A program made the position numbers and the translations under genes. Below, piece by piece: positions 1 to 64,000 of a stretch of DNA of 64,000 nucleotides. Numbering within the stretch: position 1 is the stretch's first letter; the number at the start of each line of letters is the position of its first letter. The DNA comes from Parcubacteria bacterium C7867-008 (GTDB lineage Bacteria > Patescibacteriota > Minisyncoccia > Phycocordibacterales > Phycocordibacteraceae): NCBI GenBank assembly GCA_001189215.1, contig LFCR01000006.1, forward strand, positions 840-64,839, read 5' to 3'. Under the pieces are notes generated by a model, which made no database searches, was not told the origin of the DNA, and was given only the letters and a program-made list of their open reading frames with translations.

Positions 1-376
1 AGGCTCAACCGAAGTGTTCCCAAGGCCCCCGACGGCCGGTGGCCAGGTTATGGTCCCCTGGATACGAGCAGCCAGTCCAGGTCCGGGTCTCGTTATTACA
101 GACAACCTATTGCCAGCACCAAGTGCCGATGATTCAGGATTGAAGGCGTGGCTCAGTAGCAACGGTAACGGAAGATATCCGATTTCATTGGAATCGAGTC
201 ACAGGCAGTACGCGCTTGAAGATACAACTCCTATCAAGAAATCAAGTGTATTGCTGGCCTCAGTTCTGGTCGCATCTTCGTGGGTCACTGGCCTCTGGGG
301 CAGTGTATGGTCTTGGATTCTATTAGTGCTGCACCTCTAACCCCCTGTATCGACAAGAGACGTAATCAATAAAATA

Positions 377-1207
377 CTATTTTGGGAACTCAGCAGTAAG
401 CAGATCTGAGTTGTAGAAGTCTGCGGCAAGACCACCAAATGAGAATGTCTTATCTCCTGCGGTAATAGCTGCACCACCTACCTGAGGATCAGGGTTGGGG
501 TTTGAGTGTGTAAAGCCAATGTTGTAGAGGGTTGAGAGTATCGCTACATTTCCATCAATAGGGAAGCCCGCAGTTCGCCACTGAGCCTCAATCTCTTTTA
601 TATAAAGACCTGCATAGAGATAGCTCCAGTAGTGATTATGCTGATCTGTCATGCGGGTAAAGCGCTCACCTTCAATATCTGACGTCTCGAAATCTAGAAG
701 ATGCTCATACTGTGGACCGGGATAGAACGGTGATGAAGGGTCTTTCAGGTACGCCTCAACTTTTATTGCGGTATTTTCTTTCATGCCCATAACACCCCAA
801 GAGAACTGCGTCTGAGAACCAAGGATCTTAAGAGGAGAAAAGAACTGTTTGTAGTACTCACGCTCTGTGAAAAAGAGACGAAGCTGTTCAGCTACAAGGT
901 TGGCTGCAATGAGACGAGCGGGAACGCCAGAATCATTTGCTGCCTTGTTTAAGGTTGCTTGATCACGGGTAAGTGCTGCAGACAGCACCTCCCATTCTTC
1001 AGATTCTTTCCAGGGTACCGCAGGACCAGCTTGCTTCTCAGGAACAACATGTATACCAAGGAACGCATCGCGCTGGGTATCAACGATCCCTTTTTCATTG
1101 GTGAGACCAAACTTTACTGCGAAGTATCCAGCCATGAGGAAGAGGCCGATTGCTGCAAAGATATAGACGACCACATTGAAGCTGATCTTAAAGAACTTCT
1201 TTGTCAT
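377..1207 (-). CDS. Hypothetical secreted/membrane-anchored protein. N-terminal signal anchor MTKKFFKISFNVVVYIFAAIGLFLMAGYF.
   Basis: The ORF-track frame is 377..1273, but its first 22 codons overlap the recG stop. The internal Met at 1207 begins a Lys-rich n-region followed by a TM helix. No recognizable catalytic motif. Confidence 0.45.
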   Translation of the reverse strand: MTKKFFKISFNVVVYIFAAIGLFLMAGYFAVKFGLTNEKGIVDTQRDAFLGIHVVPEKQAGPAVPWKESEEWEVLSAALTRDQATLNKAANDSGVPARLIAANLVAEQLRLFFTEREYYKQFFSPLKILGSQTQFSWGVMGMKENTAIKVEAYLKDPSSPFYPGPQYEHLLDFETSDIEGERFTRMTDQHNHYWSYLYAGLYIKEIEAQWRTAGFPIDGNVAILSTLYNIGFTHSNPNPDPQVGGAAITAGDKTFSFGGLAADFYNSDLLTAEFPK

Positions 1208-1250
1208 AATTACTCGTACTGTATCGTGCAGGACAGGCTCTGTAAATGAA

Positions 1251-3425
1251 CTACTCCATATGTAACCGTTCATCAGAACGGATGACGATAGCCTTAAGTA
1301 GAGGGTACTTAGATAACTCTGGATCCTCTTTAATCAGGCGTGCTGCTTCGGTGCGGGCTGCCTCAACAAGACGCATATTCTTTATAGCTTCCATAGCGAT
1401 ATCTGAGATACCCCATTGACGACCACCAACCAGCTCACCAGCTCCTCGCAGTGCAAGATCATACTCAGCGAGTTCGAAACCATCCTTTGCGGTTATAAGT
1501 GCCTTGAGACGATCCTTAGTTGCAGGGCCGTAGGATTCAGGCAGTGCAAAGCAGTATGCTTGGTGATTTGAGCGAATGACCCGACCCCGAAGCTGATGGA
1601 GTTGCGCTAAACCAAATCGCTCTGATCCTTCAATAAGAATCACGGTGGCATTCGGTACGTTTACACCAACCTCAACCACTGAGGTCGCAACGAGTATGTC
1701 TACCTCTCCGTTACTAAAGCGTTTCATCACGTCTTCTTTAGCGGCTGGGGTCATCTTGCTATGCAGGATGTCGATAGTAGCGTCTTGGAATACTTCTTTT
1801 TGTAGACGTTCTGCTTCTGCTTTCACACTCTTCGCTTGTACGGCCAGTTCCTTGGTTGGGTCTGGTTCATTAATGCGCGGACAAATCACATATGCCTGGC
1901 GACCGTTCTTCATCTCTTCTCGTACCCGTGTGTACGCAAGTTCACGTTTCTCTGGGCCAAGTATTTCCGTAATGATTGGCTTACGCCCTACTGGCATTTC
2001 ATCCAGAAGTGATACATCAAGGTCGCCATAGATAGTAAGTGCAAGGGTACGAGGTATCGGTGTTGCCGTCATAGAAAGCAGGTGTGGAGATGTTTCACCT
2101 TTGCGCGTTAGTTTCTGTCGGTGCATCTTTCCGAATCGGTGCTGTTCGTCGATGATGGCGTATGCAAGGTTCTGGAATTCCAGAGACTTATAGATGAGTG
2201 CATGAGTACCAATAACGATAGGAATCTCGCCATTTGCTACCCACTTTGCAAACTGTGCACGGGATACCTTTGCAGACTCCTCACCACGTATCTTGGAAGG
2301 AAACTTCCTACACTCACTGCCGGTCATAAGACCAATAGGAATAGGATGGTCTTTGAAATAAGAAACAAAGGTAGAGAAATGCTGCTTGGCGAGGATTTCT
2401 GTAGGGCACATATAGGCAACCTGCAGCGTGCCAGACTTTCGACCAGGAGGTTTTGAGGTTGCTACCGTATATGCGGTTGCTGCTGCTACGGCGGTCTTTC
2501 CGCTGCCCACATCTCCTTCAAGAAGACGTCGCATAGGATGAGTAAGTTCAAAGTTCTCAATGATGCTGTCTATTGAACGCTGTTGTGCTCCGGTTGGAGG
2601 GAAGGGGAATGATTTAATAAATGCATTCAAAGCATCTCTATCAACCTGCACTTGTAGCGCCTTCTCTTCAAGGGTTTGTGCACGCTCACGCTGCATAGCA
2701 AGCTGTATTGCAAACACTTCTTCAAAGGCAAACCGCTTCTTTGCCGCATCTGAATCATTCTTCTTAAGTGGCGCATGAATCCATACCAATGCTGTAGCGA
2801 GACTTGGTAGGTTGTACTTCTCAAGTATCTCCGCAGGAATCGGATCTTGTATAGCTTCGTGTACATGTGCTTCAAACAGTTTCTTCTGTGCATGTAACAA
2901 CCATAGAGAAGATATGCCGCGGCTTTCTGGATAGATTGCATAGAGTGCATCTTCAATAATTACTGGAGCATCTCCTGTTTTCTTGAAGAGGGTATCGTGT
3001 ACGTCTTCGGGAGTTGCAGGAGTCTTGTCTATTTCTGGATTAGCGAGATACATTTTCTTATCCGTACCCGCAATACGACCTGTTGCTTTCACCACCATCC
3101 CATCCGCAACCATCTTTGCCATATAGGGTTGTGAGAACCACATCAGTTTGATGCGTCCACTCGCATCTTCAAGCCACGCTTCCGCCATTGGCCGTTTGCT
3201 CTTCCAAGCCTTCTTTGTTTCAGGCTTTCGTATCGTTCCGTATAGCGTTACCTCAGTACCAGGGGTAACAGCAGCTACAGTACCGGTTGGGCCCGCTGCT
3301 TCGTAGCGAGCCGGGAAGTGATAGAGGAGATCACGGAGTGTGACGACACCAAGCCTTGTAAGGGCGGACTTCTGGTCTGCGCGCAGGCGTGTGAAATGTT
3401 TGGTGACCAGATCGGTTGGCTGCAT
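1251..3425 (-). CDS. recG: ATP-dependent DNA helicase RecG
   Basis: 724 aa. Walker A GDVGSGKT and DEQHRFG (DEAH-type box II) are present, with N-terminal wedge/OB region and a C-terminal helicase domain. Size and motif order are typical of RecG. Confidence 0.9.
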   Translation of the reverse strand: MQPTDLVTKHFTRLRADQKSALTRLGVVTLRDLLYHFPARYEAAGPTGTVAAVTPGTEVTLYGTIRKPETKKAWKSKRPMAEAWLEDASGRIKLMWFSQPYMAKMVADGMVVKATGRIAGTDKKMYLANPEIDKTPATPEDVHDTLFKKTGDAPVIIEDALYAIYPESRGISSLWLLHAQKKLFEAHVHEAIQDPIPAEILEKYNLPSLATALVWIHAPLKKNDSDAAKKRFAFEEVFAIQLAMQRERAQTLEEKALQVQVDRDALNAFIKSFPFPPTGAQQRSIDSIIENFELTHPMRRLLEGDVGSGKTAVAAATAYTVATSKPPGRKSGTLQVAYMCPTEILAKQHFSTFVSYFKDHPIPIGLMTGSECRKFPSKIRGEESAKVSRAQFAKWVANGEIPIVIGTHALIYKSLEFQNLAYAIIDEQHRFGKMHRQKLTRKGETSPHLLSMTATPIPRTLALTIYGDLDVSLLDEMPVGRKPIITEILGPEKRELAYTRVREEMKNGRQAYVICPRINEPDPTKELAVQAKSVKAEAERLQKEVFQDATIDILHSKMTPAAKEDVMKRFSNGEVDILVATSVVEVGVNVPNATVILIEGSERFGLAQLHQLRGRVIRSNHQAYCFALPESYGPATKDRLKALITAKDGFELAEYDLALRGAGELVGGRQWGISDIAMEAIKNMRLVEAARTEAARLIKEDPELSKYPLLKAIVIRSDERLHME

Positions 3426-3513
3426 CCTCTAATTATATAGAGAAACGTGCAAGCTGGTTAGTTTGCTGTATATGATCACCTATACTTCACGCAATTCGCT
3501 ATACTATTACTAC

Positions 3514-4713
3514 ATGAAGCGATCCGTCCTCACCCTTGCACTCCTCCTCGCATTATTTGTAAGTACAGTACCCGTACTTGCTAAGGCCCCTACTGGATTC
3601 GAATCAGGTGTCTCAACCTCTGAACTACAGCAGGCGTATGCCGATGGCACTATACACATCCTTATCGTGCCCGGTCATGAACCGATGTATGGTGGTGCGG
3701 TCTATCAAGGGGTCTATGAACGCGAGTTAACAGTGGAGATCTCCAATAAACTGAGTCAACTTCTAGAACAGAATCCACACTATGAAGTCACCGTTGCTCG
3801 TACGGGCGATGCTTGGAACCCTTCTCTCAATAATTACTTTGATCGAAATATGAAATCGATCAAGAAGTTTGTTGATACACAGAAGAAACTTATGAAGAAG
3901 CTTGTGCGAAAAGGAACGGTGGAGGAGCGGGGAGAAGAGGAGCAGGTCGATCATGCGACTGCTCCAGATGATGTAGCGCTTCGACTATATGGCATTAACA
4001 AGTGGGCAAACGAAAATGATGTTGATCTCGTTCTTAGTCTTCACATAAACGATGCACCAGACCATGGTGAAGACACCCCAAGCGCGTATGCAGGATTTGC
4101 AGCATATGTACCTGATCCGCAATACGGGAATGCAGGACCATCACGTGACATAGCAGAAGCAATTGTTCCGCGCCTTTCTGCACTTAACGCAGTATCAACG
4201 CTTCCTGGAGAGGGAGATGGTGTGGTGGAAGATCAAGAACTTATTGCCATTGGCTCCTACGGAACACTATTAGTTCCAAGCGTACTTCTTGAGTACGGAT
4301 ATATCACAGAGCCTAAGTTCACCAATACTGAAGTACGAAAGACCGTGGCTGATGATTATGCATATCAAACGTATCTTGGTCTGCAGGATTTCTTCAAGGC
4401 TCCGATATCAACGAAGTACCCAACACTTGCGCTTCCATATCAGTTTGCTGGTACGCCTGCGGTTGGTAGTTCAAGTCCTGCTGTCTATTCTCTACAGGCA
4501 GGTCTACATACACTCGGCTTTTATCCAGCAGCTACTTCCTCATCAGCTATTGCAACACATACACCGTCACTCGCACTGTGTTCTGTCTCAGGTCTAATGA
4601 ACGGATGCACGATAGATGCAATCAAAGCGTTTCAGAAAAAGAATAGTCTTGAACAGACCGGTGCGCTGGGGCCAAAGACACGTACACTACTCAATTCTCT
4701 TATCGGTATTTAA
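3514..4713 (+). CDS. N-acetylmuramoyl-L-alanine amidase (Amidase_3 type) with C-terminal peptidoglycan-binding domain
   Basis: Signal peptide MKRSVLTLALLLALFVSTVPVLA. The HILIVPGHEPMYGGAVYQG ... LVLSLHINDAPDHGE blocks match the Zn-amidase_3 pattern (GHGG...E...H.NA). The C-terminal LHTLGFY...DAIKAFQKKNSLEQTGALGPKT resembles PG_binding_1. I chose the start at the internal Met (3514) because it gives a clean signal peptide. Confidence 0.75.
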   Translation: MKRSVLTLALLLALFVSTVPVLAKAPTGFESGVSTSELQQAYADGTIHILIVPGHEPMYGGAVYQGVYERELTVEISNKLSQLLEQNPHYEVTVARTGDAWNPSLNNYFDRNMKSIKKFVDTQKKLMKKLVRKGTVEERGEEEQVDHATAPDDVALRLYGINKWANENDVDLVLSLHINDAPDHGEDTPSAYAGFAAYVPDPQYGNAGPSRDIAEAIVPRLSALNAVSTLPGEGDGVVEDQELIAIGSYGTLLVPSVLLEYGYITEPKFTNTEVRKTVADDYAYQTYLGLQDFFKAPISTKYPTLALPYQFAGTPAVGSSSPAVYSLQAGLHTLGFYPAATSSSAIATHTPSLALCSVSGLMNGCTIDAIKAFQKKNSLEQTGALGPKTRTLLNSLIGI

Positions 4714-4721
4714 ATTAAAAA

Positions 4722-4742
4722 CCCCCCGACAATGCCGGGGGG
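4722..4742 (-). terminator. Rho-independent terminator hairpin (cccccc-g/loop/c-gggggg). The T-run follows on the minus strand and an A-run precedes on the plus strand, so it is possibly bidirectional.
   Basis: Perfect 7-bp G/C stem with a 7-nt loop. It sits immediately between the convergent amidase (+) and RTX-like (-) genes. On the minus strand it is followed by TTTTTAATTT. Confidence 0.7.
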
Positions 4743-4771
4743 TCTGTGACGCGGGATGCGTCGGAAGGTGC

Positions 4772-5341
4772 TTAGCCGAAGATCCAGTCGCTGCTGAACC
4801 CGGGGCCGAGCACGACCAGCTGGGTCTCAGCTCCACGGAGGATGAGGCGACCGTTCAGTTCGAACAAGCTGTCGTAGTAGGGTTCGTTGAGGAACCTCAC
4901 TTCATCGCCTTCTCGTGGATTGTAGTCGACGAAGTTGACGAGACCACGGCTGCCCAGATCGAGATCGATGTAGACGATGTCGGCGCCCGTGCCACCGTGG
5001 ATGGTGGAATTGACGCCTGCGACGATGGTGTCGTCACCGGTGCCGCCAGACAGGGAATTCCTGCCACGGCCACCGTCGATGAAATCGTCGCCATCACCAC
5101 CGTCGATGGTGTCATTGCCGCCGCTGCCGAAGGCAATGTCATCATCCTGTTCGAGGAACATGCGGTCGTCACCCTCACCGCCAAAGGCGATGTCGTCACC
5201 TTCACCGCTGTGCAGGCTGATGTCGTCGTCCGGGGAATTCCGGTCGAGCTGGTTGTAGTCGAAGACGTCGTCCTTGGCGCTGCCTTGGTACAAGATCCTG
5301 GGATCGAATTCCGGAGGCCGAGGCGGGATGGGAGTGCTCAT
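4772..5341 (-). CDS. RTX-type (hemolysin-type) calcium-binding repeat protein, small, on a GC-rich foreign-looking segment
   Basis: Contains multiple GGxGxDxux nonapeptides (GGEGDDRMF, GSGGNDTIDGGDGDDFIDGGRGRNSLSGGTGDDTIVAG, GGTGADIVY). The start is assigned to the second Met because AAGGAG lies 7 nt upstream of it. GC is visibly about 60% against about 45% in the flanks. Confidence 0.6.
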   Translation of the reverse strand: MSTPIPPRPPEFDPRILYQGSAKDDVFDYNQLDRNSPDDDISLHSGEGDDIAFGGEGDDRMFLEQDDDIAFGSGGNDTIDGGDGDDFIDGGRGRNSLSGGTGDDTIVAGVNSTIHGGTGADIVYIDLDLGSRGLVNFVDYNPREGDEVRFLNEPYYDSLFELNGRLILRGAETQLVVLGPGFSSDWIFG

Positions 5342-5409
5342 CTGGAAGCTCCTTGTTGTTCCGTCCATAAAATAACATTTATATATAAAAAGTCAATAGT
5401 AGCATCGAG

Positions 5410-6579
5410 ATGCTCTATACTGAGGTTTCTAGCCCCATTTCCATGAAACAGACTAAAAAACGGATTGTTGCAGCATTTAAGAAAGCAGGTGCTCGTATAG
5501 AAACAAAAAGTCGCGTAAAGCTTAAGAATAAAGATGATATTTCACTTTGGTATACCCCGGGGGTAGGGGCAGCATCAGAGCACCTTGCTGCTCATCCAGA
5601 GGATGCACGCAGTATGTCCGTAAAGCGAAACTCAGTGGCAGTTGTTTCAGATGGTTCAGCAGTACTTGGTCTCGGAAATATCGGTCCCTATGGCGCACTT
5701 CCGGTTATGGAAGGGAAAGCACTTATCTTCCGAGAGATGGCAGGTATTGATGCGTGGCCCATTGTGCTTGATACTCAAGACCCTGATGAAATCATTCGCA
5801 CAGTACTCGCTATCGCTCCATCATTCGGTGGTATCAATCTAGAAGACATTAAAGCACCGCAGTGTTTTGCGGTTGAGAAGGCACTTATCGAGAAGCTTTC
5901 TATTCCTGTGATGCATGATGATCAGCACGGAACGGCAATCGTTACGCTTGCGGCACTTATAAACGCAGCGAAAGTAGTAAAGAAGAAGCTGCCTGCGCTT
6001 CGCGTGGTGATATCAGGTGCCGGTGCTGCTGGTACTGCAGTTGCTCTTCTGCTTCGCGCAGCTGGTATCACCGACATTATTGTGCTTGATCGTGCTGGAG
6101 CCCTCTATGTTGGTCGTCCTGATATGAACACAGACAAACAAGGACTCGCGCTTGTTACCAACCCACGCAAAGCCATAGGAGATCTAGCTACGGTTCTAAT
6201 GGGAGCAGATGTGTTTATTGGAGTATCTGGTCCGGATCTCCTTACCGCAGATCATATACGTAGCATGGCAGGCAAGGCTATTGTCTTTGCTCTTTCAAAT
6301 CCAGTTCCAGAGATCATGCCAGACGAAGCAAAGAAGGGTGGTGCGTTTATCGTGGGTACAGGACGATCTGACTTCCCAAACCAGATAAACAACGCCCTGG
6401 TATTTCCTGGTATTTTCCGTGGTGCCCTTGATAAGGGAGTAACGAGTATTACACAGGAGACAAAAGTACGTGCTGCCAAGGCCCTTGCTTCACTTGTTAC
6501 AAACCCTACCGCAAACAAGATTGTTCCCGATATCTTTGATAAGCGGGTGGTCCCCACAGTTGCAAAGGCAGTTCGCTAG
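5410..6579 (+). CDS. maeA: NAD(P)-dependent malic enzyme (short bacterial/archaeal type)
   Basis: LWYTPGVGAASEHLAAHPEDA, AVVSDGSAVLGLGNIGP, DAWPIVLDTQD, GINLEDIKAPQCF and the Rossmann stretch VISGAGAAGTAVA match malic-enzyme N- and NAD-binding domains. The real start may be the Met at 5443 (MKQTKK). Confidence 0.85.
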   Translation: MLYTEVSSPISMKQTKKRIVAAFKKAGARIETKSRVKLKNKDDISLWYTPGVGAASEHLAAHPEDARSMSVKRNSVAVVSDGSAVLGLGNIGPYGALPVMEGKALIFREMAGIDAWPIVLDTQDPDEIIRTVLAIAPSFGGINLEDIKAPQCFAVEKALIEKLSIPVMHDDQHGTAIVTLAALINAAKVVKKKLPALRVVISGAGAAGTAVALLLRAAGITDIIVLDRAGALYVGRPDMNTDKQGLALVTNPRKAIGDLATVLMGADVFIGVSGPDLLTADHIRSMAGKAIVFALSNPVPEIMPDEAKKGGAFIVGTGRSDFPNQINNALVFPGIFRGALDKGVTSITQETKVRAAKALASLVTNPTANKIVPDIFDKRVVPTVAKAVR

Positions 6580-6600
6580 TATCCGGTATACTGGGCGCAT

Positions 6601-7032
6601 ATGCACACCGCACGTCGCGTTTGTATTGGTTTCTATAACTTCTGTGTCCGGATTCCAGACTATCTGTATCCGTTCAGTGAACTCATAGAAGGGAAGCAAG
6701 TACGTTGGAAGGCAGCGTACGATCAAGCACTTACTCGTATGATTGATACACAAGGATTTGGTCACTATGGCGCCAGACTTATTGCGTACCGAAGCTTCTT
6801 TCATATACTCGGCTCCTTTCTCTTCATATTCTTTGCGACACTTGTATCTCAAGATCTGTTTGGTAGTCAGATAGCACTATATGTACTGCTTGGTATGGCA
6901 GCATTTGCATTGGTGTATCAGGAATTCTTTCTCCAGCCACGTACGTTTGGTCAGCTTCGTCTGCATGGAATCATTGATATCCTTTCATGGACAGTTCCAT
7001 TTGCCGTCTATGTATTTTTAACTATTCGTTAG
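6601..7032 (+). CDS. Hypothetical membrane protein (2-3 TM helices)
   Basis: Open frame with hydrophobic segments FLFIFFATLV and LLGMAAFALVY. No recognizable motif. Confidence 0.35.
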   Translation: MHTARRVCIGFYNFCVRIPDYLYPFSELIEGKQVRWKAAYDQALTRMIDTQGFGHYGARLIAYRSFFHILGSFLFIFFATLVSQDLFGSQIALYVLLGMAAFALVYQEFFLQPRTFGQLRLHGIIDILSWTVPFAVYVFLTIR

Positions 7033-7466
7033 TCTCGTTGTATAGCAAGACGAACCCGTTCAAACACCGTCACAAACCAGGCACGATCCTTTGCATCCTC
7101 AAGTGACTCGCTGGCGCGAGGCAATGGTACCCATATTGCCTTCTCGATCTCCATCGTTGGCGCAAGTTCTGCATGTGATTCTGCTGCAAAAAGATACATA
7201 TGGATATCTTTAATGACCGCATGATCATATCCACCTTCAGGCAAAATACGTGGCCTTTGATACGAACCAAGATCATCAATCAATTCTAAATTCTTAAGTC
7301 CGGTCTCTTCTTCTATTTCGCGTCGCGCAGCAATTTCATCAGTTTCTCCAGGTTCTACTTTTCCCTTCGGAAAAAACCACACTGTTCCACGACGGTTTCG
7401 TACCATTGCAATGGTGCCATGATCTCCAAGTACAATCCCGCCTGCTGCTTTCGTTACATTAGGCAT
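7029..7466 (-). CDS. NUDIX hydrolase
   Basis: Nudix box GKVEPGETDEIAARREIEEETGL (Gx5Ex7REUxEExGU). Start moved to the internal Met (MPNVTKAAGGIVL) to avoid overlapping the upstream gene. Confidence 0.75.
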   Translation of the reverse strand: MPNVTKAAGGIVLGDHGTIAMVRNRRGTVWFFPKGKVEPGETDEIAARREIEEETGLKNLELIDDLGSYQRPRILPEGGYDHAVIKDIHMYLFAAESHAELAPTMEIEKAIWVPLPRASESLEDAKDRAWFVTVFERVRLAIQRD

Positions 7467-7824
7467 GAGTTGATTTTGGTAGGAAGGCGAGTGTAAGCGC
7501 TGCAAGAGCAATAGAGACATCCCTAAAGAGAATAGGGAACTGGGCACCATTGAATACGACAATGGTTATCAGTAGTACCGCTGCAACAATAGAAGGAATA
7601 CGAATCTTCCAACCGGAAAGAATCCATACTGCAATCACCATCTCAAGTACACCGAATCCATGCAGAAGTAGCATTGGTTCTACAGGAAGGGAACTTACAA
7701 AGCTCGGGAAGTATCCAATCCATGAATTAGGATCAGAGAATGCATTGATCGGAGGATACAGGAATGAGAACGCAACTCCAACGCGCAGTAGAAGATGTCC
7801 TATTGTTTCAGGACTGCTGAACAT
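7459..7824 (-). CDS. DoxX-family small membrane protein (putative)
   Basis: 121 aa with 3-4 TM helices. The N-terminal LLLRVGVAFSFLYPPINAF resembles the DoxX signature. Confidence 0.45.
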   Translation of the reverse strand: MFSSPETIGHLLLRVGVAFSFLYPPINAFSDPNSWIGYFPSFVSSLPVEPMLLLHGFGVLEMVIAVWILSGWKIRIPSIVAAVLLITIVVFNGAQFPILFRDVSIALAALTLAFLPKSTHA

Positions 7825-7825
7825 A

Positions 7826-8341
7826 TTAGTTCGCTACCGTAACAGAACCGCTATCTGATGCACGAACGTGATTATGGTACTCGAAGGTACCAGCCTTTTT
7901 AAAGGTGAAGCTGTACTTAGTTCCAGATGGTGCAGGGTTACATTCATCGAACGTACCATTCGTATTTGCTCCCTTACTGCAGTGCTGCATGGTGTTAGTA
8001 CCGTCGTAGTCGGTGTGTGTTGGATGTGCGTCTGATGCTACCCACATGTCATGTGAAGAATTATTTACGAACGTTACGGTGTCACCCAGTTTCACACTCA
8101 CCGTCTTAGGAGAGAAGCCTGCATCGGTATAAGTGATCGTAGTTGCCTGGCCACCAGCAACGGTCATTACAGGACCGGTCATTGCGGTGCCTTCATCATG
8201 ATCCGCGTCCATAGTACCTGTGGTAGAAGGAGTCATGACCGCTTCTTGAGGTGCTGCTGCAGTTTGTGTAAATGCAAAGTAACCTATGCAACCAAGGATA
8301 AGTACAAAGATAATGGCAATGATGATTTTCGTGTGGGACAT
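7826..8341 (-). CDS. Membrane-anchored cupredoxin-fold (plastocyanin-like) domain protein (putative)
   Basis: N-terminal TM anchor. KTVSVKLGDTVTFVNNSSHDMW ... H.C ... EYHNH has a beta-sandwich-like pattern with His/Cys/Met candidate ligands in non-canonical spacing. Confidence 0.4.
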   Translation of the reverse strand: MSHTKIIIAIIFVLILGCIGYFAFTQTAAAPQEAVMTPSTTGTMDADHDEGTAMTGPVMTVAGGQATTITYTDAGFSPKTVSVKLGDTVTFVNNSSHDMWVASDAHPTHTDYDGTNTMQHCSKGANTNGTFDECNPAPSGTKYSFTFKKAGTFEYHNHVRASDSGSVTVAN

Positions 8342-8493
8342 GCAGGGTAAGTTAGCTTATGGATCTATTGTACTACTTTGTAGTATCTACAAATATAGAT
8401 GATATGTAGGTGAACTAACTTTTATCAATCGTTCCTGCTCGCTGTCCCGGGCACCCATCTAAGATTGAATATCCTAGTAATCATCGATTTGCA

Positions 8494-9591
8494 CTAATCA
8501 ATAGGACCACTTGAATAAAGTTCGAGATATTTCTCCACGATGCGAGACCAGTCGTGTGCGGTTGCCCAATTATATCCATTGGCAACTAATGCTTCTGCTC
8601 CGCTCTTATCAGCAAGCACCTGTACTATCTTTGCTGAGAGATCAGTCACATTATTCTCTTCAATCAACAATCCACTATACCCGTCCTTTATTGCTTGTTC
8701 TGCACCTGATCCTTTCATGCCAATTACCGGGATACCCACTGCATTAGCCTCAAGGAAAACCAATCCAAACCCCTCGAAGTCATTTTCAGTACTGACAGAA
8801 GTAAGTACGAATAGCGCTGCTTCAGAGTACAGTTCATGTAGTTTTTCTTCAGACAACTGGCCACATATCTGTACTGAATGGGTAAGACCTAGTTCAGCTA
8901 TGCGTTGCTGTAGCATACCAACATACTCTTTATTAGAATCGTCACCAACTAAGTAGTATGTTGCATCCGGAATAGCGCGTAGTACTTCTGGCATTGCATC
9001 AATAACCAGGTGGAATCCTTTTCGTTTCTTGAGTGCCCCAACTCCTAGAATTATTTGTTTGTTGCTTGTTCGTATTCTCTTCTTAAAAACAGAACTATTT
9101 ATTCCATTAGGGATTACTTCAGTGTTAGTAACATCAATTCGTTTCAATAACGCAGTCTGTGTGTAGGTGCTAACACAGAATATTTTTGCAGCTGCACGGT
9201 ATGCGTGACGCTGCATCATACCGAACCAATCATTCCCTAAGGTACGGACAGCATAGGAACCGTGGACTGTAATAAAGAATGGTATATGGAGTAAACGGCT
9301 CAGATACATTGCAAACGGAGCATAGGGTTCAACAAAACAATGGATCAAGTCGTACTGTTGTAACTTCTTCCTGTGTGTTAGGTAGAACAAAACCGCTTGT
9401 ATGTATGACGTACACCCAAGTCTGAAAAAGTTGGTCGGTACGCCGAGTTGTAATGAAAAATCTCGCTCCCCATCAGTTGCCATGACGTCGACGACATGGC
9501 CTTTGGCTCGAAGGGCCGTACGTAAATCAAGTGAGTACCTGTCCCACCCAGATGACACGCCAAGTCGCTCCGTTATTACAAGTATATTCAC
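8494..9591 (-). CDS. Glycosyltransferase family 4 (GT-B, group 1)
   Basis: The C-terminal EGFGLVFLEANAVGIPVIGMKGSGAEQAIKDGYSGLL is the classic GT4 E-x7-E region. The ORF-track start (9669) lies inside the tRNA-Ser gene. The start is therefore reassigned to the in-frame GTG at 9591, 5 nt past the tRNA, giving N-terminus NILVITERLGV. Confidence 0.65.
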   Translation of the reverse strand: MNILVITERLGVSSGWDRYSLDLRTALRAKGHVVDVMATDGERDFSLQLGVPTNFFRLGCTSYIQAVLFYLTHRKKLQQYDLIHCFVEPYAPFAMYLSRLLHIPFFITVHGSYAVRTLGNDWFGMMQRHAYRAAAKIFCVSTYTQTALLKRIDVTNTEVIPNGINSSVFKKRIRTSNKQIILGVGALKKRKGFHLVIDAMPEVLRAIPDATYYLVGDDSNKEYVGMLQQRIAELGLTHSVQICGQLSEEKLHELYSEAALFVLTSVSTENDFEGFGLVFLEANAVGIPVIGMKGSGAEQAIKDGYSGLLIEENNVTDLSAKIVQVLADKSGAEALVANGYNWATAHDWSRIVEKYLELYSSGPID

Positions 9592-9595
9592 AGTG

Positions 9596-9683
9596 CGGAG
9601 ACGGAGGGATTCGAACCCTCGAGGGGCTATTAACCCCTGCCTCGTTAGCAGTGAGGTACTTTCGACCACTCAGCCACGTCTCC
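9596..9683 (-). tRNA. tRNA-Ser (anticodon GCU), class II with long variable arm
   Basis: Read on the minus strand the sequence is GGAGACGTGGCTGAGTGGTCGAAAGTA-CCTCA-CT-GCT-AA-CGAGG-(long variable arm)-GAGGGTTCGAATCCCTC-CGTCTCCG. It has a 7-bp acceptor, a TPsiC loop GTTCGAATC, and no encoded CCA. Confidence 0.8.
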
Positions 9684-9739
9684 AATGTCGTATATTCAGC
9701 ACTCCTTCAGCAGTGGTTCTCTAGTGTTACAATGCAACC

Positions 9740-10825
9740 ATGTCGTTATTTTCAAACCTATTCGGCAGCAAGAAAAGCAGGAGTGTTCTTGGTGTCGATA
9801 TAGGATCTTCTTCACTTAAAGTTGTCCAGCTTCGTCGTGATGGGGAAACTGCAGTTTTAGAGACCTACGGTGAGTTAGCACTGGGTCCGTATGCCGGTGG
9901 AGAAATAGGTCAGGCAACAAACCTTCCTGCAGCAAAGATTGCAGAGACTCTCAAAGATCTAATTCAAGAATCAAGTGTCACCACTACTGACTCTGGTATC
10001 TCTATTCCATTCTCACGTTCACTTCTAACACTCGTAGAATTACCGTATCGAGAGAATCCAGAGGAACAGAAGACAATGATCGAACTTGAAGCTCGTAAGT
10101 ATATTCCAGTGCCGGTTTCTGAAGTGCAACTAGATTGGTTCATCGTTCCAGAACCAGCTGCACAAGGTGCACCAACACCAACCAAGATGAAGGTGCTTAT
10201 TGTGGCGGTGCACAATGATCAACTTACTCTCCTGCAAAGCGTAATTGCTGGAGCAGGTCTCACTGCTACGTTCTACGAGATTGAGATTTTCAGTACTATT
10301 CGCTCTGTAGTTGATGAGCCAGTACTTCCCGTACTAATACTTGATATAGGTGCATCGGCAACAAAGGTATATGTGGTAGAGCATGGCGTTGTTGCGCTTT
10401 CGCACAATATTCCACAAGGAGGACAGGATGTAACACGCAGTATTGCTACCGCACACGGCTATTCCGTATCTAAAGCAGAAGCACTTAAGAAAGAGCATGG
10501 TTTTGCAGATGGGAAGGGAGTATACGAACGTAAGACTATTGAATTAATATTCTCGCGTATCTTTGAAGAGACAAAGCGTGTACTTACGCAGTTTGAAACT
10601 ACTCATCAAAAGACGATTTCCTGCATTGTCCTTACTGGCGGTGGCGGTGTTACTCCTGAATTGGTTAAGTATGCAAAGGAATTCTTTGCTCTTGATGTGA
10701 AACTTGCTGATCCGTTCGCAAAAACTCAGGCACCAGCATTCATGCGCCCGGTACTTGAGCAAATTGGGCCTGAGTTTGCAGTGGCAGTGGGTGTTGCACT
10801 ACGCAAACTTGAAGAAACTGCCTAA
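9740..10825 (+). CDS. pilM: Type IV pilus assembly protein PilM (actin-like ATPase fold)
   Basis: N-terminus SRSVLGVDIGSSSLKVVQL plus two actin-like subdomains. It sits at the head of a pilMNOP-like block. Confidence 0.8.
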   Translation: MSLFSNLFGSKKSRSVLGVDIGSSSLKVVQLRRDGETAVLETYGELALGPYAGGEIGQATNLPAAKIAETLKDLIQESSVTTTDSGISIPFSRSLLTLVELPYRENPEEQKTMIELEARKYIPVPVSEVQLDWFIVPEPAAQGAPTPTKMKVLIVAVHNDQLTLLQSVIAGAGLTATFYEIEIFSTIRSVVDEPVLPVLILDIGASATKVYVVEHGVVALSHNIPQGGQDVTRSIATAHGYSVSKAEALKKEHGFADGKGVYERKTIELIFSRIFEETKRVLTQFETTHQKTISCIVLTGGGGVTPELVKYAKEFFALDVKLADPFAKTQAPAFMRPVLEQIGPEFAVAVGVALRKLEETA

Positions 10826-10885
10826 CTTCATCTTGTGTGTATAACAGGAGACGTAAAGTTGCAGTAAATATCGTATACTCATAAG

Positions 10886-11536
10886 GTGGCTATTTCTCCT
10901 GGCATCCCAACCTCATTTGTTCCAAAACTTCCTGTGCAGGCGCCAAAGCGTCGCATGAGTTTTGCGAACAATCTATTTCTTCTGGTATCACTCGGTATCG
11001 GAGGGCTCGCTATTCTTGCAGCAGTACTTGTTCTCGCGTATGCACAATTCCTAATGCATATAGAAGACACAAAAGCAGCAGAACTTCAGAAGGAACAAGA
11101 ATCCGTTAGTGCTGAGACCGTTAAAGAATACGTACGACTCAAAGACCGATTTAATTCAGGCCAACAACTTCTTTCAAACCACATCACACTGTCTCGATTC
11201 TTCGATGAGCTTGAGGTCCTTACACTTCAGAATGTGCAATTTAATTCACTCCGTCTCTCAGTAGCGGGGGATGGTGCTGCAAAAATCGAGCTTGATGGTG
11301 CAGCAAAGAACTTCAATGCACTTGCGGTGCAGTCTAATGCGGTGGCAAGTGATAAGAAGATAAAACGAGCAATATTCTCTGGTATTCGTTTTGATTCAAA
11401 TACTGAGAAGTCTTCACGTATCTTGTTCAAACTTACCGCAGACCTTGAACCAGACTTGGTGCACGGTGCAACACCAACTCCAGCTGCAGTTCCAGCTGCA
11501 CCGGTCGTGCCTAGTGCAACCACCACAACGCCATGA
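10886..11536 (+). CDS. pilN: PilN-like bitopic membrane protein
   Basis: Single TM (LFLLVSLGIGGLAILAAVLVLAY) followed by a coiled-coil and periplasmic domain, positioned immediately after pilM. The GTG start at 10886 is uncertain; an alternative Met lies at 10955. Confidence 0.55.
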   Translation: MAISPGIPTSFVPKLPVQAPKRRMSFANNLFLLVSLGIGGLAILAAVLVLAYAQFLMHIEDTKAAELQKEQESVSAETVKEYVRLKDRFNSGQQLLSNHITLSRFFDELEVLTLQNVQFNSLRLSVAGDGAAKIELDGAAKNFNALAVQSNAVASDKKIKRAIFSGIRFDSNTEKSSRILFKLTADLEPDLVHGATPTPAAVPAAPVVPSATTTTP

Positions 11537-12096
11537 TCACTCGTCTCTTACCATTCGTAGCACTGCTTGTTGCTGGAGCACTTATCTTCGGCTACATCGT
11601 CCCTACCTATAAAGGCACTATCACTGCAACACAGGGTCGTATACAGAGTTACGAAAATGCTCTTGCGGCAGCAAAGCGTTTTTCACAGAAAGAAGCAGAT
11701 CTCGCGCAGCAGAGAGCTGCTATCGATCCACAACAGCTTGCACGACTTGAAAACTTCCTCCCTGATGGAGTTAATAACGTGCAACTCATTCTTGATATGG
11801 ATGGTCTTGCTGCGCGTTCTGGTATGACACTTTCAAATTTCAATATCGATACCTCTTCGGTGACAAATGGATCAGCTCCATTAAACCCTAATGCACTCGT
11901 ACTTGAATCAGGAGATCCGGTTGATTCTATTGAACTTTCTGTTGAAGCAACAGGAACGTACTCAGAGTTCCGTACATTCCTTGATGGAATCGAGCGTAGT
12001 CTTCGTCCACTTGATATTGTTAATATCGAGGTCTCAAGCGGAGCGAATGGTGTCTATCGATATGTATTGACCATGCGCATCTACTGGCTCCACTAA
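11533..12096 (+). CDS. pilO: PilO-like bitopic membrane protein
   Basis: TM helix LLPFVALLVAGALIFGYIV followed by a coiled coil (QSYENALAAAKRF...) and periplasmic domain. Translationally coupled to pilN by a 4-nt overlap. Confidence 0.55.
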   Translation: MITRLLPFVALLVAGALIFGYIVPTYKGTITATQGRIQSYENALAAAKRFSQKEADLAQQRAAIDPQQLARLENFLPDGVNNVQLILDMDGLAARSGMTLSNFNIDTSSVTNGSAPLNPNALVLESGDPVDSIELSVEATGTYSEFRTFLDGIERSLRPLDIVNIEVSSGANGVYRYVLTMRIYWLH

Positions 12097-12102
12097 ACAC
12101 GT

Positions 12103-12408
12103 ATGCACTTAACTAAAAGCAACATCATACTCGCCATCGCTGCAGGCCTCACGCTTATTGCGGCAGTGTATTACTACTTCTTCTATAACCGCGATACGGG
12201 CCCTGCGGTGGTAGTAGCCGCTCCTGCAAGCGCTGCAGAACTCGACTTTGTGAATCTCGTAGTGCAAATCGACAGTATCTCTTTCAACACGGCTATCTTC
12301 TCTGATCCTCGTTTTACTTCTCTTGTTGATATTCACACTATCGTTGTTCCTGAAGCAGCAGGTCGTCGTGACCCCTTTGCTGCGCTCCCTGGAGCTATTG
12401 CACCGTAG
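12103..12408 (+). CDS. Small PilP-like protein (TM anchor plus C-terminal GRRDPF motif)
   Basis: 101 aa with N-terminal TM. The C-terminus ...PEAAGRRDPFAALP carries the RDPF motif seen in PilP-type pilus-assembly lipoproteins. Its position after pilMNO fits that role. Confidence 0.35.
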   Translation: MHLTKSNIILAIAAGLTLIAAVYYYFFYNRDTGPAVVVAAPASAAELDFVNLVVQIDSISFNTAIFSDPRFTSLVDIHTIVVPEAAGRRDPFAALPGAIAP

Positions 12409-12493
12409 TTGTTTTTCCTTGTCGCTGCGTACGCGCGGCAGCAAGGTATATGTATAATGGATACATGATGCGCATGCGCTGCACAGTCTCTGT

Positions 12494-14260
12494 ATGAACG
12501 TACTCTCCATTCTCACAGATGCGGGACTATTGAAAGCGGAAGACGCTACAGCAATTGCAGAAGAAGCACGTGCCACGCAAACACCAATCGAAACGATACT
12601 TGATAAGCGCGGCATCACGATAGAGCAAATCCTTGCGAAGGAGAGTGAAAAATACGGACTCCCAGCGCGCGCAGTCCCAAATGCTCCACGTGGTAGGGAG
12701 GTGCTTGATCATATTCCAGAGGAGTCAGCGCGGCACTACGGATTTGCACCACTCGCAGTGGTCGATGGTGCGCTTGAAGTGGGTATTATTGATCCTGACA
12801 ATATTGAAGCACTGGATGCGCTTCAGTTTATTTCAAGCAGAGTTGGACTTCCATACAAGTTGTTCCTCATAAGTCAGGCAGATTTTGATAAAGTTCTTGA
12901 AGAATATGGCAGTCTTTCTGAAGAGGTTGGAACGGCGCTATCTGAACTCGAACCAGCTGCTGAAACAGAAGAAGCTAAAGGTAAGGATGGGCAGGTAGAG
13001 ACGGTAATTAAAGAGGATGCGCCAGTTACGAAGATTGTTGCAACGATACTTAGGTACGCGGTAGAAGGGGGTGCCAGTGATATTCACATTGAGCCTGGTA
13101 TAGATAAAACTCATGTTCGCTTCCGTATGGATGGTGATCTGCACACATCACTGGAACTACCGGTGAAAGTGCACCCTGCAGTGGTTGCGCGTATCAAGAT
13201 TCTTTCGCAGATGCGTCTCGACGAGAAACGTAAGCCACAAGACGGTCGTTTCTCGGCACAAGTCGAAGGACGTCGTATCGATTTTCGTGTGTCTACCTTC
13301 CCAACCCAAGGAGGAGAGAAGGTGGTAATGCGTATCTTGGACCGTTCAAAATCAGTAGCAACACTAGAAAGCCTTGGTTTTTCAGAGAAGGATTTCCAAA
13401 TCATAAAGGAGTCACTTGATCGACCATACGGCATCATTCTTATCTCTGGACCTACCGGATCTGGTAAATCAACCACATTGTTCGCGATGCTTTCTGCCAT
13501 TGATCGTGAGACCCAGAACGTTGTCTCGCTTGAAGATCCGGTTGAGTATGAAGTCCCTGGTGTATCACAATCTCAAGTGCATCCTGAAATTGGCTATACT
13601 TTTGCTTCAGGTCTTCGTTCCATTCTTCGTCAGGACCCTGACGTGATCATGGTGGGAGAGATTCGCGATAAAGAGACGGCGCAGCTCGCCATTCAAGCTG
13701 CTCTTACAGGACACCTTGTGTTCTCAACTATTCACACGAATACTGCAGCGGGTGTAATTCCACGTCTCGTGGATATGGGTGTGGATCCCTATCTCATTGC
13801 GCCAACGCTTATTGCAGCTATTGGCCAGCGTTTGGTGCGCAAGCTCTGTCCTGGTGCAGGGGTACCTCAGCCTATTAGTCCAAGTATTAAACTGCTGCTT
13901 GAGAAGGAATTCTCAGATCTTCCACCTGAACATCGCCAGAACCTTCCTGCATTTGATACCGCATTTGAAGCTACCACCACCGCAGATTGTCCAAACGGTA
14001 CTCGTGGGCGTCTTGCGGTGTTTGAAATTCTTCGTATGGATAAGGATCTAGAACGCGTGGTGCTTGAAGACCCAGTAGAGGAAAAAGTATATGCAGCGGC
14101 ACGTGAGAAAGGCATGTTTACGATGCGTGAGGATGCTATCATGAAAGCACTCGCCGGTCAGATTCCGTTCGAGGAAGTGAACACGCTCGGTGGCGCGCTC
14201 CTTGCAGAAAGTGATCCGGAACCGGAAAACAATCCTGAAGCAGCTGCCGCAGCACCCTAG
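12494..14260 (+). CDS. pilB: Type IV pilus assembly ATPase PilB (GspE family)
   Basis: N-terminal GSPII_E_N-like domain, Walker A GPTGSGKSTT, Asp/His boxes, and a C-terminal CPxG...C region. Confidence 0.9.
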   Translation: MNVLSILTDAGLLKAEDATAIAEEARATQTPIETILDKRGITIEQILAKESEKYGLPARAVPNAPRGREVLDHIPEESARHYGFAPLAVVDGALEVGIIDPDNIEALDALQFISSRVGLPYKLFLISQADFDKVLEEYGSLSEEVGTALSELEPAAETEEAKGKDGQVETVIKEDAPVTKIVATILRYAVEGGASDIHIEPGIDKTHVRFRMDGDLHTSLELPVKVHPAVVARIKILSQMRLDEKRKPQDGRFSAQVEGRRIDFRVSTFPTQGGEKVVMRILDRSKSVATLESLGFSEKDFQIIKESLDRPYGIILISGPTGSGKSTTLFAMLSAIDRETQNVVSLEDPVEYEVPGVSQSQVHPEIGYTFASGLRSILRQDPDVIMVGEIRDKETAQLAIQAALTGHLVFSTIHTNTAAGVIPRLVDMGVDPYLIAPTLIAAIGQRLVRKLCPGAGVPQPISPSIKLLLEKEFSDLPPEHRQNLPAFDTAFEATTTADCPNGTRGRLAVFEILRMDKDLERVVLEDPVEEKVYAAAREKGMFTMREDAIMKALAGQIPFEEVNTLGGALLAESDPEPENNPEAAAAAP

Positions 14261-14266
14261 CAACTT

Positions 14267-14668
14267 TTGATATCTATTCTTATGGCCTCTCAGTATCGTA
14301 TCTTTCTCGTTGATGATGACCGTTTTCTTCTCGACATGTATGCCGTGAAGTTTAAGGCTGCTGGCCATGAAGTAACGGCATTCCAGGCGGGTATGCTTGC
14401 ACTTGAAGCGTTACGCACAGGTCCAGCACCTGACGCGCTTCTTCTTGATATCGTAATGCCTGAGATAGACGGGTTCGGTGTACTAGAGACTATTCGCAAA
14501 GAAAATCTTATCCCAACCACAAAGATCATCGTACTTTCGAATCAGGGACAGGAATCTGACATTGAACACGCTAACAAGCTTGGCGTTGCGGGGTACATCA
14601 TCAAGGCATCAGCTATTCCTTCCGAAGTATTCTCTGAAACTATTCGAATAATTGAGAAGCCCGCATGA
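14267..14668 (+). CDS. Stand-alone response-regulator receiver (CheY-like) protein
   Basis: YRIFLVDDD ... LLLDIVMPEIDGF ... KIIVLS ... YIIKA are canonical REC-domain blocks with no output domain. It sits between pilB and pilT and overlaps the pilT start by 4 nt. Confidence 0.7.
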   Translation: MISILMASQYRIFLVDDDRFLLDMYAVKFKAAGHEVTAFQAGMLALEALRTGPAPDALLLDIVMPEIDGFGVLETIRKENLIPTTKIIVLSNQGQESDIEHANKLGVAGYIIKASAIPSEVFSETIRIIEKPA

Positions 14669-15729
14669 GTGGAGCTACCTCCAAAATCGGACCGCTTCTA
14701 GATACCGTTATAAGCGAGGGTGGGTCAGACCTACACCTTTCTGTTGGATCACATCCAATCATCCGTGTGTCTGGTTCTCTCGTACCACTCTTGCAGCATC
14801 CTGTTCTTACAAAAGAAGACACCATGGAGATGTTGAATGCTATGGTGCCTCAAGAGCGTCTTGAGACGTTTGCAAAGGTTCAGTCGGTAGACTTTTCATA
14901 CTCCCATACTGAACAGTCTCGTTTCCGTGTGAACGGATATGTGGTGCAAGGACGTGTGACCATGGCGCTCCGTCTTATCCCACGCGAAACCTTCACTTTC
15001 GCAAACCTAAACCTACCGCCTATTCTTGAAGTGTTTACGCAGCGTACCCAAGGATTCTTCCTTATTGTGGGTCCAGTGGGGCAGGGAAAGTCCACAACGA
15101 TGGCAGCGATTATCGATCGCATCAATGAGACACGTGCAGAACACATCCTTACTATTGAAGATCCTGTGGAATATTTGTTCGAACAGAAGAAGTCTCTTAT
15201 TCATCAGCGTGAAGTACACGTAGATGCACCAGACTTCCAGAGCGCACTGCAGGCAGCATTCCGTGAAGATATGAACGTGATCATGGTGGGTGAGATGCGT
15301 GATCAGGAGACTATCTCTTCAGCCGTAACCGCTGCAGAAACTGGCCACCTTGTCCTTTCAACACTGCATACCAACAATGCAGCACAGACGATCGATCGTA
15401 TCATCGATATGTTCCCTGCAACACAGCAGGATCAGGTCCGTGTGCAGCTTGCAGCATCACTTGCAGGTATCTTCTCGCAGCGTCTTGTCCCACGCATCCA
15501 GGGAGGACTTATCCCTGCATACGAGCTTCTCATTAACAACAACGCCGTTGCTAACCTTATTCGTGAGGGGCGTACCCATGAGATCACCACGGTTGTACAA
15601 ACAAGCTCCCAGGAAGGAATGGTTGATATGGATCGTTCATTGGCCGAACTTGTGCGTCGTGGAGAAGTTACGATTGAACACGCATACGAACGCTCGCTCG
15701 ACCCTAAGACATTTGAACGTTATCTTTAG
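14665..15729 (+). CDS. pilT: Twitching-motility retraction ATPase PilT
   Basis: Walker A GPVGQGKSTT, plus the PilT hallmark AIREG-type motif (LIREGRTHEI) and ETGHLVLSTLHTN. Confidence 0.9.
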   Translation: MSGATSKIGPLLDTVISEGGSDLHLSVGSHPIIRVSGSLVPLLQHPVLTKEDTMEMLNAMVPQERLETFAKVQSVDFSYSHTEQSRFRVNGYVVQGRVTMALRLIPRETFTFANLNLPPILEVFTQRTQGFFLIVGPVGQGKSTTMAAIIDRINETRAEHILTIEDPVEYLFEQKKSLIHQREVHVDAPDFQSALQAAFREDMNVIMVGEMRDQETISSAVTAAETGHLVLSTLHTNNAAQTIDRIIDMFPATQQDQVRVQLAASLAGIFSQRLVPRIQGGLIPAYELLINNNAVANLIREGRTHEITTVVQTSSQEGMVDMDRSLAELVRRGEVTIEHAYERSLDPKTFERYL

Positions 15730-15732
15730 CCT

Positions 15733-16944
15733 ATGCTTTTTGCCTATCGCGCTCTTGATGCAGATGGACATGAACGCTCAGGAAGCGTTGAAGCGCTTTC
15801 ACAGGATGTTGCGGTATCAACACTGCAACGCCGTAACCTGATCGTCTCGTCTATCGAGCCGATGGTGAAAGAGAAGGGGTTGGCAATGAACCTCGACTTT
15901 ATCTTCAGTCACGTCTCTAACAAAGAGGTCGTGATTCTTTCACGTCAGATAGCAACACTCTTCGAGGCGCAGGTGTCTGCGCTCCGCATTTTCCGTCTCC
16001 TTGCTTCGGAGGTGGACAACAAGATACTTGGCGAGATCATGACCCAGGTTGCTGATGATCTTCAAGGCGGAAGTCCGATATCTAAAGCACTTGCACGACA
16101 TCCGAAGGTATTCACTGGTTTCTATGTGAACATGGTGCGATCCGGTGAAGAGTCTGGAAAGCTCTCTGAGACATTCGGGTACCTCGCAGACTATCTTGAT
16201 CGTACCTATGAAGTGATGAGTAAGGCACAAAACGCACTTATCTACCCTGCATTCGTTATCGGGGTGTTCTTTGTGGTTATGGGACTCATGCTCACTGTGG
16301 TTATTCCAAAGATCAGTGTGATTCTCCTTGAATCAGGCCAAGAAGTGCCTCTCTACACAAAGATTGTTATCGGGGTTTCTAATTTCTTGGTGCACTATGG
16401 CTTCCTCTTTATTCTTGCGATGGTTGCTGGGGTAGTGGTTGCCTACCGCATGCTTCAGACAGAGAACGGTAAACTTTTCTTCGATAGTCTCAAACTCGAC
16501 TTACCGTATATTGGTGATCTGTATTCAAAGCTCTATCTCTCACGAATTGCAGATAACTTTGCAACGATGCTTGTTTCCGGTGTGCCACCAGTGGAAGCCG
16601 TGGAAACAACTGCTGCGGTGGTCGGTAGTGCAACCTTCCAAGATCTTCTTCGTGAAGCTGCAGAAGAAGTGAAGGGAGGTGTACCTATATCTGAAGCCTT
16701 GGGTAAGCACCCAGAAATTCCAGGCATCATGGTGGCCATGATCCGTGTGGGTGAGGAAACAGGAGAACTTGGAAACATTCTAAATACTCTTGGTAAGTTC
16801 TATCGTCGTGAAGTGTCTAACTCTGTTGATACCTTGGTGGGTCTTATTGAGCCACTCATGATCGTTTTCCTTGGCCTTGGTGTTGGTACTTTGCTCGCAT
16901 CGGTGATGATTCCGATCTACAACCTTGCGGGTGCAATCAACTAA
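15733..16944 (+). CDS. pilC: Type IV pilus platform protein PilC (GspF family)
   Basis: Two GspF-like repeats (EAQVSALRIFRLLAS ... and DNFATMLVSGVPPVEA...) and 3 TM segments. Confidence 0.85.
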   Translation: MLFAYRALDADGHERSGSVEALSQDVAVSTLQRRNLIVSSIEPMVKEKGLAMNLDFIFSHVSNKEVVILSRQIATLFEAQVSALRIFRLLASEVDNKILGEIMTQVADDLQGGSPISKALARHPKVFTGFYVNMVRSGEESGKLSETFGYLADYLDRTYEVMSKAQNALIYPAFVIGVFFVVMGLMLTVVIPKISVILLESGQEVPLYTKIVIGVSNFLVHYGFLFILAMVAGVVVAYRMLQTENGKLFFDSLKLDLPYIGDLYSKLYLSRIADNFATMLVSGVPPVEAVETTAAVVGSATFQDLLREAAEEVKGGVPISEALGKHPEIPGIMVAMIRVGEETGELGNILNTLGKFYRREVSNSVDTLVGLIEPLMIVFLGLGVGTLLASVMIPIYNLAGAIN

Positions 16945-17047
16945 ATAAAGGCATTATCCACACGTTAGCGCATATGTATGTATTCTTCACGTACAATACA
17001 TATAGCGGAACATTACTCGTAACCCGCATAACTTACTTAATCAAACT

Positions 17048-17551
17048 ATGACATCTGTATCTTCTGCGGCACGACGCGGTTTCACTCTCATCGAGCTCCT
17101 CGTCGTTATCGCCATCATCGGTATTCTCTCTTCTGTAGTGCTCGCATCTCTCAACACAGCACGTAACAAGGGAGCTGACGCTTCAGTGAAATCAAACCTC
17201 GGCGAAGCACGCGCTCAGGCTGAACTTTTCTACGACGCAAACGGTAACAAGTACCTTGTCGCTGCAGGTGCAACTACTGACGTTTGTGCTCCTACTGGCC
17301 TCGTTGGCGGTGTTAAGGGTATTGCAACATCAGTAACTGCAGCAGCTGCTGCAACTGGCGCAACATACACCGGTACACTTGCTAACCCTAGTACCGCTAC
17401 TGTTGCTGCTTGTCACGCACTTGCTGACGGTAGCGCATGGGCAGCTTCTGCTCCTCTCAAGGCAACTACGGGTTACTACTGTGTTGACAGCACTGGTAAC
17501 GCTACCAGCACTGCAACAGCACTTGCTGGAGGTATTGCAGTTTGCAGCTAG
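17048..17551 (+). CDS. Type IV major pilin, paralog 1
   Basis: Class III signal RRG/FTLIELLVVIAIIGILSSVVLASL with Glu+5, and a C-terminal Cys pair. Confidence 0.85.
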   Translation: MTSVSSAARRGFTLIELLVVIAIIGILSSVVLASLNTARNKGADASVKSNLGEARAQAELFYDANGNKYLVAAGATTDVCAPTGLVGGVKGIATSVTAAAAATGATYTGTLANPSTATVAACHALADGSAWAASAPLKATTGYYCVDSTGNATSTATALAGGIAVCS

Positions 17552-17575
17552 TCTCCAACTGGCAACTCTTGTGCG

Positions 17576-17604
17576 GAAAGAAAGCGCCGAAAGGCGCTTT
17601 CTTC
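17576..17604 (+). terminator. Perfect 13-bp stem/GAAA tetraloop hairpin between pilin 1 and pilin 2 (attenuating terminator)
   Basis: GAAAGAAAGCGCC-GAAA-GGCGCTTTCTTC. U-rich 3' arm. Confidence 0.55.
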
Positions 17605-17625
17605 ATATACGTAATCCCCACGGAG

Positions 17626-17655
17626 TAGGAGGGGGTATAAAGTATCTCGTATACT
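17626..17655 (+). promoter_or_regulatory. Putative promoter TAGGAG-N18-TATACT, 7 nt before the pilin-2 ATG (leaderless-type)
   Basis: The same -35-like hexamer, spacer length and position relative to the ATG recur upstream of pilins 3 and 4. Confidence 0.45.
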
Positions 17656-17662
17656 GAAACGT

Positions 17663-18169
17663 ATGACTCCTTCGTGCGCTCATACGCGCGGTTTCACTCT
17701 CATCGAGCTCCTCGTCGTTATCGCCATCATCGGTATTCTCTCTTCTGTGGTGCTCGGGGCTCTTAATTCAGCGCGCAACAAAGCAGCCGATGCAGCCATA
17801 AAATCGAATCTAGAAAATGCACGAAAGCAAGCAGCACTTTTTTATGAAACGAACGGCGGTAGGTATGTTGGTGCTGCAGGTACTGCAACAGACGTTTGTT
17901 CGCCACTTGCTTCGGTCGGGAGCCCTGCGGTAAAAGGTATTTACGGTTATGTTTCTGCTGCTGCAACTGCAGCCGGCATCTCACCCACAGTAGTCATGAA
18001 TGGTACTGATAGTTCAGCAATCGCTGCTGCTTGTCATGCAAATGCTGCGGTGTGGGGAGCTGAGGTACCACTCAAATCCAATCCCTCACTTAATTTTTGC
18101 GTCGATAATTATGGGACTGCAACCATTACTCCAACGGTTCTTAATGGTGCTTTTGCTACGTGCAGCTAA
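17663..18169 (+). CDS. Type IV major pilin, paralog 2
   Basis: TRG/FTLIELLVVIAIIGILSSVVLGAL. The mature N-terminal 25 aa are near-identical to paralogs 1, 3 and 4; the C-terminal domain diverges. Confidence 0.85.
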   Translation: MTPSCAHTRGFTLIELLVVIAIIGILSSVVLGALNSARNKAADAAIKSNLENARKQAALFYETNGGRYVGAAGTATDVCSPLASVGSPAVKGIYGYVSAAATAAGISPTVVMNGTDSSAIAAACHANAAVWGAEVPLKSNPSLNFCVDNYGTATITPTVLNGAFATCS

Positions 18170-18181
18170 TCCACATGTACA

Positions 18182-18217
18182 TAGGAATGAATAGCAACAT
18201 ATACGTATAATACGTAT
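18182..18217 (+). promoter_or_regulatory. Putative promoter TAGGAA-N18-TATAAT plus tandem palindromes ATACGTAT-A-ATACGTAT abutting the pilin-3 ATG
   Basis: The -10 TATAAT (18206-18211) ends 6 nt before the ATG. Two copies of the self-complementary octamer ATACGTAT overlap the -10 and reach the start codon, consistent with an operator. Confidence 0.45.
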
Positions 18218-18718
18218 ATGACTTCACTACGCGTGTTCACACGCGGTTTCACTCTCATCGAGCTCCTCGTCGTTATCGCCATCATCGGTATTCTCTCTTC
18301 TGTGGTGCTCGCATCTCTCAACACAGCACGTAACAAGGGAGTTGATGCTGCGGTAAAGACAAATCTTGGTGAAGCACGTGGTCAAGCTGAACTTTTCTAC
18401 GACGCAAATAATTTTCACTATGTGGGGACAGCAGGTACGGTTGATGATGTTTGTTTCTCAGGTGCATCAGTAGGAGGTGTACGTGGTATCTATGGATCAG
18501 TATCTTTTGCAGGAACATCTAGCGGTGGTTCACCAACAGTTGCAATGACAGGTTCCCCGAGTTCTCCAACAGAAGCTGCGTGTCATGCGGACATGACTGC
18601 ATGGGCAGCATCAGCTCCTCTTCGTCATCAGGTGAATATGTATTACTGCGTAGATAGCACGGGTATTGCGACCGTTACACCAAACGTTCTTCCTGCAGGC
18701 CAGTTGTATTGCAGCTAA
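18218..18718 (+). CDS. Type IV major pilin, paralog 3
   Basis: MTSLRVFTRG/FTLIELLVVIAIIGILSSVVLASLNTARNKG. The 5' ~200 nt are nearly identical to paralog 1. Confidence 0.85.
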   Translation: MTSLRVFTRGFTLIELLVVIAIIGILSSVVLASLNTARNKGVDAAVKTNLGEARGQAELFYDANNFHYVGTAGTVDDVCFSGASVGGVRGIYGSVSFAGTSSGGSPTVAMTGSPSSPTEAACHADMTAWAASAPLRHQVNMYYCVDSTGIATVTPNVLPAGQLYCS

Positions 18719-18730
18719 TCCCCATATCGG

Positions 18731-18766
18731 TAGGAGGGAATACCTATATATACGTATAATACGTAT
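18731..18766 (+). promoter_or_regulatory. Putative promoter TAGGAG-N18-TATAAT plus tandem ATACGTAT palindromes abutting the pilin-4 ATG
   Basis: Same architecture as 18182-18217. The 47 nt upstream of the ATG and the first ~75 nt of the coding sequence are near-identical to the pilin-3 copy. Confidence 0.45.
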
Positions 18767-19306
18767 ATGACTTCACTACGCGTGTTCACACGCGGTTTCA
18801 CTCTCATCGAGCTCCTCGTCGTTATCGCCATCATCGGTGTACTCTCAAGTATTGTTCTTTCATCACTGAACCAAGCAAGGAATAAAGGTAATGACGCTGC
18901 AGTGAAATCAAACCTTGATAATGCGCGTGCACAGGCGCAGCTTTTCTATGACACCAATGGAAATCGTTTCGTGGTAACACCAGGAACCGCAACTGATGTG
19001 TGTGCAGCAACAGCGTCAGTCGGCTCCCCAGCGGTTTCTGGCGTCTTTAGTTTCGTAGCAGCAGCTGCGCGTGCAGCAGGCTATGGAACGGTAAATAACA
19101 CTATTACCGTTACGGGCGGGGCAGCAGTTGTAACGTGTCACGCGTGTTATACCGGTCAGGCCAGTACGGACTGCACGACAGAAGGACGCTGGGCAGCTGA
19201 AGCACCTCTCAAAACAACTGGTCAGGTGTATTGTGTGGACTCTTCTGGTTTAGCAAGTACTACCACTCAAACACTTGGTGCAGGTGATACTAAATGCGCT
19301 GGATAA
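18767..19306 (+). CDS. Type IV major pilin, paralog 4
   Basis: MTSLRVFTRG/FTLIELLVVIAIIGVLSSIVLSSL. Longer C-terminal domain with four Cys residues. Confidence 0.85.
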   Translation: MTSLRVFTRGFTLIELLVVIAIIGVLSSIVLSSLNQARNKGNDAAVKSNLDNARAQAQLFYDTNGNRFVVTPGTATDVCAATASVGSPAVSGVFSFVAAAARAAGYGTVNNTITVTGGAAVVTCHACYTGQASTDCTTEGRWAAEAPLKTTGQVYCVDSSGLASTTTQTLGAGDTKCAG

Positions 19307-19312
19307 GCTTTC

Positions 19313-20077
19313 GTGATTTCTCCACTCTTTATCTCATTCATCTTGTTCGTACTTGGGGCGCTCAGCGCTAGTTTTACTGGTGTTGTTGCAGAACGTATAC
19401 ATACGGGACAATCGTGGGTACGAGGAAGATCACGCTGTAATTCATGTGGAACCCTACTTGATGCGCGTGATCTTTTTCCCGTTATATCTTGGTTCCTGTA
19501 TCTGGGACGATGTCGTACCTGCCGTGCACGAGTGCCAATGACGTATGTCGTCACAGAGATTGCACTTGGTACATCATTTGTTCTTGCCTATACTACTATT
19601 GGACTCACATCGGTACTTCCATTCTTTCTCGTTGGTCTGACCGTCTTACTGTTCATAGTTCTCTATGATCTTCGGCATATGGTGGTCCCCACAGGATCAT
19701 CAAACAGTCTCATTGTGCTCTCTCTCATTATCGCGTTTCTTAGTGCGCACAGTAGTAAGGAATTTGGTCTTGTTCTAGTATCTTCTGGCGTAATTGCGCT
19801 CTTCTTTTTCCTTATGCATGTGCTTTCGAAGGGTAGGGCAATGGGGCTTGGAGACGCACCAGTTGCACTCGCACTTTCGCTAATGGTTGGTACATATGCC
19901 TTCGCTGGGGTGATGTTCTCTTTTTGGATTGGTGCGTTGTACGGCATAGTTGTATTGAGTACAAGGCGCGGAGGGCCTAGAATGGGTATAGAGGTTCCAT
20001 TCGTGCCGTTCTTGGCACTTGGCTATCTCCTCGCTTTCTTCTCTACATGGAATCCATTCGCACTCGTTCTCTGGTAG
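19313..20077 (+). CDS. pilD: Prepilin peptidase PilD (A24 family)
   Basis: N-terminal tetra-Cys CNSCG...CRTCR zinc motif and 6-8 TM helices. Confidence 0.85.
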   Translation: MISPLFISFILFVLGALSASFTGVVAERIHTGQSWVRGRSRCNSCGTLLDARDLFPVISWFLYLGRCRTCRARVPMTYVVTEIALGTSFVLAYTTIGLTSVLPFFLVGLTVLLFIVLYDLRHMVVPTGSSNSLIVLSLIIAFLSAHSSKEFGLVLVSSGVIALFFFLMHVLSKGRAMGLGDAPVALALSLMVGTYAFAGVMFSFWIGALYGIVVLSTRRGGPRMGIEVPFVPFLALGYLLAFFSTWNPFALVLW

Positions 20078-20733
20078 CACATCGGCCCCAAAAGCGACGT
20101 GGCTTTACTCTCGTAGAGCTTCTCGTGTCTCTTTCTATTGTTTTTCTTATCTCTGCCATTGCGATTACCGGACAATCAACCTTCAATCAAGGTATTCTTT
20201 TGAACGATACAGCGTATAGTCTTGCCCTTTCAACACGCCAAGCTCAATCACTTGGCCTTTCAAGTAGGAAGTTTGCAGGGGTGCAGAATGGTGGGTATGG
20301 CATCTATGTTACTAATAATGCACCTATCAACTCGTACATCATCTTTGCCGATATAAATAGTGTTCCAAGCGGCCCATCTTGGTGCACCGCAGTTGCATCA
20401 TCCACACCGGAATCAAAGTCAGGCAACTGTATGTATGATGGATTAGGCGAGACATTTCAGACTTATACCTTAACTCGCGGTTTCACTATCAGTGATTTCT
20501 GCGGGAAGACTCCCACGGGTTTGAAGTGTGCAAGTACTGATGATGTCGCATCGGTACATGCACTTTTCCTCCGTCCCAATACTAGCTCTGTTATCACGGG
20601 TGTATCACCAGGTGGTACTAAGATAGCCTTCTCTTGCCTCCAATTCTCATTACGTGCACCGGGAGGAACAGCCGTGCAAACAGTACGTGTGACACAGGTC
20701 GGTGAGATATCCGTTGGACAAATATGCTCATAA
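20047..20733 (+). CDS. Minor pilin / pseudopilin
   Basis: KRRG/FTLVELLVSLSIVFLISAIAI prepilin signal. Overlaps the pilD 3' end by 31 nt. Confidence 0.6.
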   Translation: MESIRTRSLVAHRPQKRRGFTLVELLVSLSIVFLISAIAITGQSTFNQGILLNDTAYSLALSTRQAQSLGLSSRKFAGVQNGGYGIYVTNNAPINSYIIFADINSVPSGPSWCTAVASSTPESKSGNCMYDGLGETFQTYTLTRGFTISDFCGKTPTGLKCASTDDVASVHALFLRPNTSSVITGVSPGGTKIAFSCLQFSLRAPGGTAVQTVRVTQVGEISVGQICS

Positions 20734-20735
20734 CT

Positions 20736-21281
20736 ATGAAATCATCACGCTCAGGTTTTTCCCTTATTGAACTTATCGTTTCGGTAGGTCTGTTTGCAGT
20801 GGTCATGCTTATCTCAACAGGCGCATACCTTTCGTTGGTAAGTCTCGATCGAAAAGCACGAGCAACCAACGATCTGGTGACTAATCTTTCCTTTGCCATA
20901 GATACTATGGAACGATCCCTTCGCACTGGCTCAGACTTTACCTGTACTGGCACTACTCCTGATACAGGCGGTGGTGGTGGAGAAGACTGTAGATACGGAA
21001 GCCACACTATTTCCTTCACCGATGATCTTTCACAATCTGTTACCTATAAACAACTTGAAGGTGCTGTGCAGCAATGTGTTGGGCTTTCGTGTAGCACGCT
21101 TACTGACCCACGTGTAAATGTTTCAGATGTAACGTTCTATGTGCGCGGACAAGGAACAACGGACAGCATACAACCGTGGGTTACCTATAGTGTGAAGGGG
21201 ACCATAACTCCTGATGCTGTAAACGGGCCAATTACATTTACTATTCAGAGCACGGCATCACAGCGTAAAATAGATCTATGA
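20736..21281 (+). CDS. Minor pilin / pseudopilin
   Basis: MKSSRSG/FSLIELIVSVGLFAVVML prepilin signal. Start taken at the internal Met after the upstream stop. Confidence 0.6.
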   Translation: MKSSRSGFSLIELIVSVGLFAVVMLISTGAYLSLVSLDRKARATNDLVTNLSFAIDTMERSLRTGSDFTCTGTTPDTGGGGGEDCRYGSHTISFTDDLSQSVTYKQLEGAVQQCVGLSCSTLTDPRVNVSDVTFYVRGQGTTDSIQPWVTYSVKGTITPDAVNGPITFTIQSTASQRKIDL

Positions 21282-21790
21282 TCAAACCTCGTTCAGGATT
21301 CACGTTGGTTGAAACGCTGGTGGCCATCGCTATCCTAACGATAAGTATTGTTGGCCCGTACTACTCCATCTATAAGGCAGTACAGACCACTTATATCGCA
21401 CGTGACAAACTTATCGCCACGTCACTTGCACAAGAGGGTGTTGAATATGTACGTAACACTCGTGACAGCAACTATCTCTATAATATTGCTAATCCTGGAT
21501 CTCCGGTGAATTGGATGTATACCCTTACTCCATGCAAGGGAATGAAGTGTACTGTTGATGTAACAGGATATCAGCCACCAACAGCATGTGCTACGACCTG
21601 TACGCCACTCAACCTTACTCCCAGCAACCTCTATAGTTACAGTAGCGGTACCGTAACGCGATATACACGCAGTGTAATAATCACTGACGTTACACCTACA
21701 GAGGTAGTCGTAGTAGTAACGGTTAGTTGGAAAAATGCACAGGTAAACAATTCACTAGTTGTTACGGAGCATCTCTATAATTGGCTATGA
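21278..21790 (+). CDS. Minor pilin / pseudopilin
   Basis: MIKPRSG/FTLVETLVAIAILTISIVG. 4-nt overlap with the upstream gene. Confidence 0.6.
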   Translation: MIKPRSGFTLVETLVAIAILTISIVGPYYSIYKAVQTTYIARDKLIATSLAQEGVEYVRNTRDSNYLYNIANPGSPVNWMYTLTPCKGMKCTVDVTGYQPPTACATTCTPLNLTPSNLYSYSSGTVTRYTRSVIITDVTPTEVVVVVTVSWKNAQVNNSLVVTEHLYNWL

Positions 21791-22998
21791 TTCGTACTCG
21801 AACACCAAAAGGCTTCACGCTTCTCATAGCAATTATTCTTTCAACCGTTGTTCTCTCGGTCGGCCTCTCATTGCTTGATGTGGCATATAAGCAAACCATT
21901 CTTGCTTCGACTGCAAAACAATCAGAGCTTGCTTTCTATAATGCAGACTCCGCACTTGAGTGTGCACTGTACTATGATCAGAAATTTAATGCCTTCGATT
22001 ATGACTCTCCTATAGGAGCAGGTGCAATTACCTGCAGCAGTACTCCTGTTACGAACTACACCAGAGATATAAGTGATCCGACAAAACACATCACCATCTT
22101 TGCACTCCCCTGTGCTGATGGAGGTTCCTACGCAACTACCACCATATATAAGTATCCAGGAGGAGCTACTGCACTCTATGCCAATGGTTTCAACACGTGT
22201 AATGCAGCTGACCCCGCACGCATTGAACGCGGCCTCAAAGCTACATATGGTGATCCTGCAGCAGCTCCTGGCCCAGGACCTGGTGGAAGTGCAAGTTATT
22301 TGATCGTAGGTGGCGGTGGTGGCGGTGGTGCAGGTGGCGGTGGTGGTGGCGGAGGCGGACAGGTTAATACCGGCTCACTCGCTCTGACAGGAGGTACTAC
22401 CTATCCGATTGTAGTTGGTACTGGGGGTGTAACGGGTGTTTCTGGTGGTCCTGCAGCAAACGGCACACTCAGTTCTGCCTTTTCGGTAACCTCTCTTGGT
22501 GGTCGTGGTGGAAGTCTGGTAGCTAGAGACGGTGGAGCGTCGGGTTCAGGTAATGCAGGTGGAGCAACAGGGCCTATTGGTAGCGGTGCTGGCGGTGGCG
22601 GTCAGGCTAGTGTGGGCCAAGATGGGCCTGTGATGGGTGGCGGTAATGGTGGTACAGGAGTAAATAACGCACTTTCTGGTGTGTCTGTTGGCTATGCAGG
22701 TGGTGGCGGTGGTGGTACCGGGCCGTCTGGTGGTCCGGCAGGATCTGCTACTCACGGCGCTGGCGCTGGCGGTGCAGCGGCAGTAGCAGGTGTTTCTGGA
22801 ACCGCAAATACGGGTGGCGGCGGTGGCGGCGGTGGAGGTAGTTTTGGTTCTGGACCGGGTGGTACTGGAGCCGATGGTGTGGTTATCGTGAGTTACCCAA
22901 CCGGCACTATCATAGGAGCAACAGGAGGCTCTAAAACTACGTCAGGCGGAAATACCATCCACACATTCGTCACAAGTGGCTCTCTCGTAATTCCATAG
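21781..22998 (+). CDS. PilX-like minor pilin with long Gly-rich C-terminal extension
   Basis: The N-terminus PKG/FTLLIAIILSTVV lacks Glu+5. It is followed by KQ..LAS.AKQSELAFYNADSALECALYY, matching PilX-like N-domains. Residues ~160-370 are poly-Gly and Gly/Ser/Thr/Ala low complexity. Confidence 0.55.
   Translation: MAMIRTRTPKGFTLLIAIILSTVVLSVGLSLLDVAYKQTILASTAKQSELAFYNADSALECALYYDQKFNAFDYDSPIGAGAITCSSTPVTNYTRDISDPTKHITIFALPCADGGSYATTTIYKYPGGATALYANGFNTCNAADPARIERGLKATYGDPAAAPGPGPGGSASYLIVGGGGGGGAGGGGGGGGGQVNTGSLALTGGTTYPIVVGTGGVTGVSGGPAANGTLSSAFSVTSLGGRGGSLVARDGGASGSGNAGGATGPIGSGAGGGGQASVGQDGPVMGGGNGGTGVNNALSGVSVGYAGGGGGGTGPSGGPAGSATHGAGAGGAAAVAGVSGTANTGGGGGGGGGSFGSGPGGTGADGVVIVSYPTGTIIGATGGSKTTSGGNTIHTFVTSGSLVIP
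22300..22372 (+). repeat. (GGY)n glycine-codon microsatellite inside the PilX-like gene
   Basis: An uninterrupted run of ggt/ggc/gga codons encoding about 24 consecutive Gly. A slippage-prone simple repeat. Confidence 0.6.
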
Positions 22999-23042
22999 AT
23001 TTGATAATTTCCTCATTCCGTATTTACGCATACAATAGATAG

Positions 23043-25058
<2,016 letters not shown>

Positions 25059-25070
25059 TAGAGTACCCGC

Positions 25071-25367
25071 ATGACCGCGCACGCAACGCCTGACGATGTA
25101 AAGAAGCTGGCTGCTCTTGCACGCCTTACGGTTTCTGAAGAAGAACTCCCAGCCTTTGTTGCTGAATTTGAAGCAATCCTTGGCTATGTGGGGCAGCTTG
25201 AAACACTTGATATTGCTGCAGGTAGCGATATCCTCCCTTATGCAAACACTTTCCGTACCGAGGGAACACCACATGAAAAAGGTGTCTGGACTCCAGATAT
25301 TGTTAAAGCCTTTCCAAATAGGGAAGGTGACGCTCTTTCGGTGAAGCAGATCATTGCGAACGACTAA
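25071..25367 (+). CDS. gatC: Asp/Glu-tRNA amidotransferase subunit C
   Basis: 98 aa. DVKKLAALARLTVSEEELPAFVAEFEAILGYVGQLETLD is the typical GatC signature. It overlaps the gatA start by 14 nt. Confidence 0.8.
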   Translation: MTAHATPDDVKKLAALARLTVSEEELPAFVAEFEAILGYVGQLETLDIAAGSDILPYANTFRTEGTPHEKGVWTPDIVKAFPNREGDALSVKQIIAND

Positions 25368-26787
25368 TATGGAATCAAATCTCGCCTCACTAACTATCAC
25401 AGAAGCCGCACGCAAACTCCGTGCAAAGGAGTGCACTGTACGTGAACTTTGGGGCGCCTGCCATGCCGCAGCTAAGACTGATGCAGTACATGCATATCTC
25501 GAAGTATTTGATGCGGATGATGCAGCCATAGATGCTGCCCAGGCACGTATTGATGCAGAAGGAGAAAACGCCTCGGTACTGTGTGGCATTCCATTGGCTA
25601 TCAAAGACAACATCCTTATTAAGGGAAAGGTTGCGAGTGCTGCATCCGAGATGCTTGAACATTATGAAGCTACGTATGATGCAACCGCTATCAAGAAACT
25701 ACGCAATGCAGGTGCACTCTTTCTTGGACGCACAAACATGGATGAGTTTGCACTCGGAGGTTCTACGGAGAACTCTGCATTTGGTCCAACAACGAACCCT
25801 CATGATACTGATCGAGTAGCAGGAGGAACATCAGGAGGTTCAGCTGCAGCAGTTGCTGCACATACCGCTATCGCTTCCCTTGGTTCAGATACGGGAGGTT
25901 CAGTTCGTAACCCCGCTAGCTACTGCGGCGTTGTGGGGTTCAAACCAACATACGGAAGTATTTCTCGTTCCGGTCTCATTGCTGCGGCATCTTCGTTTGA
26001 TCAGATTGGTCCAATTACGAAAACAGTTGCAGATGCAAAAGCACTCTTTGATGTACTAAGGGGAACTGATGTACTTGATTCCAGCACCGCGCCAGAAGGA
26101 AGTTACCCTGAGTTCACTCACGAAGTGAAGACTATTGGGGTGCCACGAAGTCTCCTTGAACAGGGACTTGATCCTTACGTAGTGCAGGCATTTAATACTG
26201 CGCTTGAAGCCACAGGCTGCAAGATAGTTGATATTGAGATTCCCTCCAACAAGCCAGCACTTGCTGCGTACTACATCATTAACTTCGCCGAGGTCTCTAC
26301 AAATCTCTCCCGCCTTGACGGTATTCGATATGGACACGCAGCACGTGGAGAAACTCTTCTAGACGATTATCTTCTTTCGCGCACTGAAGGATTTGGGAAA
26401 GAAACAAAGCGTCGTATCCTTCTCGGTACTTTTGTACTATCTGCAGGATATATTGATGCTTACTATCGAAAGGCAGTAGCTGCACGCAGCGCACTCATCC
26501 GTGAGTTTGATGAGGCATTTAAGACGGTGGACGTTATCGCAACACCAACTATGCCAACGCCAGCATTCAAGATAGGGGAGAAGTCCGATCCGCTATCGCT
26601 CTATCTCGAAGATGTGTTCACTGTCACAGCGAATCTTACGGGCATGCCTGCTATTTCTGTACCGATGGGAACCGTTGATCGCGAAGGTACCAAGCTTCCA
26701 ATAGGCATACAGTTCACCGCACCACGTGGTGCTGATGAACGCGTGTTTACAATCGCTGCTGCAGTTACCGGAGAGCAGCTATACTAA
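25354..26787 (+). CDS. gatA: Asp/Glu-tRNA amidotransferase subunit A
   Basis: Amidase signature GGSSGGSAAAVAA with the Ser-cisSer-Lys triad region. 477 aa. Confidence 0.9.
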   Translation: MRTTNMESNLASLTITEAARKLRAKECTVRELWGACHAAAKTDAVHAYLEVFDADDAAIDAAQARIDAEGENASVLCGIPLAIKDNILIKGKVASAASEMLEHYEATYDATAIKKLRNAGALFLGRTNMDEFALGGSTENSAFGPTTNPHDTDRVAGGTSGGSAAAVAAHTAIASLGSDTGGSVRNPASYCGVVGFKPTYGSISRSGLIAAASSFDQIGPITKTVADAKALFDVLRGTDVLDSSTAPEGSYPEFTHEVKTIGVPRSLLEQGLDPYVVQAFNTALEATGCKIVDIEIPSNKPALAAYYIINFAEVSTNLSRLDGIRYGHAARGETLLDDYLLSRTEGFGKETKRRILLGTFVLSAGYIDAYYRKAVAARSALIREFDEAFKTVDVIATPTMPTPAFKIGEKSDPLSLYLEDVFTVTANLTGMPAISVPMGTVDREGTKLPIGIQFTAPRGADERVFTIAAAVTGEQLY

Positions 26788-26791
26788 GTGC

Positions 26792-27403
26792 ATGGAGAGC
26801 ACTGGACCATCCGTCCATTTCATTAACGTTGAGTATTTCTTTCGCCTACTCTATGACCTTATCTTTGGTACCCATACGGTATCGGGAGTAACGGTTAGTG
26901 CTGGCAATCTCGGTGGTCTTGTTGCTCTTGCCGGGCAGATCTGGTTGTTTGTGAGCATCATTTCCTGGATCGCCGTATTTGCTGCCTGTTGGGCACTTGT
27001 CTACTACACCACCCGGTACTGGCAGGTATTAGCAGAGGATGATGAGCGATACAAGACTGTACCTGAGGCGCAGGAGCACATGGAGGTGGAGCGTTCTCGT
27101 TGGGAATATATTAAACAGCAGATTGAAAGTGCTCAGGAAAGTGACTGGCGCCAGGCAATTATCGAAGCAGACATCATGATGGATGAGATGCTCATTCGTA
27201 ATGGGTATCCGGGAGAGACGCTCGGTGAACGTCTTAAGGCGGGCAACCCTGCTCGGTTCACCACACTCAAGAATGCCTGGGATGCACATAGAGTACGTAA
27301 TGAGATTGCTCATGCAGGTTCTGCGTATCAGCTCACTAATCACATCGCATATCGCACGATCCAGAACTACGAAGCGGTATTTAGAGAGTTTAACGAAATC
27401 TAA
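26792..27403 (+). CDS. Hypothetical membrane protein
   Basis: Start taken at the Met just after the gatA stop. Two TM helices followed by a charged soluble C-terminal domain. No known motif. Confidence 0.35.
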   Translation: MESTGPSVHFINVEYFFRLLYDLIFGTHTVSGVTVSAGNLGGLVALAGQIWLFVSIISWIAVFAACWALVYYTTRYWQVLAEDDERYKTVPEAQEHMEVERSRWEYIKQQIESAQESDWRQAIIEADIMMDEMLIRNGYPGETLGERLKAGNPARFTTLKNAWDAHRVRNEIAHAGSAYQLTNHIAYRTIQNYEAVFREFNEI

Positions 27404-27474
27404 GTCACTCTTGCGTATTCAATAAAACGCCGTAGAATAGGGCGATAACGGTGCCGTGGCAACGTTTTACTAAT

Positions 27475-27545
27475 AGCGGGGTAGAGGAGTGGTACCTCGG
27501 GAGGCTCATAACCTCCAGACGCCGGTTCAATTCCGGCCCCCGCAA
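27475..27545 (+). tRNA. tRNA-Met (anticodon CAU). A1:A72 is unpaired, so it could be an initiator-type or lysidine-modified Ile2 tRNA.
   Basis: Cloverleaf: acceptor AGCGGGG/CCCCGCA, U8, D-stem GAGG/CCTC, anticodon stem GGAGG/CCTCC with loop CU-CAU-AA, T-arm GCCGG-TTCAATT-CCGGC. No encoded CCA. Confidence 0.7.
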
Positions 27546-27550
27546 CACGA

Positions 27551-28114
27551 TTGAGGATTATTGCTGATGGTATACTGGCTGCTATGAATGAAGGACTAGG
27601 AAACCATTTCAATAGGGCGCCGATAGCTGCATCTCATAAAGAGGAGTCGACAGGATTCTCTGAAGGACAGGGTGCGACTCTTGCTGCTGGAGAATTCGCA
27701 GCCGCTATGGGTCTAGATCAGGGAAAAACCATGCAAGAGATTGCGTTCACGAGCCCAGGAAGTGAGGGGCGTATGAAAGTAGTCGGTAGACTGTTCCGCA
27801 AGGCAGCCTCTGAGCGACCCTATGTTCCTGGAGACGCTATTCACTATCAAAAACTCGTTGTAGGTGCACTCGGTCTCGGCTACACGGCTATACTACCCTG
27901 GCCAGGCAATACATTCGATCCAAATCTTCACAACGATTCGTCGACCGCCATTAAGCAATGGGATCCGGTTACAGGGAAGGCGCTCGAGCCAAAAATATTT
28001 AAAGTCCTTATGCCAGGCATTTCTGGTCCTGAGGGCACGAGTGTCAAAAGCGAAATATCGACAAGTAGTAATAGTGCCAGCTCTCTCGATAGAGCTAGGG
28101 AAAATACTGTGTAG
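27551..28114 (+). CDS. Hypothetical protein
   Basis: 187-aa ORF immediately 3' of the tRNA. No recognizable motif. Confidence 0.3.
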   Translation: MRIIADGILAAMNEGLGNHFNRAPIAASHKEESTGFSEGQGATLAAGEFAAAMGLDQGKTMQEIAFTSPGSEGRMKVVGRLFRKAASERPYVPGDAIHYQKLVVGALGLGYTAILPWPGNTFDPNLHNDSSTAIKQWDPVTGKALEPKIFKVLMPGISGPEGTSVKSEISTSSNSASSLDRARENTV

Positions 28115-28184
28115 GTCCAGGGAGCCTTAGTGTGCTGTAGGATCAAATACTGTGGCAACATTGCCAACAAGTTATACTCACTCC

Positions 28185-28508
28185 ATGAAGTTACGAATAG
28201 TGGTATTGGTCATAATTCTGGGCATACTTCCATTTCTATACTTGAATTATATTCAGGCACCAGTGCCTGCTGATAGAATGAAGGATATGAGCTCCACTGA
28301 GAATGCAAAACAAATAGGAATAGAAACTCTAAAGGTACATGGGTACGATTGGGAGAAGTACGAGCTAGTAAGTGGACCCACTTATTTTCCCGAAGGAACT
28401 GGCTATGTGATGACCTTTGAAATCCCAAAAACTCTCGATACAGCAGTGATCATGAGTGTGGATGCCAACACTGGAAAGGTACTCATTTTTGAACCCAAAG
28501 GCGCTTAA
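28185..28508 (+). CDS. PepSY-domain small membrane-anchored protein (putative)
   Basis: TM anchor, then AKQIGIETLKVHGYDWEKYELVSG...VMTFEI...VIMSVDANTGKVLIFEPKG, which matches the PepSY pattern (..VDAnTGkvl..e). Confidence 0.45.
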   Translation: MKLRIVVLVIILGILPFLYLNYIQAPVPADRMKDMSSTENAKQIGIETLKVHGYDWEKYELVSGPTYFPEGTGYVMTFEIPKTLDTAVIMSVDANTGKVLIFEPKGA

Positions 28509-28567
28509 TTTCGCAGAAAACGACAATATCATCGTAATGTGAAGACAATGATAAACTCTTTTAATAA

Positions 28568-29704
28568 ATGGACTACGTACGGGTACTAGATGAGATATTC
28601 TCACAATTTACAGGCCCGAAGTTTTCAATTCGGTTTTGGAATGGAAAGGAGAATGAATATGGGAATGGATCAGAAAGCGCATTTACATTAGTTATTAATA
28701 GCAAGGCGGTTGTTCGCCGGTTTATAACCCAGGGTGCTATTGGATTTGGTGAATCCTATATGGACGGCAGTCTCCGTGTTGAAGGAGACCTCGAAGCGTA
28801 TCTTCGATTACGACACCAGTTTAAACATGTGCGCCGAACTTGGCGCCTTGTGTGTGCGACTCTTATCGCACTAGTCACAAGTCCCTTTGATCGTAAAAAA
28901 CAAATAGCACAGCATTACGATCTGGGTAATGAGTTCTTTGGCATGATCCTTGATGATGAGACGATGTCGTATTCGGCAGCAAAGTATGAAGGTACAGAAA
29001 CATTAGGTGAAGCACAAAAAAGCAAACTCTCCTATATATCTGATCTACTTACGCTGCCAGAGCATGCAGAGATTCTCGATCTTGGTTCAGGATGGGGAGG
29101 GTTCGCTACATTCGCTGCGAAGAATAAGAAATGGAACATTCTTGGATACACCTTAAGCAACGCACAACTTACGTATTGCCGTGAACTGATGAGGAAAGAG
29201 AAATTAGAAGATAGCGTCACGTTTGAATACCACGACATGTTAGGCCATCTTTCTCAGAAGCAATTCGATGCTGTTGTTGCAATAGAATCTATTGAACATG
29301 TGGGGAAGGGTAGGATAACGCGTTTCCTTACAGAAGTTGCCCAAGTGCTTAAACCAGGTGGATCACTATATATACAAACCACGGGAAGATATATTGCACG
29401 CGATGTTGACCCATGGACTCTTAAGTATGTGTTCCCAGGCGGGTATCTTCCGTCAAAGGATCAGCTTCTTAGCGCAGCTGCAACAGCAGGATTAACCGTG
29501 GAGGTTTTCCAAGATGATACTGAAGACTATATTCGAACTATGACTGCCTGGATTGAGCAGCTTGAGGCACGCCGGTCTGAAATCGAACACATGTTTAATC
29601 CAGCCTTTTATCGTCTCTGGGAACTATGGATGCACGGCGCAAAGGTAGCCTTTGAAGAGAATTCTATGAGTTTGTTCCGTATCTTGCTAAAACGTCCTAT
29701 GTAA
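28568..29704 (+). CDS. cfa: Cyclopropane-fatty-acyl-phospholipid synthase family SAM-dependent methyltransferase
   Basis: HYDLGNEFF, SAM motif I ILDLGSGWGGFATFAA, FDAVVAIESIEHVG and a C-terminal region typical of the CFA/mycolic-acid cyclopropane synthase family. Confidence 0.7.
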   Translation: MDYVRVLDEIFSQFTGPKFSIRFWNGKENEYGNGSESAFTLVINSKAVVRRFITQGAIGFGESYMDGSLRVEGDLEAYLRLRHQFKHVRRTWRLVCATLIALVTSPFDRKKQIAQHYDLGNEFFGMILDDETMSYSAAKYEGTETLGEAQKSKLSYISDLLTLPEHAEILDLGSGWGGFATFAAKNKKWNILGYTLSNAQLTYCRELMRKEKLEDSVTFEYHDMLGHLSQKQFDAVVAIESIEHVGKGRITRFLTEVAQVLKPGGSLYIQTTGRYIARDVDPWTLKYVFPGGYLPSKDQLLSAAATAGLTVEVFQDDTEDYIRTMTAWIEQLEARRSEIEHMFNPAFYRLWELWMHGAKVAFEENSMSLFRILLKRPM

Positions 29705-29758
29705 TAGGGTGGGGATAGATGAATTCACCTTTCTGTTGCGTAGTATTGTGAAGGTACT

Positions 29759-30844
29759 ATGAACCCACAGGAACCACTGCCATATATCCAGAAAGAACTT
29801 GCTGCTGGCGCTACAAAAGAAACCATTGAAGCCAACCTTCTTACTGAAGGGTGGTCTCCGGAAGTGATACAACAAGCATTCGTCACGATGCAGTCGTTAC
29901 CGACAGCACCACTAAGCACTGTTCCTGCGGAAATAATGCCAAAACCAAAGGAGGTACGGATCTTCGAATGGCTACTCTATGTTGGCTTTTTCTTTGAATT
30001 CCTAGCTAGCATGTCCAAGTACCTAGTACTAGTTGATACTAAAGACTTTGCTTCAACTGGAATTCTGTTTGCAGCTATGCCTGCGGGTATTTGGTTAGTT
30101 GTGCAGATTGCTTTTGCTTCTATAGCAATACGAAAGAAAATAAATTGGATGCGAATAGTAATTCTTATCCTATTTATGATTGGTTCAGTACAGACGATCG
30201 TTTTATTTGCACAAATCCTAATGGGGGGCTACGCGCAACGTACTATTGGTGGGTTAGGGATTGTCTATCCACTACTAGGTATTGCTGCGATCGCGATCCT
30301 TGGCGTTGCATTCCTATATGGTTTTTCAAAGACTTCAAATGATTGGTTTAGGGTCGCGGCTAATGTTCAGTTATTGGTAGGGGGCAAGAATGTGCTTTGG
30401 AAGAAAGGTATTCCACGATTAAACTTGATCCTACTGTTCATTTCCGCACTCTTAGTGTTTGGGCTTGATTTGTACATTCTCGTGTCTAGTGGTGGTGGTT
30501 TCAGTGGTTTCGGAGGACTCCTCCCGTTCTGGCTAGAGATGTTGGCTGCGTTTGTAGTGAATGCCGGCTTTGTACTTTATGAGAATTACAAACTTGCCCC
30601 AGGATTTGAAAAGACAACGTCGCCACTCGACAATCAAATTGCATCTCTAATCTTTATAAGGCATATTGCAGTCCTCCTTAACAGTGTGCCGGTAATACAA
30701 TTGTTCGGTGGTGCAGCAATTGTATTTGGCGGAATACCGTACCTAATATGCTATGTGATTTTTGTTCACAAGCGGAACAAAATTACAGACGCTCAGAATA
30801 GCTTGCTCACTTCTCCCATCACTAACTCAGCACCTGCTACATAA
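29759..30844 (+). CDS. Hypothetical polytopic membrane protein (soluble N-domain plus at least 8 TM helices)
   Basis: Hydropathy pattern only. Confidence 0.35.
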   Translation: MNPQEPLPYIQKELAAGATKETIEANLLTEGWSPEVIQQAFVTMQSLPTAPLSTVPAEIMPKPKEVRIFEWLLYVGFFFEFLASMSKYLVLVDTKDFASTGILFAAMPAGIWLVVQIAFASIAIRKKINWMRIVILILFMIGSVQTIVLFAQILMGGYAQRTIGGLGIVYPLLGIAAIAILGVAFLYGFSKTSNDWFRVAANVQLLVGGKNVLWKKGIPRLNLILLFISALLVFGLDLYILVSSGGGFSGFGGLLPFWLEMLAAFVVNAGFVLYENYKLAPGFEKTTSPLDNQIASLIFIRHIAVLLNSVPVIQLFGGAAIVFGGIPYLICYVIFVHKRNKITDAQNSLLTSPITNSAPAT

Positions 30845-31479
30845 TTAGTAGTGGTGTAAGAAGACAGTAGAGAGGATTCAATTGGTTTGCCATAAGTAAC
30901 CAGTATCTTAGGTCGTACCCGAAAGAATTGCTTGATGGTAATTCCCTCAAGTCCTTTGATTGATACTGGCACTATTTGAGCTCTAGTACTTTGAGAAAGG
31001 TATACAACACCTCCTTTGGGTTTTTGATCCGTTCCTTTCAGTACGATTCCTCCCATAGGGAAAATACCCACGCTTCCGCCACTCTCTAGAATTTGAATAT
31101 GGTGACGAAGTGCCTCTTCGTAATTATGTAAACCAGTGTATGCGGGATATGCACCAAGCATCTTAAACAACAGTCCACCATATACTAGATTACGTAGACC
31201 TTTCCCGTACTGTCCCTTCACTCGTGATACGTAAAAGAGAGGGAGATGTCGTGAGAAGAAGGGAATGCTAGCAACAATAAGTAACGGATCCAGTTCCGAG
31301 ACATGATTACTGGCAATGATTATTGGCCCTTTTGAGATTTGTAGATTCTCGATGCCTTTGACCTGTAGAGAACCAAACCATGAGAATAGTATCCGGAGCG
31401 GAAGCCAGGCAATACGCTGTAATAAGCTCGGGAAGAAGCTTTTTGGCTTTGGTTCTGGACCGGTTGTGCACAACACCAT
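30793..31479 (-). CDS. plsC: 1-acyl-sn-glycerol-3-phosphate acyltransferase (PlsC family)
   Basis: Acyltransferase HX4D motif IIASNHVSELDP, plus FPMGG and PVSIKG blocks. Confidence 0.65.
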   Translation of the reverse strand: MVLCTTGPEPKPKSFFPSLLQRIAWLPLRILFSWFGSLQVKGIENLQISKGPIIIASNHVSELDPLLIVASIPFFSRHLPLFYVSRVKGQYGKGLRNLVYGGLLFKMLGAYPAYTGLHNYEEALRHHIQILESGGSVGIFPMGGIVLKGTDQKPKGGVVYLSQSTRAQIVPVSIKGLEGITIKQFFRVRPKILVTYGKPIESSLLSSYTTTNYVAGAELVMGEVSKLF

Positions 31480-31542
31480 ATTGCAGATAATACTACCGTA
31501 TAATCTTTACATAGTGCATTTTTTATTTAATAAATTTCCCGT

Positions 31543-32205
31543 ATGAATCTCATGGTCATAGTTTTCTATGTACAGAACGTCCTCGCATCACTTCTCCTAG
31601 GTGGCAAATTTGCCATTCGCCGTGATCCAGTTTCGAAGAATTTCGGTATCGCTCTCTTGTTTGATGCAATCGCATTCGCTATTTGGTCTGCAGCAGTCAT
31701 CCTTAAGCCAGAAGCAATCCAAGAGTACATCTCATTCGGTACCATGGCCTTTGTGGTATCGCTATTCTTCCTGCTCGCATCTGGAGTTCAGCAGTTCCAG
31801 AAGAGTGCTCGAACAACCACACTTGTTATAGGTGCAATTGTTGGAATCGGTATTTTCTTCCTTGGGGGGCTTACCTCGTATCCGTCTCTTCCAGGATTCT
31901 CGCCTGAAGGATTCTTCTTCTTCAATGTGCATCCACTTCTACAAGCACTCTATGTGTTTGCCTTCATTATTGCTGCAATCCCAGCAATCGAAGCAATTTC
32001 ATCTAAGTTCCGTGGTAAATTCGCAACACTTATCCGTTATGGATTTATCCTTGAACTTGCAGGCGGTATTCTATTGATTACGTCAGTAAGTACAATGGCA
32101 AGTGCCGCAGCACTTTATCTCATTGGATGGGTGATTGGCATTGTGTACTTCGCACTTTGGACGACCATTCTATTCAACCGCAGTATTTGGGCAGAGGGTA
32201 ACTAA
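31543..32205 (+). CDS. Hypothetical polytopic membrane protein
   Basis: 6 predicted TM helices. No motif. Confidence 0.35.
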   Translation: MNLMVIVFYVQNVLASLLLGGKFAIRRDPVSKNFGIALLFDAIAFAIWSAAVILKPEAIQEYISFGTMAFVVSLFFLLASGVQQFQKSARTTTLVIGAIVGIGIFFLGGLTSYPSLPGFSPEGFFFFNVHPLLQALYVFAFIIAAIPAIEAISSKFRGKFATLIRYGFILELAGGILLITSVSTMASAAALYLIGWVIGIVYFALWTTILFNRSIWAEGN

Positions 32206-32265
32206 AACCATAGCTACTTTCTCGTTTCTTCTGCTCTACGATAGAGTAAGGACAACGCCTTACCT

Positions 32266-33216
32266 ATGAATCTATTGCTCACCGGAATCACCGGAAACGT
32301 GGGTCACGAAGTTGCTCTTGAACTCGACCGGCGTTCAATACATATCACCCCTCTTGTTAGAAAGGGCAGACAAGATCTCTCAGTTGGACCACTTCACTTT
32401 AATGAAGTGGTCCTTGCTGATCTGTTAAGTGATGACGATATTCAAATCATGGGAACTATAGATTGCATCATTCACTGCGCAGGTGCTGTGCATTTTCGAG
32501 ATGCAGGCACCAAAAATCAGGAAATGATGAATCGAATCGTGTCTCTAGCAAAGAAGTTAGACGTGCCAGTGTATTTCGCTAGTACTGCTTTTGTTTATAG
32601 ACCTGAAGGATCTTCCTTAATACCATCAAACAGTTACGAAGAAGACAAACTAAAGGCTGAAGAGATTCTAATAGAATCAGGTGTTGAGTATTGCATCTTA
32701 CGTCCTTCAGTCCTCGTCGGAAGCACTGCTACTGGTGCACTTCAAAACTACAGTGGGTACTATCAGATTGTAAAAGCATTCCTCGCTGCGGCTGAAGTTG
32801 CAAAGAAGCAGGGACGTACACTTAAGTTTCCTAAAGCGCAGGGCTTCTCACCCATACTTCCTATTGATCAAGCAGCTGAGTATCTTGTCTCATCAGCAGT
32901 AGAAGGAAGGAGAGGAATTGAATACATCACTAACTCAAACCCTCCTTCAACAGATTGGGTTCTCACCGAGACGTTAGAATTCTTTTCCATACAGGAGACC
33001 GTCGTTGGTATTGATTGTTCCTTTGAACAGTTCAGTACACGTACCCATACCGAAGAAGAGGCAACGTTATTCCATTTTATAGAAAACTTCAGTCCGTATT
33101 GGGCTTTGGACTATACTTTCCCACAATCCCAAATAATCGAGAACCTAATCAATCACGAGTACATGGTTAAGACATTAGAACGGTTTAGTGCAGATAATGA
33201 TATTGTCTATGCGTAA
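32266..33216 (+). CDS. NAD(P)-binding extended-SDR / NAD_binding_4-type reductase or epimerase
   Basis: N-terminal LLTGITGNVGHEV (GxxGxxG), an active-site YxxxK (SYEEDK), and IHCAGAVHF. First gene of a coupled seven-gene operon. Confidence 0.6.
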   Translation: MNLLLTGITGNVGHEVALELDRRSIHITPLVRKGRQDLSVGPLHFNEVVLADLLSDDDIQIMGTIDCIIHCAGAVHFRDAGTKNQEMMNRIVSLAKKLDVPVYFASTAFVYRPEGSSLIPSNSYEEDKLKAEEILIESGVEYCILRPSVLVGSTATGALQNYSGYYQIVKAFLAAAEVAKKQGRTLKFPKAQGFSPILPIDQAAEYLVSSAVEGRRGIEYITNSNPPSTDWVLTETLEFFSIQETVVGIDCSFEQFSTRTHTEEEATLFHFIENFSPYWALDYTFPQSQIIENLINHEYMVKTLERFSADNDIVYA

Positions 33217-34288
33217 TGATCGCATTAGCTACAGTCAGTGCTGGGAGGATCCTGAAGTACTTCAGGCGGCACTCATGGTTACTTCCGGAGATTCAGTCTT
33301 ATCTATTAGTTCGGGAGGAGATAATACACTGGCGCTTCTTTCAAAGGGACCAAAAAGAGTGGTGTCTATTGATCTCAACCCTGCACAGAACTATTTGCTT
33401 GAACTTAAACATGCTGCAGCAAGGCAGCTTTCATATGCGGAATATCTAGAATTTCTAGGGGTACGAGAATCAACGCAACGAGTTGATATATATAAAACCA
33501 TCAGCTCAAGTCTTTCAGCAGAAGCAGTAGTGTGGTGGGGAACGCACACCAACCTCATTAGAAACGGCATTATTCACTCAGGACGATTCGAGAAGTTCGT
33601 GCGATTCTTTGCTCGGTATGTGTTGCCATACATCCATTCACGAAAGACCATTACCTCCTTGCTTTCTTCCTCAGAGATTGAAGCTCAGAAGGAGTTCTAC
33701 GAGACAAAGTGGAATACGGCTCTTTGGAGACTCTTCTTCAGGATCGCATCAAGTCGTTTTCTGTTGGGTCGTGCGCGTCAACCCATAATGTTTACTCAAG
33801 CAGACACAGGGGGTGTTGCAGAAATATACCGACAGCGACTTGAACGACATCTACGTACTAAAACGGTGCGTGGTAATTTCTTTCTTGAGTACAACCTTAC
33901 CGGCAATTATGTACATGGATTACCACCGTACCTTGAAGAGAACTGTTATCAGTCTTTGAGAAAGCAGGACAAGGACTCTCTCTGCATTGTTTCTGATACG
34001 GTACTCGAATACTTTCGCTCTACCCCTGATACAACATTCTCTGCATACAATCTCTCAGACATATTTGAAGCGCTATCTGATTCTGAGCATGAATCTATGT
34101 GGCAGGAGATAGTTCGTACTGCAAAGCCAGGCGCGCGGATCGCATACTGGACTAATCTGGTACCACGAACTATTCCTATAACTGTTGCAGCTTCAGTCAC
34201 TGATGAGCACCTGTTTGCAGAGGACCTCCATGCAAAGGATCGTGTGTTTTTCTACGACACCTTTAAAGTTCACACTATTGTGAAATGA
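33209..34288 (+). CDS. DUF3419-family protein, BtaA-like (S-adenosylmethionine:diacylglycerol 3-amino-3-carboxypropyltransferase family)
   Basis: The N-terminal block ISYSQCWEDPEVLQAALMVTSGDSVLSISSGGDNTLALLSKGPKRVVSIDLNPAQNYLLELK matches my recollection of the DUF3419/BtaA N-terminal signature. The ATG at 33209 overlaps the upstream stop by 8 nt. Confidence 0.5.
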   Translation: MRNDRISYSQCWEDPEVLQAALMVTSGDSVLSISSGGDNTLALLSKGPKRVVSIDLNPAQNYLLELKHAAARQLSYAEYLEFLGVRESTQRVDIYKTISSSLSAEAVVWWGTHTNLIRNGIIHSGRFEKFVRFFARYVLPYIHSRKTITSLLSSSEIEAQKEFYETKWNTALWRLFFRIASSRFLLGRARQPIMFTQADTGGVAEIYRQRLERHLRTKTVRGNFFLEYNLTGNYVHGLPPYLEENCYQSLRKQDKDSLCIVSDTVLEYFRSTPDTTFSAYNLSDIFEALSDSEHESMWQEIVRTAKPGARIAYWTNLVPRTIPITVAASVTDEHLFAEDLHAKDRVFFYDTFKVHTIVK

Positions 34289-35169
34289 AACTAAATCTCC
34301 TAAAAAGAATACGAACATATCAGAAAGAGCGGTTCCCACTAGTGGTACTGCTCCTCAGTCTCGTACCCGCAATTCTTAGTTCTGGTGCAGTGGTTGGGGG
34401 AGTGGTGCACCTGGTTCCTCTACTCTGTGCCGTTGTTGTTTCAGTTGCATATTTAGCGCACATTCGAATCATTGATGAACAGCGCGACTATCTCCATGAC
34501 AATGAATACCACAAGACACGTCCTATTCAGGCAGGGGTGATAACGCTATCTGAGCTTCGTACGATAGATCTAGGTATTGTCGTACTAATTCTGGCAGTCT
34601 CTTTTTCGTTAGGACTAATTCCACTGATTACTTCGCTAGTGTTAATTGCGTATTCATACCTTGCCGGTAGGGAATTCTTCTTGGGTGAGAGGTTGCGATC
34701 TCATTTCTTTCTGTATAACAGCGTTAATCTGTTGCAGATGGTATTGATGCAGGTGTTGGTGTATGCCATGTTCGGATTATCAACACTACCTACTGCGCTT
34801 ATAGTACTACACTTCCTTTTCACCACCTCAGGAACACTCATCTTTGAGTTCCTACGAAAGGTAAAAATTCCTGGTGAAGATGGAACCGGCAAGGACACGT
34901 ATACCTGGTATGTCCCTTTTGGGAGAGCACTCTGGATATACTTCCTCCTTTTCTTGGTGACGGTATCACTCTTCTTCCTGCTTATTTTACATACTCAAAT
35001 AAATCAGTATTGGTGGATGTGGATAGGGATTATTGAGGTTTGTTCTGCTCTATTTTGGACGATCCTACACAGTACGCAAAAGACGCATAAGACAGAACAG
35101 GCCTTGCAAGGCTCCTTTCTCCTTAATTATGCGATTCTCAATATGATCATTTACTTTGCTATCATCTAG
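34285..35169 (+). CDS. UbiA-superfamily membrane prenyl/alkyl-transferase-like protein
   Basis: 8 TM helices. IIDEQRDYLHDNEYHKTRPIQAGVITLSE resembles the UbiA motif NDxxDxxxD...RPlxsG, with Ile replacing Asn. 4-nt overlap upstream. Confidence 0.45.
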   Translation: MKLNLLKRIRTYQKERFPLVVLLLSLVPAILSSGAVVGGVVHLVPLLCAVVVSVAYLAHIRIIDEQRDYLHDNEYHKTRPIQAGVITLSELRTIDLGIVVLILAVSFSLGLIPLITSLVLIAYSYLAGREFFLGERLRSHFFLYNSVNLLQMVLMQVLVYAMFGLSTLPTALIVLHFLFTTSGTLIFEFLRKVKIPGEDGTGKDTYTWYVPFGRALWIYFLLFLVTVSLFFLLILHTQINQYWWMWIGIIEVCSALFWTILHSTQKTHKTEQALQGSFLLNYAILNMIIYFAII

Positions 35170-35171
35170 GC

Positions 35172-37442
35172 ATGCGTGCCGGCGGGAAAGCAGATTCACT
35201 CAAGAAAATTAGAAGCGCTGGACTTAATGTCCCACCGTTTATTGTCTGTGGTCCAACATGGTCTTTAGATACGATACTCACTACCGTTCAGAAAGAACTG
35301 CCTGAAGTACAGTATTTTGCCGTTCGGTCTTCTGGTGCTCAGGAGGATTCAAAGAAGCAATCATTCGCTGGGCAATTCTATTCTGCAGTTGGTGTCTCGT
35401 TTTCAGATATATCGAATGAAGTTAGTAACGTGCGCACATCCTTTGGTGAAATGGAGGGCTCGGTCATTATTCAAGAGTTTATCGCTAGTGATTATGCTGG
35501 TGTTTTATTTACGAGAGTTGGTGGAGATGTATCAGTGCTTAATGCTATAGAAGGACTATGTCTGCCAGTGGTTAATGGTGAGTCTTGTGATGAATACATT
35601 TGTGCAGAGGACGGTACGCTACAGAGCGTAACGATTCCAGAAGAGAAAGAGGCTATGCGTTTCCGGGAGGGGAGGATGGTACACGAAAAACGATCAGGGC
35701 ACGCGCTTACTTCAGAACAGATTTCAAAGGTGCTTGTGATTGGCAGGCAACTGGAGCAGCTCTTTGGGTGCCCGCAAGATATTGAGTGGTGTTTCCGTGG
35801 AGAAGAACTCTATATATTGCAGTCTCGTCCTATAACTAAAGGATTCATAATTGAACAAGAGATTCATTTTGATAGTGCAAATATCGCTGAAAGTTATTCA
35901 GGTATTGTTCTCCCACTCACGTGTACATTTGCTAGCACGGTATACGAACAGGTATATAAAGACTTGCTGATTAAGTCTGGTATTTCAAGCCGGAAGGTTG
36001 AACAGCACTCAACCATATTTGAGAATCTGCTCGCGTTCTCCTACGGAAGGATGTACTACAACATGAATAATTGGTACCGGATGGCAGAATTTGCTCCCGG
36101 GTATAAGAGAAACAAACAGAACTTTGAGCGAATGATAACCAGCTCAATTCAGGAAGACGTGAGCAGGGCAATTCGTCCTCACTGGAGCTTTATAATTCTG
36201 TACCCTTGGATTATTGCCTGGAAGATCATGGGCTTTGACTATACGTGCTGGCAATTCAAAACAAAGGTTACTAAACATCTCCGTGATCTTCGAGTTCAAG
36301 ACTTTGAGAAACTTGAGTACGCATCCTGCATACAGCTATTTGATTCTATTAATCAGAATCTACTCAGACGCTGGTATGTAACGGTGGAGAATGATTTCTT
36401 TGTTATGACGTATTTAGGAATACTCGGAAAGCTCCTTAATGAAAAAGAACTCCAAGAATCAATTATCTTTCCAAGCAAGGCGACAGAACAGATTCAAGCT
36501 CTTGTAGAACTAAGTAACACGTTAAGCGGAAACAGTGAGGCGTGGAAGGCAGTTGAATCTAACGACCCAAATAGTTTTGGATCGGTACTGCAGGCTAACC
36601 CTGAACTTCAGAAGTCTCTTGATGAATATCTTGATATCTTTGGCGGTAGATTTGCGAATGAATTGAAACTTGAATCGGTTGATGTTGATGAGGATGTTAC
36701 CAGGTTGTTTGCCCTACTTAAAGCATATCGTACTCACGAGCTTAAAACAGAACAGCAAGCTCTAGCTACCCCTAAAAGTCTAATTGTGCGCATGGTGCTT
36801 TCCGTGTTTAAAAAGCATGCCGGTAGACGAGAAGAATTTCGGCTACTGCGTTCTAATACATTTGCGATGGCTCGGAAACTATTTAAACGGATGGGACATA
36901 TTCTTACTGAGGAGCGAGTTCTTTTAGATGAGAAAGATGTGTTTTATCTCCACCTTAGTGAACTCATGTCAGCTGAGGCACCATCCAACTATCATTTGAA
37001 AGATGTGGTTGCTAAACGTAAAGACGAGTACTCACAGTATGCAGATGTGCACCCACCTGCGTACTTTTCAAGTAGGGGAGGTAGGCCACCGGCAATGGAA
37101 ATACAGAATACAACTCAACCTAATGACAAAACGATATACGGTAAGCCAGCATCTCCAGGAATCGTTTCAGGCAAGGTGCGCGTCTTTGGTGACTTTCATA
37201 TCCCGAATGAAATTGATTTTGATATTCTCATAACGTCTCATACCGATCCTGGATGGACTCCACTCATTGCGCTGTCTAAAGGTCTCATTATCGAGCACGG
37301 AGGCGTGCTCTCGCATGCTTCTATTGTTGCTCGTGAGTTGGGTGTCCCTGCGGTGATTGGTATTAGCAATGCCATGCAGATCTTCAAGGATGGTCAGGAA
37401 GTGCGCATAGATGGATCTACTGGCAGTATTACCGTCCTATAG
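35172..37442 (+). CDS. PEP-utilizing phosphotransferase (PPDK-N-type ATP-grasp plus C-terminal phospho-His swivel domain), PEP-synthase/rifampicin-phosphotransferase-like
   Basis: N-terminal GGKADSLKKIRSAGLNVPPFIV (PPDK_N nucleotide-binding domain). The C-terminal TDPGWTPLIALSKGLIIEHGGVLSHASIVARELGVPAVIG carries the PEP-utilizer catalytic His motif. Confidence 0.7.
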   Translation: MRAGGKADSLKKIRSAGLNVPPFIVCGPTWSLDTILTTVQKELPEVQYFAVRSSGAQEDSKKQSFAGQFYSAVGVSFSDISNEVSNVRTSFGEMEGSVIIQEFIASDYAGVLFTRVGGDVSVLNAIEGLCLPVVNGESCDEYICAEDGTLQSVTIPEEKEAMRFREGRMVHEKRSGHALTSEQISKVLVIGRQLEQLFGCPQDIEWCFRGEELYILQSRPITKGFIIEQEIHFDSANIAESYSGIVLPLTCTFASTVYEQVYKDLLIKSGISSRKVEQHSTIFENLLAFSYGRMYYNMNNWYRMAEFAPGYKRNKQNFERMITSSIQEDVSRAIRPHWSFIILYPWIIAWKIMGFDYTCWQFKTKVTKHLRDLRVQDFEKLEYASCIQLFDSINQNLLRRWYVTVENDFFVMTYLGILGKLLNEKELQESIIFPSKATEQIQALVELSNTLSGNSEAWKAVESNDPNSFGSVLQANPELQKSLDEYLDIFGGRFANELKLESVDVDEDVTRLFALLKAYRTHELKTEQQALATPKSLIVRMVLSVFKKHAGRREEFRLLRSNTFAMARKLFKRMGHILTEERVLLDEKDVFYLHLSELMSAEAPSNYHLKDVVAKRKDEYSQYADVHPPAYFSSRGGRPPAMEIQNTTQPNDKTIYGKPASPGIVSGKVRVFGDFHIPNEIDFDILITSHTDPGWTPLIALSKGLIIEHGGVLSHASIVARELGVPAVIGISNAMQIFKDGQEVRIDGSTGSITVL

Positions 37443-37444
37443 CT

Positions 37445-38446
37445 ATGGAACTAAGAATGTACTCTCCTGACGATCCATCAGCATTCTTTGCACTACTTAC
37501 AAAGAAATATATCCAACATGAGAACTTCGAGTACTTCCTAAAGGATTCTGAGATTGCATATACATTCTGTACTCAAAGCACATCTATAACCTTTATTCCG
37601 ATTGCTGCATTTGAAGATGGTATATGTGTTGCACACATTGCACTCATACTTGATAGCAGACTTCCAAAAGGTGAGGCCTTCTTTGGCTTTCTCGAAGTAC
37701 CTAATGATGCATCCTGTTTTGATAAGCTCTGGGACGCTCTCCTTAGGGAATCTCAGCATCACGGCATAACTACGCTTAAAGGGCCCGTTAATGGTAGTAT
37801 CTGGCATCAGTATCGTTGTATAGAAGAAACAGATGGTTCGGAATTCTTCACTGCAGAACCGATAACAGAAACCTATTACTACCATCTGCTTACTGAGAAG
37901 CGTCCGAGTTCTGAAATACAGTATTTCTCTGCTTATCGCACTCGTTACAGCATGATTCTTACGCTCCTGGGTGCCGCATCATATACTCGTCTTTCTCTCA
38001 CCGGATTTTCCATTAAGGAAGCAACAGAGGTCAGTATTGAAGAAATGCGAACCATTGCAGACATATCAAAGAAGACGTTCCATTCAAATTGGGGCTATAC
38101 AGAACTAACAGAGCAAGAATTCCTACAACTCTATTCTCCTCAGAAACTGAATGCACATCTCAATAGTTTGTATCTTCTCTATAAAGGTGAGGCGATTATA
38201 GGATTCCTTAGTACAGCAAAAGAGAATGATTCAACATTAATTTGTAAGACGATTTGTATTGTACCCGAGTACCAAGGACAAGGGCTCGGAAATGCGCTTG
38301 CATACAAGTTACATCAAGATGCAGAAAATAATGGCATTACCAAAATTGTGTATGCCCTTATACGAGAAGGGAATGCCATAAAGAAATTTCCAAAAGAGCA
38401 CGCAGTTATCTTTCGTAAATACGCTGCATTTGAATTCACGCTATAA
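37445..38446 (+). CDS. GNAT-family N-acyltransferase (two-lobed)
   Basis: C-terminal acyl-CoA binding motif VPEYQGQGLGNALAYKL (Q/R-x-x-G-x-G/A). The N-terminal half is also GNAT-like in size. Confidence 0.55.
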   Translation: MELRMYSPDDPSAFFALLTKKYIQHENFEYFLKDSEIAYTFCTQSTSITFIPIAAFEDGICVAHIALILDSRLPKGEAFFGFLEVPNDASCFDKLWDALLRESQHHGITTLKGPVNGSIWHQYRCIEETDGSEFFTAEPITETYYYHLLTEKRPSSEIQYFSAYRTRYSMILTLLGAASYTRLSLTGFSIKEATEVSIEEMRTIADISKKTFHSNWGYTELTEQEFLQLYSPQKLNAHLNSLYLLYKGEAIIGFLSTAKENDSTLICKTICIVPEYQGQGLGNALAYKLHQDAENNGITKIVYALIREGNAIKKFPKEHAVIFRKYAAFEFTL

Positions 38447-38449
38447 CAT

Positions 38450-39067
38450 ATGGAACTTTTAGGACTTATTTTCGCTTCATCTATTTGCATCCTTATAACA
38501 GAAGTGTTGAAACGAAGGTTTTCTCTCCCTGCCTCAATAACAAGAAGGGTAGTGCATGTGCTAACAGCAGTAGTTGCAGCAGCAGCCCCGCTGTTTGTAT
38601 CTGAGAGGGAGATAATTATAGTAAGTCTCTTATTTGCTGCAGTCTTATGGTGGAGTCATTCACGTGGACTCCTCTCATCTATTCATTCTGTTGAGCGCAA
38701 GACATTCGGAGAAGTATGGCTCCCAATTGGTATAGCCATAACTGCTTTCTTGTTCCTCCCAAACTCAGTTGCCTCGTTCCAGTTTGGAGTACTTATCATG
38801 GGTATTTCAGACCCTATAGCAGGCTTCGTTGGAGAAACCCGAGGGAAGCGACGATTAGCATTTCTTGGATCAACTAAAAGTATTGAAGGATCAGCTGCTT
38901 TCTTTACTTCAAGTATGCTTCTCACAGCTCTCCTCATACCAGTATTTGGGTGCCATCTCCTTCTTATACCGTTACTGCTTACTATTCTAGAATTTGTACT
39001 GATCTTCGGATTAGATAATCTATTTCTCCCTATTGCAGGAGCTTTTCTTGCGCAGATGTTCCTTTGA
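38450..39067 (+). CDS. CTP_transf_1-superfamily membrane protein (dolichol/phytol-kinase or CDP-diglyceride-synthase-like)
   Basis: 6 TM helices. ISDPIAGFVGETRGKRR...GSTKSIEGSAAFF resembles the conserved K-T/S-x-EG block of the dolichol kinase / phytol kinase / CdsA family. Confidence 0.45.
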   Translation: MELLGLIFASSICILITEVLKRRFSLPASITRRVVHVLTAVVAAAAPLFVSEREIIIVSLLFAAVLWWSHSRGLLSSIHSVERKTFGEVWLPIGIAITAFLFLPNSVASFQFGVLIMGISDPIAGFVGETRGKRRLAFLGSTKSIEGSAAFFTSSMLLTALLIPVFGCHLLLIPLLLTILEFVLIFGLDNLFLPIAGAFLAQMFL

Positions 39068-39176
39068 CTGGTGGTGTAACGTATTACTGGCTTGCTGTTT
39101 AGATCCGAATATGGGGAAAGGAAACACGCATGAAGTTTACGTGATGCTACTATATACATAGTTCTGCACTCACCAC

Positions 39177-40211
39177 ATGAGAAGTGATATCTTTCTTTCG
39201 CGTCCGGGACCTCGAGTATCTTCGAGGTATTTAGTAATTCCCAACCGATATTCCTTCAAGTTGGTTCGTAGTGTCCGTCAGCCAAAGGAGGCGCCTGCAG
39301 TGTCTTCTGAGTTTGCTCCAGCAACTATCCGTGAATCTGTAGTTGCTGAAGTAGTAGCACAGGTTGTTCTAGATGCGGAAGTACGTGAAGTGGTACGTGT
39401 TCCAGGAAAAGGCAGCAAAAAGAATAAAAAGGAGGTTTCTGAACGAGTTGATGAGAGCAAACGACTATTCCTTCGTTTAGCTGGTATTGCAGGTCTCGGT
39501 GTAGTGGCATCAACGGTCCTCCCTAAAAATGCTCAGGCATATGTAATGGGAAGCTCACCAACCTCTGGAGTAGTGGGTCTAAAGAATGGATCTAATGTAC
39601 GTGTCGATCCTGCTACCGAAGGAGGTAACCTGGCTTCAATAAAGACCAATACAGATCCGCTTGTATCTTCTGGCGGAGGTGGGTATGTGCGCCAGGACTC
39701 TACCGCAACCATTGCAAAAGAGACGGGAGGTAATCTTGCCACAATAGCAGGAAAGGATTTTGCTACGGAAGCAACTCTCGCAGAGATTAAGGCACAAACT
39801 GACAAGTTCACCTTCAGTGGCAGTAACCTTCTTACGTCAGGTGGGGGAGGGGGCGGCGGTGCTGTTACGGTTAACGACACCACTGACACACAGATCAATC
39901 CAGCCACTGATGAGGGAGTCACGCTCTTACGTAGGCTTGTTAAGCAATCTGATTCGTTGGCGGTGGTGGATTCAGCACAGCGTCAGAAGGTAACCATCGA
40001 TTCAATCAGTGGATCACTCACTCTTGGTACGATAACAACCGTGGGTACAGTGACGGCAGTTACCACGGTTTCTACCGTAACCACCGTTGGTACCGTTACT
40101 TCTGCTACCAACCTGGTTGCTCTAGGAGGTGTTGATGGAAGATATCTACATATAGATACGGCGAGGAACATGTATGCTAATGGTATACGGAGCAATTTGG
40201 CATTCTCCTAA
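39177..40211 (+). CDS. Secreted Thr/Gly-rich repeat protein with internal twin-Arg-like (KR) signal
   Basis: ...SERVDESKRLFLRLAGIAGLGVVASTVLPKNAQA/Y has n-region KR-x-F-L-R, an h-region and AQA cleavage site, like a Tat signal. It lies about 95 codons into the ORF, so the true start is probably an internal GTG near 39.39-39.41 kb. Features include GGGGG linkers, repeated NLA(S/T)I motifs and a C-terminal (T-V-G)n tract. Confidence 0.4.
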   Translation: MRSDIFLSRPGPRVSSRYLVIPNRYSFKLVRSVRQPKEAPAVSSEFAPATIRESVVAEVVAQVVLDAEVREVVRVPGKGSKKNKKEVSERVDESKRLFLRLAGIAGLGVVASTVLPKNAQAYVMGSSPTSGVVGLKNGSNVRVDPATEGGNLASIKTNTDPLVSSGGGGYVRQDSTATIAKETGGNLATIAGKDFATEATLAEIKAQTDKFTFSGSNLLTSGGGGGGGAVTVNDTTDTQINPATDEGVTLLRRLVKQSDSLAVVDSAQRQKVTIDSISGSLTLGTITTVGTVTAVTTVSTVTTVGTVTSATNLVALGGVDGRYLHIDTARNMYANGIRSNLAFS

Positions 40212-40217
40212 TTCTGT

Positions 40218-43055
40218 ATGGCACTTACCAACAACCTTAAACCGCAAGTAGATCTCCCCGTCTGGGAGTGGTGTCGCTTTGCGCCTACGGCATCAGTGGC
40301 CTTGTCTGCATTCGCTACGGCTGATGATGGTAGTGCTCGACATATCTACTACATCTCTGCTTCAACCTTCTATCGCTATGATACGTATGCAGATTCTTGG
40401 CAGCAGCTTGCAACCCCTAACGTAGCACCGCTCACCACTCTCGCACTCAGGTACACCGGATATCGCGGGTACCATGGTCGAATTCTCAGTGCCGGCGCAA
40501 CAAGTGTTCAGATAGGTGGTCTTCGCGGGAACACCCTCAACGGAAAAACAATCAGAATACTCAGTGGCTCTGGTATCGGACAAGACCGTGTCCTTACTTC
40601 CACGGGTGAGACGGTACACGACATGGGGGTTATCACAGGAACTACCACACTCACCCTTGCTGACTCCACTAAGAAATGGAAATTCAATCAATGGTCTGGA
40701 TATACCGTTGGTATTACGTTCGGAACAGATGCCACACAGTATAAGAAGATCCTGTATAACGACACCACGACGCTCTATATAGGTGATGCAAACCTACAGC
40801 CTCATGATCCATGGAATAATCAGGCATTTGCTGCTGTGGCACCATATGCGGTACCAGTTACCACCGCCGGTTCGCAAGCGCACTATCAGATTCTTTCTAT
40901 GAGTTACTCGGTTGCTGCGTGGGACACTACACCTGATTATCGTTCGAACTACACAACGGCAACAGGTGGACTGTATCTCATTTCTTCTTCAGCATCAGCA
41001 CCTTTCTTTACTCTGCAGTACTACGACATCATTCATGATTCCTGGCAGACCAAGACGTGTAACCAAGGACTACTTGCAGCGGCATTGGGTACAGACTGTA
41101 CCTTTGAACGTTTGGCAAAAACGGGAACAGCCTTTCTAAGCTCGACCGCTACGGCGGGTGCCGCACGTACTCTTACTGATACGGTGCAGACTATGACAGT
41201 CGATAGATACTCGAATTATCGACTTCTCATTACAGGAGGTACAGGCGTGGGACAAAGTAGGAGAATAATTTGTAATACAGCAACTGTCTTCACACTAAAC
41301 AAAGCCTGGGATACCAACCCAGACAACACTTCAACCTATGAAATATGGGGTGATTATGACAAAGCATTCCTCGCTGGAGGTGCAGCGGGTGCCATGTATC
41401 AATATTCCCCAAGCAACGATTTCTGGATGCAGGGTAGCAGTTTTGATGATGGTGTGGTTGCAAACATAGCCGTTAAGATGAATGGTTGGGAGGCATTAGG
41501 TGTAACAACTGGCGCCAGAATTGCAGCCGGTGTTACCGCCGTTAACGCAACACCAACAGCAGGCGGTACGGGTTATCTAGTAGGGGACATCCTGACTTGT
41601 TCTGTCGGTGGTACTGGTGCACGTGTGATTGTTACCGCAATTGCACCCACGGGTATTGTTTCGACAATAGAACTTGTGGCATCGGGTACGGTGACGGGCT
41701 TTACAACGGGTACTGGAAAGGCGACCACGGGTGGTACTGGATCAGGTTGTACGATTGAAATAACATCGATTGGTGCAACCTGTCTTATTACAACCGCATC
41801 AGCAAGCTGGTTTAAGACAGGAGATTCAGTAACATTCTCAGGATGTTCTGATGGTGCATACAATGCGGCACACACTATCCTTGGTGCAGGCTCAACCACC
41901 ACATTTGATGTTGCAACCTCTGCAGCAGGTTCTATGGCCGCATCTAACTCACAATCAACAACGGTTATTGTGGACCCAACGAAGAGCTGGACGGTAAACG
42001 AACATGTGGGTAAGCTTGTGCATCTCTCGGTTGCGGGTACTGCTCCTACCGCTCAGATTCGTTGGATAACGGCTAACACTGCAACCACCCTCACGGTGGC
42101 AACCATCGTTGCTGGTGTAAACGGAACATCGAAGTACGCTATCTATGACTCAAAGGTCTTTGGAACAGATAACCAGTTCAAGCCTGCTAACCAGCAGAAC
42201 TGGGGTCATGCATCTGGTGGTTCAACTACAACACTCGCAGACTCCTCGAAGAGTTGGGTTGTTAACTCTTGGGCAGGGTATAAGTTACGTATTGAGTCTG
42301 GAACTGGTTTTGCATCAGGAATAATCTCAATAACCTCCAATACTGCAACGACACTTACGTATACAACACAGTCATTCACACCAGATGCAACTACTCATTA
42401 CGAGATTGCGGATAGCTGGGGTCTAATGACAGCAGCATCAACAACAACGGTAACTGAGACAGCAACTAAAAACTGGACGGTGAACATGTGGGCAGGTAAG
42501 AGGATCCGTATTAGTGGGGGAACTTCTCCTGGACAAGAGGTCTCTATTACTTCAAATACTGCCACTGTCCTAACAACGGCAACATTAACGCTTCCTGATA
42601 CCACCTCAACGTATGCCATCTTGGGTATACCGGCCCGTGGTGCGGGTACACAGCTCTTATGGATCTGGGGGAATACCGATGCCACAACAAAAGGAAAGTA
42701 TGTTCTTTTGCCAAGAGGTGGCGCATCAAACAGCGCGGATCTTTACGATGTTACGACAGCACGTTGGTTATACGGTTACTTCTTCTCACCTCAAGCTGAA
42801 ACATTCACGACCGGTTCTATGTATGCGTATGACGGTGTGAATACTATATATATGCAGAAGGATGCAACAGGTAGGGTGATGGCGTATGACTTCTCAACAA
42901 ATGCAATCACAACACTAGGCACCATACCGTATGGTCACTCAACGGCGATAATAGGGAACCGCATGGAGATTATAGAAACAACAGACGGTCTGAAGTATTT
43001 GTACATGATGCGACACACAGGATCTGAAGTCTGGCGTATGTTGATATTCTTTTAA
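40218..43055 (+). CDS. Large (945 aa) Thr/Gly-rich protein with five copies of a ~50-aa K(S/N)W-x-VN-x-WAG-x7-GTG-x-GQ-x3-I-x-SNTAT-x-LT repeat
   Basis: Five repeat instances in the translation: TKKWKFNQWSGYTVGI..., SNYRLLITGGTGVGQSRRIICNTATVFTLN, TKSWTVNEHVGKLVHL...ANTATTLTVA, SKSWVVNSWAGYKLRIESGTGFASGIISITSNTATTLTYT, TKNWTVNMWAGKRIRISGGTSPGQEVSITSNTATVLTTA. I recognise no domain. Start 7 nt after the upstream stop. Confidence 0.5.
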   Translation: MALTNNLKPQVDLPVWEWCRFAPTASVALSAFATADDGSARHIYYISASTFYRYDTYADSWQQLATPNVAPLTTLALRYTGYRGYHGRILSAGATSVQIGGLRGNTLNGKTIRILSGSGIGQDRVLTSTGETVHDMGVITGTTTLTLADSTKKWKFNQWSGYTVGITFGTDATQYKKILYNDTTTLYIGDANLQPHDPWNNQAFAAVAPYAVPVTTAGSQAHYQILSMSYSVAAWDTTPDYRSNYTTATGGLYLISSSASAPFFTLQYYDIIHDSWQTKTCNQGLLAAALGTDCTFERLAKTGTAFLSSTATAGAARTLTDTVQTMTVDRYSNYRLLITGGTGVGQSRRIICNTATVFTLNKAWDTNPDNTSTYEIWGDYDKAFLAGGAAGAMYQYSPSNDFWMQGSSFDDGVVANIAVKMNGWEALGVTTGARIAAGVTAVNATPTAGGTGYLVGDILTCSVGGTGARVIVTAIAPTGIVSTIELVASGTVTGFTTGTGKATTGGTGSGCTIEITSIGATCLITTASASWFKTGDSVTFSGCSDGAYNAAHTILGAGSTTTFDVATSAAGSMAASNSQSTTVIVDPTKSWTVNEHVGKLVHLSVAGTAPTAQIRWITANTATTLTVATIVAGVNGTSKYAIYDSKVFGTDNQFKPANQQNWGHASGGSTTTLADSSKSWVVNSWAGYKLRIESGTGFASGIISITSNTATTLTYTTQSFTPDATTHYEIADSWGLMTAASTTTVTETATKNWTVNMWAGKRIRISGGTSPGQEVSITSNTATVLTTATLTLPDTTSTYAILGIPARGAGTQLLWIWGNTDATTKGKYVLLPRGGASNSADLYDVTTARWLYGYFFSPQAETFTTGSMYAYDGVNTIYMQKDATGRVMAYDFSTNAITTLGTIPYGHSTAIIGNRMEIIETTDGLKYLYMMRHTGSEVWRMLIFF

Positions 43056-43057
43056 TT

Positions 43058-43927
43058 ATGAATATTGACTACCTTACACAGCTCCTCACGAACCGACTTG
43101 CAGCGCTCGCACTCGCAAAGGACCAGGCATTTCAGTCTGGAGACCTTGAGCGTATCAATACGGTTGATATTGAGATTGCTGATGTAACCAATACCCTTGG
43201 ACAGCTTCGTCTTCTGTCAAATATAAATATTGCTGCAGCAGCAACGAACACGACCGCAGCTCAGATTGTTTCAACAGGACTTGATGCTGTGCAAAATGTT
43301 GTTCAGGGGCCATCGGCAGGAGCAATCATAAATGGATACGACATTTCTGCGTATGCAACGGACCCCCTCTATGAACAGAAAGTGCAGAACATACTTGATG
43401 CCATGCCACTCTTTGTGACGGCTGATGATATTGACCAGTACATTCAGACCACAGCAGCAGGGAGTTCTGTAACTGGAGCCATGATACTCACGTCAGCTGC
43501 ACAGTACGCAATTGATTCGAGACTCATGATCGCAATCATGCAGAATGATTCACAGTTCGGTACCCAGGGAGTAGGGGCACGAACCAATAATCCAGGAAAC
43601 GTTGGCAATACAGGTACGGCGGAACAAATGTTCCCTTCTTGGGAAGAGGGTGTTGGTGCGGTAGCCAGCTGGCTAAGTAGACACCGAGCAGTAGTTATCG
43701 CCGAAGCGCCAATAGTCGTTGAACCTGTTGTCGAACCTGTTGTCGAACCAGCACCTGCTCCAAAGAAAGTTCGAAAACCAAAGGTAGTACCTGAACCAGT
43801 GGAAGAAATTGTAGTTGACGTACCACCTCCTGTTGAAGAAATACCCCTTCCTGTAGAAGTACCTCTTCCAACGGCGACCACAACCCCCACAGGAACTGAT
43901 GATATTACCACCACTACGCCTGCATAG
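43058..43927 (+). CDS. Hypothetical secreted protein with peptidoglycan-hydrolase-like motifs and Pro/Val/Glu-rich C-terminal tail
   Basis: SAYATDPLYEQKV resembles the YATDPxYxxK block of glucosaminidase/FlgJ-type muramidases. IAIMQNDSQFGTQGVGARTNNPGNVGN resembles their N-x-FG block, but the order is inverted relative to canonical. C-terminal (VEPV)3, PAPKKVRKPKVVPEP and TTTPTGT. Confidence 0.4.
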   Translation: MNIDYLTQLLTNRLAALALAKDQAFQSGDLERINTVDIEIADVTNTLGQLRLLSNINIAAAATNTTAAQIVSTGLDAVQNVVQGPSAGAIINGYDISAYATDPLYEQKVQNILDAMPLFVTADDIDQYIQTTAAGSSVTGAMILTSAAQYAIDSRLMIAIMQNDSQFGTQGVGARTNNPGNVGNTGTAEQMFPSWEEGVGAVASWLSRHRAVVIAEAPIVVEPVVEPVVEPAPAPKKVRKPKVVPEPVEEIVVDVPPPVEEIPLPVEVPLPTATTTPTGTDDITTTTPA

Positions 43928-43949
43928 CCTCTCGTGAGATACTTGGGCC

Positions 43950-44681
43950 ATGGAGGAGATTGATGTATATGTTGCAGAATACGGCGACTACCTAGAAGAA
44001 ATACGTAAGCGACTCTATCGTGTCGTGATAGTGTTTATTGTTTCATTCCTGATTGGCCTTTTCTCCACAAACCTGTTCGTCCACTTCTTCTTAACCTTCC
44101 TTAAGGTTAAGGACGTAATTATAGTTGCCACGTCACCGTTCCAGCTTTTGGATCTTGCCATGACCACAGGATTCTTCCTGGCAACACTTATTACGATACC
44201 GTTTGCTATACAGCAGACTTATACATTCTTGAGTGGGGGGCTGTTGCCACAAGAGCGGAAGATATTCTTCACGCTCATTCCGCTCACGGTCGTCTTGTTC
44301 TGTATTGGATTTACCTACGGATTCACCGTCATGTACTACGCGGTGCAGGTTATTGCCCAAGTGAACATTGGATTTGGTATAGCCAACCTGTGGAATGTTA
44401 CCCAGTTTATCTCGCAAATACTCCTCACCTCAGCTCTACTAGGTCTGATATTTGAATTTCCAATCATATTAACGCTTCTTATACGGCTAGGGGTCTTTCC
44501 GGTGTCATTTCTACGAGCAAAAAGAAGGGTGGCTATTGCCATAATTGTCATTTTTGTTGCTTTACTTCCCCCAACTGATGGACTATCCTTTATGGTAATG
44601 TCCTTGCCGTTGGTGGGCATCTATGAGCTGACGATATTCCTCAACTCATTCTACAAACGGAAAGTACCCTTAGAAAAATAA
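43950..44681 (+). CDS. tatC: Sec-independent protein translocase TatC
   Basis: 243 aa with 6 TM helices. Conserved N-terminal amphipathic region (HLEELRKRL-like: YLEEIRKRLYRVVIV) and typical loop lengths. Confidence 0.8.
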   Translation: MEEIDVYVAEYGDYLEEIRKRLYRVVIVFIVSFLIGLFSTNLFVHFFLTFLKVKDVIIVATSPFQLLDLAMTTGFFLATLITIPFAIQQTYTFLSGGLLPQERKIFFTLIPLTVVLFCIGFTYGFTVMYYAVQVIAQVNIGFGIANLWNVTQFISQILLTSALLGLIFEFPIILTLLIRLGVFPVSFLRAKRRVAIAIIVIFVALLPPTDGLSFMVMSLPLVGIYELTIFLNSFYKRKVPLEK

Positions 44682-44692
44682 CTCTCGCATCT

Positions 44693-44860
44693 ATGTTTGG
44701 ACTCGGATCAAATGAACTGATAATAATTGCAGTCATACTCGTGCTCCTCTTCGGTGCAACTCGCATCCCAGCACTCACCAAAGGTATTGCTGAAGCGATT
44801 CGCGAACTTCGCGGAGCGTTCAAGGACGAAGAGTTTACAGACGGCAAGAAGAAATCCTAA
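44693..44860 (+). CDS. tatA: Sec-independent translocase TatA/E (55 aa, absent from ORF track because it is under 60 aa)
   Basis: Manual translation gives MFGLGSNELIIIAVILVLLFGATRIPALTKGIAEAIRELRGAFKDEEFTDGKKKS. This has the canonical TatA TM helix, hinge (LFG) and amphipathic helix. Confidence 0.75.
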   Translation: MFGLGSNELIIIAVILVLLFGATRIPALTKGIAEAIRELRGAFKDEEFTDGKKKS

Positions 44861-44999
44861 TCTCGCAACGAGACGGATACGGCCTCTAAATCAGTCAGAA
44901 ATGACGGGTATAGGGGCCTTCTTCATGCATTCCTAATGGTAGAATTACAAGAACAGTGACTTTTCCGTAGGGATGAGTATCTGGGGCATAGCGTGTGAT

Positions 45000-47900
45000 A
45001 TGAATCTACATTTTCCCTACAAAGCCTCCAATCACATTCCTGCCTGGCGGGCTTTTCTACTGATACTTACATTTCTCTCACTACCGCTCATAACCTTTGC
45101 TGCATATCAAGAATTTCTCCCGGGCGCTCAAGTGCAAATAGGGGAGTTTGTATACGATGACGACTTCCAAGCAACCACAACGGCAAATTGTACTGTAACG
45201 GTATACGACCCAACAGGAGCGGTTGCGGTAAATGCAGCATCTATGACGGCAACAGCGAACAGCTGGTATTCATACTCATTCACCCCTGATTCTATTGAGG
45301 GTACCTGGCCTGCAATTATGTCTTGCGGGTCTCAACTAAGCGGAGATCTTATAAAAGGCGATAAAACATTTATTGTTACTTCAAACATTGTTTCCTCTAC
45401 ATCAGTAGCAGCACTCGTTAATGCAAACACAGCAACGGTGGTAGCTTCAGCAAGTTCCTCTCTCGCTGCCACATTACCGGTTTCGATATGGGGGTACTCA
45501 GCGCGAACGCTGACATCTTTTGGCACACTCGTGAACGACATCTGGTCTAACGGCACACGATCCCTCACATCAGGGGTCGCAATAGCTAATGATATTTGGG
45601 CTGCAACAACACGCACCCTTACTGGTGCAGGTCTCGACTCAGGTTCACTCGCAGTCCAGTCTGATGTAACAACCGCCTCATCGTCACTAGGCGCTGCAAT
45701 AACAAACTCTCAGACAGCAATTAATGCCAACACCAATGCGACGGTACTCACTGCCACTACGTCTCTTGCAGCGATCATAAATGCTAATACCAATACGATT
45801 GTGGGCACTGCATCAAGTTCAATCGGAAGTTCGCTTGCATCTATTGCGTCATCAATCGTTTCGATCCCAACCAATGTCTGGGCAGCAGCAACACGTACCC
45901 TCACGTCAGGCACGAGTATTGCGGCAGACATTTGGGCTTCAACAACAAGAACCCTCACGGGAGCGGGACTTGATACTGGATCACTTGCGGTACAGTCTGA
46001 CGTAAGTACCGCATCATCATCTCTTGGCGCGGCCATCACAAATAGTCAAGGTGCTATTAATACAAATACAAATACGATAGTAGGTAATGCATCAACCTCA
46101 CTCGGAATTTCACTTACTTCGATCGCGTCATCAATTACTTCCATTCCTGCTAACGTCTGGGCAGCGGGCACACGCACACTCACTGGCTTCGGTACGTTGG
46201 CAGCGGATGTCTGGACGAATGGTACTCGCACCCTTACTGGTGCAGGTCTCGACTCAGGTTCACTCGCTACACTGGGTGATCTAAATACAGCATCCTCATC
46301 GATAACCGCTTCTGTAAACGCAAACACTAATAGCGCTATCCTTACTGCAACATCTTCAATAGCGTCAGTAGTAAATGCAAACACTAATACGATAGTAGGG
46401 AATGCCTCATCATCCCTTGGTACCTCTATTGCAAGCGTGGCATCTTCAATTGCCTCTATCCCAACCAATGTCTGGGCAGCAGCAACCCGTACTCTAACTT
46501 CAGGCACGAGTATTGCAGCAGATATCTGGGCTTCAACAACAAGAACCCTCACGGGAGCAGGCCTAAGTTCAGGCTCACTCGCCGTACAATCTGACGTAAC
46601 CACTGCGTCATCATCTCTCGGTGCTGCGATCACAAACTCTCAGACAGTAATAAACAGCAACACCAACAGTGCCGTACTTGGTGCGTCAACATCACTTGCA
46701 GCAGTGGTTAACGCTAACACCAACACTATTGTTGGGAATGCTTCAACCTCACTCGGCACGACACTTACTTCAATTGCTTCTTCCATCACATCAATACCAA
46801 CCAATGTCTGGGCAGCTGGCACACGTACCCTCACCGGATTTGGCACACTTGCAGCGGATGTATGGACATCAGGAACACGCACTCTCACGGGAGCAGGCCT
46901 AAGTTCAGGCTCACTCGCCGTACAATCTGACGTAACCACCGCTTCGTCATCACTAGGTGCTGCGATCACAAACTCTCAGACAGCAATTAACGCAAACACT
47001 AATGCGACTGCACTCACCGCGAGTACGTCACTTGCAGCTGTTGTAAATGCAAATACGAATACAGTAGTGGGTAACGCATCTACTTCACTTGGCGCATCGC
47101 TTACTTCAATAACATCTTCTATCGCAGCACTACCTGCATCAGTCTGGAACGTTGCTACCAGCACTCTCAATACCGCCGGCTCAATCGGCAAGCAGCTTGC
47201 ACTCAATGTTGACGCTGCAATTTCTAGTGTCACGGGAGGGGTTGGTTCACTTTCAGCTGCCGATGTCTGGGGCTATTCAACACGTACTCTCACCGGAGCT
47301 GGTCTCTCATCAGGATCTCTCGCCGTACAGTCTGACGTAACCACCGCTTCGTCATCACTAGGTGCTGCGATCACAAACTCTCAGACTGCCGTAAATGCAA
47401 ACACAAATAGCGCAGTCCTAACTGCATCAAGCTCGGTAGCTGCAGTTGTTAACGCAAATACCAACACTATTGTTGGTAACGCATCTACATCACTCGGCAC
47501 CTCAATTGCTAGTGTTGCCTCATCAATTGCTTCAATACCTACTAACGTCTGGGCAGCAGGTACGCGCACACTCACTGGCTTCGGAACACTAGCTGCTGAT
47601 GTTTGGGTCAGTGGTACTCGCACACTCACCGGCGCTGGTCTAAGTTCAGGCTCACTCGCAGTCCAGTCTGATGTAACAACTGCATCATCATCTATTGGCT
47701 CAGCCATCACAAACTCTCAGACTGCAATTAATGCGAATACGAACTCTGCCGTACTAACTTCAAGTACATCACTCGCTGCAGTCATTAATGCGAACACTAA
47801 TACTCAGGTACTGAACGCTTCCACGTCTCTTGGAACGACCCTTACTTCAATTGCCTCGTCCATTACGTCTATCCCAACAAACGTATGGGCTGCAGCAACC

Positions 47901-49187
47901 CGTACTCTAACTTCAGGAACAAGTATCGCAGCAGATATCTGGGCCTCTACAACCAGAACCCTTACAGGCGCTGGTCTCTCATCAGGCTCACTCGCCGTAC
48001 AGTCTGACGTAACCACCGCGTCCTCATCTATTGGAGCAGCAATAACAAATAGCCAAACAGCTATCAATGCGAATACCAACTCGCAAGTATCAGCAGGAAC
48101 AGCAAGTGTTAACTCAAACACCAATACCAGTATTAGTACGGCATCATCTTCACTAGGTGCATCTATAGCACTTGTACCAGCTAGCGTGTGGGCATACTCA
48201 ACTCGCACACTGAGTAGCTTCGGTGCGCTAGCAACAGATGTTTGGAGTGCCACTACACGAACTCTCACCTCGCTCACACTTTCTTCTCAGAGTCCGTGGA
48301 CCGTGAACATGTCTGACTTCGGAGCAATATCAGCAGGAGACACGTATCGGGCAACGGTAACAACAATCTATAACGGTACACTTACCGATTCAGCGAGCCT
48401 ACCACTTATCACGGTCTATGACCCAACCCGTAACGTTGTGGTCTCTGCGGCAGCAATGACGCGCACAGGAGTAGGAACCTACGAGTACTCGTATGTAACA
48501 AGCCCAACTGCAGAGGGCGGTGTATGGGAAAGTATTATTTCTGCGACGGTTGAAACCGGAAAGACTCTGCCAGGAAATGACTACTGGAATGTCACTACAG
48601 CTCCTGCACAGGTGGTCATCACAAGTATTGGTTCAACGCAGGTACCTAATATAAGTGCAAATGTACGTATCACGAACGAAGGTGACATACCGTACGAATA
48701 CTCGTATGAGTGGTGTGTTGTATCAGACCCAAGTAATGCTTGTGGCGGGGGAGACGATACCTACTATGGTTCTGCAGCGAAGCTCATCTCACCGGGAGTA
48801 GACTTTGATACAACCCTCACTGCAACCGTGCCAGTACCAGGTGTCTACTACTTCAAACTCGCCGTGTATTACGGAACGGAGATATCGCGTGCATCACGTC
48901 TGTTCACTGCTACTGCTGCAACAACAGGCGGAGGGGGTAGTGGTGGCGGAAGTGGGGGAGGTAGTGGTGGAAGCGGAGGAACACGACCCTCTACTCCCGG
49001 CTCTTGTTCAGATAGTCGTATTGCAGACATTAACTGTGATGGACGAGTTAATGGTATAGACTTCTCAATCCTTCTTGCGTTCTGGAAGACCAACCCACCA
49101 TTCGCTAATCCACGCGTCGACCTTAATGCAGATGGTCACGTTGATTCGGTGGACTTCTCAATTCTTCTCTACAACTGGGCTCGCTAA
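45000..49187 (+). CDS. Giant secreted fibrillar repeat protein (~1,395 aa) with C-terminal dockerin module
   Basis: Signal peptide MNLHFPYKASNHIPAWRAFLLILTFLSLPLITFAA. An N-terminal beta-sandwich-like domain is followed by ~10 tandem ~93-112-aa repeats (WAAxTRTLTxGxxIAADIWxSTTRTLTGAGLSSGSLAVQSDVTTASSSLGAAITNSQTAINANTN...GNASTSLGTSLTSIASSITSIPTNV). A second beta-sandwich-like domain and a Gly/Ser linker lead to the dockerin, a duplicated Ca-binding segment DINCDGRVNGIDFSILLAFW...DLNADGHVDSVDFSILLYNW. The ORF-track start at 44973 is also possible. Confidence 0.7.
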   Translation: MNLHFPYKASNHIPAWRAFLLILTFLSLPLITFAAYQEFLPGAQVQIGEFVYDDDFQATTTANCTVTVYDPTGAVAVNAASMTATANSWYSYSFTPDSIEGTWPAIMSCGSQLSGDLIKGDKTFIVTSNIVSSTSVAALVNANTATVVASASSSLAATLPVSIWGYSARTLTSFGTLVNDIWSNGTRSLTSGVAIANDIWAATTRTLTGAGLDSGSLAVQSDVTTASSSLGAAITNSQTAINANTNATVLTATTSLAAIINANTNTIVGTASSSIGSSLASIASSIVSIPTNVWAAATRTLTSGTSIAADIWASTTRTLTGAGLDTGSLAVQSDVSTASSSLGAAITNSQGAINTNTNTIVGNASTSLGISLTSIASSITSIPANVWAAGTRTLTGFGTLAADVWTNGTRTLTGAGLDSGSLATLGDLNTASSSITASVNANTNSAILTATSSIASVVNANTNTIVGNASSSLGTSIASVASSIASIPTNVWAAATRTLTSGTSIAADIWASTTRTLTGAGLSSGSLAVQSDVTTASSSLGAAITNSQTVINSNTNSAVLGASTSLAAVVNANTNTIVGNASTSLGTTLTSIASSITSIPTNVWAAGTRTLTGFGTLAADVWTSGTRTLTGAGLSSGSLAVQSDVTTASSSLGAAITNSQTAINANTNATALTASTSLAAVVNANTNTVVGNASTSLGASLTSITSSIAALPASVWNVATSTLNTAGSIGKQLALNVDAAISSVTGGVGSLSAADVWGYSTRTLTGAGLSSGSLAVQSDVTTASSSLGAAITNSQTAVNANTNSAVLTASSSVAAVVNANTNTIVGNASTSLGTSIASVASSIASIPTNVWAAGTRTLTGFGTLAADVWVSGTRTLTGAGLSSGSLAVQSDVTTASSSIGSAITNSQTAINANTNSAVLTSSTSLAAVINANTNTQVLNASTSLGTTLTSIASSITSIPTNVWAAATRTLTSGTSIAADIWASTTRTLTGAGLSSGSLAVQSDVTTASSSIGAAITNSQTAINANTNSQVSAGTASVNSNTNTSISTASSSLGASIALVPASVWAYSTRTLSSFGALATDVWSATTRTLTSLTLSSQSPWTVNMSDFGAISAGDTYRATVTTIYNGTLTDSASLPLITVYDPTRNVVVSAAAMTRTGVGTYEYSYVTSPTAEGGVWESIISATVETGKTLPGNDYWNVTTAPAQVVITSIGSTQVPNISANVRITNEGDIPYEYSYEWCVVSDPSNACGGGDDTYYGSAAKLISPGVDFDTTLTATVPVPGVYYFKLAVYYGTEISRASRLFTATAATTGGGGSGGGSGGGSGGSGGTRPSTPGSCSDSRIADINCDGRVNGIDFSILLAFWKTNPPFANPRVDLNADGHVDSVDFSILLYNWAR
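45470..48300 (+). repeat. Intragenic tandem repeat array (~280-340-bp units, about 10 copies, many more than 90% identical at DNA level)
   Basis: For example, ccaaccaatgtctgggcagcagcaac(a/c)cgtac(c/t)ct(c/a)ac(g/t)tcaggcacgagtattgc(g/a)gcaga(c/t)at(t/c)tgggcttcaacaacaagaaccctcacgggagc recurs at about 45.87, 46.46, 47.87 kb. Sister variants occur at 46.80 and 47.55 kb. Confidence 0.8.
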
Positions 49188-49198
49188 CGATTACACGT

Positions 49199-50047
49199 AT
49201 GAAACCTTTCTTCCTTTTCGCTCTTATATCACTCACGGTACTTGCACCAACAATGGTGCATGCTGCAGTGTTACAGATGGTTCCATCGCCCGCCACTGAA
49301 GGACAGGAATTCTCAGTACGAGTACAACTTCTTCCGGAAGGAGAGGCGCTTAATGCAGTGGAAGGGAACATACATATACCAGAGGATCTACAAGTGACTC
49401 GAATTAGCACAGGAGGATCAGCGCTCACCTTGTGGCCAGCACAGCCAGCATTCTCACATGCTAGTGGAGAAATATCATTTGCAGGTGGTACTCCAGATGT
49501 GCTCTCTTCAGGCGCTTCCGCACAATTGTTCACTATCTATCTAAAAGGCGACACACAAGGATCCTATAAAATCACCCCTGAAGATATTGCAGTCTTTAGG
49601 GCAGACGGTACCGGTACACGAATAAGCGCATCTGCTCCTGTTGTTTCTATAGCGCTTGGGACAGAAGTAGTTCCTGCTGAGAATTTAACTGATAGGAGTG
49701 CACCATATGACGTTACTGCGGCAATTGGAACGGACCCATCACTATTTGATGGGGCACCATTTGTATATGTATATGGTCGAGACGAAGGTACCGGTATCGC
49801 ATCATATCAAGTAAAAGATGGGTGGTTTGCACGCTATCAAACGGTTGGACAATACTACGTTCTCACCGCTCCTCAGAATACTCAGCCAATATGGGTACGT
49901 GCAGTTGATGGGGTAGGGAATATACGTGCTGTGCATGTACCCCACACCGGAGGAGTCTTGTACTACGGAGTATTTGTTCTTGCAGCACTTCTTATGATCC
50001 TTCTGGTACTCCTAGCAGTACGGTATCGCAAACGATTAATCTCCTGA
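49199..50047 (+). CDS. Cohesin-domain protein with C-terminal transmembrane anchor
   Basis: Signal peptide MKPFFLFALISLTVLAPTMVHA. The cohesin-like beta-sandwich signature is AVLQMVPSPATEGQEFSVRVQLLPEGEALNAVEGNIHIPEDLQVTRIS...GEISFAGG...AQLFTIYLKG. C-terminal TM VLYYGVFVLAALLMILLVLLAV plus RYRKR. Confidence 0.6.
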   Translation: MKPFFLFALISLTVLAPTMVHAAVLQMVPSPATEGQEFSVRVQLLPEGEALNAVEGNIHIPEDLQVTRISTGGSALTLWPAQPAFSHASGEISFAGGTPDVLSSGASAQLFTIYLKGDTQGSYKITPEDIAVFRADGTGTRISASAPVVSIALGTEVVPAENLTDRSAPYDVTAAIGTDPSLFDGAPFVYVYGRDEGTGIASYQVKDGWFARYQTVGQYYVLTAPQNTQPIWVRAVDGVGNIRAVHVPHTGGVLYYGVFVLAALLMILLVLLAVRYRKRLIS

Positions 50048-51489
50048 TGAAAAAGAATACTCATCAATTCCTGTTCCTCTTCATCCTGCTGGTACTGCCA
50101 GGGGTATCGAGCGCAGCAACGATGAGTCTTTCGCCGTCCTCTACCTCAATCAACACTGGAGATATTGTCACCGTGCGCGTTGTGGTAAACCCGACAGGAA
50201 CGGCAATAAATAATGCAGAAGGTATTGTTCGGTTCCCCCCAGATATGCTTAAGGTGCTGTCGGTGAGTAAATCAAGTTCCATATTTCCTCTATGGGTAGA
50301 GGAACCATACTTCTCAAACAGTGCAGGTACCATATCGTTCAATGGAGGTGTGCCTAATCCGGGAGTAAGTTCTCCAGGAACTACACTATCTATCTCTTTC
50401 AATGCATTACGACCTGGTACAGCAACTCTCAGTATTTCTGATTCAGCCGTACGTGCAAATGATGGTTTTGGTACCAACGTTCTTACAAATTCCTATGGAA
50501 CACAACTCACCATAACCTCAGCTGTAGCAGTACCTACTCCAACGCCAACCAAGCCGGTAGAGAGCGGTACTAAGACTCCTTCAAGCGGACCGATTCAAAT
50601 CACCTCAAGTACTCATCCTGATCAATCGGTCTGGTATGCAAATGCGAACCCATCCTTTACCTGGGATCTACCAAAAGGTGCAACTTCAGTTCAGTTAGGC
50701 ATTGATCAATCATCAAGCGCTGTTCCAACCGTAACGTATGCGAAGCCAATTGAAGAAAAGACCATAGATACCGTCGAAGACGGCATATCGTACTTTGCTC
50801 TTAGATATCGATCGGGCTCAACATGGAGTGAGGTGAGTCGATATCAAGTCCGAATCGATACGGTAGCACCGGTAATTACGAGCCATGACTTCCTCTATGA
50901 TCAGAGTCAGGATGCAGTACTCGTACGCGCTACTGGTATGGACAGTGGTTCAGGTATATCAACCTATGAGATAGCAGTTGATGGAGCAGAACCGATTGTC
51001 ATTCAAGGGAATACCTTTGCAGAACACTCACAGTCCATCAAGGTACGTGGTGCAGGCATACACAGCATTACCTTGACCGCCTTAGATGCTGCCGGTAACC
51101 GTACCCGTGTTGATGGATCTATCTCAGTACCACCATCGCTTAGTACTCAAATACTCTTCCGCATCGGTCCGATAGCATTCAATCTCCTCTCGGTACTCAT
51201 CATCATGAGCCTGCTCCTCATACTTGCCCTCATGGCAGCGCTTCTTGAGTGGCGCACTATTCTCGGATATAAGTCTCGTCGTGATCCAAACATTCCACTA
51301 ATCCGTAAGGATATGCACCGAGGCTTCCTTAAGATGAAAGAGAATATGGCAAAGGATATTCGCGCACTGGATCGTGCGCGCACCAAGAGAGATCTCTCTC
51401 GAGAAGAGCTCGCGCTCTACAGGCGACAAATGGAGAATATGACAGCACTTGAGCGTCATATTGCTAAGCAGCTTACAGACGCTGAATAA
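50047..51489 (+). CDS. Cohesin-domain protein with Ig-like middle region, C-terminal TM anchor and charged cytoplasmic tail
   Basis: Signal peptide ...LVLPGVSSA. Cohesin-like block ATMSLSPSSTSINTGDIVTVRVVVNPTGTAINNAEGIVRFPPDMLKVLSV...GTISFNGG...TLSISFNALRPG. A Pro/Thr linker precedes the TM LLSVLIIMSLLLILALMAALL and a ~90-aa cytoplasmic tail. Start codon overlaps the upstream stop. Confidence 0.6.
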   Translation: MKKNTHQFLFLFILLVLPGVSSAATMSLSPSSTSINTGDIVTVRVVVNPTGTAINNAEGIVRFPPDMLKVLSVSKSSSIFPLWVEEPYFSNSAGTISFNGGVPNPGVSSPGTTLSISFNALRPGTATLSISDSAVRANDGFGTNVLTNSYGTQLTITSAVAVPTPTPTKPVESGTKTPSSGPIQITSSTHPDQSVWYANANPSFTWDLPKGATSVQLGIDQSSSAVPTVTYAKPIEEKTIDTVEDGISYFALRYRSGSTWSEVSRYQVRIDTVAPVITSHDFLYDQSQDAVLVRATGMDSGSGISTYEIAVDGAEPIVIQGNTFAEHSQSIKVRGAGIHSITLTALDAAGNRTRVDGSISVPPSLSTQILFRIGPIAFNLLSVLIIMSLLLILALMAALLEWRTILGYKSRRDPNIPLIRKDMHRGFLKMKENMAKDIRALDRARTKRDLSREELALYRRQMENMTALERHIAKQLTDAE

Positions 51490-51493
51490 GGAT

Positions 51494-51955
51494 ATGGCAG
51501 ACACGGTTATTGACTTTGTTGCTCGCATTCTCCGACCGTTGTTAGTTGGACCCGCTCGATTCCTTGCTAACCCAAAACGTACCAAGACTTGGCAGGTTGA
51601 AGCTGCTTTTGTTGCAGCGGTGCTGTTGGTAGTCTCAGCACTCACAACCCCACCAATTCCTTCAACATTCTCTGATCTGGAAGCGATTAAAGCGTTCTTA
51701 ATAATTTGGCTCTCAGCTGCTGCGGTATTTGGATCCTTTCTTCACGCACAAGTGGGTACATATATGGCGGAAGATATGAGTAGCACAGAAAAGCCCCTCA
51801 CTGAGTGTTATCACAAGCTTGGACAGTACTGGGTATATAAGGAACTATTCTGGTTTTTGGTATTTCTTCTAAGTGGAGCGTATCCAGCCATAGCAGGTAA
51901 TGTTATTTTCCTCGTATATCCCGCTTGGAGGAAGATTTATAAGAGCTTTAGATAG
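51494..51955 (+). CDS. Hypothetical 4-TM membrane protein
   Basis: Start at the Met after the upstream stop. Hydropathy only. Confidence 0.3.
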   Translation: MADTVIDFVARILRPLLVGPARFLANPKRTKTWQVEAAFVAAVLLVVSALTTPPIPSTFSDLEAIKAFLIIWLSAAAVFGSFLHAQVGTYMAEDMSSTEKPLTECYHKLGQYWVYKELFWFLVFLLSGAYPAIAGNVIFLVYPAWRKIYKSFR

Positions 51956-51973
51956 GCACGCTATACTTACTCT

Positions 51974-52507
51974 ATGACCTCACTTAACCCCACCGTCATT
52001 GTGGTTGTGGCGATACTCGCCCTATTTCTCATAAGTATTACAGTTTCCAAGTACGCGATACACGATAACTTCACTCGTACACGCTTCGTTATGAGTGCAT
52101 TGTTTGCATTCATAGTTGCTACGCTCACCATTTCATTCTGGCGGTTTGCATTTATGACACTCCCATATACCATACCCGCAATGCTTGCCGGTATTTTACT
52201 CGGATACCTTATCGGCGTACGTACTGAGCAACAGAAGATCGTAACCAACGGTATTGAGCACTATATGGAACGGTTTGCACATATTGAACACAAGGACGTG
52301 AAGAACCTAACCTGGTGGAGTGTTATCAACTTCTATTCAATCATGTGCGGTCTTGTCCTCATCAACCTTATCGGTTTCACCAATGTAATCCTTCAAGGAT
52401 CACCAGGGTTCATTATTGGAACGAGTGTCGTGGGGGCTGCATTTATTGGTTCTATTCTTCCGTACCTATATCACCTCTGGACACTTCCTTGTGGTGAACG
52501 TTGCTAA
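51974..52507 (+). CDS. Hypothetical 5-TM membrane protein
   Basis: Hydropathy only. Confidence 0.3.
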   Translation: MTSLNPTVIVVVAILALFLISITVSKYAIHDNFTRTRFVMSALFAFIVATLTISFWRFAFMTLPYTIPAMLAGILLGYLIGVRTEQQKIVTNGIEHYMERFAHIEHKDVKNLTWWSVINFYSIMCGLVLINLIGFTNVILQGSPGFIIGTSVVGAAFIGSILPYLYHLWTLPCGERC

Positions 52508-53346
52508 GAGAGTGCAATTGCTAGACTGAATCCGACCAACAGAATAAGAGAGTAGAAGAACGTCTTTCGTGCCCATCGGGCATCGTTTTGTACAAAGAAT
52601 CCTGCGCCCGCAATAGAAACCCATCCAATGGTGAGAATGGTCATAGGAATTGTATAGATGAGACCAAGAGTATTAACGAGATACAGTGCGTACACAGCAA
52701 CAGCAAATAAGACTGCATGCACAAACATTAATACTTTCGTTGGCAGTATCCCCATAGACACGGGCATCACCGGAAGCTTTGCATTGCGATAGTCCTCTAA
52801 GCGGAAGATTGCGATAGCAAAGAAATGCGTCATCTGCCAACACACAAGAATGATAAAGAGGAGAACAGCTGTTTCATTCAATACATTCATAACCGCCACA
52901 TATCCCACTACCGGCGGCACAGCACCCGCTGCAGCTCCGATAATCGTACTGTGTACCGTCAGACGTTTTGCGGGAGTATAGAGTGCAATGTATGCGAACA
53001 CTCCTAAGAGCGTAATAAGGAAGGTGAGGAGGTTGGTAAAGAAGTAGAGCGAACCAAGACCGATCACAATGAGTACTGCACCAAATATAAGTGCACCACG
53101 TACAGGGATCCTTCCATTTGGAATAGCACGTCCTTGGGTACGTTTCATGTGCACATCAATATCCCGATCCATCACGTTATTTACTACGCATGCTCCAGCA
53201 ATAGAAAGGGAAAGACCAAGTATGGTGGCTACTAGAAGAGGGAAGGATACCGCTACTCCAGCAGCAAAGACGAAGGCAGCAAGCGCCGTCATCGCATTTC
53301 CATATACCATTCCTGGCTTTGTGAGGCGATAGTATTCTTTCATCAA
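52504..53346 (-). CDS. cyoE: Protoheme IX farnesyltransferase (heme O synthase)
   Basis: UbiA-family motif NNVMDRDIDVHMKRTQGRAIPNGRI with 8-9 TM. Last gene of the oxidase operon. Confidence 0.85.
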   Translation of the reverse strand: MMKEYYRLTKPGMVYGNAMTALAAFVFAAGVAVSFPLLVATILGLSLSIAGACVVNNVMDRDIDVHMKRTQGRAIPNGRIPVRGALIFGAVLIVIGLGSLYFFTNLLTFLITLLGVFAYIALYTPAKRLTVHSTIIGAAAGAVPPVVGYVAVMNVLNETAVLLFIILVCWQMTHFFAIAIFRLEDYRNAKLPVMPVSMGILPTKVLMFVHAVLFAVAVYALYLVNTLGLIYTIPMTILTIGWVSIAGAGFFVQNDARWARKTFFYSLILLVGFSLAIALS

Positions 53347-53717
53347 TGTAGTTCGTGTGCGGGTGACACCATACCATCCTCATACAGCTCCTGCGTGGTG
53401 AGGGGCATCATATGGAGATGTTCAAGATTACTCATGATCCAAAGGGTACCCACTATAACAATCGCAATGATTAGTCCTGTTATCGAGAAGATAACGAGGT
53501 TCCATCGCGGCTTTGATTCTGAACCAAGATGAAGAAAGAATATCAACTGAACAAACAGCTGAATGAGCGCGGTGATAACAATCGCAGGAACAGCTAACGT
53601 ACCCAGCTGCGGTGCTACCCAAAATGCTAAGAGAGTGAGGAATATCGAAAGAGCAAAGCCCAGTACATATGAGCCCAGTGTTCCGTGCGGTATATCCGTG
53701 TGTGCGTGTTTGGTCAT
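53343..53717 (-). CDS. cyoD: Quinol oxidase subunit IV (CyoD/QoxD-like)
   Basis: 3 TM helices. N-terminus MTKHAHTDIPHGTLGSYVLGFALSIFLTLLAF resembles CyoD. Start at the internal Met to abut cyoC. Confidence 0.65.
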   Translation of the reverse strand: MTKHAHTDIPHGTLGSYVLGFALSIFLTLLAFWVAPQLGTLAVPAIVITALIQLFVQLIFFLHLGSESKPRWNLVIFSITGLIIAIVIVGTLWIMSNLEHLHMMPLTTQELYEDGMVSPAHELH

Positions 53718-54283
53718 AGGGAGCCAAGTAAGTATACGAGGGAGAACAGACAGATCCATACAATATCGAGGAAGTGCCAGAAGAGAGAGAAGTACACAAT
53801 CCTCTTACTCATCTTAGGTGTAAGGCCACGAATGCCTAGATAGATGAATAGGGCAATGAGCCACGAGAGTCCAACAAAGATATGTAGTCCGTGTGTCCCA
53901 ACGAGCGTAAAGAATGATGAAAGGAAGGCACTTGCTGCCCAGCTGTGTCCTTCGGACACAAGCATACCGAACTCGCTCAACTCCATACCAAGGAATGTGG
54001 CACCAAGAGCAAACGTAGCGAGAAGAGAGAGCCATACGCCGACAGTATTCTTTGCCCGAGCTGCCAGTAGTGCAAGACCGCACGTAAAACTGCTTGTTAG
54101 AAGAATAAGAGTCTCAATCAATACGAATGAACGATCGAAGAGTTCAGCACCGCCAGCACCACCAGCCGTCTGTGTGTGCAGTACCGCATACGCAGCAAAC
54201 AGGGAAGCAAAGAGAATACAGTCACTCATGATGTATACCCACAGTCCAAATGAAACCTGTTCGTGTGTGTCGTGTTTCTTCAT
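53714..54283 (-). CDS. cyoC: Quinol oxidase subunit III
   Basis: 189 aa with 5 TM helices. FGLWVYIMSDCILFASLF...HWHFLDIVW (the W-HFVD-VVW-like C-terminal motif of subunit III). Confidence 0.8.
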   Translation of the reverse strand: MKKHDTHEQVSFGLWVYIMSDCILFASLFAAYAVLHTQTAGGAGGAELFDRSFVLIETLILLTSSFTCGLALLAARAKNTVGVWLSLLATFALGATFLGMELSEFGMLVSEGHSWAASAFLSSFFTLVGTHGLHIFVGLSWLIALFIYLGIRGLTPKMSKRIVYFSLFWHFLDIVWICLFSLVYLLGSL

Positions 54284-54285
54284 AC

Positions 54286-56253
54286 CTATTTATGGTGACG
54301 TTGCTCCGTCGCTTTCACGAGGTGCGCAGGGACTACATATTCTGTTTCATCAGCAAAGGAACGAACAACAATGGTAACGAATATACCGATGAGTGAAACA
54401 GGGAGTAACCACCACATGTGCCACACCATGCCGAATCCGAACAGGAATGAGAACCCTGCGATTAGGAGGCCAACGCAACTATTCTTTGGAAGGAGTATGT
54501 CCTGATACCCAGCTTCATGTGTCTGCTTCTTCTCTTTCATGGTCCACCACGCATCCCGACCATGTACGGTTGGGATATGTGCAAAGTTATAGAACGGGGC
54601 AGGTGATGGTACAGACCATTCAAGTGTTCGTCCATTCCAATAGTCACCCGTACGATCCATATGGCGCTTACGTTCAAACGTACTTACTGCATAGCATATG
54701 AATTGTGCTGCAGCGCCAAGCGCTATGATTCCTGCACCAACCGCAGCTAGTACCAAGAGCGGATGATAGCCACTTGCTGCATCCACGAAATCAAGACGAC
54801 GTGTCATACCCATCATGCCGAGTATGTATAGCGGTATGAATGCCATAGCAAATCCAACGATCCAGAGCCAGTACGAAACCTTACCCAGCATCTCGTTCAG
54901 ACCAAAGCCAAAGATCTTGGGGAACCAGTATGCAAATCCACAGAAGTATCCAAAGAGTACTCCACCAATAACCATGTTATGGAAGTGTGCAACAAGGAAG
55001 AGACTGTTGTGCAACTGGAAGTCCACTGCCGGCACAGACATAAGTACACCGGTCATGCCACCCAAGATGAAACTGAATAGGAAGCCCATGAACCAGAGCA
55101 TGGGCACAGTGTATTTAATACGTCCACGGAACATAGTAAAGATCCAATTGAATACTTTTACACCCGTTGGTATGGCGATAACCATCGTTGCAATACCAAA
55201 GAATGCGTTAACATTGGCTCCAGCACCCATGGTAAAGAAGTGGTGTACCCACACACCAAAGGAGAGTAAAACAATGGCCATGGTCGCTACCACCATAGAG
55301 GTGTATCCAAACAATCGTTTCTGTGAGAAGACAGGAACGATCTCAGAGAAGATACCAAATGCAGGAAGGATAAGAATGTACACCTCCGGGTGACCCCATG
55401 CCCAAATAAGGTTTACATACATCATCGCGTTACCCCCAAGATCGGTACTAAAGAAATGCATACCAAGCACACGATCAAGTGCAAGCATTGTCATGGTGCC
55501 GGTAAGGATGGGGAAGGCAAAGAGCACGAGTAGCATTGAACCTAGCACAGTCCAGACAAAGATCGGCATGCGCATGAGCGTCATGCCTGGTGCTCGTTCC
55601 TTTATAATTGTCACAATAAAATTCACGGCAGCAAGAAGCGTTCCGATACCGGAGATCTGGAGTGCCCAGATGTAGTAATCAACTCCAACACCGGGACTGT
55701 ATGCGATCTCAGAAAGAGGAGGATAGGCAAGCCAGCCCGTCGCAGCAAATGCGCCAACCACAAGAGAAAGATTCACTAGCACCGCACCGGTAGCGGTAAG
55801 CCAGAAACTGATGGAGTTTAGAAGAGGGAAGGAAACATCACGTGTACCAATCTGAAGAGGGAGAATGCAGTTGATGAGACCAAACATGAATGTCATGGCC
55901 ACAAAGAAGATCATAATCACACCATGTGCAGTGAATACTTGCGCAAAATGGTCAGGAGAGAGATAGCCTGTCCCTGCACCAACCGCGACAGCCTGCTGGC
56001 TACGCATCATGAGCGCATCAACGCCACCGCGTGCAAGCATGAGACCTGCAAGAATCAGATACATGATACCGATTCTCTTAGCGTCTAGAGAGGTGAGCCA
56101 TTCAGTCCACAACCATTTCCAGCGTTTCGTAATAGTAAGGAGAAGCACTACAGAAAGTGCACCGCCCACCACAATGAGCTGTGCGCCAGTTTCTATTGGG
56201 CCATGTATAAAAGCTTCGGGGGTAAGGATACCGAACATATTAGTGGTGCTCAA
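54286..56253 (-). CDS. cyoB: Heme-copper quinol oxidase subunit I
   Basis: 655 aa. WAWGHPEVYILILPAFGIFSEIV, HHFFTMG, the VAHFHNMVIGG His ligands and 14+ TM helices are unmistakable. Confidence 0.95.
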   Translation of the reverse strand: MSTTNMFGILTPEAFIHGPIETGAQLIVVGGALSVVLLLTITKRWKWLWTEWLTSLDAKRIGIMYLILAGLMLARGGVDALMMRSQQAVAVGAGTGYLSPDHFAQVFTAHGVIMIFFVAMTFMFGLINCILPLQIGTRDVSFPLLNSISFWLTATGAVLVNLSLVVGAFAATGWLAYPPLSEIAYSPGVGVDYYIWALQISGIGTLLAAVNFIVTIIKERAPGMTLMRMPIFVWTVLGSMLLVLFAFPILTGTMTMLALDRVLGMHFFSTDLGGNAMMYVNLIWAWGHPEVYILILPAFGIFSEIVPVFSQKRLFGYTSMVVATMAIVLLSFGVWVHHFFTMGAGANVNAFFGIATMVIAIPTGVKVFNWIFTMFRGRIKYTVPMLWFMGFLFSFILGGMTGVLMSVPAVDFQLHNSLFLVAHFHNMVIGGVLFGYFCGFAYWFPKIFGFGLNEMLGKVSYWLWIVGFAMAFIPLYILGMMGMTRRLDFVDAASGYHPLLVLAAVGAGIIALGAAAQFICYAVSTFERKRHMDRTGDYWNGRTLEWSVPSPAPFYNFAHIPTVHGRDAWWTMKEKKQTHEAGYQDILLPKNSCVGLLIAGFSFLFGFGMVWHMWWLLPVSLIGIFVTIVVRSFADETEYVVPAHLVKATEQRHHK

Positions 56254-57118
56254 TATGATCCATCACTGGCATGGACATGAATGAATTTAGGATAGCTGAG
56301 AATGGCATGGTCACGCTTCCATAATACCGTACCGGCCCTGTATCGCTTGGCTCTGCAAGTACGGCATAGGTCTCGGGAGTAAGTGCAGCCCCTGATGCTT
56401 TAGCGTCTTTTACCCAATTTTCAAAGTCATCGTCTTCAAGTGCACGTGCGGTAAAGGTCATTTGTGAAAATCCTTCACCGCTGTAGTTGGCAGAACGACC
56501 AGCGAAATCTCCTGGTTCAGGAGCAATAAGGTGTAGGGATGTGCTCATGCCGGTCATTGCATACATCTGACCTCCAAGAGCAGGAATCCAGAATGAGTTC
56601 ATGGGTGCATCTGCCGTGATATGAAATTCAATAGGTGCATCTGCAGGGAATGCCACTTCATTCACGCTAGCAATTCCTTGTTCTGGGTATATGAACAACC
56701 ACTTCCAAGGTAATGCGACCACCTCGACCACCACCGGATCCTTTGGATGGTTGAGGGCACGCATTGGATCTAGTTCATGCGTACTACTCCAAGTGAGAGC
56801 AGCAAGAACCAGTACGATTTCGAGTGGTACAGACCACCAGATCAATTCCTCCATTGCGGAGTTTTCCCAGTTTGGGGTGTACTTCGCTTTGGTGTTTTCA
56901 GCACGGTAGAACCAACCAACAAATATAATCAGTATGAATACCGGTATTACAACGATAAGCATCAGGAATACCGTGCGCACCATAAGATCTCGCTCTAGAA
57001 GACCAATAGTGCCAGCTGGATCTAGTAGCGGAAATTGACCTCCGTGTGCAACTACCGTTAGCAGCACAACAAATCCTATGATGCCGAGAGACAGGGGAAT
57101 GAGTAACCGGGACTTCAT
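56240..57118 (-). CDS. cyoA: Quinol oxidase subunit II (CuA-less CyoA type)
   Basis: Signal/TM, then VVEVVALPWKWLFIYPEQGIASVNEVAFPADAPIEFHITADAPMNSFWIPALGGQ. CuA Cys/His ligands are absent, as in quinol oxidases. Confidence 0.85.
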   Translation of the reverse strand: MKSRLLIPLSLGIIGFVVLLTVVAHGGQFPLLDPAGTIGLLERDLMVRTVFLMLIVVIPVFILIIFVGWFYRAENTKAKYTPNWENSAMEELIWWSVPLEIVLVLAALTWSSTHELDPMRALNHPKDPVVVEVVALPWKWLFIYPEQGIASVNEVAFPADAPIEFHITADAPMNSFWIPALGGQMYAMTGMSTSLHLIAPEPGDFAGRSANYSGEGFSQMTFTARALEDDDFENWVKDAKASGAALTPETYAVLAEPSDTGPVRYYGSVTMPFSAILNSFMSMPVMDHIEHH

Positions 57119-57973
57119 CTAGTTCATTGTAACGGTCAGTAGGCTATCTAGGAATGCACTAAAATCCTCAGGATCAGCGGTTGCGTTCTTGAGAACCTGA
57201 TCTTTATAGGAAGTGAGTTCGAAATGATTACGTGTTGTTTCTTGGGTGCCTTCCACCAGCTTAATAAAACCTTGTTCCATAAGGTATTGATCTGCATACC
57301 CAGTGAGGTTCCAAGAGATGTTGTACGGAAGAGTTTTAGGAGCAAGATCATTCACAATATGAGCCAATGCATTAGTGCAGTTCTCAGTGAGAGTGTTGTA
57401 GAACCGAGGACGCGTAGCAAGTTCATTTGTTTGATTCACGCTGCCACGGAACAACGCTTCAGACATAGTTGAAGTGATAGCAAGAGGGTATCTACGTACC
57501 GGATGATCAAGATAGAGCATACGGCGGGTTATAAAATCACGTTCCGTACCCCATTGGTAGCTTAGCTCGTATGATTTGAAGAGACCTCGTATTGCTGAAT
57601 AGTCTTCTCCCGCCTCACGACGTGCTTCGATTGAAAAGGAGAGTGTTGTTCCATCTTTGAATTCAAAACTAAGGAATGTGTGTCCAACCGCTTTCCATTG
57701 CGAGAATGGTTCCGTAACAAACCAAACCTTCTTTATTGCTTTAGGGTCTACCTCCACTGTTCGCCATTCCTTCGAAGTGATGGTGCCATTGCCGTAGGTC
57801 CAATCCCGTACATTCGAGAGTGCAATATGTCCGTTTGAGAGGGTGGTTGCTGTTGCGGTGCGCGAGAATTCTTCAGACCAGTTCCGATCGGTGCGTGGTT
57901 GAATGCTCAGGAAAAAGAGAAGAGCAGCTATAACTGCCAGTACGAGTGTCCATTTTAAAACCCTTTTACTCAT
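57119..57973 (-). CDS. Hypothetical secreted/periplasmic protein, co-directional and abutting the cyoA start
   Basis: Signal anchor MSKRVLKWTLVLAVIAALLFFLSI. No motif I can name with confidence. Confidence 0.35.
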   Translation of the reverse strand: MSKRVLKWTLVLAVIAALLFFLSIQPRTDRNWSEEFSRTATATTLSNGHIALSNVRDWTYGNGTITSKEWRTVEVDPKAIKKVWFVTEPFSQWKAVGHTFLSFEFKDGTTLSFSIEARREAGEDYSAIRGLFKSYELSYQWGTERDFITRRMLYLDHPVRRYPLAITSTMSEALFRGSVNQTNELATRPRFYNTLTENCTNALAHIVNDLAPKTLPYNISWNLTGYADQYLMEQGFIKLVEGTQETTRNHFELTSYKDQVLKNATADPEDFSAFLDSLLTVTMN

Positions 57974-58027
57974 TACTGGTTATTGTATCGCATGTATGGT
58001 GGTATTCTGATGGCATAACACCTGTCT

Positions 58028-58426
58028 TTGACTACTATGGCTGAATATATTCCGGGCGTCTGTAACATCGGGGAAGAGGAAGTAAAAGGACGTATCGTGT
58101 CCGGTTGGTTGGGACTCATCCTCACCATTGTCATAGCTGCCATCCTTGTTTATCTACAAGCAACTAAATGGACGTATCTCGTTCTCTTCTTTCCAGCTTT
58201 TATCGGTGCACTTGGCTTCCTACAAGGAGCATTCCATTTCTGTGTTGCTTTTGGTACGCAGGGTCTCTTTAATGTTTCGCAGGGAATGGGGCATACTGAG
58301 TCCGTCTCGCAGGCAGAGTATCGTAGTAAAGATCAAAAGAAGGTGGTGTTGATTTTGGTGTATTCGGGAATAATTGCAGTAATCATAGCCGGTGCCAGTT
58401 TACTTTCCTTGAGCACTTTTTCTTAA
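58028..58426 (+). CDS. Hypothetical 3-TM membrane protein
   Basis: Hydropathy only. Confidence 0.3.
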   Translation: MTTMAEYIPGVCNIGEEEVKGRIVSGWLGLILTIVIAAILVYLQATKWTYLVLFFPAFIGALGFLQGAFHFCVAFGTQGLFNVSQGMGHTESVSQAEYRSKDQKKVVLILVYSGIIAVIIAGASLLSLSTFS

Positions 58427-60385
58427 AAGTGGGAGTTTTACAGTAAAGATGGTGCCTCGATTTATTACGCTGCTAACCCAAATACTCCCACCTTCTAGCT
58501 CAACAAGTTGCTTTACAATCGCAAGACCTAAACCACTACCCGGAATGTTTTGCTGATGATCCTTGCTCCTGTAAAAACGGTCAAATATTTTATTCAGTGC
58601 GGATTGTTCTATGCCACAACCACTGTCTTGAATAATTATTTCAGCATTTGAATATAAAACACGAAGAGAAATATTAATCTTGCGAATTTTTCGTTTCCCA
58701 ATATATTTGAGCGAATTACTTATTAAATTAATTACTACCGTACGGATTTGTCGTGGATCACCAAATATTGTTATATTTTCTTCTATTTCTTTTACAATCT
58801 GAATTGACCTACTTGCAGCAATTACTTCAATTTCTTCACAAAGATCTTGTATAACTTCATCGAGTTTATAGTAATCTTTTTCAGTGTTTGTCACTTGTTC
58901 TAGGTGTGCCAGTTGGAGCAAGTCCTTTATATATAAAGAAATATTATTTATTGTTCTCTCTAGGCTTTGAAAATCAGTATCTTTTAAGTTCCTTCCACGT
59001 AATCCTTCAAGTTTTATTTTAAAAATAGTTATTGGTGTCTGTAGTGTATGAGATATGTCTAGAATCATTTCTTTTTGTTGTTCGTGCAGAGAATATATTT
59101 CTTGTGTCCTTTCCTTTACTTTATCCTCTAGTTCCTCAGTATATTTTTCTACCTGCTGATGAAGCCTAACTCGAGCAAGCGCAGTAGACGCCTGGTATAC
59201 AAATGTATTAAGTAGCTTAATATCTACAGCTTTATATTGTTCTCCGGACCGCTTTAGACCAACTTCTATATAACCTATGGTTTGTGTCTCAGATAGTATT
59301 GGGAATATTAGATGTCCGGGCAATGCTTCAATCATGTCAATTTCTTCATCGAGTAATATGATTCTTACCTTCTCTGAACGAAGGATTGAAGACAAGTTTT
59401 TCTCAATCTGACTAATTAACTCGCCAGGAGTTTTTGCAGTATAAAGAATCCCGCTTAATATATGCATTGCATCTGCATACTCATACTTATCTTTGAAAAA
59501 TAAAGCATCAGTTACTCTTTTTAAATACCGATCAAGATATGGAATCGAAAAAGTACCTATAAGCACTGAGACCCCACTACTTATATAGATACCCATATTA
59601 GTAACACTACCCAAGACTGTTGTTAGAATATAAAGTACTACTAAATAGATAAGTATTACGCTAAGAAATAAAGATGTATAGACCAAACCAAGTTGGAAAA
59701 TAGCCTTTACTTCAAAAAGATGATGTCGAACTGTTGCATACCCAACGCAAACAGCAAAAAAGATTGAACAGATTGGTCCTAATTCAAAAAATCTTAGTTC
59801 ACCGAAGATTGGGAGAATAATATCAAACAGTACTTGACTAGTAATAGTTATCAATAAACCACTTAATACAAGGAGTATTTGCATCCGCTTTGTATTTTCA
59901 TGGATGTAATTAAGCGAGTATATTAGTCGACTTGAGCCGTATGCAAGGCATGCCAAAAGAAGAACGGCAGCTACATTATAAATAACCCCAGGTACGATTT
60001 GAGCAGGTGCATTTTGTGGGAATATTACACCCGCAACACCCAGATCACTAAAAGCTAGTGGAGTAATAGCTAATGTTAATACGCCATAGATACTGAGGCG
60101 ATGTATTGGCGGAATCCTCTCTTCAACAACGAGATCAATTACAATTAAGGAAATGAATAAGTTTATACCGCCAGCAATAAAGGCAAGTCCACTTGAAATA
60201 ATCAACCAGTCACTTGTATATGAAATATCTGCTACCACGTTTGACTCAATCCAGACCGCAGTGCTTATGAGATAAAATCCCAATGTTGTATCAAGACTTT
60301 TTGAATTCCTAAACAACAGAAGTAATGCGCCACATATAAAGTAAATAATCCCGAATATCGATGCGATATAGGTAAGAAAGAACAT
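58400..60385 (-). CDS. Sensor histidine kinase with N-terminal ~10-TM integral-membrane sensor domain
   Basis: H-box DISHTLQTPIT. HATPase N/G boxes: INLISNSLKY, DSGCGIEQSALNKIFDRFYR, GSGLGLAIVKQL. The gene is markedly AT-rich, about 33% GC. Confidence 0.75.
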   Translation of the reverse strand: MFFLTYIASIFGIIYFICGALLLLFRNSKSLDTTLGFYLISTAVWIESNVVADISYTSDWLIISSGLAFIAGGINLFISLIVIDLVVEERIPPIHRLSIYGVLTLAITPLAFSDLGVAGVIFPQNAPAQIVPGVIYNVAAVLLLACLAYGSSRLIYSLNYIHENTKRMQILLVLSGLLITITSQVLFDIILPIFGELRFFELGPICSIFFAVCVGYATVRHHLFEVKAIFQLGLVYTSLFLSVILIYLVVLYILTTVLGSVTNMGIYISSGVSVLIGTFSIPYLDRYLKRVTDALFFKDKYEYADAMHILSGILYTAKTPGELISQIEKNLSSILRSEKVRIILLDEEIDMIEALPGHLIFPILSETQTIGYIEVGLKRSGEQYKAVDIKLLNTFVYQASTALARVRLHQQVEKYTEELEDKVKERTQEIYSLHEQQKEMILDISHTLQTPITIFKIKLEGLRGRNLKDTDFQSLERTINNISLYIKDLLQLAHLEQVTNTEKDYYKLDEVIQDLCEEIEVIAASRSIQIVKEIEENITIFGDPRQIRTVVINLISNSLKYIGKRKIRKINISLRVLYSNAEIIIQDSGCGIEQSALNKIFDRFYRSKDHQQNIPGSGLGLAIVKQLVELEGGSIWVSSVINRGTIFTVKLPLLRKSAQGK

Positions 60386-60505
60386 GACAATTTAAGTATC
60401 TTTTAAAGATTAATTATCCGAAATAGAACTATTAGCAAAATAAATTAAATTTAAATTTTTACTGAAGAAAATATTTTGCATAAATTGCTGCTCATATATA
60501 AGGTT

Positions 60506-61018
60506 TCAATGTTTCTTTACAATCCTCCACTCTCTCCAAATAAAATACATAACCACAATATCAAAGAGGGTAATGGCAATAACCGCTATCGAATGCTGTG
60601 TAGCAATTTGATAAAACTGATACACAAGGAACCCAGACAACACCACTAATGATGCTGGATATGCCCACAGCCAATTCTTCAGAAGCGCACCAATGAGCAC
60701 TGATTTAATAAGACCACGTGAGAGTAGGTAAATAGCAAGAAAGAGGGCAGTGCCGGCACCATATGCTCCTATCTCAGAAACGAGATGTTCATGAATATAG
60801 GGGATTGATGATGTGGTCTCAATAAGGAGTGACAAAAGTGAGATAAACAGGCTGGTAGGGATAATGAGGAGAAATATACCCACGATCACCTCTGCAACAG
60901 AGATTGCGCCCTTTAATAGGACGCTTATAAGAAAGAATTCGTATATCTGTTTCTCTTCTGCAGGGCTTTCCACAGTGGGCTCCATGGCTGAAGTATACTG
61001 TACCCATGCTTCTTCCAA
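60506..61018 (-). CDS. Hypothetical 4-TM membrane protein
   Basis: Hydropathy only. The start may be the Met at 60985. Confidence 0.3.
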   Translation of the reverse strand: MEEAWVQYTSAMEPTVESPAEEKQIYEFFLISVLLKGAISVAEVIVGIFLLIIPTSLFISLLSLLIETTSSIPYIHEHLVSEIGAYGAGTALFLAIYLLSRGLIKSVLIGALLKNWLWAYPASLVVLSGFLVYQFYQIATQHSIAVIAITLFDIVVMYFIWREWRIVKKH

Positions 61019-62349
61019 CCCGGAGCACTGTGGTACGACCGTACTTCTGGCTCACCATGCTCCTTATAGCAGTGGTGGGAATTGCTGTTTCTGCCTACGT
61101 GTATGCACAGGTAGACACGACGGGACGCAGTCATATTATTGAGCGCGCTAATACGCTTGCCACGGCGATACCGGTTGCTGAACTCCAGGCACTCAGTGGT
61201 TCAAGTGAAGACCTCTATCGTCCTGAATATCAGGTACTCAAGACACTTCTCATGCGCGAGCATGAGGTGAGTTCAGATGTTCGCTTCATATACCTTATTG
61301 GTAAGGCGTCGAATGATGAACTCTTCTTTTATGTAGACTCTGAAGATCCAACGTCAGAAGATTATTCACCGCCAGGTGAGTTCTATCCCGAGGCTACACC
61401 ACTCATGTATGAGTTCTTTTCAAATGGAAAAAGCGCTTCAGAAGGACCAGACCGTGATCGTTGGGGAATCTGGGTCTCTGCTTATGCCCCCGTACGTGAT
61501 GCTAACGGAAACCTTATCGCCATGTTGGGTATGGATGTGCCTGCTGCGCCATACATAACAGACCTTGTGGTATATGCAGCACTGCCACTTCTATTTGCAC
61601 TCCTTATAATTGTCCTTTTGATATCAGATCGCACACGTCGTAGACGTAAGGAGGATGTGCTGGCACAACGTGCCGAATTCCTTTCAATTGCATCTCATCA
61701 GATTCGTACTCCGCTCACCGGTATGCGCTGGGCTCTTGAGCAGCTCCTTGATTCAAAGACCTCGACCTGGAGTGAAGGAGATCGCACCATTCTTTCTCTA
61801 ACACATGAAAGCAGTTCAGATCTTATCGCTCGTGTTAACAATCTCCTTGATGTAACAACGATCGAGCATCGTGGTGGAGTAACCGAACCGAATCAGTCGG
61901 TACTTATGCACCCGCTGTTCGAATCGATTGTTGAAAGTCTTATGCTGAGCGCAAAGCGCAAAGGCATAACAATCACCCTTGATAGCACTCTCCCAAATGA
62001 TCTTGAGATTGTGTGTGACCGTCAGTCAATCCAGCACGTATTCTTTAACCTCATTGGTAACGCAGTGAAATACACCAAACCAGACACAGAGGTGACGGTT
62101 TCATATGGGTGGACACCAGAAGGCCACCAGTTCTCTATACGAGATCGAGGTATGGGTATTGCTGCATCTGAACAGACACTTATCTTCGAGGGATATCATC
62201 GTACACAGCAAGCTATGGAAAGTGGAGAAGCAGGTAGCGGCCTTGGTCTCTATCTAACAAAACAACTCGTAGAACTTCAGCACGGCACCATTAGTGTTCA
62301 TTCAACGGTAGGGGAAGGATCAACCTTCACCGTCACACTCCCGAACTAA
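61006..62349 (+). CDS. Sensor histidine kinase with periplasmic sensor domain between two TM helices
   Basis: H-box ASHQIRTPLTGM. N box FNLIGNAVKYT. G boxes DRGMGI and GSGLGLYLTKQL. The start may be the Met at 61057. Confidence 0.75.
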   Translation: MLLPTRSTVVRPYFWLTMLLIAVVGIAVSAYVYAQVDTTGRSHIIERANTLATAIPVAELQALSGSSEDLYRPEYQVLKTLLMREHEVSSDVRFIYLIGKASNDELFFYVDSEDPTSEDYSPPGEFYPEATPLMYEFFSNGKSASEGPDRDRWGIWVSAYAPVRDANGNLIAMLGMDVPAAPYITDLVVYAALPLLFALLIIVLLISDRTRRRRKEDVLAQRAEFLSIASHQIRTPLTGMRWALEQLLDSKTSTWSEGDRTILSLTHESSSDLIARVNNLLDVTTIEHRGGVTEPNQSVLMHPLFESIVESLMLSAKRKGITITLDSTLPNDLEIVCDRQSIQHVFFNLIGNAVKYTKPDTEVTVSYGWTPEGHQFSIRDRGMGIAASEQTLIFEGYHRTQQAMESGEAGSGLGLYLTKQLVELQHGTISVHSTVGEGSTFTVTLPN

Positions 62350-62732
62350 GAATCTGCAGGCTTTGGCTTTGAAAGGTGCTCCTTTATAAGATTCACCACT
62401 GCGGTGATCTGAGGATCAGACTTAATAAGGTATGCGATAACACCACTGTCTGCAGCGCGTGCCACATGTTCCAACTCATTCGAGTTACTTAGTACAACAA
62501 ACGGAGTGGCTGCAAGAGGAGCCATGGTGCGGATTTCTTCCATCATCTCGAGACCACTCTTTTTTGGCATCATCACATCGAGCACCACTGCATCAGGTTT
62601 CTCTGAAAAGTATTTCTCAACTCCTTCCTCACCATCCTGTGCGGTTATAACCTCGAATCCAGATAGTGCGAACTGGTTAGCCAGTACCGTACGCAGGAGA
62701 GTATCGTCTTCAGCGATCAGGATCTTTTTCAT
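62346..62732 (-). CDS. Stand-alone response-regulator receiver domain protein
   Basis: KILIAEDD ... AVVLDVMMPKKSG ... VVLSN ... YLIKS with no output domain. Convergent with the kinase and overlapping it by 4 nt. Confidence 0.75.
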   Translation of the reverse strand: MKKILIAEDDTLLRTVLANQFALSGFEVITAQDGEEGVEKYFSEKPDAVVLDVMMPKKSGLEMMEEIRTMAPLAATPFVVLSNSNELEHVARAADSGVIAYLIKSDPQITAVVNLIKEHLSKPKPADS

Positions 62733-62800
62733 GAGCAGAGTATAGCACCAACTAGGTATTCAATTCATGAAAAGGTCAAAATGCTAGAATGATACGTATT

Positions 62801-64000
62801 ATGGTCACAACCGAGGAAGAATCTATCTCATTTCCCGCAAAGCTCCGGATTTTCTGGCGTCACGTTGGCCAGTATAAAGGCGTTCTCATACTGGTCTCGT
62901 TCCTTGGGGTCTTGTCTGCAGTAGCTAATGGTGTGGTTCCGCTTGTGATGGGACGGTTCTTTGATTCCTTGGTACAGACCAGCCAGGTGACACTTCCTGT
63001 GGTAGGTGAAGTAATGAATTGGCAGTTCCTCTTAGGATTGTGGGTGTTCGTGCAACTGGTAGCAAATACTATTGATTGGCTTATTAGTCAGCAGAGTCGT
63101 TCCTTAACAACAACGATTGAAGCACGGTATACCGTGGATGCGTTTAGTCGTCTTCTTAAACTTCCCGTTGGTTTCTTTAAACAGCAGAAGGCAGGTGAGC
63201 TTGTAAACAAGATCAGTCGCACCAGCTCACAAATAGGATGGATACTCGGAAGTGTTCTCATTGGTCTCGCACCTTCATTCCTTTCAATTGTGGTTGGTCT
63301 AGGAATTGTGTTCTGGCTCCGTCCGGTCCTTGCATTGGTGCTGGTAGTTGGACTTCTTTTCTATGGCCTATGCTGGTTCTTCTTCCTACGCCCTGTGGGA
63401 AAGCTTCAAGAAGAATATTTAAAGAAATGGAGTGATGCCTATGGTGAGGTGTATGACTCCTATGCAAACCTCCAGACTGTAAAGCAGTCTGGAGCAGAAT
63501 TCCTTCAAGCTGAGAAAGCGAACGAAGGATTCTTTGGTACCGGTCGCACGGTATGGCTTTGGAACAAGTTGGAATTTGCTTGGAACAATATGAATGCGCT
63601 GCAGCGTATTCTCGTTGTTGCTACCCAGCTCATCATATTCCTCATATCAGTCGCATTCATCACTCGTGGAGAGATGACCATCGGAGAACTTATTACGTTC
63701 AACGCTTATGCAGCATTGGTGTTTGGACCATTCGTACAGCTTGCGAACCAATGGCAGAACGTACAAAACGGTCTCACGGCTGCAGCACAATCTGAAATCA
63801 TCTTCGCAACAGAAACTGAACCGTACGATCCGCCCGATGCCGTAGCACTTGATCCATTTAACGGTTCAGTTGTATTCAATGACGTTCATTTTGCATATGA
63901 AGAAGGGCAACCGGAAATATTAAAGGGCGTCTCTTTCGAAGCAAACCCAGGACAGGTTATTGCATTTGTTGGAGAGACCGGTGCAGGTAAGAGCACTTCT
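62801..64000 (+). CDS. ABC transporter permease/ATP-binding fusion (MsbA/exporter type), 3'-truncated at window end
   Basis: Manual translation from ATG 62801 gives a 6-TM ABC_membrane domain followed by ...GSVVFNDVHFAYEEGQPEILKGVSFEANPGQVIAFVGETGAGKST (Walker A). The frame is open to the last base. Confidence 0.75.
   Translation, partial: MVTTEEESISFPAKLRIFWRHVGQYKGVLILVSFLGVLSAVANGVVPLVMGRFFDSLVQTSQVTLPVVGEVMNWQFLLGLWVFVQLVANTIDWLISQQSRSLTTTIEARYTVDAFSRLLKLPVGFFKQQKAGELVNKISRTSSQIGWILGSVLIGLAPSFLSIVVGLGIVFWLRPVLALVLVVGLLFYGLCWFFFLRPVGKLQEEYLKKWSDAYGEVYDSYANLQTVKQSGAEFLQAEKANEGFFGTGRTVWLWNKLEFAWNNMNALQRILVVATQLIIFLISVAFITRGEMTIGELITFNAYAALVFGPFVQLANQWQNVQNGLTAAAQSEIIFATETEPYDPPDAVALDPFNGSVVFNDVHFAYEEGQPEILKGVSFEANPGQVIAFVGETGAGKSTS

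Follow-up and report, generated by a model that had tools for sequence, protein, structure and literature searches.

A protein pair of phage virion type encoded beside tatCA in a Parcubacteria chromosome, with possible export through Tat

Export of a folded protein on the signal of its partner is known from Tat 'hitch-hiker' systems, such as E. coli hydrogenase-2 HybO/HybC and DmsA/DmsB, in which a signal-less folded subunit is encoded beside a partner bearing the only twin-arginine-type signal. On the phage side, fibre modules are mosaic, and Staphylococcus phage phi11 Gp45 contains a five-bladed beta-propeller 'platform', a phage tail receptor-binding domain. The siphovirus Pam2 of Pseudanabaena (GenBank ON014754.1) is the one cultured example of the protein family described below, and its gp65 and gp66 proteins were both 'identified by mass spectrometry' in purified virions (Table S2 of PMC9382816).

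The locus studied here lies in a stretch of 64,000 nucleotides from Parcubacteria bacterium C7867-008 (contig LFCR01000006.1), called the window below, and encodes homologues of both Pam2 proteins. As in the hitch-hiker systems, a large subunit devoid of signal is encoded beside a small partner, which carries the only Tat-like motif within the window, and the pair lies beside tatAC. HybO/HybC and DmsA/DmsB are, however, redox enzymes with cofactors, whereas the predicted cargo is here a phage-type structural pair, with mostly K-R instead of R-R in the signal.

The protein pair and its viral relatives

The large subunit (40218..43055, + strand) is encoded by an ORF of 945 aa, exactly as originally predicted, and is an all-beta protein without signal peptide, a full-length homologue of the Pam2 virion protein gp66 (38.7% identity over 89% of the query by tblastn, E 7e-61). 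The small partner (39177..40211, + strand; 344 aa) has a C-terminal domain (aa ~240-343) that is homologous to Pam2 gp65, with 48% identity in this domain (E 4e-18). As in the window, the gp65-like small gene of Pam2 is located directly upstream of gp66, within a module that also contains phrog_1084, collagen-like and minor-tail-like genes. The small partner is also homologous to a 102-aa gene upstream of another viral homologue. In 93 loci a member of the small-protein cluster directly precedes the large gene, and the two genes are strictly adjacent whether the context is phage or cellular. Pam2 nevertheless differs from the window in several respects: gp65 and gp66 have no signal peptide, gp66 is 875 aa long against 945 aa here, and neither a Tat system, nor a glucosaminidase-like gene, nor a gene of the c4 or c6 clusters (see below) is found nearby. 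Presence in the virus particle is a property demonstrated for Pam2 gp65 and gp66 only, the Parcubacteria large gene lying in chromosomal surroundings without phage hallmark genes.

The relatives of the large subunit are numerous. More than 736 homologues of ~945 aa are found at 57-100% identity, and 6434 cluster representatives are retrieved at E <= 1e-3. On IMG/VR phage contigs, 155 full-length relatives are confirmed; contigs with relatives carry PolB, dUTPase, PhoH, virion structural and fibre-like genes, and homologues are found mainly on phage contigs, adjoining the fibre-like genes. The family is large and chiefly viral. With a divergent viral homologue as query, tblastn added just a partial match, in Synechococcus phage S-CRM01. 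The large subunit shares 44-62% identity with most of its relatives on viral contigs, and a phage orthologue from BFVD fits it at a TM of 0.93. As such identity across most viral contigs is atypical of fast-evolving receptor-binding proteins, a conserved structural role would fit the family better. This is also where the likeness to phi11 Gp45 ends: both Pam2 gp66 and Gp45 are virion proteins with a propeller (predicted for the former) that could bind wall glycans, but conservation in the gp66-like family greatly exceeds that of typical receptor-binding proteins, and no sequence or fold match to Gp45 was obtained.

The whole 945-aa protein has no match in Pfam, PHROGs or NCBIfam, PHROGs holds no family for Pam2 gp65 or gp66, and a profile search of PDB sequences with the family alignment gives only chance matches (HLA and antibody chains, E > 0.5). 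Five long members of the family (1596-2534 aa) were also compared with Pfam, and the sole match is a DUF5122 propeller inserted in one of them. In databases the large subunit bears the names 'FliK' and 'Mucin-2', which come from automatic annotation and are rejected here, as they are backed by no Pfam or NCBIfam match. These misleading names, now corrected, had already been carried into a phage GenBank record: the name of Pam2 gp66, 'flagellar hook-length control protein', was copied by BLAST from the Parcubacteria annotation (PMC9382816).

The 945-aa protein is best read as the larger member of a module of two proteins that is of phage type or phage origin.

The repeat unit and the predicted fold

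The original prediction described the large subunit as built from at least five copies of a unit of ~50 aa belonging to no known domain family. When the protein was compared with itself by BLAST, no internal matches were listed, and an HMM approach was needed to show the repeat. An HMM was built from units 3-5 only and searched against the remainder of the protein, with 500 shuffles of the N-terminal 577 aa for comparison. Units 1 and 2, which had been left out, score 25.3 and 27.0 bits, against a mean of -0.9 bits and a maximum of 7.7 for the best scores of the shuffles, so that the periodicity is present by formal repeat detection. Five significant copies are found, in agreement with the prediction, but the unit is longer than proposed, at ~65-70 aa.

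After one iteration over the family, the final repeat HMM delimits repeat 1 at 40635..40838 (aa 140-207; E 2.2e-22), repeat 2 at 41151..41348 (aa 312-377; E 4.9e-26), repeat 3 at 41946..42146 (aa 577-643; E 1.9e-23), repeat 4 at 42213..42410 (aa 666-731; E 1.8e-25) and repeat 5 at 42429..42623 (aa 738-802; E 6.8e-23), all on the + strand. The tandem arrangement is rough and concerns only the last three copies, the first two being interspersed with other structure. The motif W-x-[VF]-N-x-[WH]-x-G occurs at aa 154, 591, 680 and 753, and N-[TD]-[AT]-T at aa 181, 353, 620, 708 and 780. A sixth, truncated copy at aa 105-133 (G-S-G-I-G-Q) is doubtful, its score of 3.6 bits being within chance. Identity is 26-48% among the copies within the protein but 61-77% between each copy and its own orthologue in 37 homologues; the repeats are old duplications. 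Five is also the modal number of copies in the family (174 of 269 members, with total lengths of 783-2534 aa).

As had been supposed, the repeat falls outside any characterised family in Pfam and among PDB sequences: 80 diverse instances scanned singly against Pfam reveal no recurring family, and the repeat profile finds nothing beyond chance among PDB sequences (again HLA and antibody chains, E > 0.5). Within 105 loci, the repeat domain is present in no other protein and is confined to the large-subunit family.

The AlphaFold2 model of the large subunit is all-beta, with short antiparallel strands (pLDDT 88.3, pTM 0.88), and a sub-model of the block of repeats 3-5 folds alone (pLDDT 87.6, pTM 0.82). 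In these models each repeat looks like a separate small beta-barrel of ~70 residues, and the whole can be read as a Kelch-like propeller core broken up by the five barrel repeats and one further beta domain; the blade count and this topology of a propeller with inserted barrels are taken from the secondary-structure string and local fold matches. A first Kelch-like blade region would be located at 40341..40514 (+ strand; aa 42-99), with boundaries deduced from the secondary-structure string only, and about three four-stranded units, recognized by their strand pattern, would form C-terminal blades at 42699..43043 (+ strand; aa 828-942). The further, non-repeat beta domain (41496..41927, + strand; aa 427-570) is rich in G-G-x-G-Y and G-G-T-G motifs, has long strands at aa 427-442 and 509-526 in the model and has no Pfam match. 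Several of the shorter family members (780-830 aa) match the profile up to position ~420-435 and then again near the C-terminus, and the C-terminal stretch (profile positions ~737-947) is matched in many members.

The likeness to Kelch and NHL propellers consists of local Foldseek matches (probability 1.0, 144-198 alignment columns) and of blade-like sequence motifs at both termini. Kelch_1 is, however, below the Pfam gathering score in the large subunit (aa 49-67; E 0.25, 11.3 bits against a cut-off of 20.1), and, in contrast to classical Kelch domains, the blades are apparently set apart by large inserted domains. PF01344 is precomputed on 15 of the 120 homologues listed, and Str_synth of Pfam gives a weak match at aa 869-900. 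For a single repeat, the best local structural matches are the N-terminal beta-barrel of F1/V1-ATPase alpha/beta subunits and small barrels of phage tail-tip and depolymerase proteins (73-87 columns, rmsd 2.7-4.5 A, Foldseek probability 0.8-0.9). With E-values of 0.6 or worse, ~10% identity and no sequence relationship, this likeness is one of fold class only.

These models bear on the suggestion that the protein is a structural component, such as a fibre shaft or a beta-helix. The first part points in the right direction, since the homologue gp66 of a cultured phage is a virion protein by mass spectrometry. That the repeat units form a shaft or beta-helix is extremely improbable. The composition of the protein, rich in Thr, Ala, Gly and Ser, and a weak local match of the three-repeat block to the phage depolymerase 7vul (E 7.8e-3) would suit such a structure, but the confident models consist of short antiparallel strands in compact domains, the three-repeat block folds by itself, and the copy number stays mostly at five over the whole range of lengths, whereas in a shaft it would grow with length. 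Moreover, neither the whole chain nor the three-repeat block has a significant beta-helix match: the whole chain gives only weak propeller-type matches in the PDB (DDB1/CPSF160, TM about 0.1), and for the block no fold in the PDB matches at E <= 0.001.

The small partner and the chromosomal cassette

The large subunit was originally predicted to lack an N-terminal signal peptide, which is consistent with the hydropathy of its N-terminus (maximum of 1.32 over 15 residues in the first 80 aa). The Tat motif S/T-R-R-x-F-L-K followed by A-x-A is absent from the protein itself, and none of the large subunits has a hydrophobic N-terminus.

The small partner begins with an N-terminal 'NRYSFKLV' motif, contains three P-A-T-[ED] units and has, at aa 94-125, a Tat-like signal composed of SKRLFLR, a hydrophobic stretch and AQA (SKRLFLRLAGIAGLGVVASTVLPKNAQA). 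A Tat-type motif with a hydrophobic stretch and A-x-A is present in the small protein of 17 cassette-bearing genome loci in addition to the window, with the consensus [KR]R-x-F-L-[KR]. Most of these cellular signals have K-R, which is a weaker Tat motif than R-R, and a true R-R is found in loci L003 and L010. Among 74 viral small proteins, none has a comparably hydrophobic segment, which suggests that the cellular small partner has gained a Tat-type signal that the phage versions lack. In the cellular small proteins the signal is preceded by 50-110 residues, including a conserved Y-S-F-[RK]-L-V motif, and, because so long a preceding stretch is unusual, the hydrophobic segment could be a membrane anchor instead of a cleaved signal.

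The genes around the large subunit had been proposed to encode a Tat-signal protein on one side, and a peptidoglycan hydrolase-like protein followed by tatCA on the other, and domain searches agree with this (Tat-like motif, PF01832, PF00902 and PF02416). The glucosaminidase-like protein (43058..43927, + strand; 289 aa; PF01832 E 1.5e-7, 32.6 bits against a cut-off of 30.2) has no signal peptide, but a conserved helical N-terminus (MNIDYLxQLLxNRL) and a proline-rich tail; its gene occurs in 18 genome-derived loci, one of which is the window, but is missing from all viral loci. TatC (43950..44681, + strand; PF00902 E 1.4e-36) is encoded at this place in 16 of the genome-derived loci, counting the window, and is also adjacent on the contig of a 72%-identical homologue. 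It is followed by a TatA of 55 aa (44693..44860, + strand; PF02416 E 1e-10, 41.2 bits against a cut-off of 21).

Downstream lies a 1404-aa repeat protein of cluster c4 (44973..49187, + strand; Dockerin_1 E 6.4e-7, DUF7032 E 6.8e-9), with W-x-x-x-T-R-T-L-T units, a C-terminal dockerin and a Sec-type N-terminal hydrophobic segment, a cluster found in 16 genome-derived loci including the window. Two paralogous c6 proteins of 282 and 480 aa (49199..51489, + strand) come next; they have Sec-type signals and a sub-threshold match to an OmpL47-type barrel domain, and are recurrent members of the cassette (c6 in 9 loci). The order of the cassette is thus small partner, large subunit, glucosaminidase-like protein, TatC, TatA and then Sec-secreted repeat proteins, and it is shared by this Parcubacteria chromosome and ~16 other genome contigs, mostly labelled CPR. 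We found no description of this cassette in the published literature.

The window protein is nested in the viral radiation of ~945-aa proteins, with up to 62% identity to proteins of viral contigs, closer than to many cellular versions, and at least one 'genome' locus, L008, shares its gene order with the viral contig L025, so that some matches in MAGs are binned phage contigs. The genes could accordingly be the remnant of a decaying prophage, deprived of any cellular role and adjacent to tatCA by coincidence. We consider this very unlikely. The ORFs are intact and full length, and the signal gained by the partner is limited to cellular versions. An order of five or more genes (small, large, glucosaminidase-like, TatC and c4) recurs in 16 loci, even though their large subunits are just 27-89% identical to the query. 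Moreover, genes for quinol oxidase, UbiA, a histidine kinase and lipid enzymes lie in the flanks, and no phage hallmark gene (terminase, portal, capsid or integrase) is seen near the cassette; on the basis of these housekeeping flanks and missing hallmark genes, the locus is not a prophage.

Export, origin and possible role of the pair

The explanation that best accounts for these observations, to which we give about an even chance, is that the cell uses a virion protein pair of phage type and exports it in folded form through Tat, with the 945-aa subunit, which has no signal, carried along by its partner. We infer the export and function of the pair from genes and models. Like phage particle proteins, the large subunit would fold in the cytoplasm, and it would bind the C-terminal domain of the small partner; the adjacent TatAC translocase would then carry the folded complex over the membrane by 'hitch-hiker' export, and the signal-less glucosaminidase-like protein may travel along. 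On the outside, the small protein could provide a stalk with its P-A-T-E-repeat part, and the propeller/barrel subunit could form the distal head. This head would bind a wall component or surface glycan, belonging either to the cell itself or to the organism that the symbiont attaches to. Surface binding by the large subunit, which we also infer, is the least supported step of this explanation.

Alternatively, the 945-aa protein could be a lectin-like or enzymatic propeller that stays in the cytoplasm or is released by lysis, with only the small protein, and perhaps others, using Tat. All large subunits lack a signal, and many propellers, as among our Foldseek matches, are enzymes or cytoplasmic scaffolds; tatCA might also serve other substrates elsewhere in the genome. 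A cytoplasmic location is nonetheless rather unlikely in view of the strict adjacency to the small partner in phages and cells alike, of the presence of both Pam2 homologues in virions, and of the rest of the cassette, which consists of secreted or membrane proteins and a wall hydrolase.

The direction of transfer might also be the reverse, the pair being an ancestral CPR cell-surface complex that was captured by phages and put to use, for instance, as a receptor-binding or fibre module. In a neighbour-joining tree, long cellular versions (1100-2330 aa), each of them in a Tat cassette, form a deep clade next to Pam2 and apart from the viral radiation; the tree is midpoint-rooted and cannot polarise the transfer. 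The mosaic nature of phage fibre modules would also favour such a capture. Set against this are the 155 viral matches versus 23 genome matches obtained in comparable pattern scans, and the host of the isolate Pam2, which is a cyanobacterium and not a CPR bacterium; we regard the reverse direction as unlikely, if still worth weighing.

Returning to cellular use and Tat export of the pair, one wider possibility, which we put forward only tentatively, is that CPR/Patescibacteria took over the phage module and coupled it to a dedicated TatAC translocase and a wall hydrolase. They would then carry at their surface an adhesion device of phage style, folded beforehand, which might help them to adhere to or breach the cells on which they live. 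To our knowledge, the attachment of the ultra-small CPR bacteria to their hosts is largely unexplained, and most CPR surface proteins are without annotation.

Our results define a large uncatalogued protein family and a new, predicted beta-barrel domain of ~67 aa, and tie a conserved CPR cassette to a protein pair that is experimentally part of a phage particle. They also suggest a testable route, namely Tat export of a complex with the signal on one subunit only. If the proposed device is real, it would be a type of surface apparatus not described before, and its proteins a new class of cargo for Tat; confirmation would provide a clear case of cells reusing phage structural genes, or the reverse, and would widen the range of cargo carried by Tat.

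Repeat units and predicted fold of the 945-aa protein

The large subunit, a 945-aa protein encoded at 40218..43055 (+) exactly as originally predicted, is enriched in Thr, Ala, Gly and Ser, and motif scans find four occurrences of W-x-[VF]-N-x-[WH]-x-G and five of N-[TD]-[AT]-T in it. Periodicity was tested with an HMM built from the three C-terminal units only and run on the N-terminal part of the protein. The two N-terminal units, absent from this HMM, score 25.3 and 27.0 bits; the best hits in 500 shuffled versions of the first 577 residues average -0.9 bits and never exceed 7.7. Iterated once over 270 family members, the HMM places repeats 1-5 at aa 140-207, 312-377, 577-643, 666-731 and 738-802 (E 2e-22 to 5e-26), so that the predicted five-copy repeat is significant. 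Its unit is therefore of about 65-70 aa instead of the initially proposed ~50 aa, and a roughly tandem arrangement is limited to the last three copies. A possible sixth, truncated copy (aa 105-133) scores at chance level (3.6 bits). The family consensus of the repeat is TSGSTTTLTDSTKNWTVNQWAGYRVRITAGTGAGQERRITSNTATTLTVATATATTPDATSTYEIY.

Within the protein, the paralogous copies share 26-48% mutual identity, and identity between each copy and its own orthologue in 37 homologues is 61-77%. As judged from these comparisons, the duplications are old and every copy is individually maintained. Five is the modal repeat count (174 of 269 proteins) in a family whose members range from 783 to 2534 aa in total, so the barrels form a constant element of the architecture and not a variable-length shaft.

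The expectation that the repeat fits no known domain family is borne out. The whole protein has no match above threshold in Pfam, with sub-threshold traces near its termini (Kelch_1, E 0.25; Str_synth, E 0.014), and none in PHROGs or NCBIfam. When 80 diverse repeat instances are each compared to Pfam at E <= 1, no family is matched by more than one instance, and the whole-family and repeat profiles give only chance matches to PDB sequences. Kelch_1 is precomputed on 15 of the best 120 of more than 736 homologues. The names "Mucin-2 precursor" and "Flagellar hook-length control protein FliK", found in Parcubacteria C7867-004/-008 and ON014754.1 records, are supported by no model and are automatic-annotation artefacts. 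In phage Pam2 (GenBank ON014754.1, 14995-17622; locus L105), the name FliK was carried over via a BLAST match to Parcubacteria C7867-004 (PMC9382816).

The AlphaFold2 model, obtained from a 38-sequence alignment, is all-beta (pLDDT 88.3, pTM 0.88), with pLDDT below 50 only at residues 1-12. Whole-chain Foldseek against the PDB gives only weak propeller-type matches, to DDB1, CPSF160 and WD40 proteins (E ~1e-5, TM ~0.1), and local alignments to Kelch and NHL domains reach probability 1.0 over 144-198 columns. The strand pattern of the model, rather than its coordinates, suggests Kelch-like blades at aa ~42-99, ~222-278 and ~383-421 with barrel domains (the repeats) inserted between them, a separate beta domain at aa 427-570 and about three further blades at aa ~828-942. 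Folded alone, the block of repeats 3-5 (aa 570-812) is modelled confidently (pLDDT 87.6, pTM 0.82); the repeats are therefore compact domains in fixed packing. A fold search with this block gives no PDB match at E <= 0.001. Its best local matches, each spanning 73-87 alignment columns, are to the N-terminal beta-barrels of F1/V1-ATPase subunits (rmsd 3.2-4.5 Å, probability 0.8-0.9), the phage Chi tail tip (rmsd 2.7 Å) and Klebsiella phage depolymerases (E 7.8e-3). The compact repeat domains, the propeller-type matches and the fixed count of five thus argue against the beta-helix or fibre shaft put forward in the original prediction. The broader idea of a structural component retains its structural flavour, as the Pam2 homologue is present in virions, but the fold proposed for it is wrong.

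A largely viral family and the virion proteins of phage Pam2

The best 120 proteins of the first homologue search are all of ~945 aa and 57-100% identical to the window protein. A profile search over 1.84 billion cluster representatives yields 6434 proteins at E <= 1e-3 and 343 at E <= 1e-30, of very variable length, many of them aligning only to the N-terminal ~420 and C-terminal ~210 positions of the profile. A pattern scan of IMG/VR confirms 155 relatives on contigs of 7-353 kb, and a similar scan of one genome per GTDB species finds only 23. This is a large family, and most of it is viral. The 23 genome relatives carry mostly CPR labels, but some are implausibly diverse (Gammaproteobacteria, Bdellovibrionales, Bathyarchaeia) and look unreliable. 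One Peregrinibacteria MAG contig (L008) is identical to an IMG/VR contig (L025) in gene order and protein lengths, and therefore probably represents a prophage or a phage contig that was binned with the MAG. In one family member of 1596 aa (P0146), seven DUF5122 beta-propeller repeats (E 1.6e-92) are inserted past the conserved N-terminal ~570 residues, an insertion which shows that whole additional domains can enter the family scaffold.

The viral contigs carry genes for family-B DNA polymerase, dUTPase, PhoH, glycosyltransferase, a ribonucleotide-reductase-like protein (identified by inspection), virion structural proteins (phrog_1645) and phrog_1084. In 45 of the viral loci (L034-L104), the small and large genes are flanked on one or both sides by a multi-copy fibre-like family (cluster c1; 100-1600 aa), whose N-terminus follows the pattern M-A-T-Q-V-K-I-K-R-R-T-...-L-x-x-G-E-(M/L)-A and which matches the PHROGs families for "tail spike" and "virion structural protein".

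Pseudanabaena phage Pam2, a siphovirus of 142.9 kb, is the sole deposited phage with a full-length homologue, gp66 (875 aa; 38.7% identity over 89% of the query, E 7e-61). Both ORF66 and the adjacent ORF65 (150 aa) are marked "identified by mass spectrometry" (Table S2 of PMC9382816). The C-terminal ~100 residues of gp65 are 48% identical (E 4e-18) to the C-terminus of the small partner, the 344-aa product of 39177..40211 (+), directly upstream of the large subunit. Pam2 gp61 and a recurrent neighbour in metagenomic phage loci both belong to phrog_1084, and an uncultured-phage orthologue of the 945-aa protein in BFVD has the same fold (TM 0.93). In 93 of the examined loci, the large gene has the small one immediately upstream, and the two are obligately paired. 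It is almost certain that the pair in the window is homologous to a pair of phage virion proteins.

The C-terminal domain of the small protein also contains a three-residue periodic stretch, TVGTVTAVTTVSTVTTVGTVTS at aa ~282-308 (window 40020-40100) and STVSTVSTVSTVSTVSS at aa 96-113 of Pam2 gp65, conserved in phages and cells alike.

A cellular cassette linked to Tat genes

In the window (cassette at 39177..51489, +) and about 16 other genome loci, the genes run small partner, large subunit, glucosaminidase-like protein, TatC, (TatA), a large secreted repeat protein (c4) and often c6 proteins, which bears out the predicted neighbours: the Tat-signal protein upstream, a PG-hydrolase-like protein and then tatC/tatA downstream. 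On an 835-kb contig, tatC and tatA likewise adjoin a 72%-identical homologue, and none of the 80 viral loci has a TatC or glucosaminidase-like gene. These results show that the tatCA linkage of the cassette is conserved.

The c4 protein (44973-49187; 1404 aa), a conserved member of the cellular cassette, consists of long repeats with W-x-x-x-T-R-T-L-T and N-A-N-T-N motifs, ends in a dockerin (E 6.4e-7) and matches DUF7032; the GC skew of the DNA here is strongly negative (-0.19 at 46-48 kb). The helical N-terminus of the glucosaminidase-like protein (window 43058-43200, and 17 other loci) is strongly conserved, M-N-I-D-Y-L-I-Q-L-L-x-N-[RK]-L ... G-D-L-E-R-I-N, and could be a docking element for an exported complex.

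In the window and 17 cassette-bearing genome loci, the small protein carries [KR]R-x-F-L-[KR] followed by a hydrophobic stretch and then L-P-K-x-A-x-A, with a textbook N-R-R-L-F-L-K in L003 and L010. A segment of similar hydrophobicity is absent from all 74 viral small proteins, whose sole "RR" lies within a conserved L-L-R-R-I helix. This Tat-type signal is thus cell-specific among the loci compared. Within the window, the Tat-like motif is confined to the small partner; no signal is found on the glucosaminidase-like protein or on the large subunit, as had been expected for the latter, and a hydrophobic N-terminus is absent from all 24 cellular and 78 viral large subunits. The c4 and both c6 proteins have Sec-type signals. 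A second motif, P-x-[KR]-[YH]-S-F-[RK]-L-[VI]-S, is restricted to cellular small proteins (window 39177-39470, aa 1-98; L002, L006, L013-L019, L021, L022). It is found at the N-terminus or close to it, 30-90 residues ahead of the Tat-like motif, so that the pre-signal region is unusually long.

Upstream of the cassette are genes for lipid-related enzymes and a PEP-utilising-type enzyme, and downstream are UbiA prenyltransferase, four quinol-oxidase subunits and a histidine kinase. With these chromosomal flanks and no phage hallmark gene found in the window, a prophage is rejected. The four-subunit haem-copper quinol oxidase operon (COX1, COX2, COX3, COX4_pro) with the neighbouring UbiA gene (53343-57118, -) is unusual for a CPR genome; the quinol oxidase genes of this MAG have already been reported (PMC4508563).

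Suggested exchange between phages and cells, and a possible role

In a midpoint-rooted NJ tree of large subunits, the clade of the window (the window and L002-L006, all in Tat cassettes) falls within the viral ~945-aa radiation, and long cellular forms (1100-2330 aa) make up a distinct deep clade beside Pam2. This arrangement of the sequences suggests more than one phage-cell exchange, in a direction that such a rooting leaves unfixed.

Proteins of phage particles acquire their fold in the cytoplasm, and Tat is the pathway for folded cargo, complexes included; the large subunit, which lacks a signal, may therefore well be exported with its partner, crossing the membrane via Tat while bound to the signal-bearing small protein. 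We regard this Tat-dependent co-export as having an even chance of being correct. Outside the cell, the complex would be a surface structure whose propeller/barrel head might bind a wall or glycan ligand, and the co-encoded glucosaminidase-like protein would act on peptidoglycan. Adhesion is accordingly a tentative proposal for its function, held with less confidence than co-export itself.

The 945-aa protein belongs to a family that is in no catalogue. Where it sits, in a cellular cassette linked to Tat, is a novel variation on two familiar themes: the reuse of phage structural modules by cells, and Tat hitch-hiking.

Follow-up and report, generated by a model that had tools for sequence, protein, structure and literature searches.

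Tandem modules in a long Parcubacterial gene: an old, slowly homogenised repeat array in a predicted helical, dockerin-bearing surface fibre

Results

The 64,000-nucleotide stretch of DNA analysed here, which we call the window, comes from Parcubacteria bacterium C7867-008 (LFCR01000006.1:840-64839), a tiny groundwater bacterium and the source of a long surface-fibre gene. This gene, a plus-strand open reading frame at 44973-49187 (1404 aa), holds a repeat array, and a JGI contig (L003) carries an identical 1404-aa gene call. Translation probably begins at the ATG at 45000, to judge from an ortholog whose N-terminus reads MNLYF.... Directly upstream on the same strand lie tatC (43950-44681; Pfam TatC, E 1.4e-36), which is syntenic in most related loci with upstream sequence, and a 55-aa tatA/E gene (44693-44860; NCBIfam TIGR01411, E 1.6e-12, under the model's cut-off). 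The gene's first codons (45000-45104) read as a Sec-type signal peptide with a basic n-region, a hydrophobic core and a cleavage-like site, FAA/Y, and the N-termini of 61 fibre homologs share K-rich n-regions and AxA sites. The adjacent tatC-tatA pair hinted that the fibre might be a Tat-exported substrate, a candidate that we rejected since the signal peptide lacks a twin-arginine motif (S/T-R-R-x-F-L-K): its ...AWRAFLL... has a single Arg, and among the 61 homologs only one (P0001) carries an RRxFL-like string.

The repeat array is flanked by beta-rich domains. At the N-terminal end, an Ig-like (MG2-like) beta-sandwich domain at 45117-45359 matches Pfam MG2 with E 4.9e-5 and 24 bits against a gathering score of 32.8; the homolog P0061 reaches 37.3 bits, and PF01835 is a precomputed assignment on most fibre homologs. 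At the C-terminal end, a conserved region at 48297-48932 comprises a second MG2-like domain, with MG2 matches at the same position in P0006 and P0061, and a domain with an EWCVV...CGGGDD cysteine pair; it contains invariant alignment columns (A3) and is 50-75% identical across 80 loci. A Gly/Ser linker follows at 48936-48992, with a 12-nt period at 48936-48971 in Tandem Repeats Finder (TRF) and PDB matches to scFv linkers only. The last domain, at 49023-49166, is a type I dockerin (Pfam Dockerin_1, PF00404, E 6.4e-7) built from a pair of Ca-binding F-hand segments, DINCDGRVNGIDFSILL and DLNADGHVDSVDFSILL, which at 29.9 bits over aa 1351-1398 exceeds the gathering score of 22.9 and whose internal duplication pairs 49026-49075 with 49119-49168.

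Two putative anchor genes lie downstream on the plus strand, with the fibre gene and the cohesin genes 12 nt apart or overlapping, and homologs of both are found downstream of the fibre gene in all 80 of 80 related loci. The first (49199-50047) encodes a 282-aa protein with a signal peptide, a cohesin-like domain and a C-terminal transmembrane helix, which matches the second neighbour over the cohesin domain (BLASTP E 1e-12). The second (50047-51489) encodes a 480-aa protein composed, in order, of a signal peptide, a cohesin domain (aa 24-157), a P/T linker, two Ig/FN3-like domains, a transmembrane helix (aa 380-411) and cytoplasmic helices. Its match to Pfam Cohesin (PF00963, E 0.004) falls under the gathering score (17.7 bits versus 24.1); PF00963 is assigned to many of its homologs, which go under the name cohesin domain-containing. 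The AF2 model of this protein (pLDDT 88.5) has the nine-stranded beta-sandwich jelly-roll of a cohesin, and Foldseek aligned it with the cohesins 6kgf_A/C, 1g1k_A and 2vn5/2vn6 (target TM 0.70-0.76, rmsd 3.0-4.2 A), ranking 2w1n, a cohesin plus FN3 structure, at the top.

The array itself consists of eight full units (45624-48269) and one degenerate unit ahead of them (unit 0, 45360-45623), which holds a short helix segment and three W-motifs, is 44-54% identical to the full units at the amino-acid level and is matched by the unit HMM at 139-199 and 190-217. Four of the full units, all on the plus strand, measure 336 nt (unit 1, 45624-45959; unit 4, 46554-46889; unit 6, 47295-47630; unit 7, 47631-47966), and the others measure 279 nt (unit 2, 45960-46238), 315 nt (unit 3, 46239-46553), 405 nt (unit 5, 46890-47294) and 303 nt (unit 8, 47967-48269); they encode 93-135 aa, with a typical module of ~112 residues. 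Each contains one long, predicted S/T/A/N-rich amphipathic helix, then two 18-aa W-x3-(T/S)R(T/S)LT motifs. The full units share 39 invariant columns (alignment A4) and score 123-184 bits each against the unit HMM, a protein-level repeat far above chance. The A-type sub-variant WAAATRTLTSGTSIAADIWASTTR occurs exactly three times (aa 303, 501 and 972) and the WAAGTRTLTGFGTLAADVW.xGTR type also three times (aa 396, 613 and 860), and from first unit to last the sub-types run A,B,A,B,C,B,A,terminal. An earlier note on this DNA thus located these periodic repeats approximately, was roughly right about their size (~280-340 bp) and named two sub-variants that both exist, whereas its ~10 copies come down to eight full units and a degenerate one. 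It was also right to take the minus-strand ORFs inside the gene (45710-46039, 46046-46633, 46640-46969, 47381-47710 and 47804-48277) for repeat shadows: all five share a single antisense frame, are mutually paralogous and lie wholly within the plus-strand gene.

Close likeness between the copies is confined to the protein level. Codon-aligned units are 62-89% identical in amino acids and 60-75% identical in nucleotides, a range also seen between 300-nt copies, and the best 80-residue windows, 92% identical as protein, reach just 76-78% as DNA. The longest exact DNA repeats span 56, 56, 41 and 32 nt, and exact repeats of at least 20 nt cover only 26% of the array. One 56-nt pair (46926-46981 and 47331-47386) is a candidate gene-conversion patch, and the other lies at 46548-46603 and 46884-46939 on the same strand. 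In a VNTR-like array neighbouring units would be at least ~90% identical in nucleotides and detectable by TRF; these units fall well short of that identity, and TRF reported no long-period array in 43-51 kb. The near-perfect nucleotide identity claimed earlier is therefore refuted, and strong amino-acid periodicity with DNA identity of only 60-78% is essentially the pattern that the earlier note had itself set against its claim.

Divergence between the units is deep. Between units, dS is 0.95-3.0 with a median of 1.9, close to saturation of synonymous sites, while dN is 0.10-0.37 and omega 0.03-0.23 (all NG86). Codons agree at a proportion of 0.30-0.55 of identical residues, versus 0.32 expected, and 3 of 15 conserved Ser columns contain both TCN and AGY codons. 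These data show that purifying selection holds the copies alike as protein, and that drift at their synonymous sites has come close to saturation. Parcubacteria C7867-004 has an ortholog (L005) that is likewise made of eight units and shares with C7867-008 a 19-aa deletion in unit 2, a 23-aa insertion in unit 5 and a 7-aa deletion in unit 8. The eight-unit array, unit-specific indels included, was therefore present in the common ancestor of the two and is older than the species split, which, together with a dS of ~1-3, refutes the recent expansion that had been proposed. Because its copies are ancient and alike only as protein, the array is that of an ordinary, stable repeat protein, not recently expanded and probably not mis-assembled.

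The units nevertheless carry marks of their lineage. Mean unit identity is 0.75 (WxW) and 0.76 (FxF) within species, 0.70 between positional orthologs and 0.67 between non-positional ones, and 13 columns are species-diagnostic, each shared by five or more of the eight units in C7867-008 and in C7867-004 alike. In 300 synonymous-codon shuffles the longest exact match averaged 20 nt and never passed 32 nt, short of the observed patches of 56, 56 and 41 nt. The A-type motif, absent from the C7867-004 ortholog, occurs in the non-adjacent units 1, 3 and 7 with 24/24 identical amino acids and 81-90% nucleotide identity. These observations show slow homogenisation of the copies in each lineage, for which short-tract gene conversion is the simplest cause, so that the concerted evolution claimed earlier survives in a weak, slow form; parallel selection could account for part of it. 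Genome GC content (48% versus 56%) partly confounds the lower W-versus-F nucleotide identity (PMC4508563). At the diagnostic 'NSQ' position Ser is encoded by codons of both families, a hint of some convergence.

Repeat content varies at the scale of the family. Its 58 uninterrupted reading frames range from 21 to 2211 aa, the shortest being artefacts, and the 34 that reach 700 aa or more span 701-2211 aa. Two homologs, P0001 and P0002, have flanks that are 94-99.6% identical and lengths of 1057 and 951 aa, yet C7867-008 and C7867-004, the two closest species compared, have eight units each; the copy-number variation that, in the earlier note, the repeats would permit is visible across the family and not in this closest pair. 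Its warning about assembly is justified as regards breakage: a Logan contig (L004), presumably from a small-k assembly, breaks at window position 47357, inside the 56-nt repeat copy at 47331-47386, and among relatives 19 of 80 contigs stop no more than 1 kb before the C-terminal domain, compared with 1 of 80 downstream of it. Collapse of the array is unlikely in this assembly. The JGI contig is identical to the window in array sequence and copy number, although the two may stem from the same reads and so are not independent evidence for copy number; the separately assembled C7867-004 ortholog has an equal copy number. Some relatives (L055, L008, L054, L046, L079 and L047) contain exact repeats of 170-352 nt.

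AF2 places helices at aa 539-617 (79 residues) and 651-733 (83 residues) with pLDDT 85-90. Their hydrophobic periodicity is 3.7-3.75 residues, which is non-heptad, and they are composed of 18% S, 17.5% T, 17% A and 8% N, with almost no charged residues. Overall the fibre model is weak, with a mean pLDDT of 66, a pTM of 0.29 and low-confidence W-motif linkers, and a Foldseek search with it returned no PDB match. The predicted long helices and regular hydrophobic periodicity are features of coiled-coil fibrous surface adhesins (M-protein-like or TAA-like), and the predictions suggest that each module is an amphipathic alpha-helix of ~80 residues joined to a linker of two W-x3-TRTLT motifs.

Discussion

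We propose, with reasonable confidence, that this region encodes the stalk of a secreted, ~1,400-residue surface fibre, whose old and slowly homogenised array forms a predicted rod of helical modules tethered dockerin-to-cohesin. Extrapolating from a monomer prediction, several chains may associate into a non-heptad coiled-coil rod. Gene order and folds predict that the dockerin plugs into the neighbouring cohesins; such docking would tether the fibre by its C-terminus and thereby put the N-terminal Ig-like domain at the distal tip, where the fibre could serve as a spacer or adhesin. We therefore read the protein as a cohesin-tethered stalk or adhesin. The number of modules would then set how far the fibre reaches; this number would vary widely among species, and in this lineage it would hold steady over short periods.

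The eight long helices might instead fold back into a compact antiparallel bundle or an S-layer-like lattice domain made of one or a few chains, in which case the number of units would not translate into fibre length. Such a fold would suit the flexible Gly-rich linkers of ~35 residues that separate the helices, the periodicity of 3.7, which is typical of straight-helix bundles, and the AF2 model, whose low pTM gives no confident inter-helix geometry. Across species, however, the repeat region between the conserved end domains measures from ~0.6 to 5.9 kb, a range that is easy for a serial rod and not for a closed bundle, whose end domains would switch sides between odd and even numbers of helices; with no match to a known bundle fold either, we regard a compact domain as unlikely and the extended stalk as the better account. 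Distinctly unlikely, too, is that dockerin and neighbouring cohesins do not pair, the fibre being released or bound elsewhere (to a host-cell glycan or another scaffold) and the adjacency of the genes reflecting co-regulation only. Dockerin-like modules are also found outside cellulosomes, and the cohesin match in this genome is below the Pfam cut-off, but docking is favoured by the fixed gene order in every related locus, by a confidently predicted cohesin fold, and by the signal peptide and C-terminal transmembrane anchor of both neighbours, the topology of an anchoring scaffoldin.

How the array has evolved can also be read in other ways. The earlier note saw near-identical DNA repeats, recently expanded or actively homogenised, with a copy number unreliable here and variable between strains by homologous recombination. 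Protein identity of up to 89-92%, the assembly break at a 56-nt repeat, the long exact repeats of some relatives and the differing repeat content of P0001 and P0002 between near-identical flanks all point in that direction; yet the negative TRF result, the low nucleotide identity, the high dS, a longest exact match of 56 nt, the same eight units and indels in another species and the identical sequence of the second assembly leave that account next to no chance. It is also improbable, to a lesser degree, that the array is old and its units have each diverged separately from the ancestral array onwards, with no gene conversion and with within-species likeness produced by shared codon bias and parallel selection, for example if all units co-adapt to one packing partner or glycosylation system. 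Almost saturated synonymous sites, the use of TCN and AGY codons for conserved Ser, including the lineage-specific and convergence-like 'NSQ' Ser, and a GC difference that depresses cross-species nucleotide identity would all fit such independence. Against it stand the 13 diagnostic columns, the in-frame identical runs of 41-56 nt, reached in 0 of 300 shuffles, and a derived 24-aa motif whose three non-adjacent copies exceed the array average of 60-75% nucleotide identity, which argue for slow homogenisation.

The predicted tether resembles cellulosome anchoring, in which the type I dockerin of a cargo protein meets the cohesin of a cell-bound scaffoldin. Here too a type I dockerin of two F-hand repeats closes the protein after a Gly-rich linker, the putative cohesin-fold partner has a signal peptide and is predicted to be anchored to the cell, and cargo and anchor are jointly encoded. 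It differs in that a non-enzymatic repeat fibre takes the place of a glycoside hydrolase as cargo, the anchors have a single cohesin and a C-terminal transmembrane helix in place of SLH or sortase attachment, the host is a reduced-genome Parcubacterium without cellulolytic context, and the docking is predicted. Like streptococcal M protein, the product would be a long alpha-helical surface fibre with tandem-repeat blocks in alternating sub-types, C-terminal attachment, a distal N-terminus and a size that varies between lineages. M protein repeats, however, are short, often near-identical as DNA, and recombine on epidemiological time scales, whereas the fibre has 112-aa units with 60-75% nucleotide identity that are stable across a species split, a non-heptad periodicity of 3.7 residues, almost no charge and no LPXTG motif. 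Trimeric autotransporter adhesins (YadA, BadA) likewise alternate coiled-coil segments with short connectors, set stalk length by module number and have non-heptad (pentadecad-like) periodicities with polar core residues (Asn); the fibre differs in having neither a beta-barrel translocator nor an outer membrane to cross, and we found no sequence or Pfam relation between them. Neither an LPXTG sortase signal nor a YadA-type beta-barrel was matched in the fibre by Pfam or NCBIfam, its C-terminus being the dockerin. Alp/Rib, SasG/Aap G5-E and similar repeat proteins also sit on the cell surface and owe their length to tandem modules, with arrays of >90-95% DNA identity, unlike the one described here; some relatives of the fibre gene, with perfect repeats of 231-352 nt, do share an Alp/Rib-type regime.

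Anatomy and age of the repeat array

The fibre gene, a 1404-aa ORF on the forward strand (44973-49187, +), encodes eight full protein repeats, which we anchored on the motif GAGL(D/S)xGSLA and which begin at aa 218, 330, 423, 528, 640, 775, 887 and 999, the last ending at aa 1099. The full units occupy 45624-48269 (+), with lengths of 336, 279, 315, 336, 405, 336, 336 and 303 nt, and alignment places a degenerate unit before them at aa 130-217 (+). Against an HMM of the units, every unit scores 123-184 bits, so the periodicity lies far beyond chance. The sub-types, distinguished by motif, run A,B,A,B,C,B,A,terminal along the array; both of the sub-variants that the earlier note saw alternating are present, and the antisense ORFs inside the gene are, as it held, artefacts.

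The same note took the units to be nearly identical as DNA, and here it was mistaken. In codon-aware alignments, unit pairs are 62-89% identical as protein and 60-75% identical as DNA, and a repeat search of the sequence returned 300-nt copies at the same 60-75% nucleotide identity. The best 80-residue windows of a diagonal scan reach 92% amino-acid identity at 76-78% nucleotide identity, and the longest exact repeats in the array are 56, 56, 41 and 32 nt. Tandem Repeats Finder, which the note had proposed running, reported no long-period array across 43-51 kb, only two 12-nt microrepeats. The array is not a VNTR-type DNA repeat, and the repeat phenomenon in this gene is ordinary.

Nor are the repeats young. 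At codons for identical residues, unit pairs use the same codon in 30-55% of cases, where 32% is predicted from the gene's own codon usage; Nei-Gojobori estimates for unit pairs give dS of 0.95-3.0 (median 1.9), dN of 0.10-0.37 and omega of 0.03-0.23, and both TCN and AGY codons appear in 3 of the 15 Ser columns that are conserved. Searching a single genome from each species for orthologs identified the fibre of C7867-004 (locus L005), which is 75% identical in the C-terminal domain and, at 1413 aa, likewise carries eight units; the GC content of the two genomes differs by 8%. Both orthologs share unit-specific indels, with 19 aa missing from unit 2, 23 aa added to unit 5 and 7 aa missing from unit 8. 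These landmarks and the common unit number show that the array is older than the split between the two species, which excludes the recent expansion that had been suggested.

Slow concerted evolution

Despite the conserved architecture, positional orthologs are less alike (mean amino-acid identity 0.70 between the window and C7867-004; 0.67 for non-positional pairs) than are the units within one species (0.75 in the window, 0.76 in C7867-004). Thirteen diagnostic columns hold one residue in at least 5 of the 8 units of one species and another in at least 5 of 8 of the other. C7867-004 lacks the A-type motif (WAAATRTLTSGTSIAADIWASTTR), which in the window occupies the non-adjacent units 1, 3 and 7; its copies there are identical at 24 of 24 residues and 81-90% identical in nucleotides, above the array average. 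When synonymous codons were shuffled with the protein and codon usage held constant, the longest exact repeat averaged 20 nt and reached at most 32 nt in 300 trials; the observed repeats of 56, 56 and 41 nt exceed these values, indicating that ancestry at the DNA level is shared in patches. These data are read most simply as short gene-conversion tracts arising now and then in an array that otherwise diverges. A degree of parallel selection among units may also be involved, as suggested by a lineage-specific 'NSQ' Ser encoded by both codon families. Concerted evolution, proposed earlier as ongoing, is thus present but slow, and the fibre gene offers a clean case of such slow homogenization while the array architecture stayed fixed.

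Assembly and copy number across the fibre family

Along 21.4 kb a JGI contig (L003) shows 100% identity to the window; it carries an identical 1404-aa gene, although it possibly derives from the same reads. A Logan contig (L004, from SRR2043728) starts at window position 47357, 30 nt short of the end of a 56-nt exact repeat (47331-47386), a position at which a small-k de Bruijn assembly would be expected to break. The hazard at this locus is fragmentation, not collapse: the eight-unit ortholog, assembled independently, argues against collapse, and the window sequence is probably correct here. The assembly hazard raised by the earlier note therefore stands for breaks, both in L004 and at contig ends across the family, but collapse is unlikely. 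Among 80 related loci, 22 fibre genes are cut 5' by a contig end; 19 of the 80 contigs end in the 1 kb before the C-terminal domain and one in the 1 kb after it, and 8 loci have 100-N gaps inside the ORF. The hazard across the family is real, and this pattern accounts for the roughly one in four public MAG contigs that end within the fibre gene.

Thirty-four reading frames are uninterrupted and no shorter than 700 aa; their longest exact repeats in frame span 15-352 nt, with a median of 57. A window-like pattern, with 94-96% amino-acid identity at 75-82% nucleotide identity, recurs at L005, L051, L057, L062 and L052, and truly perfect repeats occur at L055, L008, L054, L046 and L079. The family members P0001 and P0002 (1057 and 951 aa) have flanks that are 94-99.6% identical and differ in repeat content, so copy-number change does occur in the family; the repeat-number variation anticipated earlier is visible there, but not between C7867-008 and C7867-004, which both have eight units.

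A word-indexed protein search with the fibre as query gave a best match of 50% identity; its matches did not include the C7867-004 ortholog, nor the fibre protein itself, though the 1404-aa gene is on record on L003. The candidate list may have been saturated by the repeat-rich query. Many operon-bearing MAGs (among L006-L084) are titled 'uncultured Candidatus Saccharibacteria' or 'Gammaproteobacteria', which on Paceibacteria-type operons are probably placeholder or wrong taxonomic labels.

Domains and predicted structure of the fibre protein

The protein comprises, in order, a Sec-type signal peptide (likely start 45000, +), an MG2-like Ig domain, the repeat region, a second MG2-like domain with a Cys-pair domain, a Gly-Ser linker and a C-terminal type I dockerin that scores above the Pfam cut-off. 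AF2, run on units 3-5 with an alignment of 60 sequences, predicts a single unbroken helix in each unit (aa 539-617 and 651-733, pLDDT 85-90), with low-confidence W-motif linkers and an overall pTM of 0.29. The hydrophobic periodicity of the helices, 3.7-3.75 residues, is hendecad- or pentadecad-like, and the repeat region is about 60% Ser, Thr, Ala or Asn, with no Glu and almost no Lys. An N-x-S/T sequon occurs once per unit as GNAS(T/S)S (45624-48269), and relatives have LNNISA; together with the 36% Ser+Thr content, these sequons hint that the stalk may be glycosylated.

The unit has no Pfam, NCBIfam, PDB or phage relative. Its profile found no PDB match at E up to 10, Foldseek matched the repeat model to nothing in the PDB, and the whole fibre protein, searched by sequence against the PDB, hit nothing beyond Gly-Ser linkers from scFvs and weak dockerins. 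No NCBIfam model matched the fibre, and in PHROGs the W-motif weakly matched just two families, neither with an assigned function; tblastn of a single unit against 50,697 phage genomes came back empty, and we dropped the idea that this motif is a phage tail-fibre repeat. For the Pfam hits DUF7032 and DUF6271 no single stretch passes, and they look compositional, while SpoVT_C, GLTP, COG6, spectrin and other labels on homologs are summed weak coiled-coil-like matches. The unit profile matches only 532 of 1.84 billion cluster representatives, many of them contig-end fragments, and we regard the module as uncharacterised and modestly novel.

A conserved operon with putative cohesin-type anchors

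The fibre gene lies in a tight same-strand run of tatC, tatA, the fibre gene, a 282-aa gene (49199-50047) and a 480-aa gene (50047-51489), within which a promoter and terminator scan found nothing convincing. Each of the two downstream proteins combines a signal peptide with a C-terminal transmembrane helix, and their N-terminal domains are homologous (BLASTP E 1e-12). The 480-aa protein matches AB203_02245 at 100% identity; that protein comes from Parcubacteria bacterium C7867-008, a MAG from Hanford groundwater (PMC4508563). PDB sequence searches with the two proteins gave nothing useful; the confident model of the 480-aa protein (pLDDT 88.5) superposes its N-terminal domain on cellulosomal cohesins at TM 0.70-0.76, and many of its homologs carry PF00963. 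Homologs of the two proteins lie downstream of the fibre gene at all 80 related loci.

We propose that the dockerin of the fibre docks into these membrane-anchored cohesins, which would fix the C-terminal end of the fibre and leave the N-terminal Ig-like domain at the far end. On this view the helical modules of several chains would make up a rod that lengthens with each added module, by some 12 nm for an 80-residue helix provided that the helices lie in series. Past its transmembrane segment, the 480-aa anchor continues into some 70 cytoplasmic residues made of charged helices (aa 412-480), a tail that could couple the fibre to something intracellular.

In many species (L001, L002 and most of L005-L084) the tatC-tatA pair, at 43950-44860 in the window, directly precedes the fibre gene, and one family protein, P0034, is called as a TatC-dockerin fusion. 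Despite this synteny the fibre signal peptides lack twin arginines; that of the window fibre has no twin-arginine motif, making Tat export of the fibre unlikely.

A possible role in Parcubacterial attachment

The lifestyle presumed for Parcubacteria is one of attachment to other cells. By analogy, the fibre would work like an M-protein-like or TAA-like stalk anchored through cohesin and dockerin. Unlike those adhesin families, it has neither an LPXTG motif nor a beta-barrel anchor and shows no sequence relationship to them, and is therefore not a member of either. We suggest tentatively, and with more doubt than confidence, that the fibre and its two transmembrane cohesin anchors, usually beside tatC-tatA, constitute a lineage-wide attachment organelle of Paceibacteria/Parcubacteria. 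Such an organelle would pair a non-enzymatic coiled-coil fibre with a cohesin-dockerin joint as its tether to the cell, the fibre being made from a module family without a Pfam model or solved structure. More speculatively, long-lived arrays like this one may persist because their copies are recoded synonymously, leaving near-identical modules but no substrate for recombination. In the searchable literature on dockerins or cohesins in Patescibacteria or Parcubacteria we came across no account of this system, and the C7867-008 genome paper goes no further than noting large proteins whose internal repeats point to adhesins (PMC4508563). The conserved CPR cassette is modestly novel, and the universal conservation of fibre plus cohesin anchors makes it a concrete, testable candidate for a Parcubacterial attachment structure.

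Other features of the window

A cytochrome bo3-type quinol oxidase operon (52504-57118, -) encodes CyoE/UbiA, COX4_pro, COX3, COX1 (E 1.7e-144) and COX2; this oxidase was already reported for C7867-008 (Nelson & Stegen 2015, PMC4508563). A type IV pilus cluster (12494-20077, +) contains genes for a PilB-like ATPase (12494-14260, +) and for prepilin peptidase (19313-20077, +) and, between them, a tandem set of four pilin-like genes whose products bear methylation motifs at the N-terminus (17048-19306, +), and at the related locus L001 PilM, PilO and PilB lie a few kb from the fibre operon. Before tatC, a 945-aa protein with no Pfam match and a 289-aa glucosaminidase-domain protein are encoded at 40218-43927 (+), and upstream homologs were detected at only a few loci (L005, L060, L070, L074 and L083).
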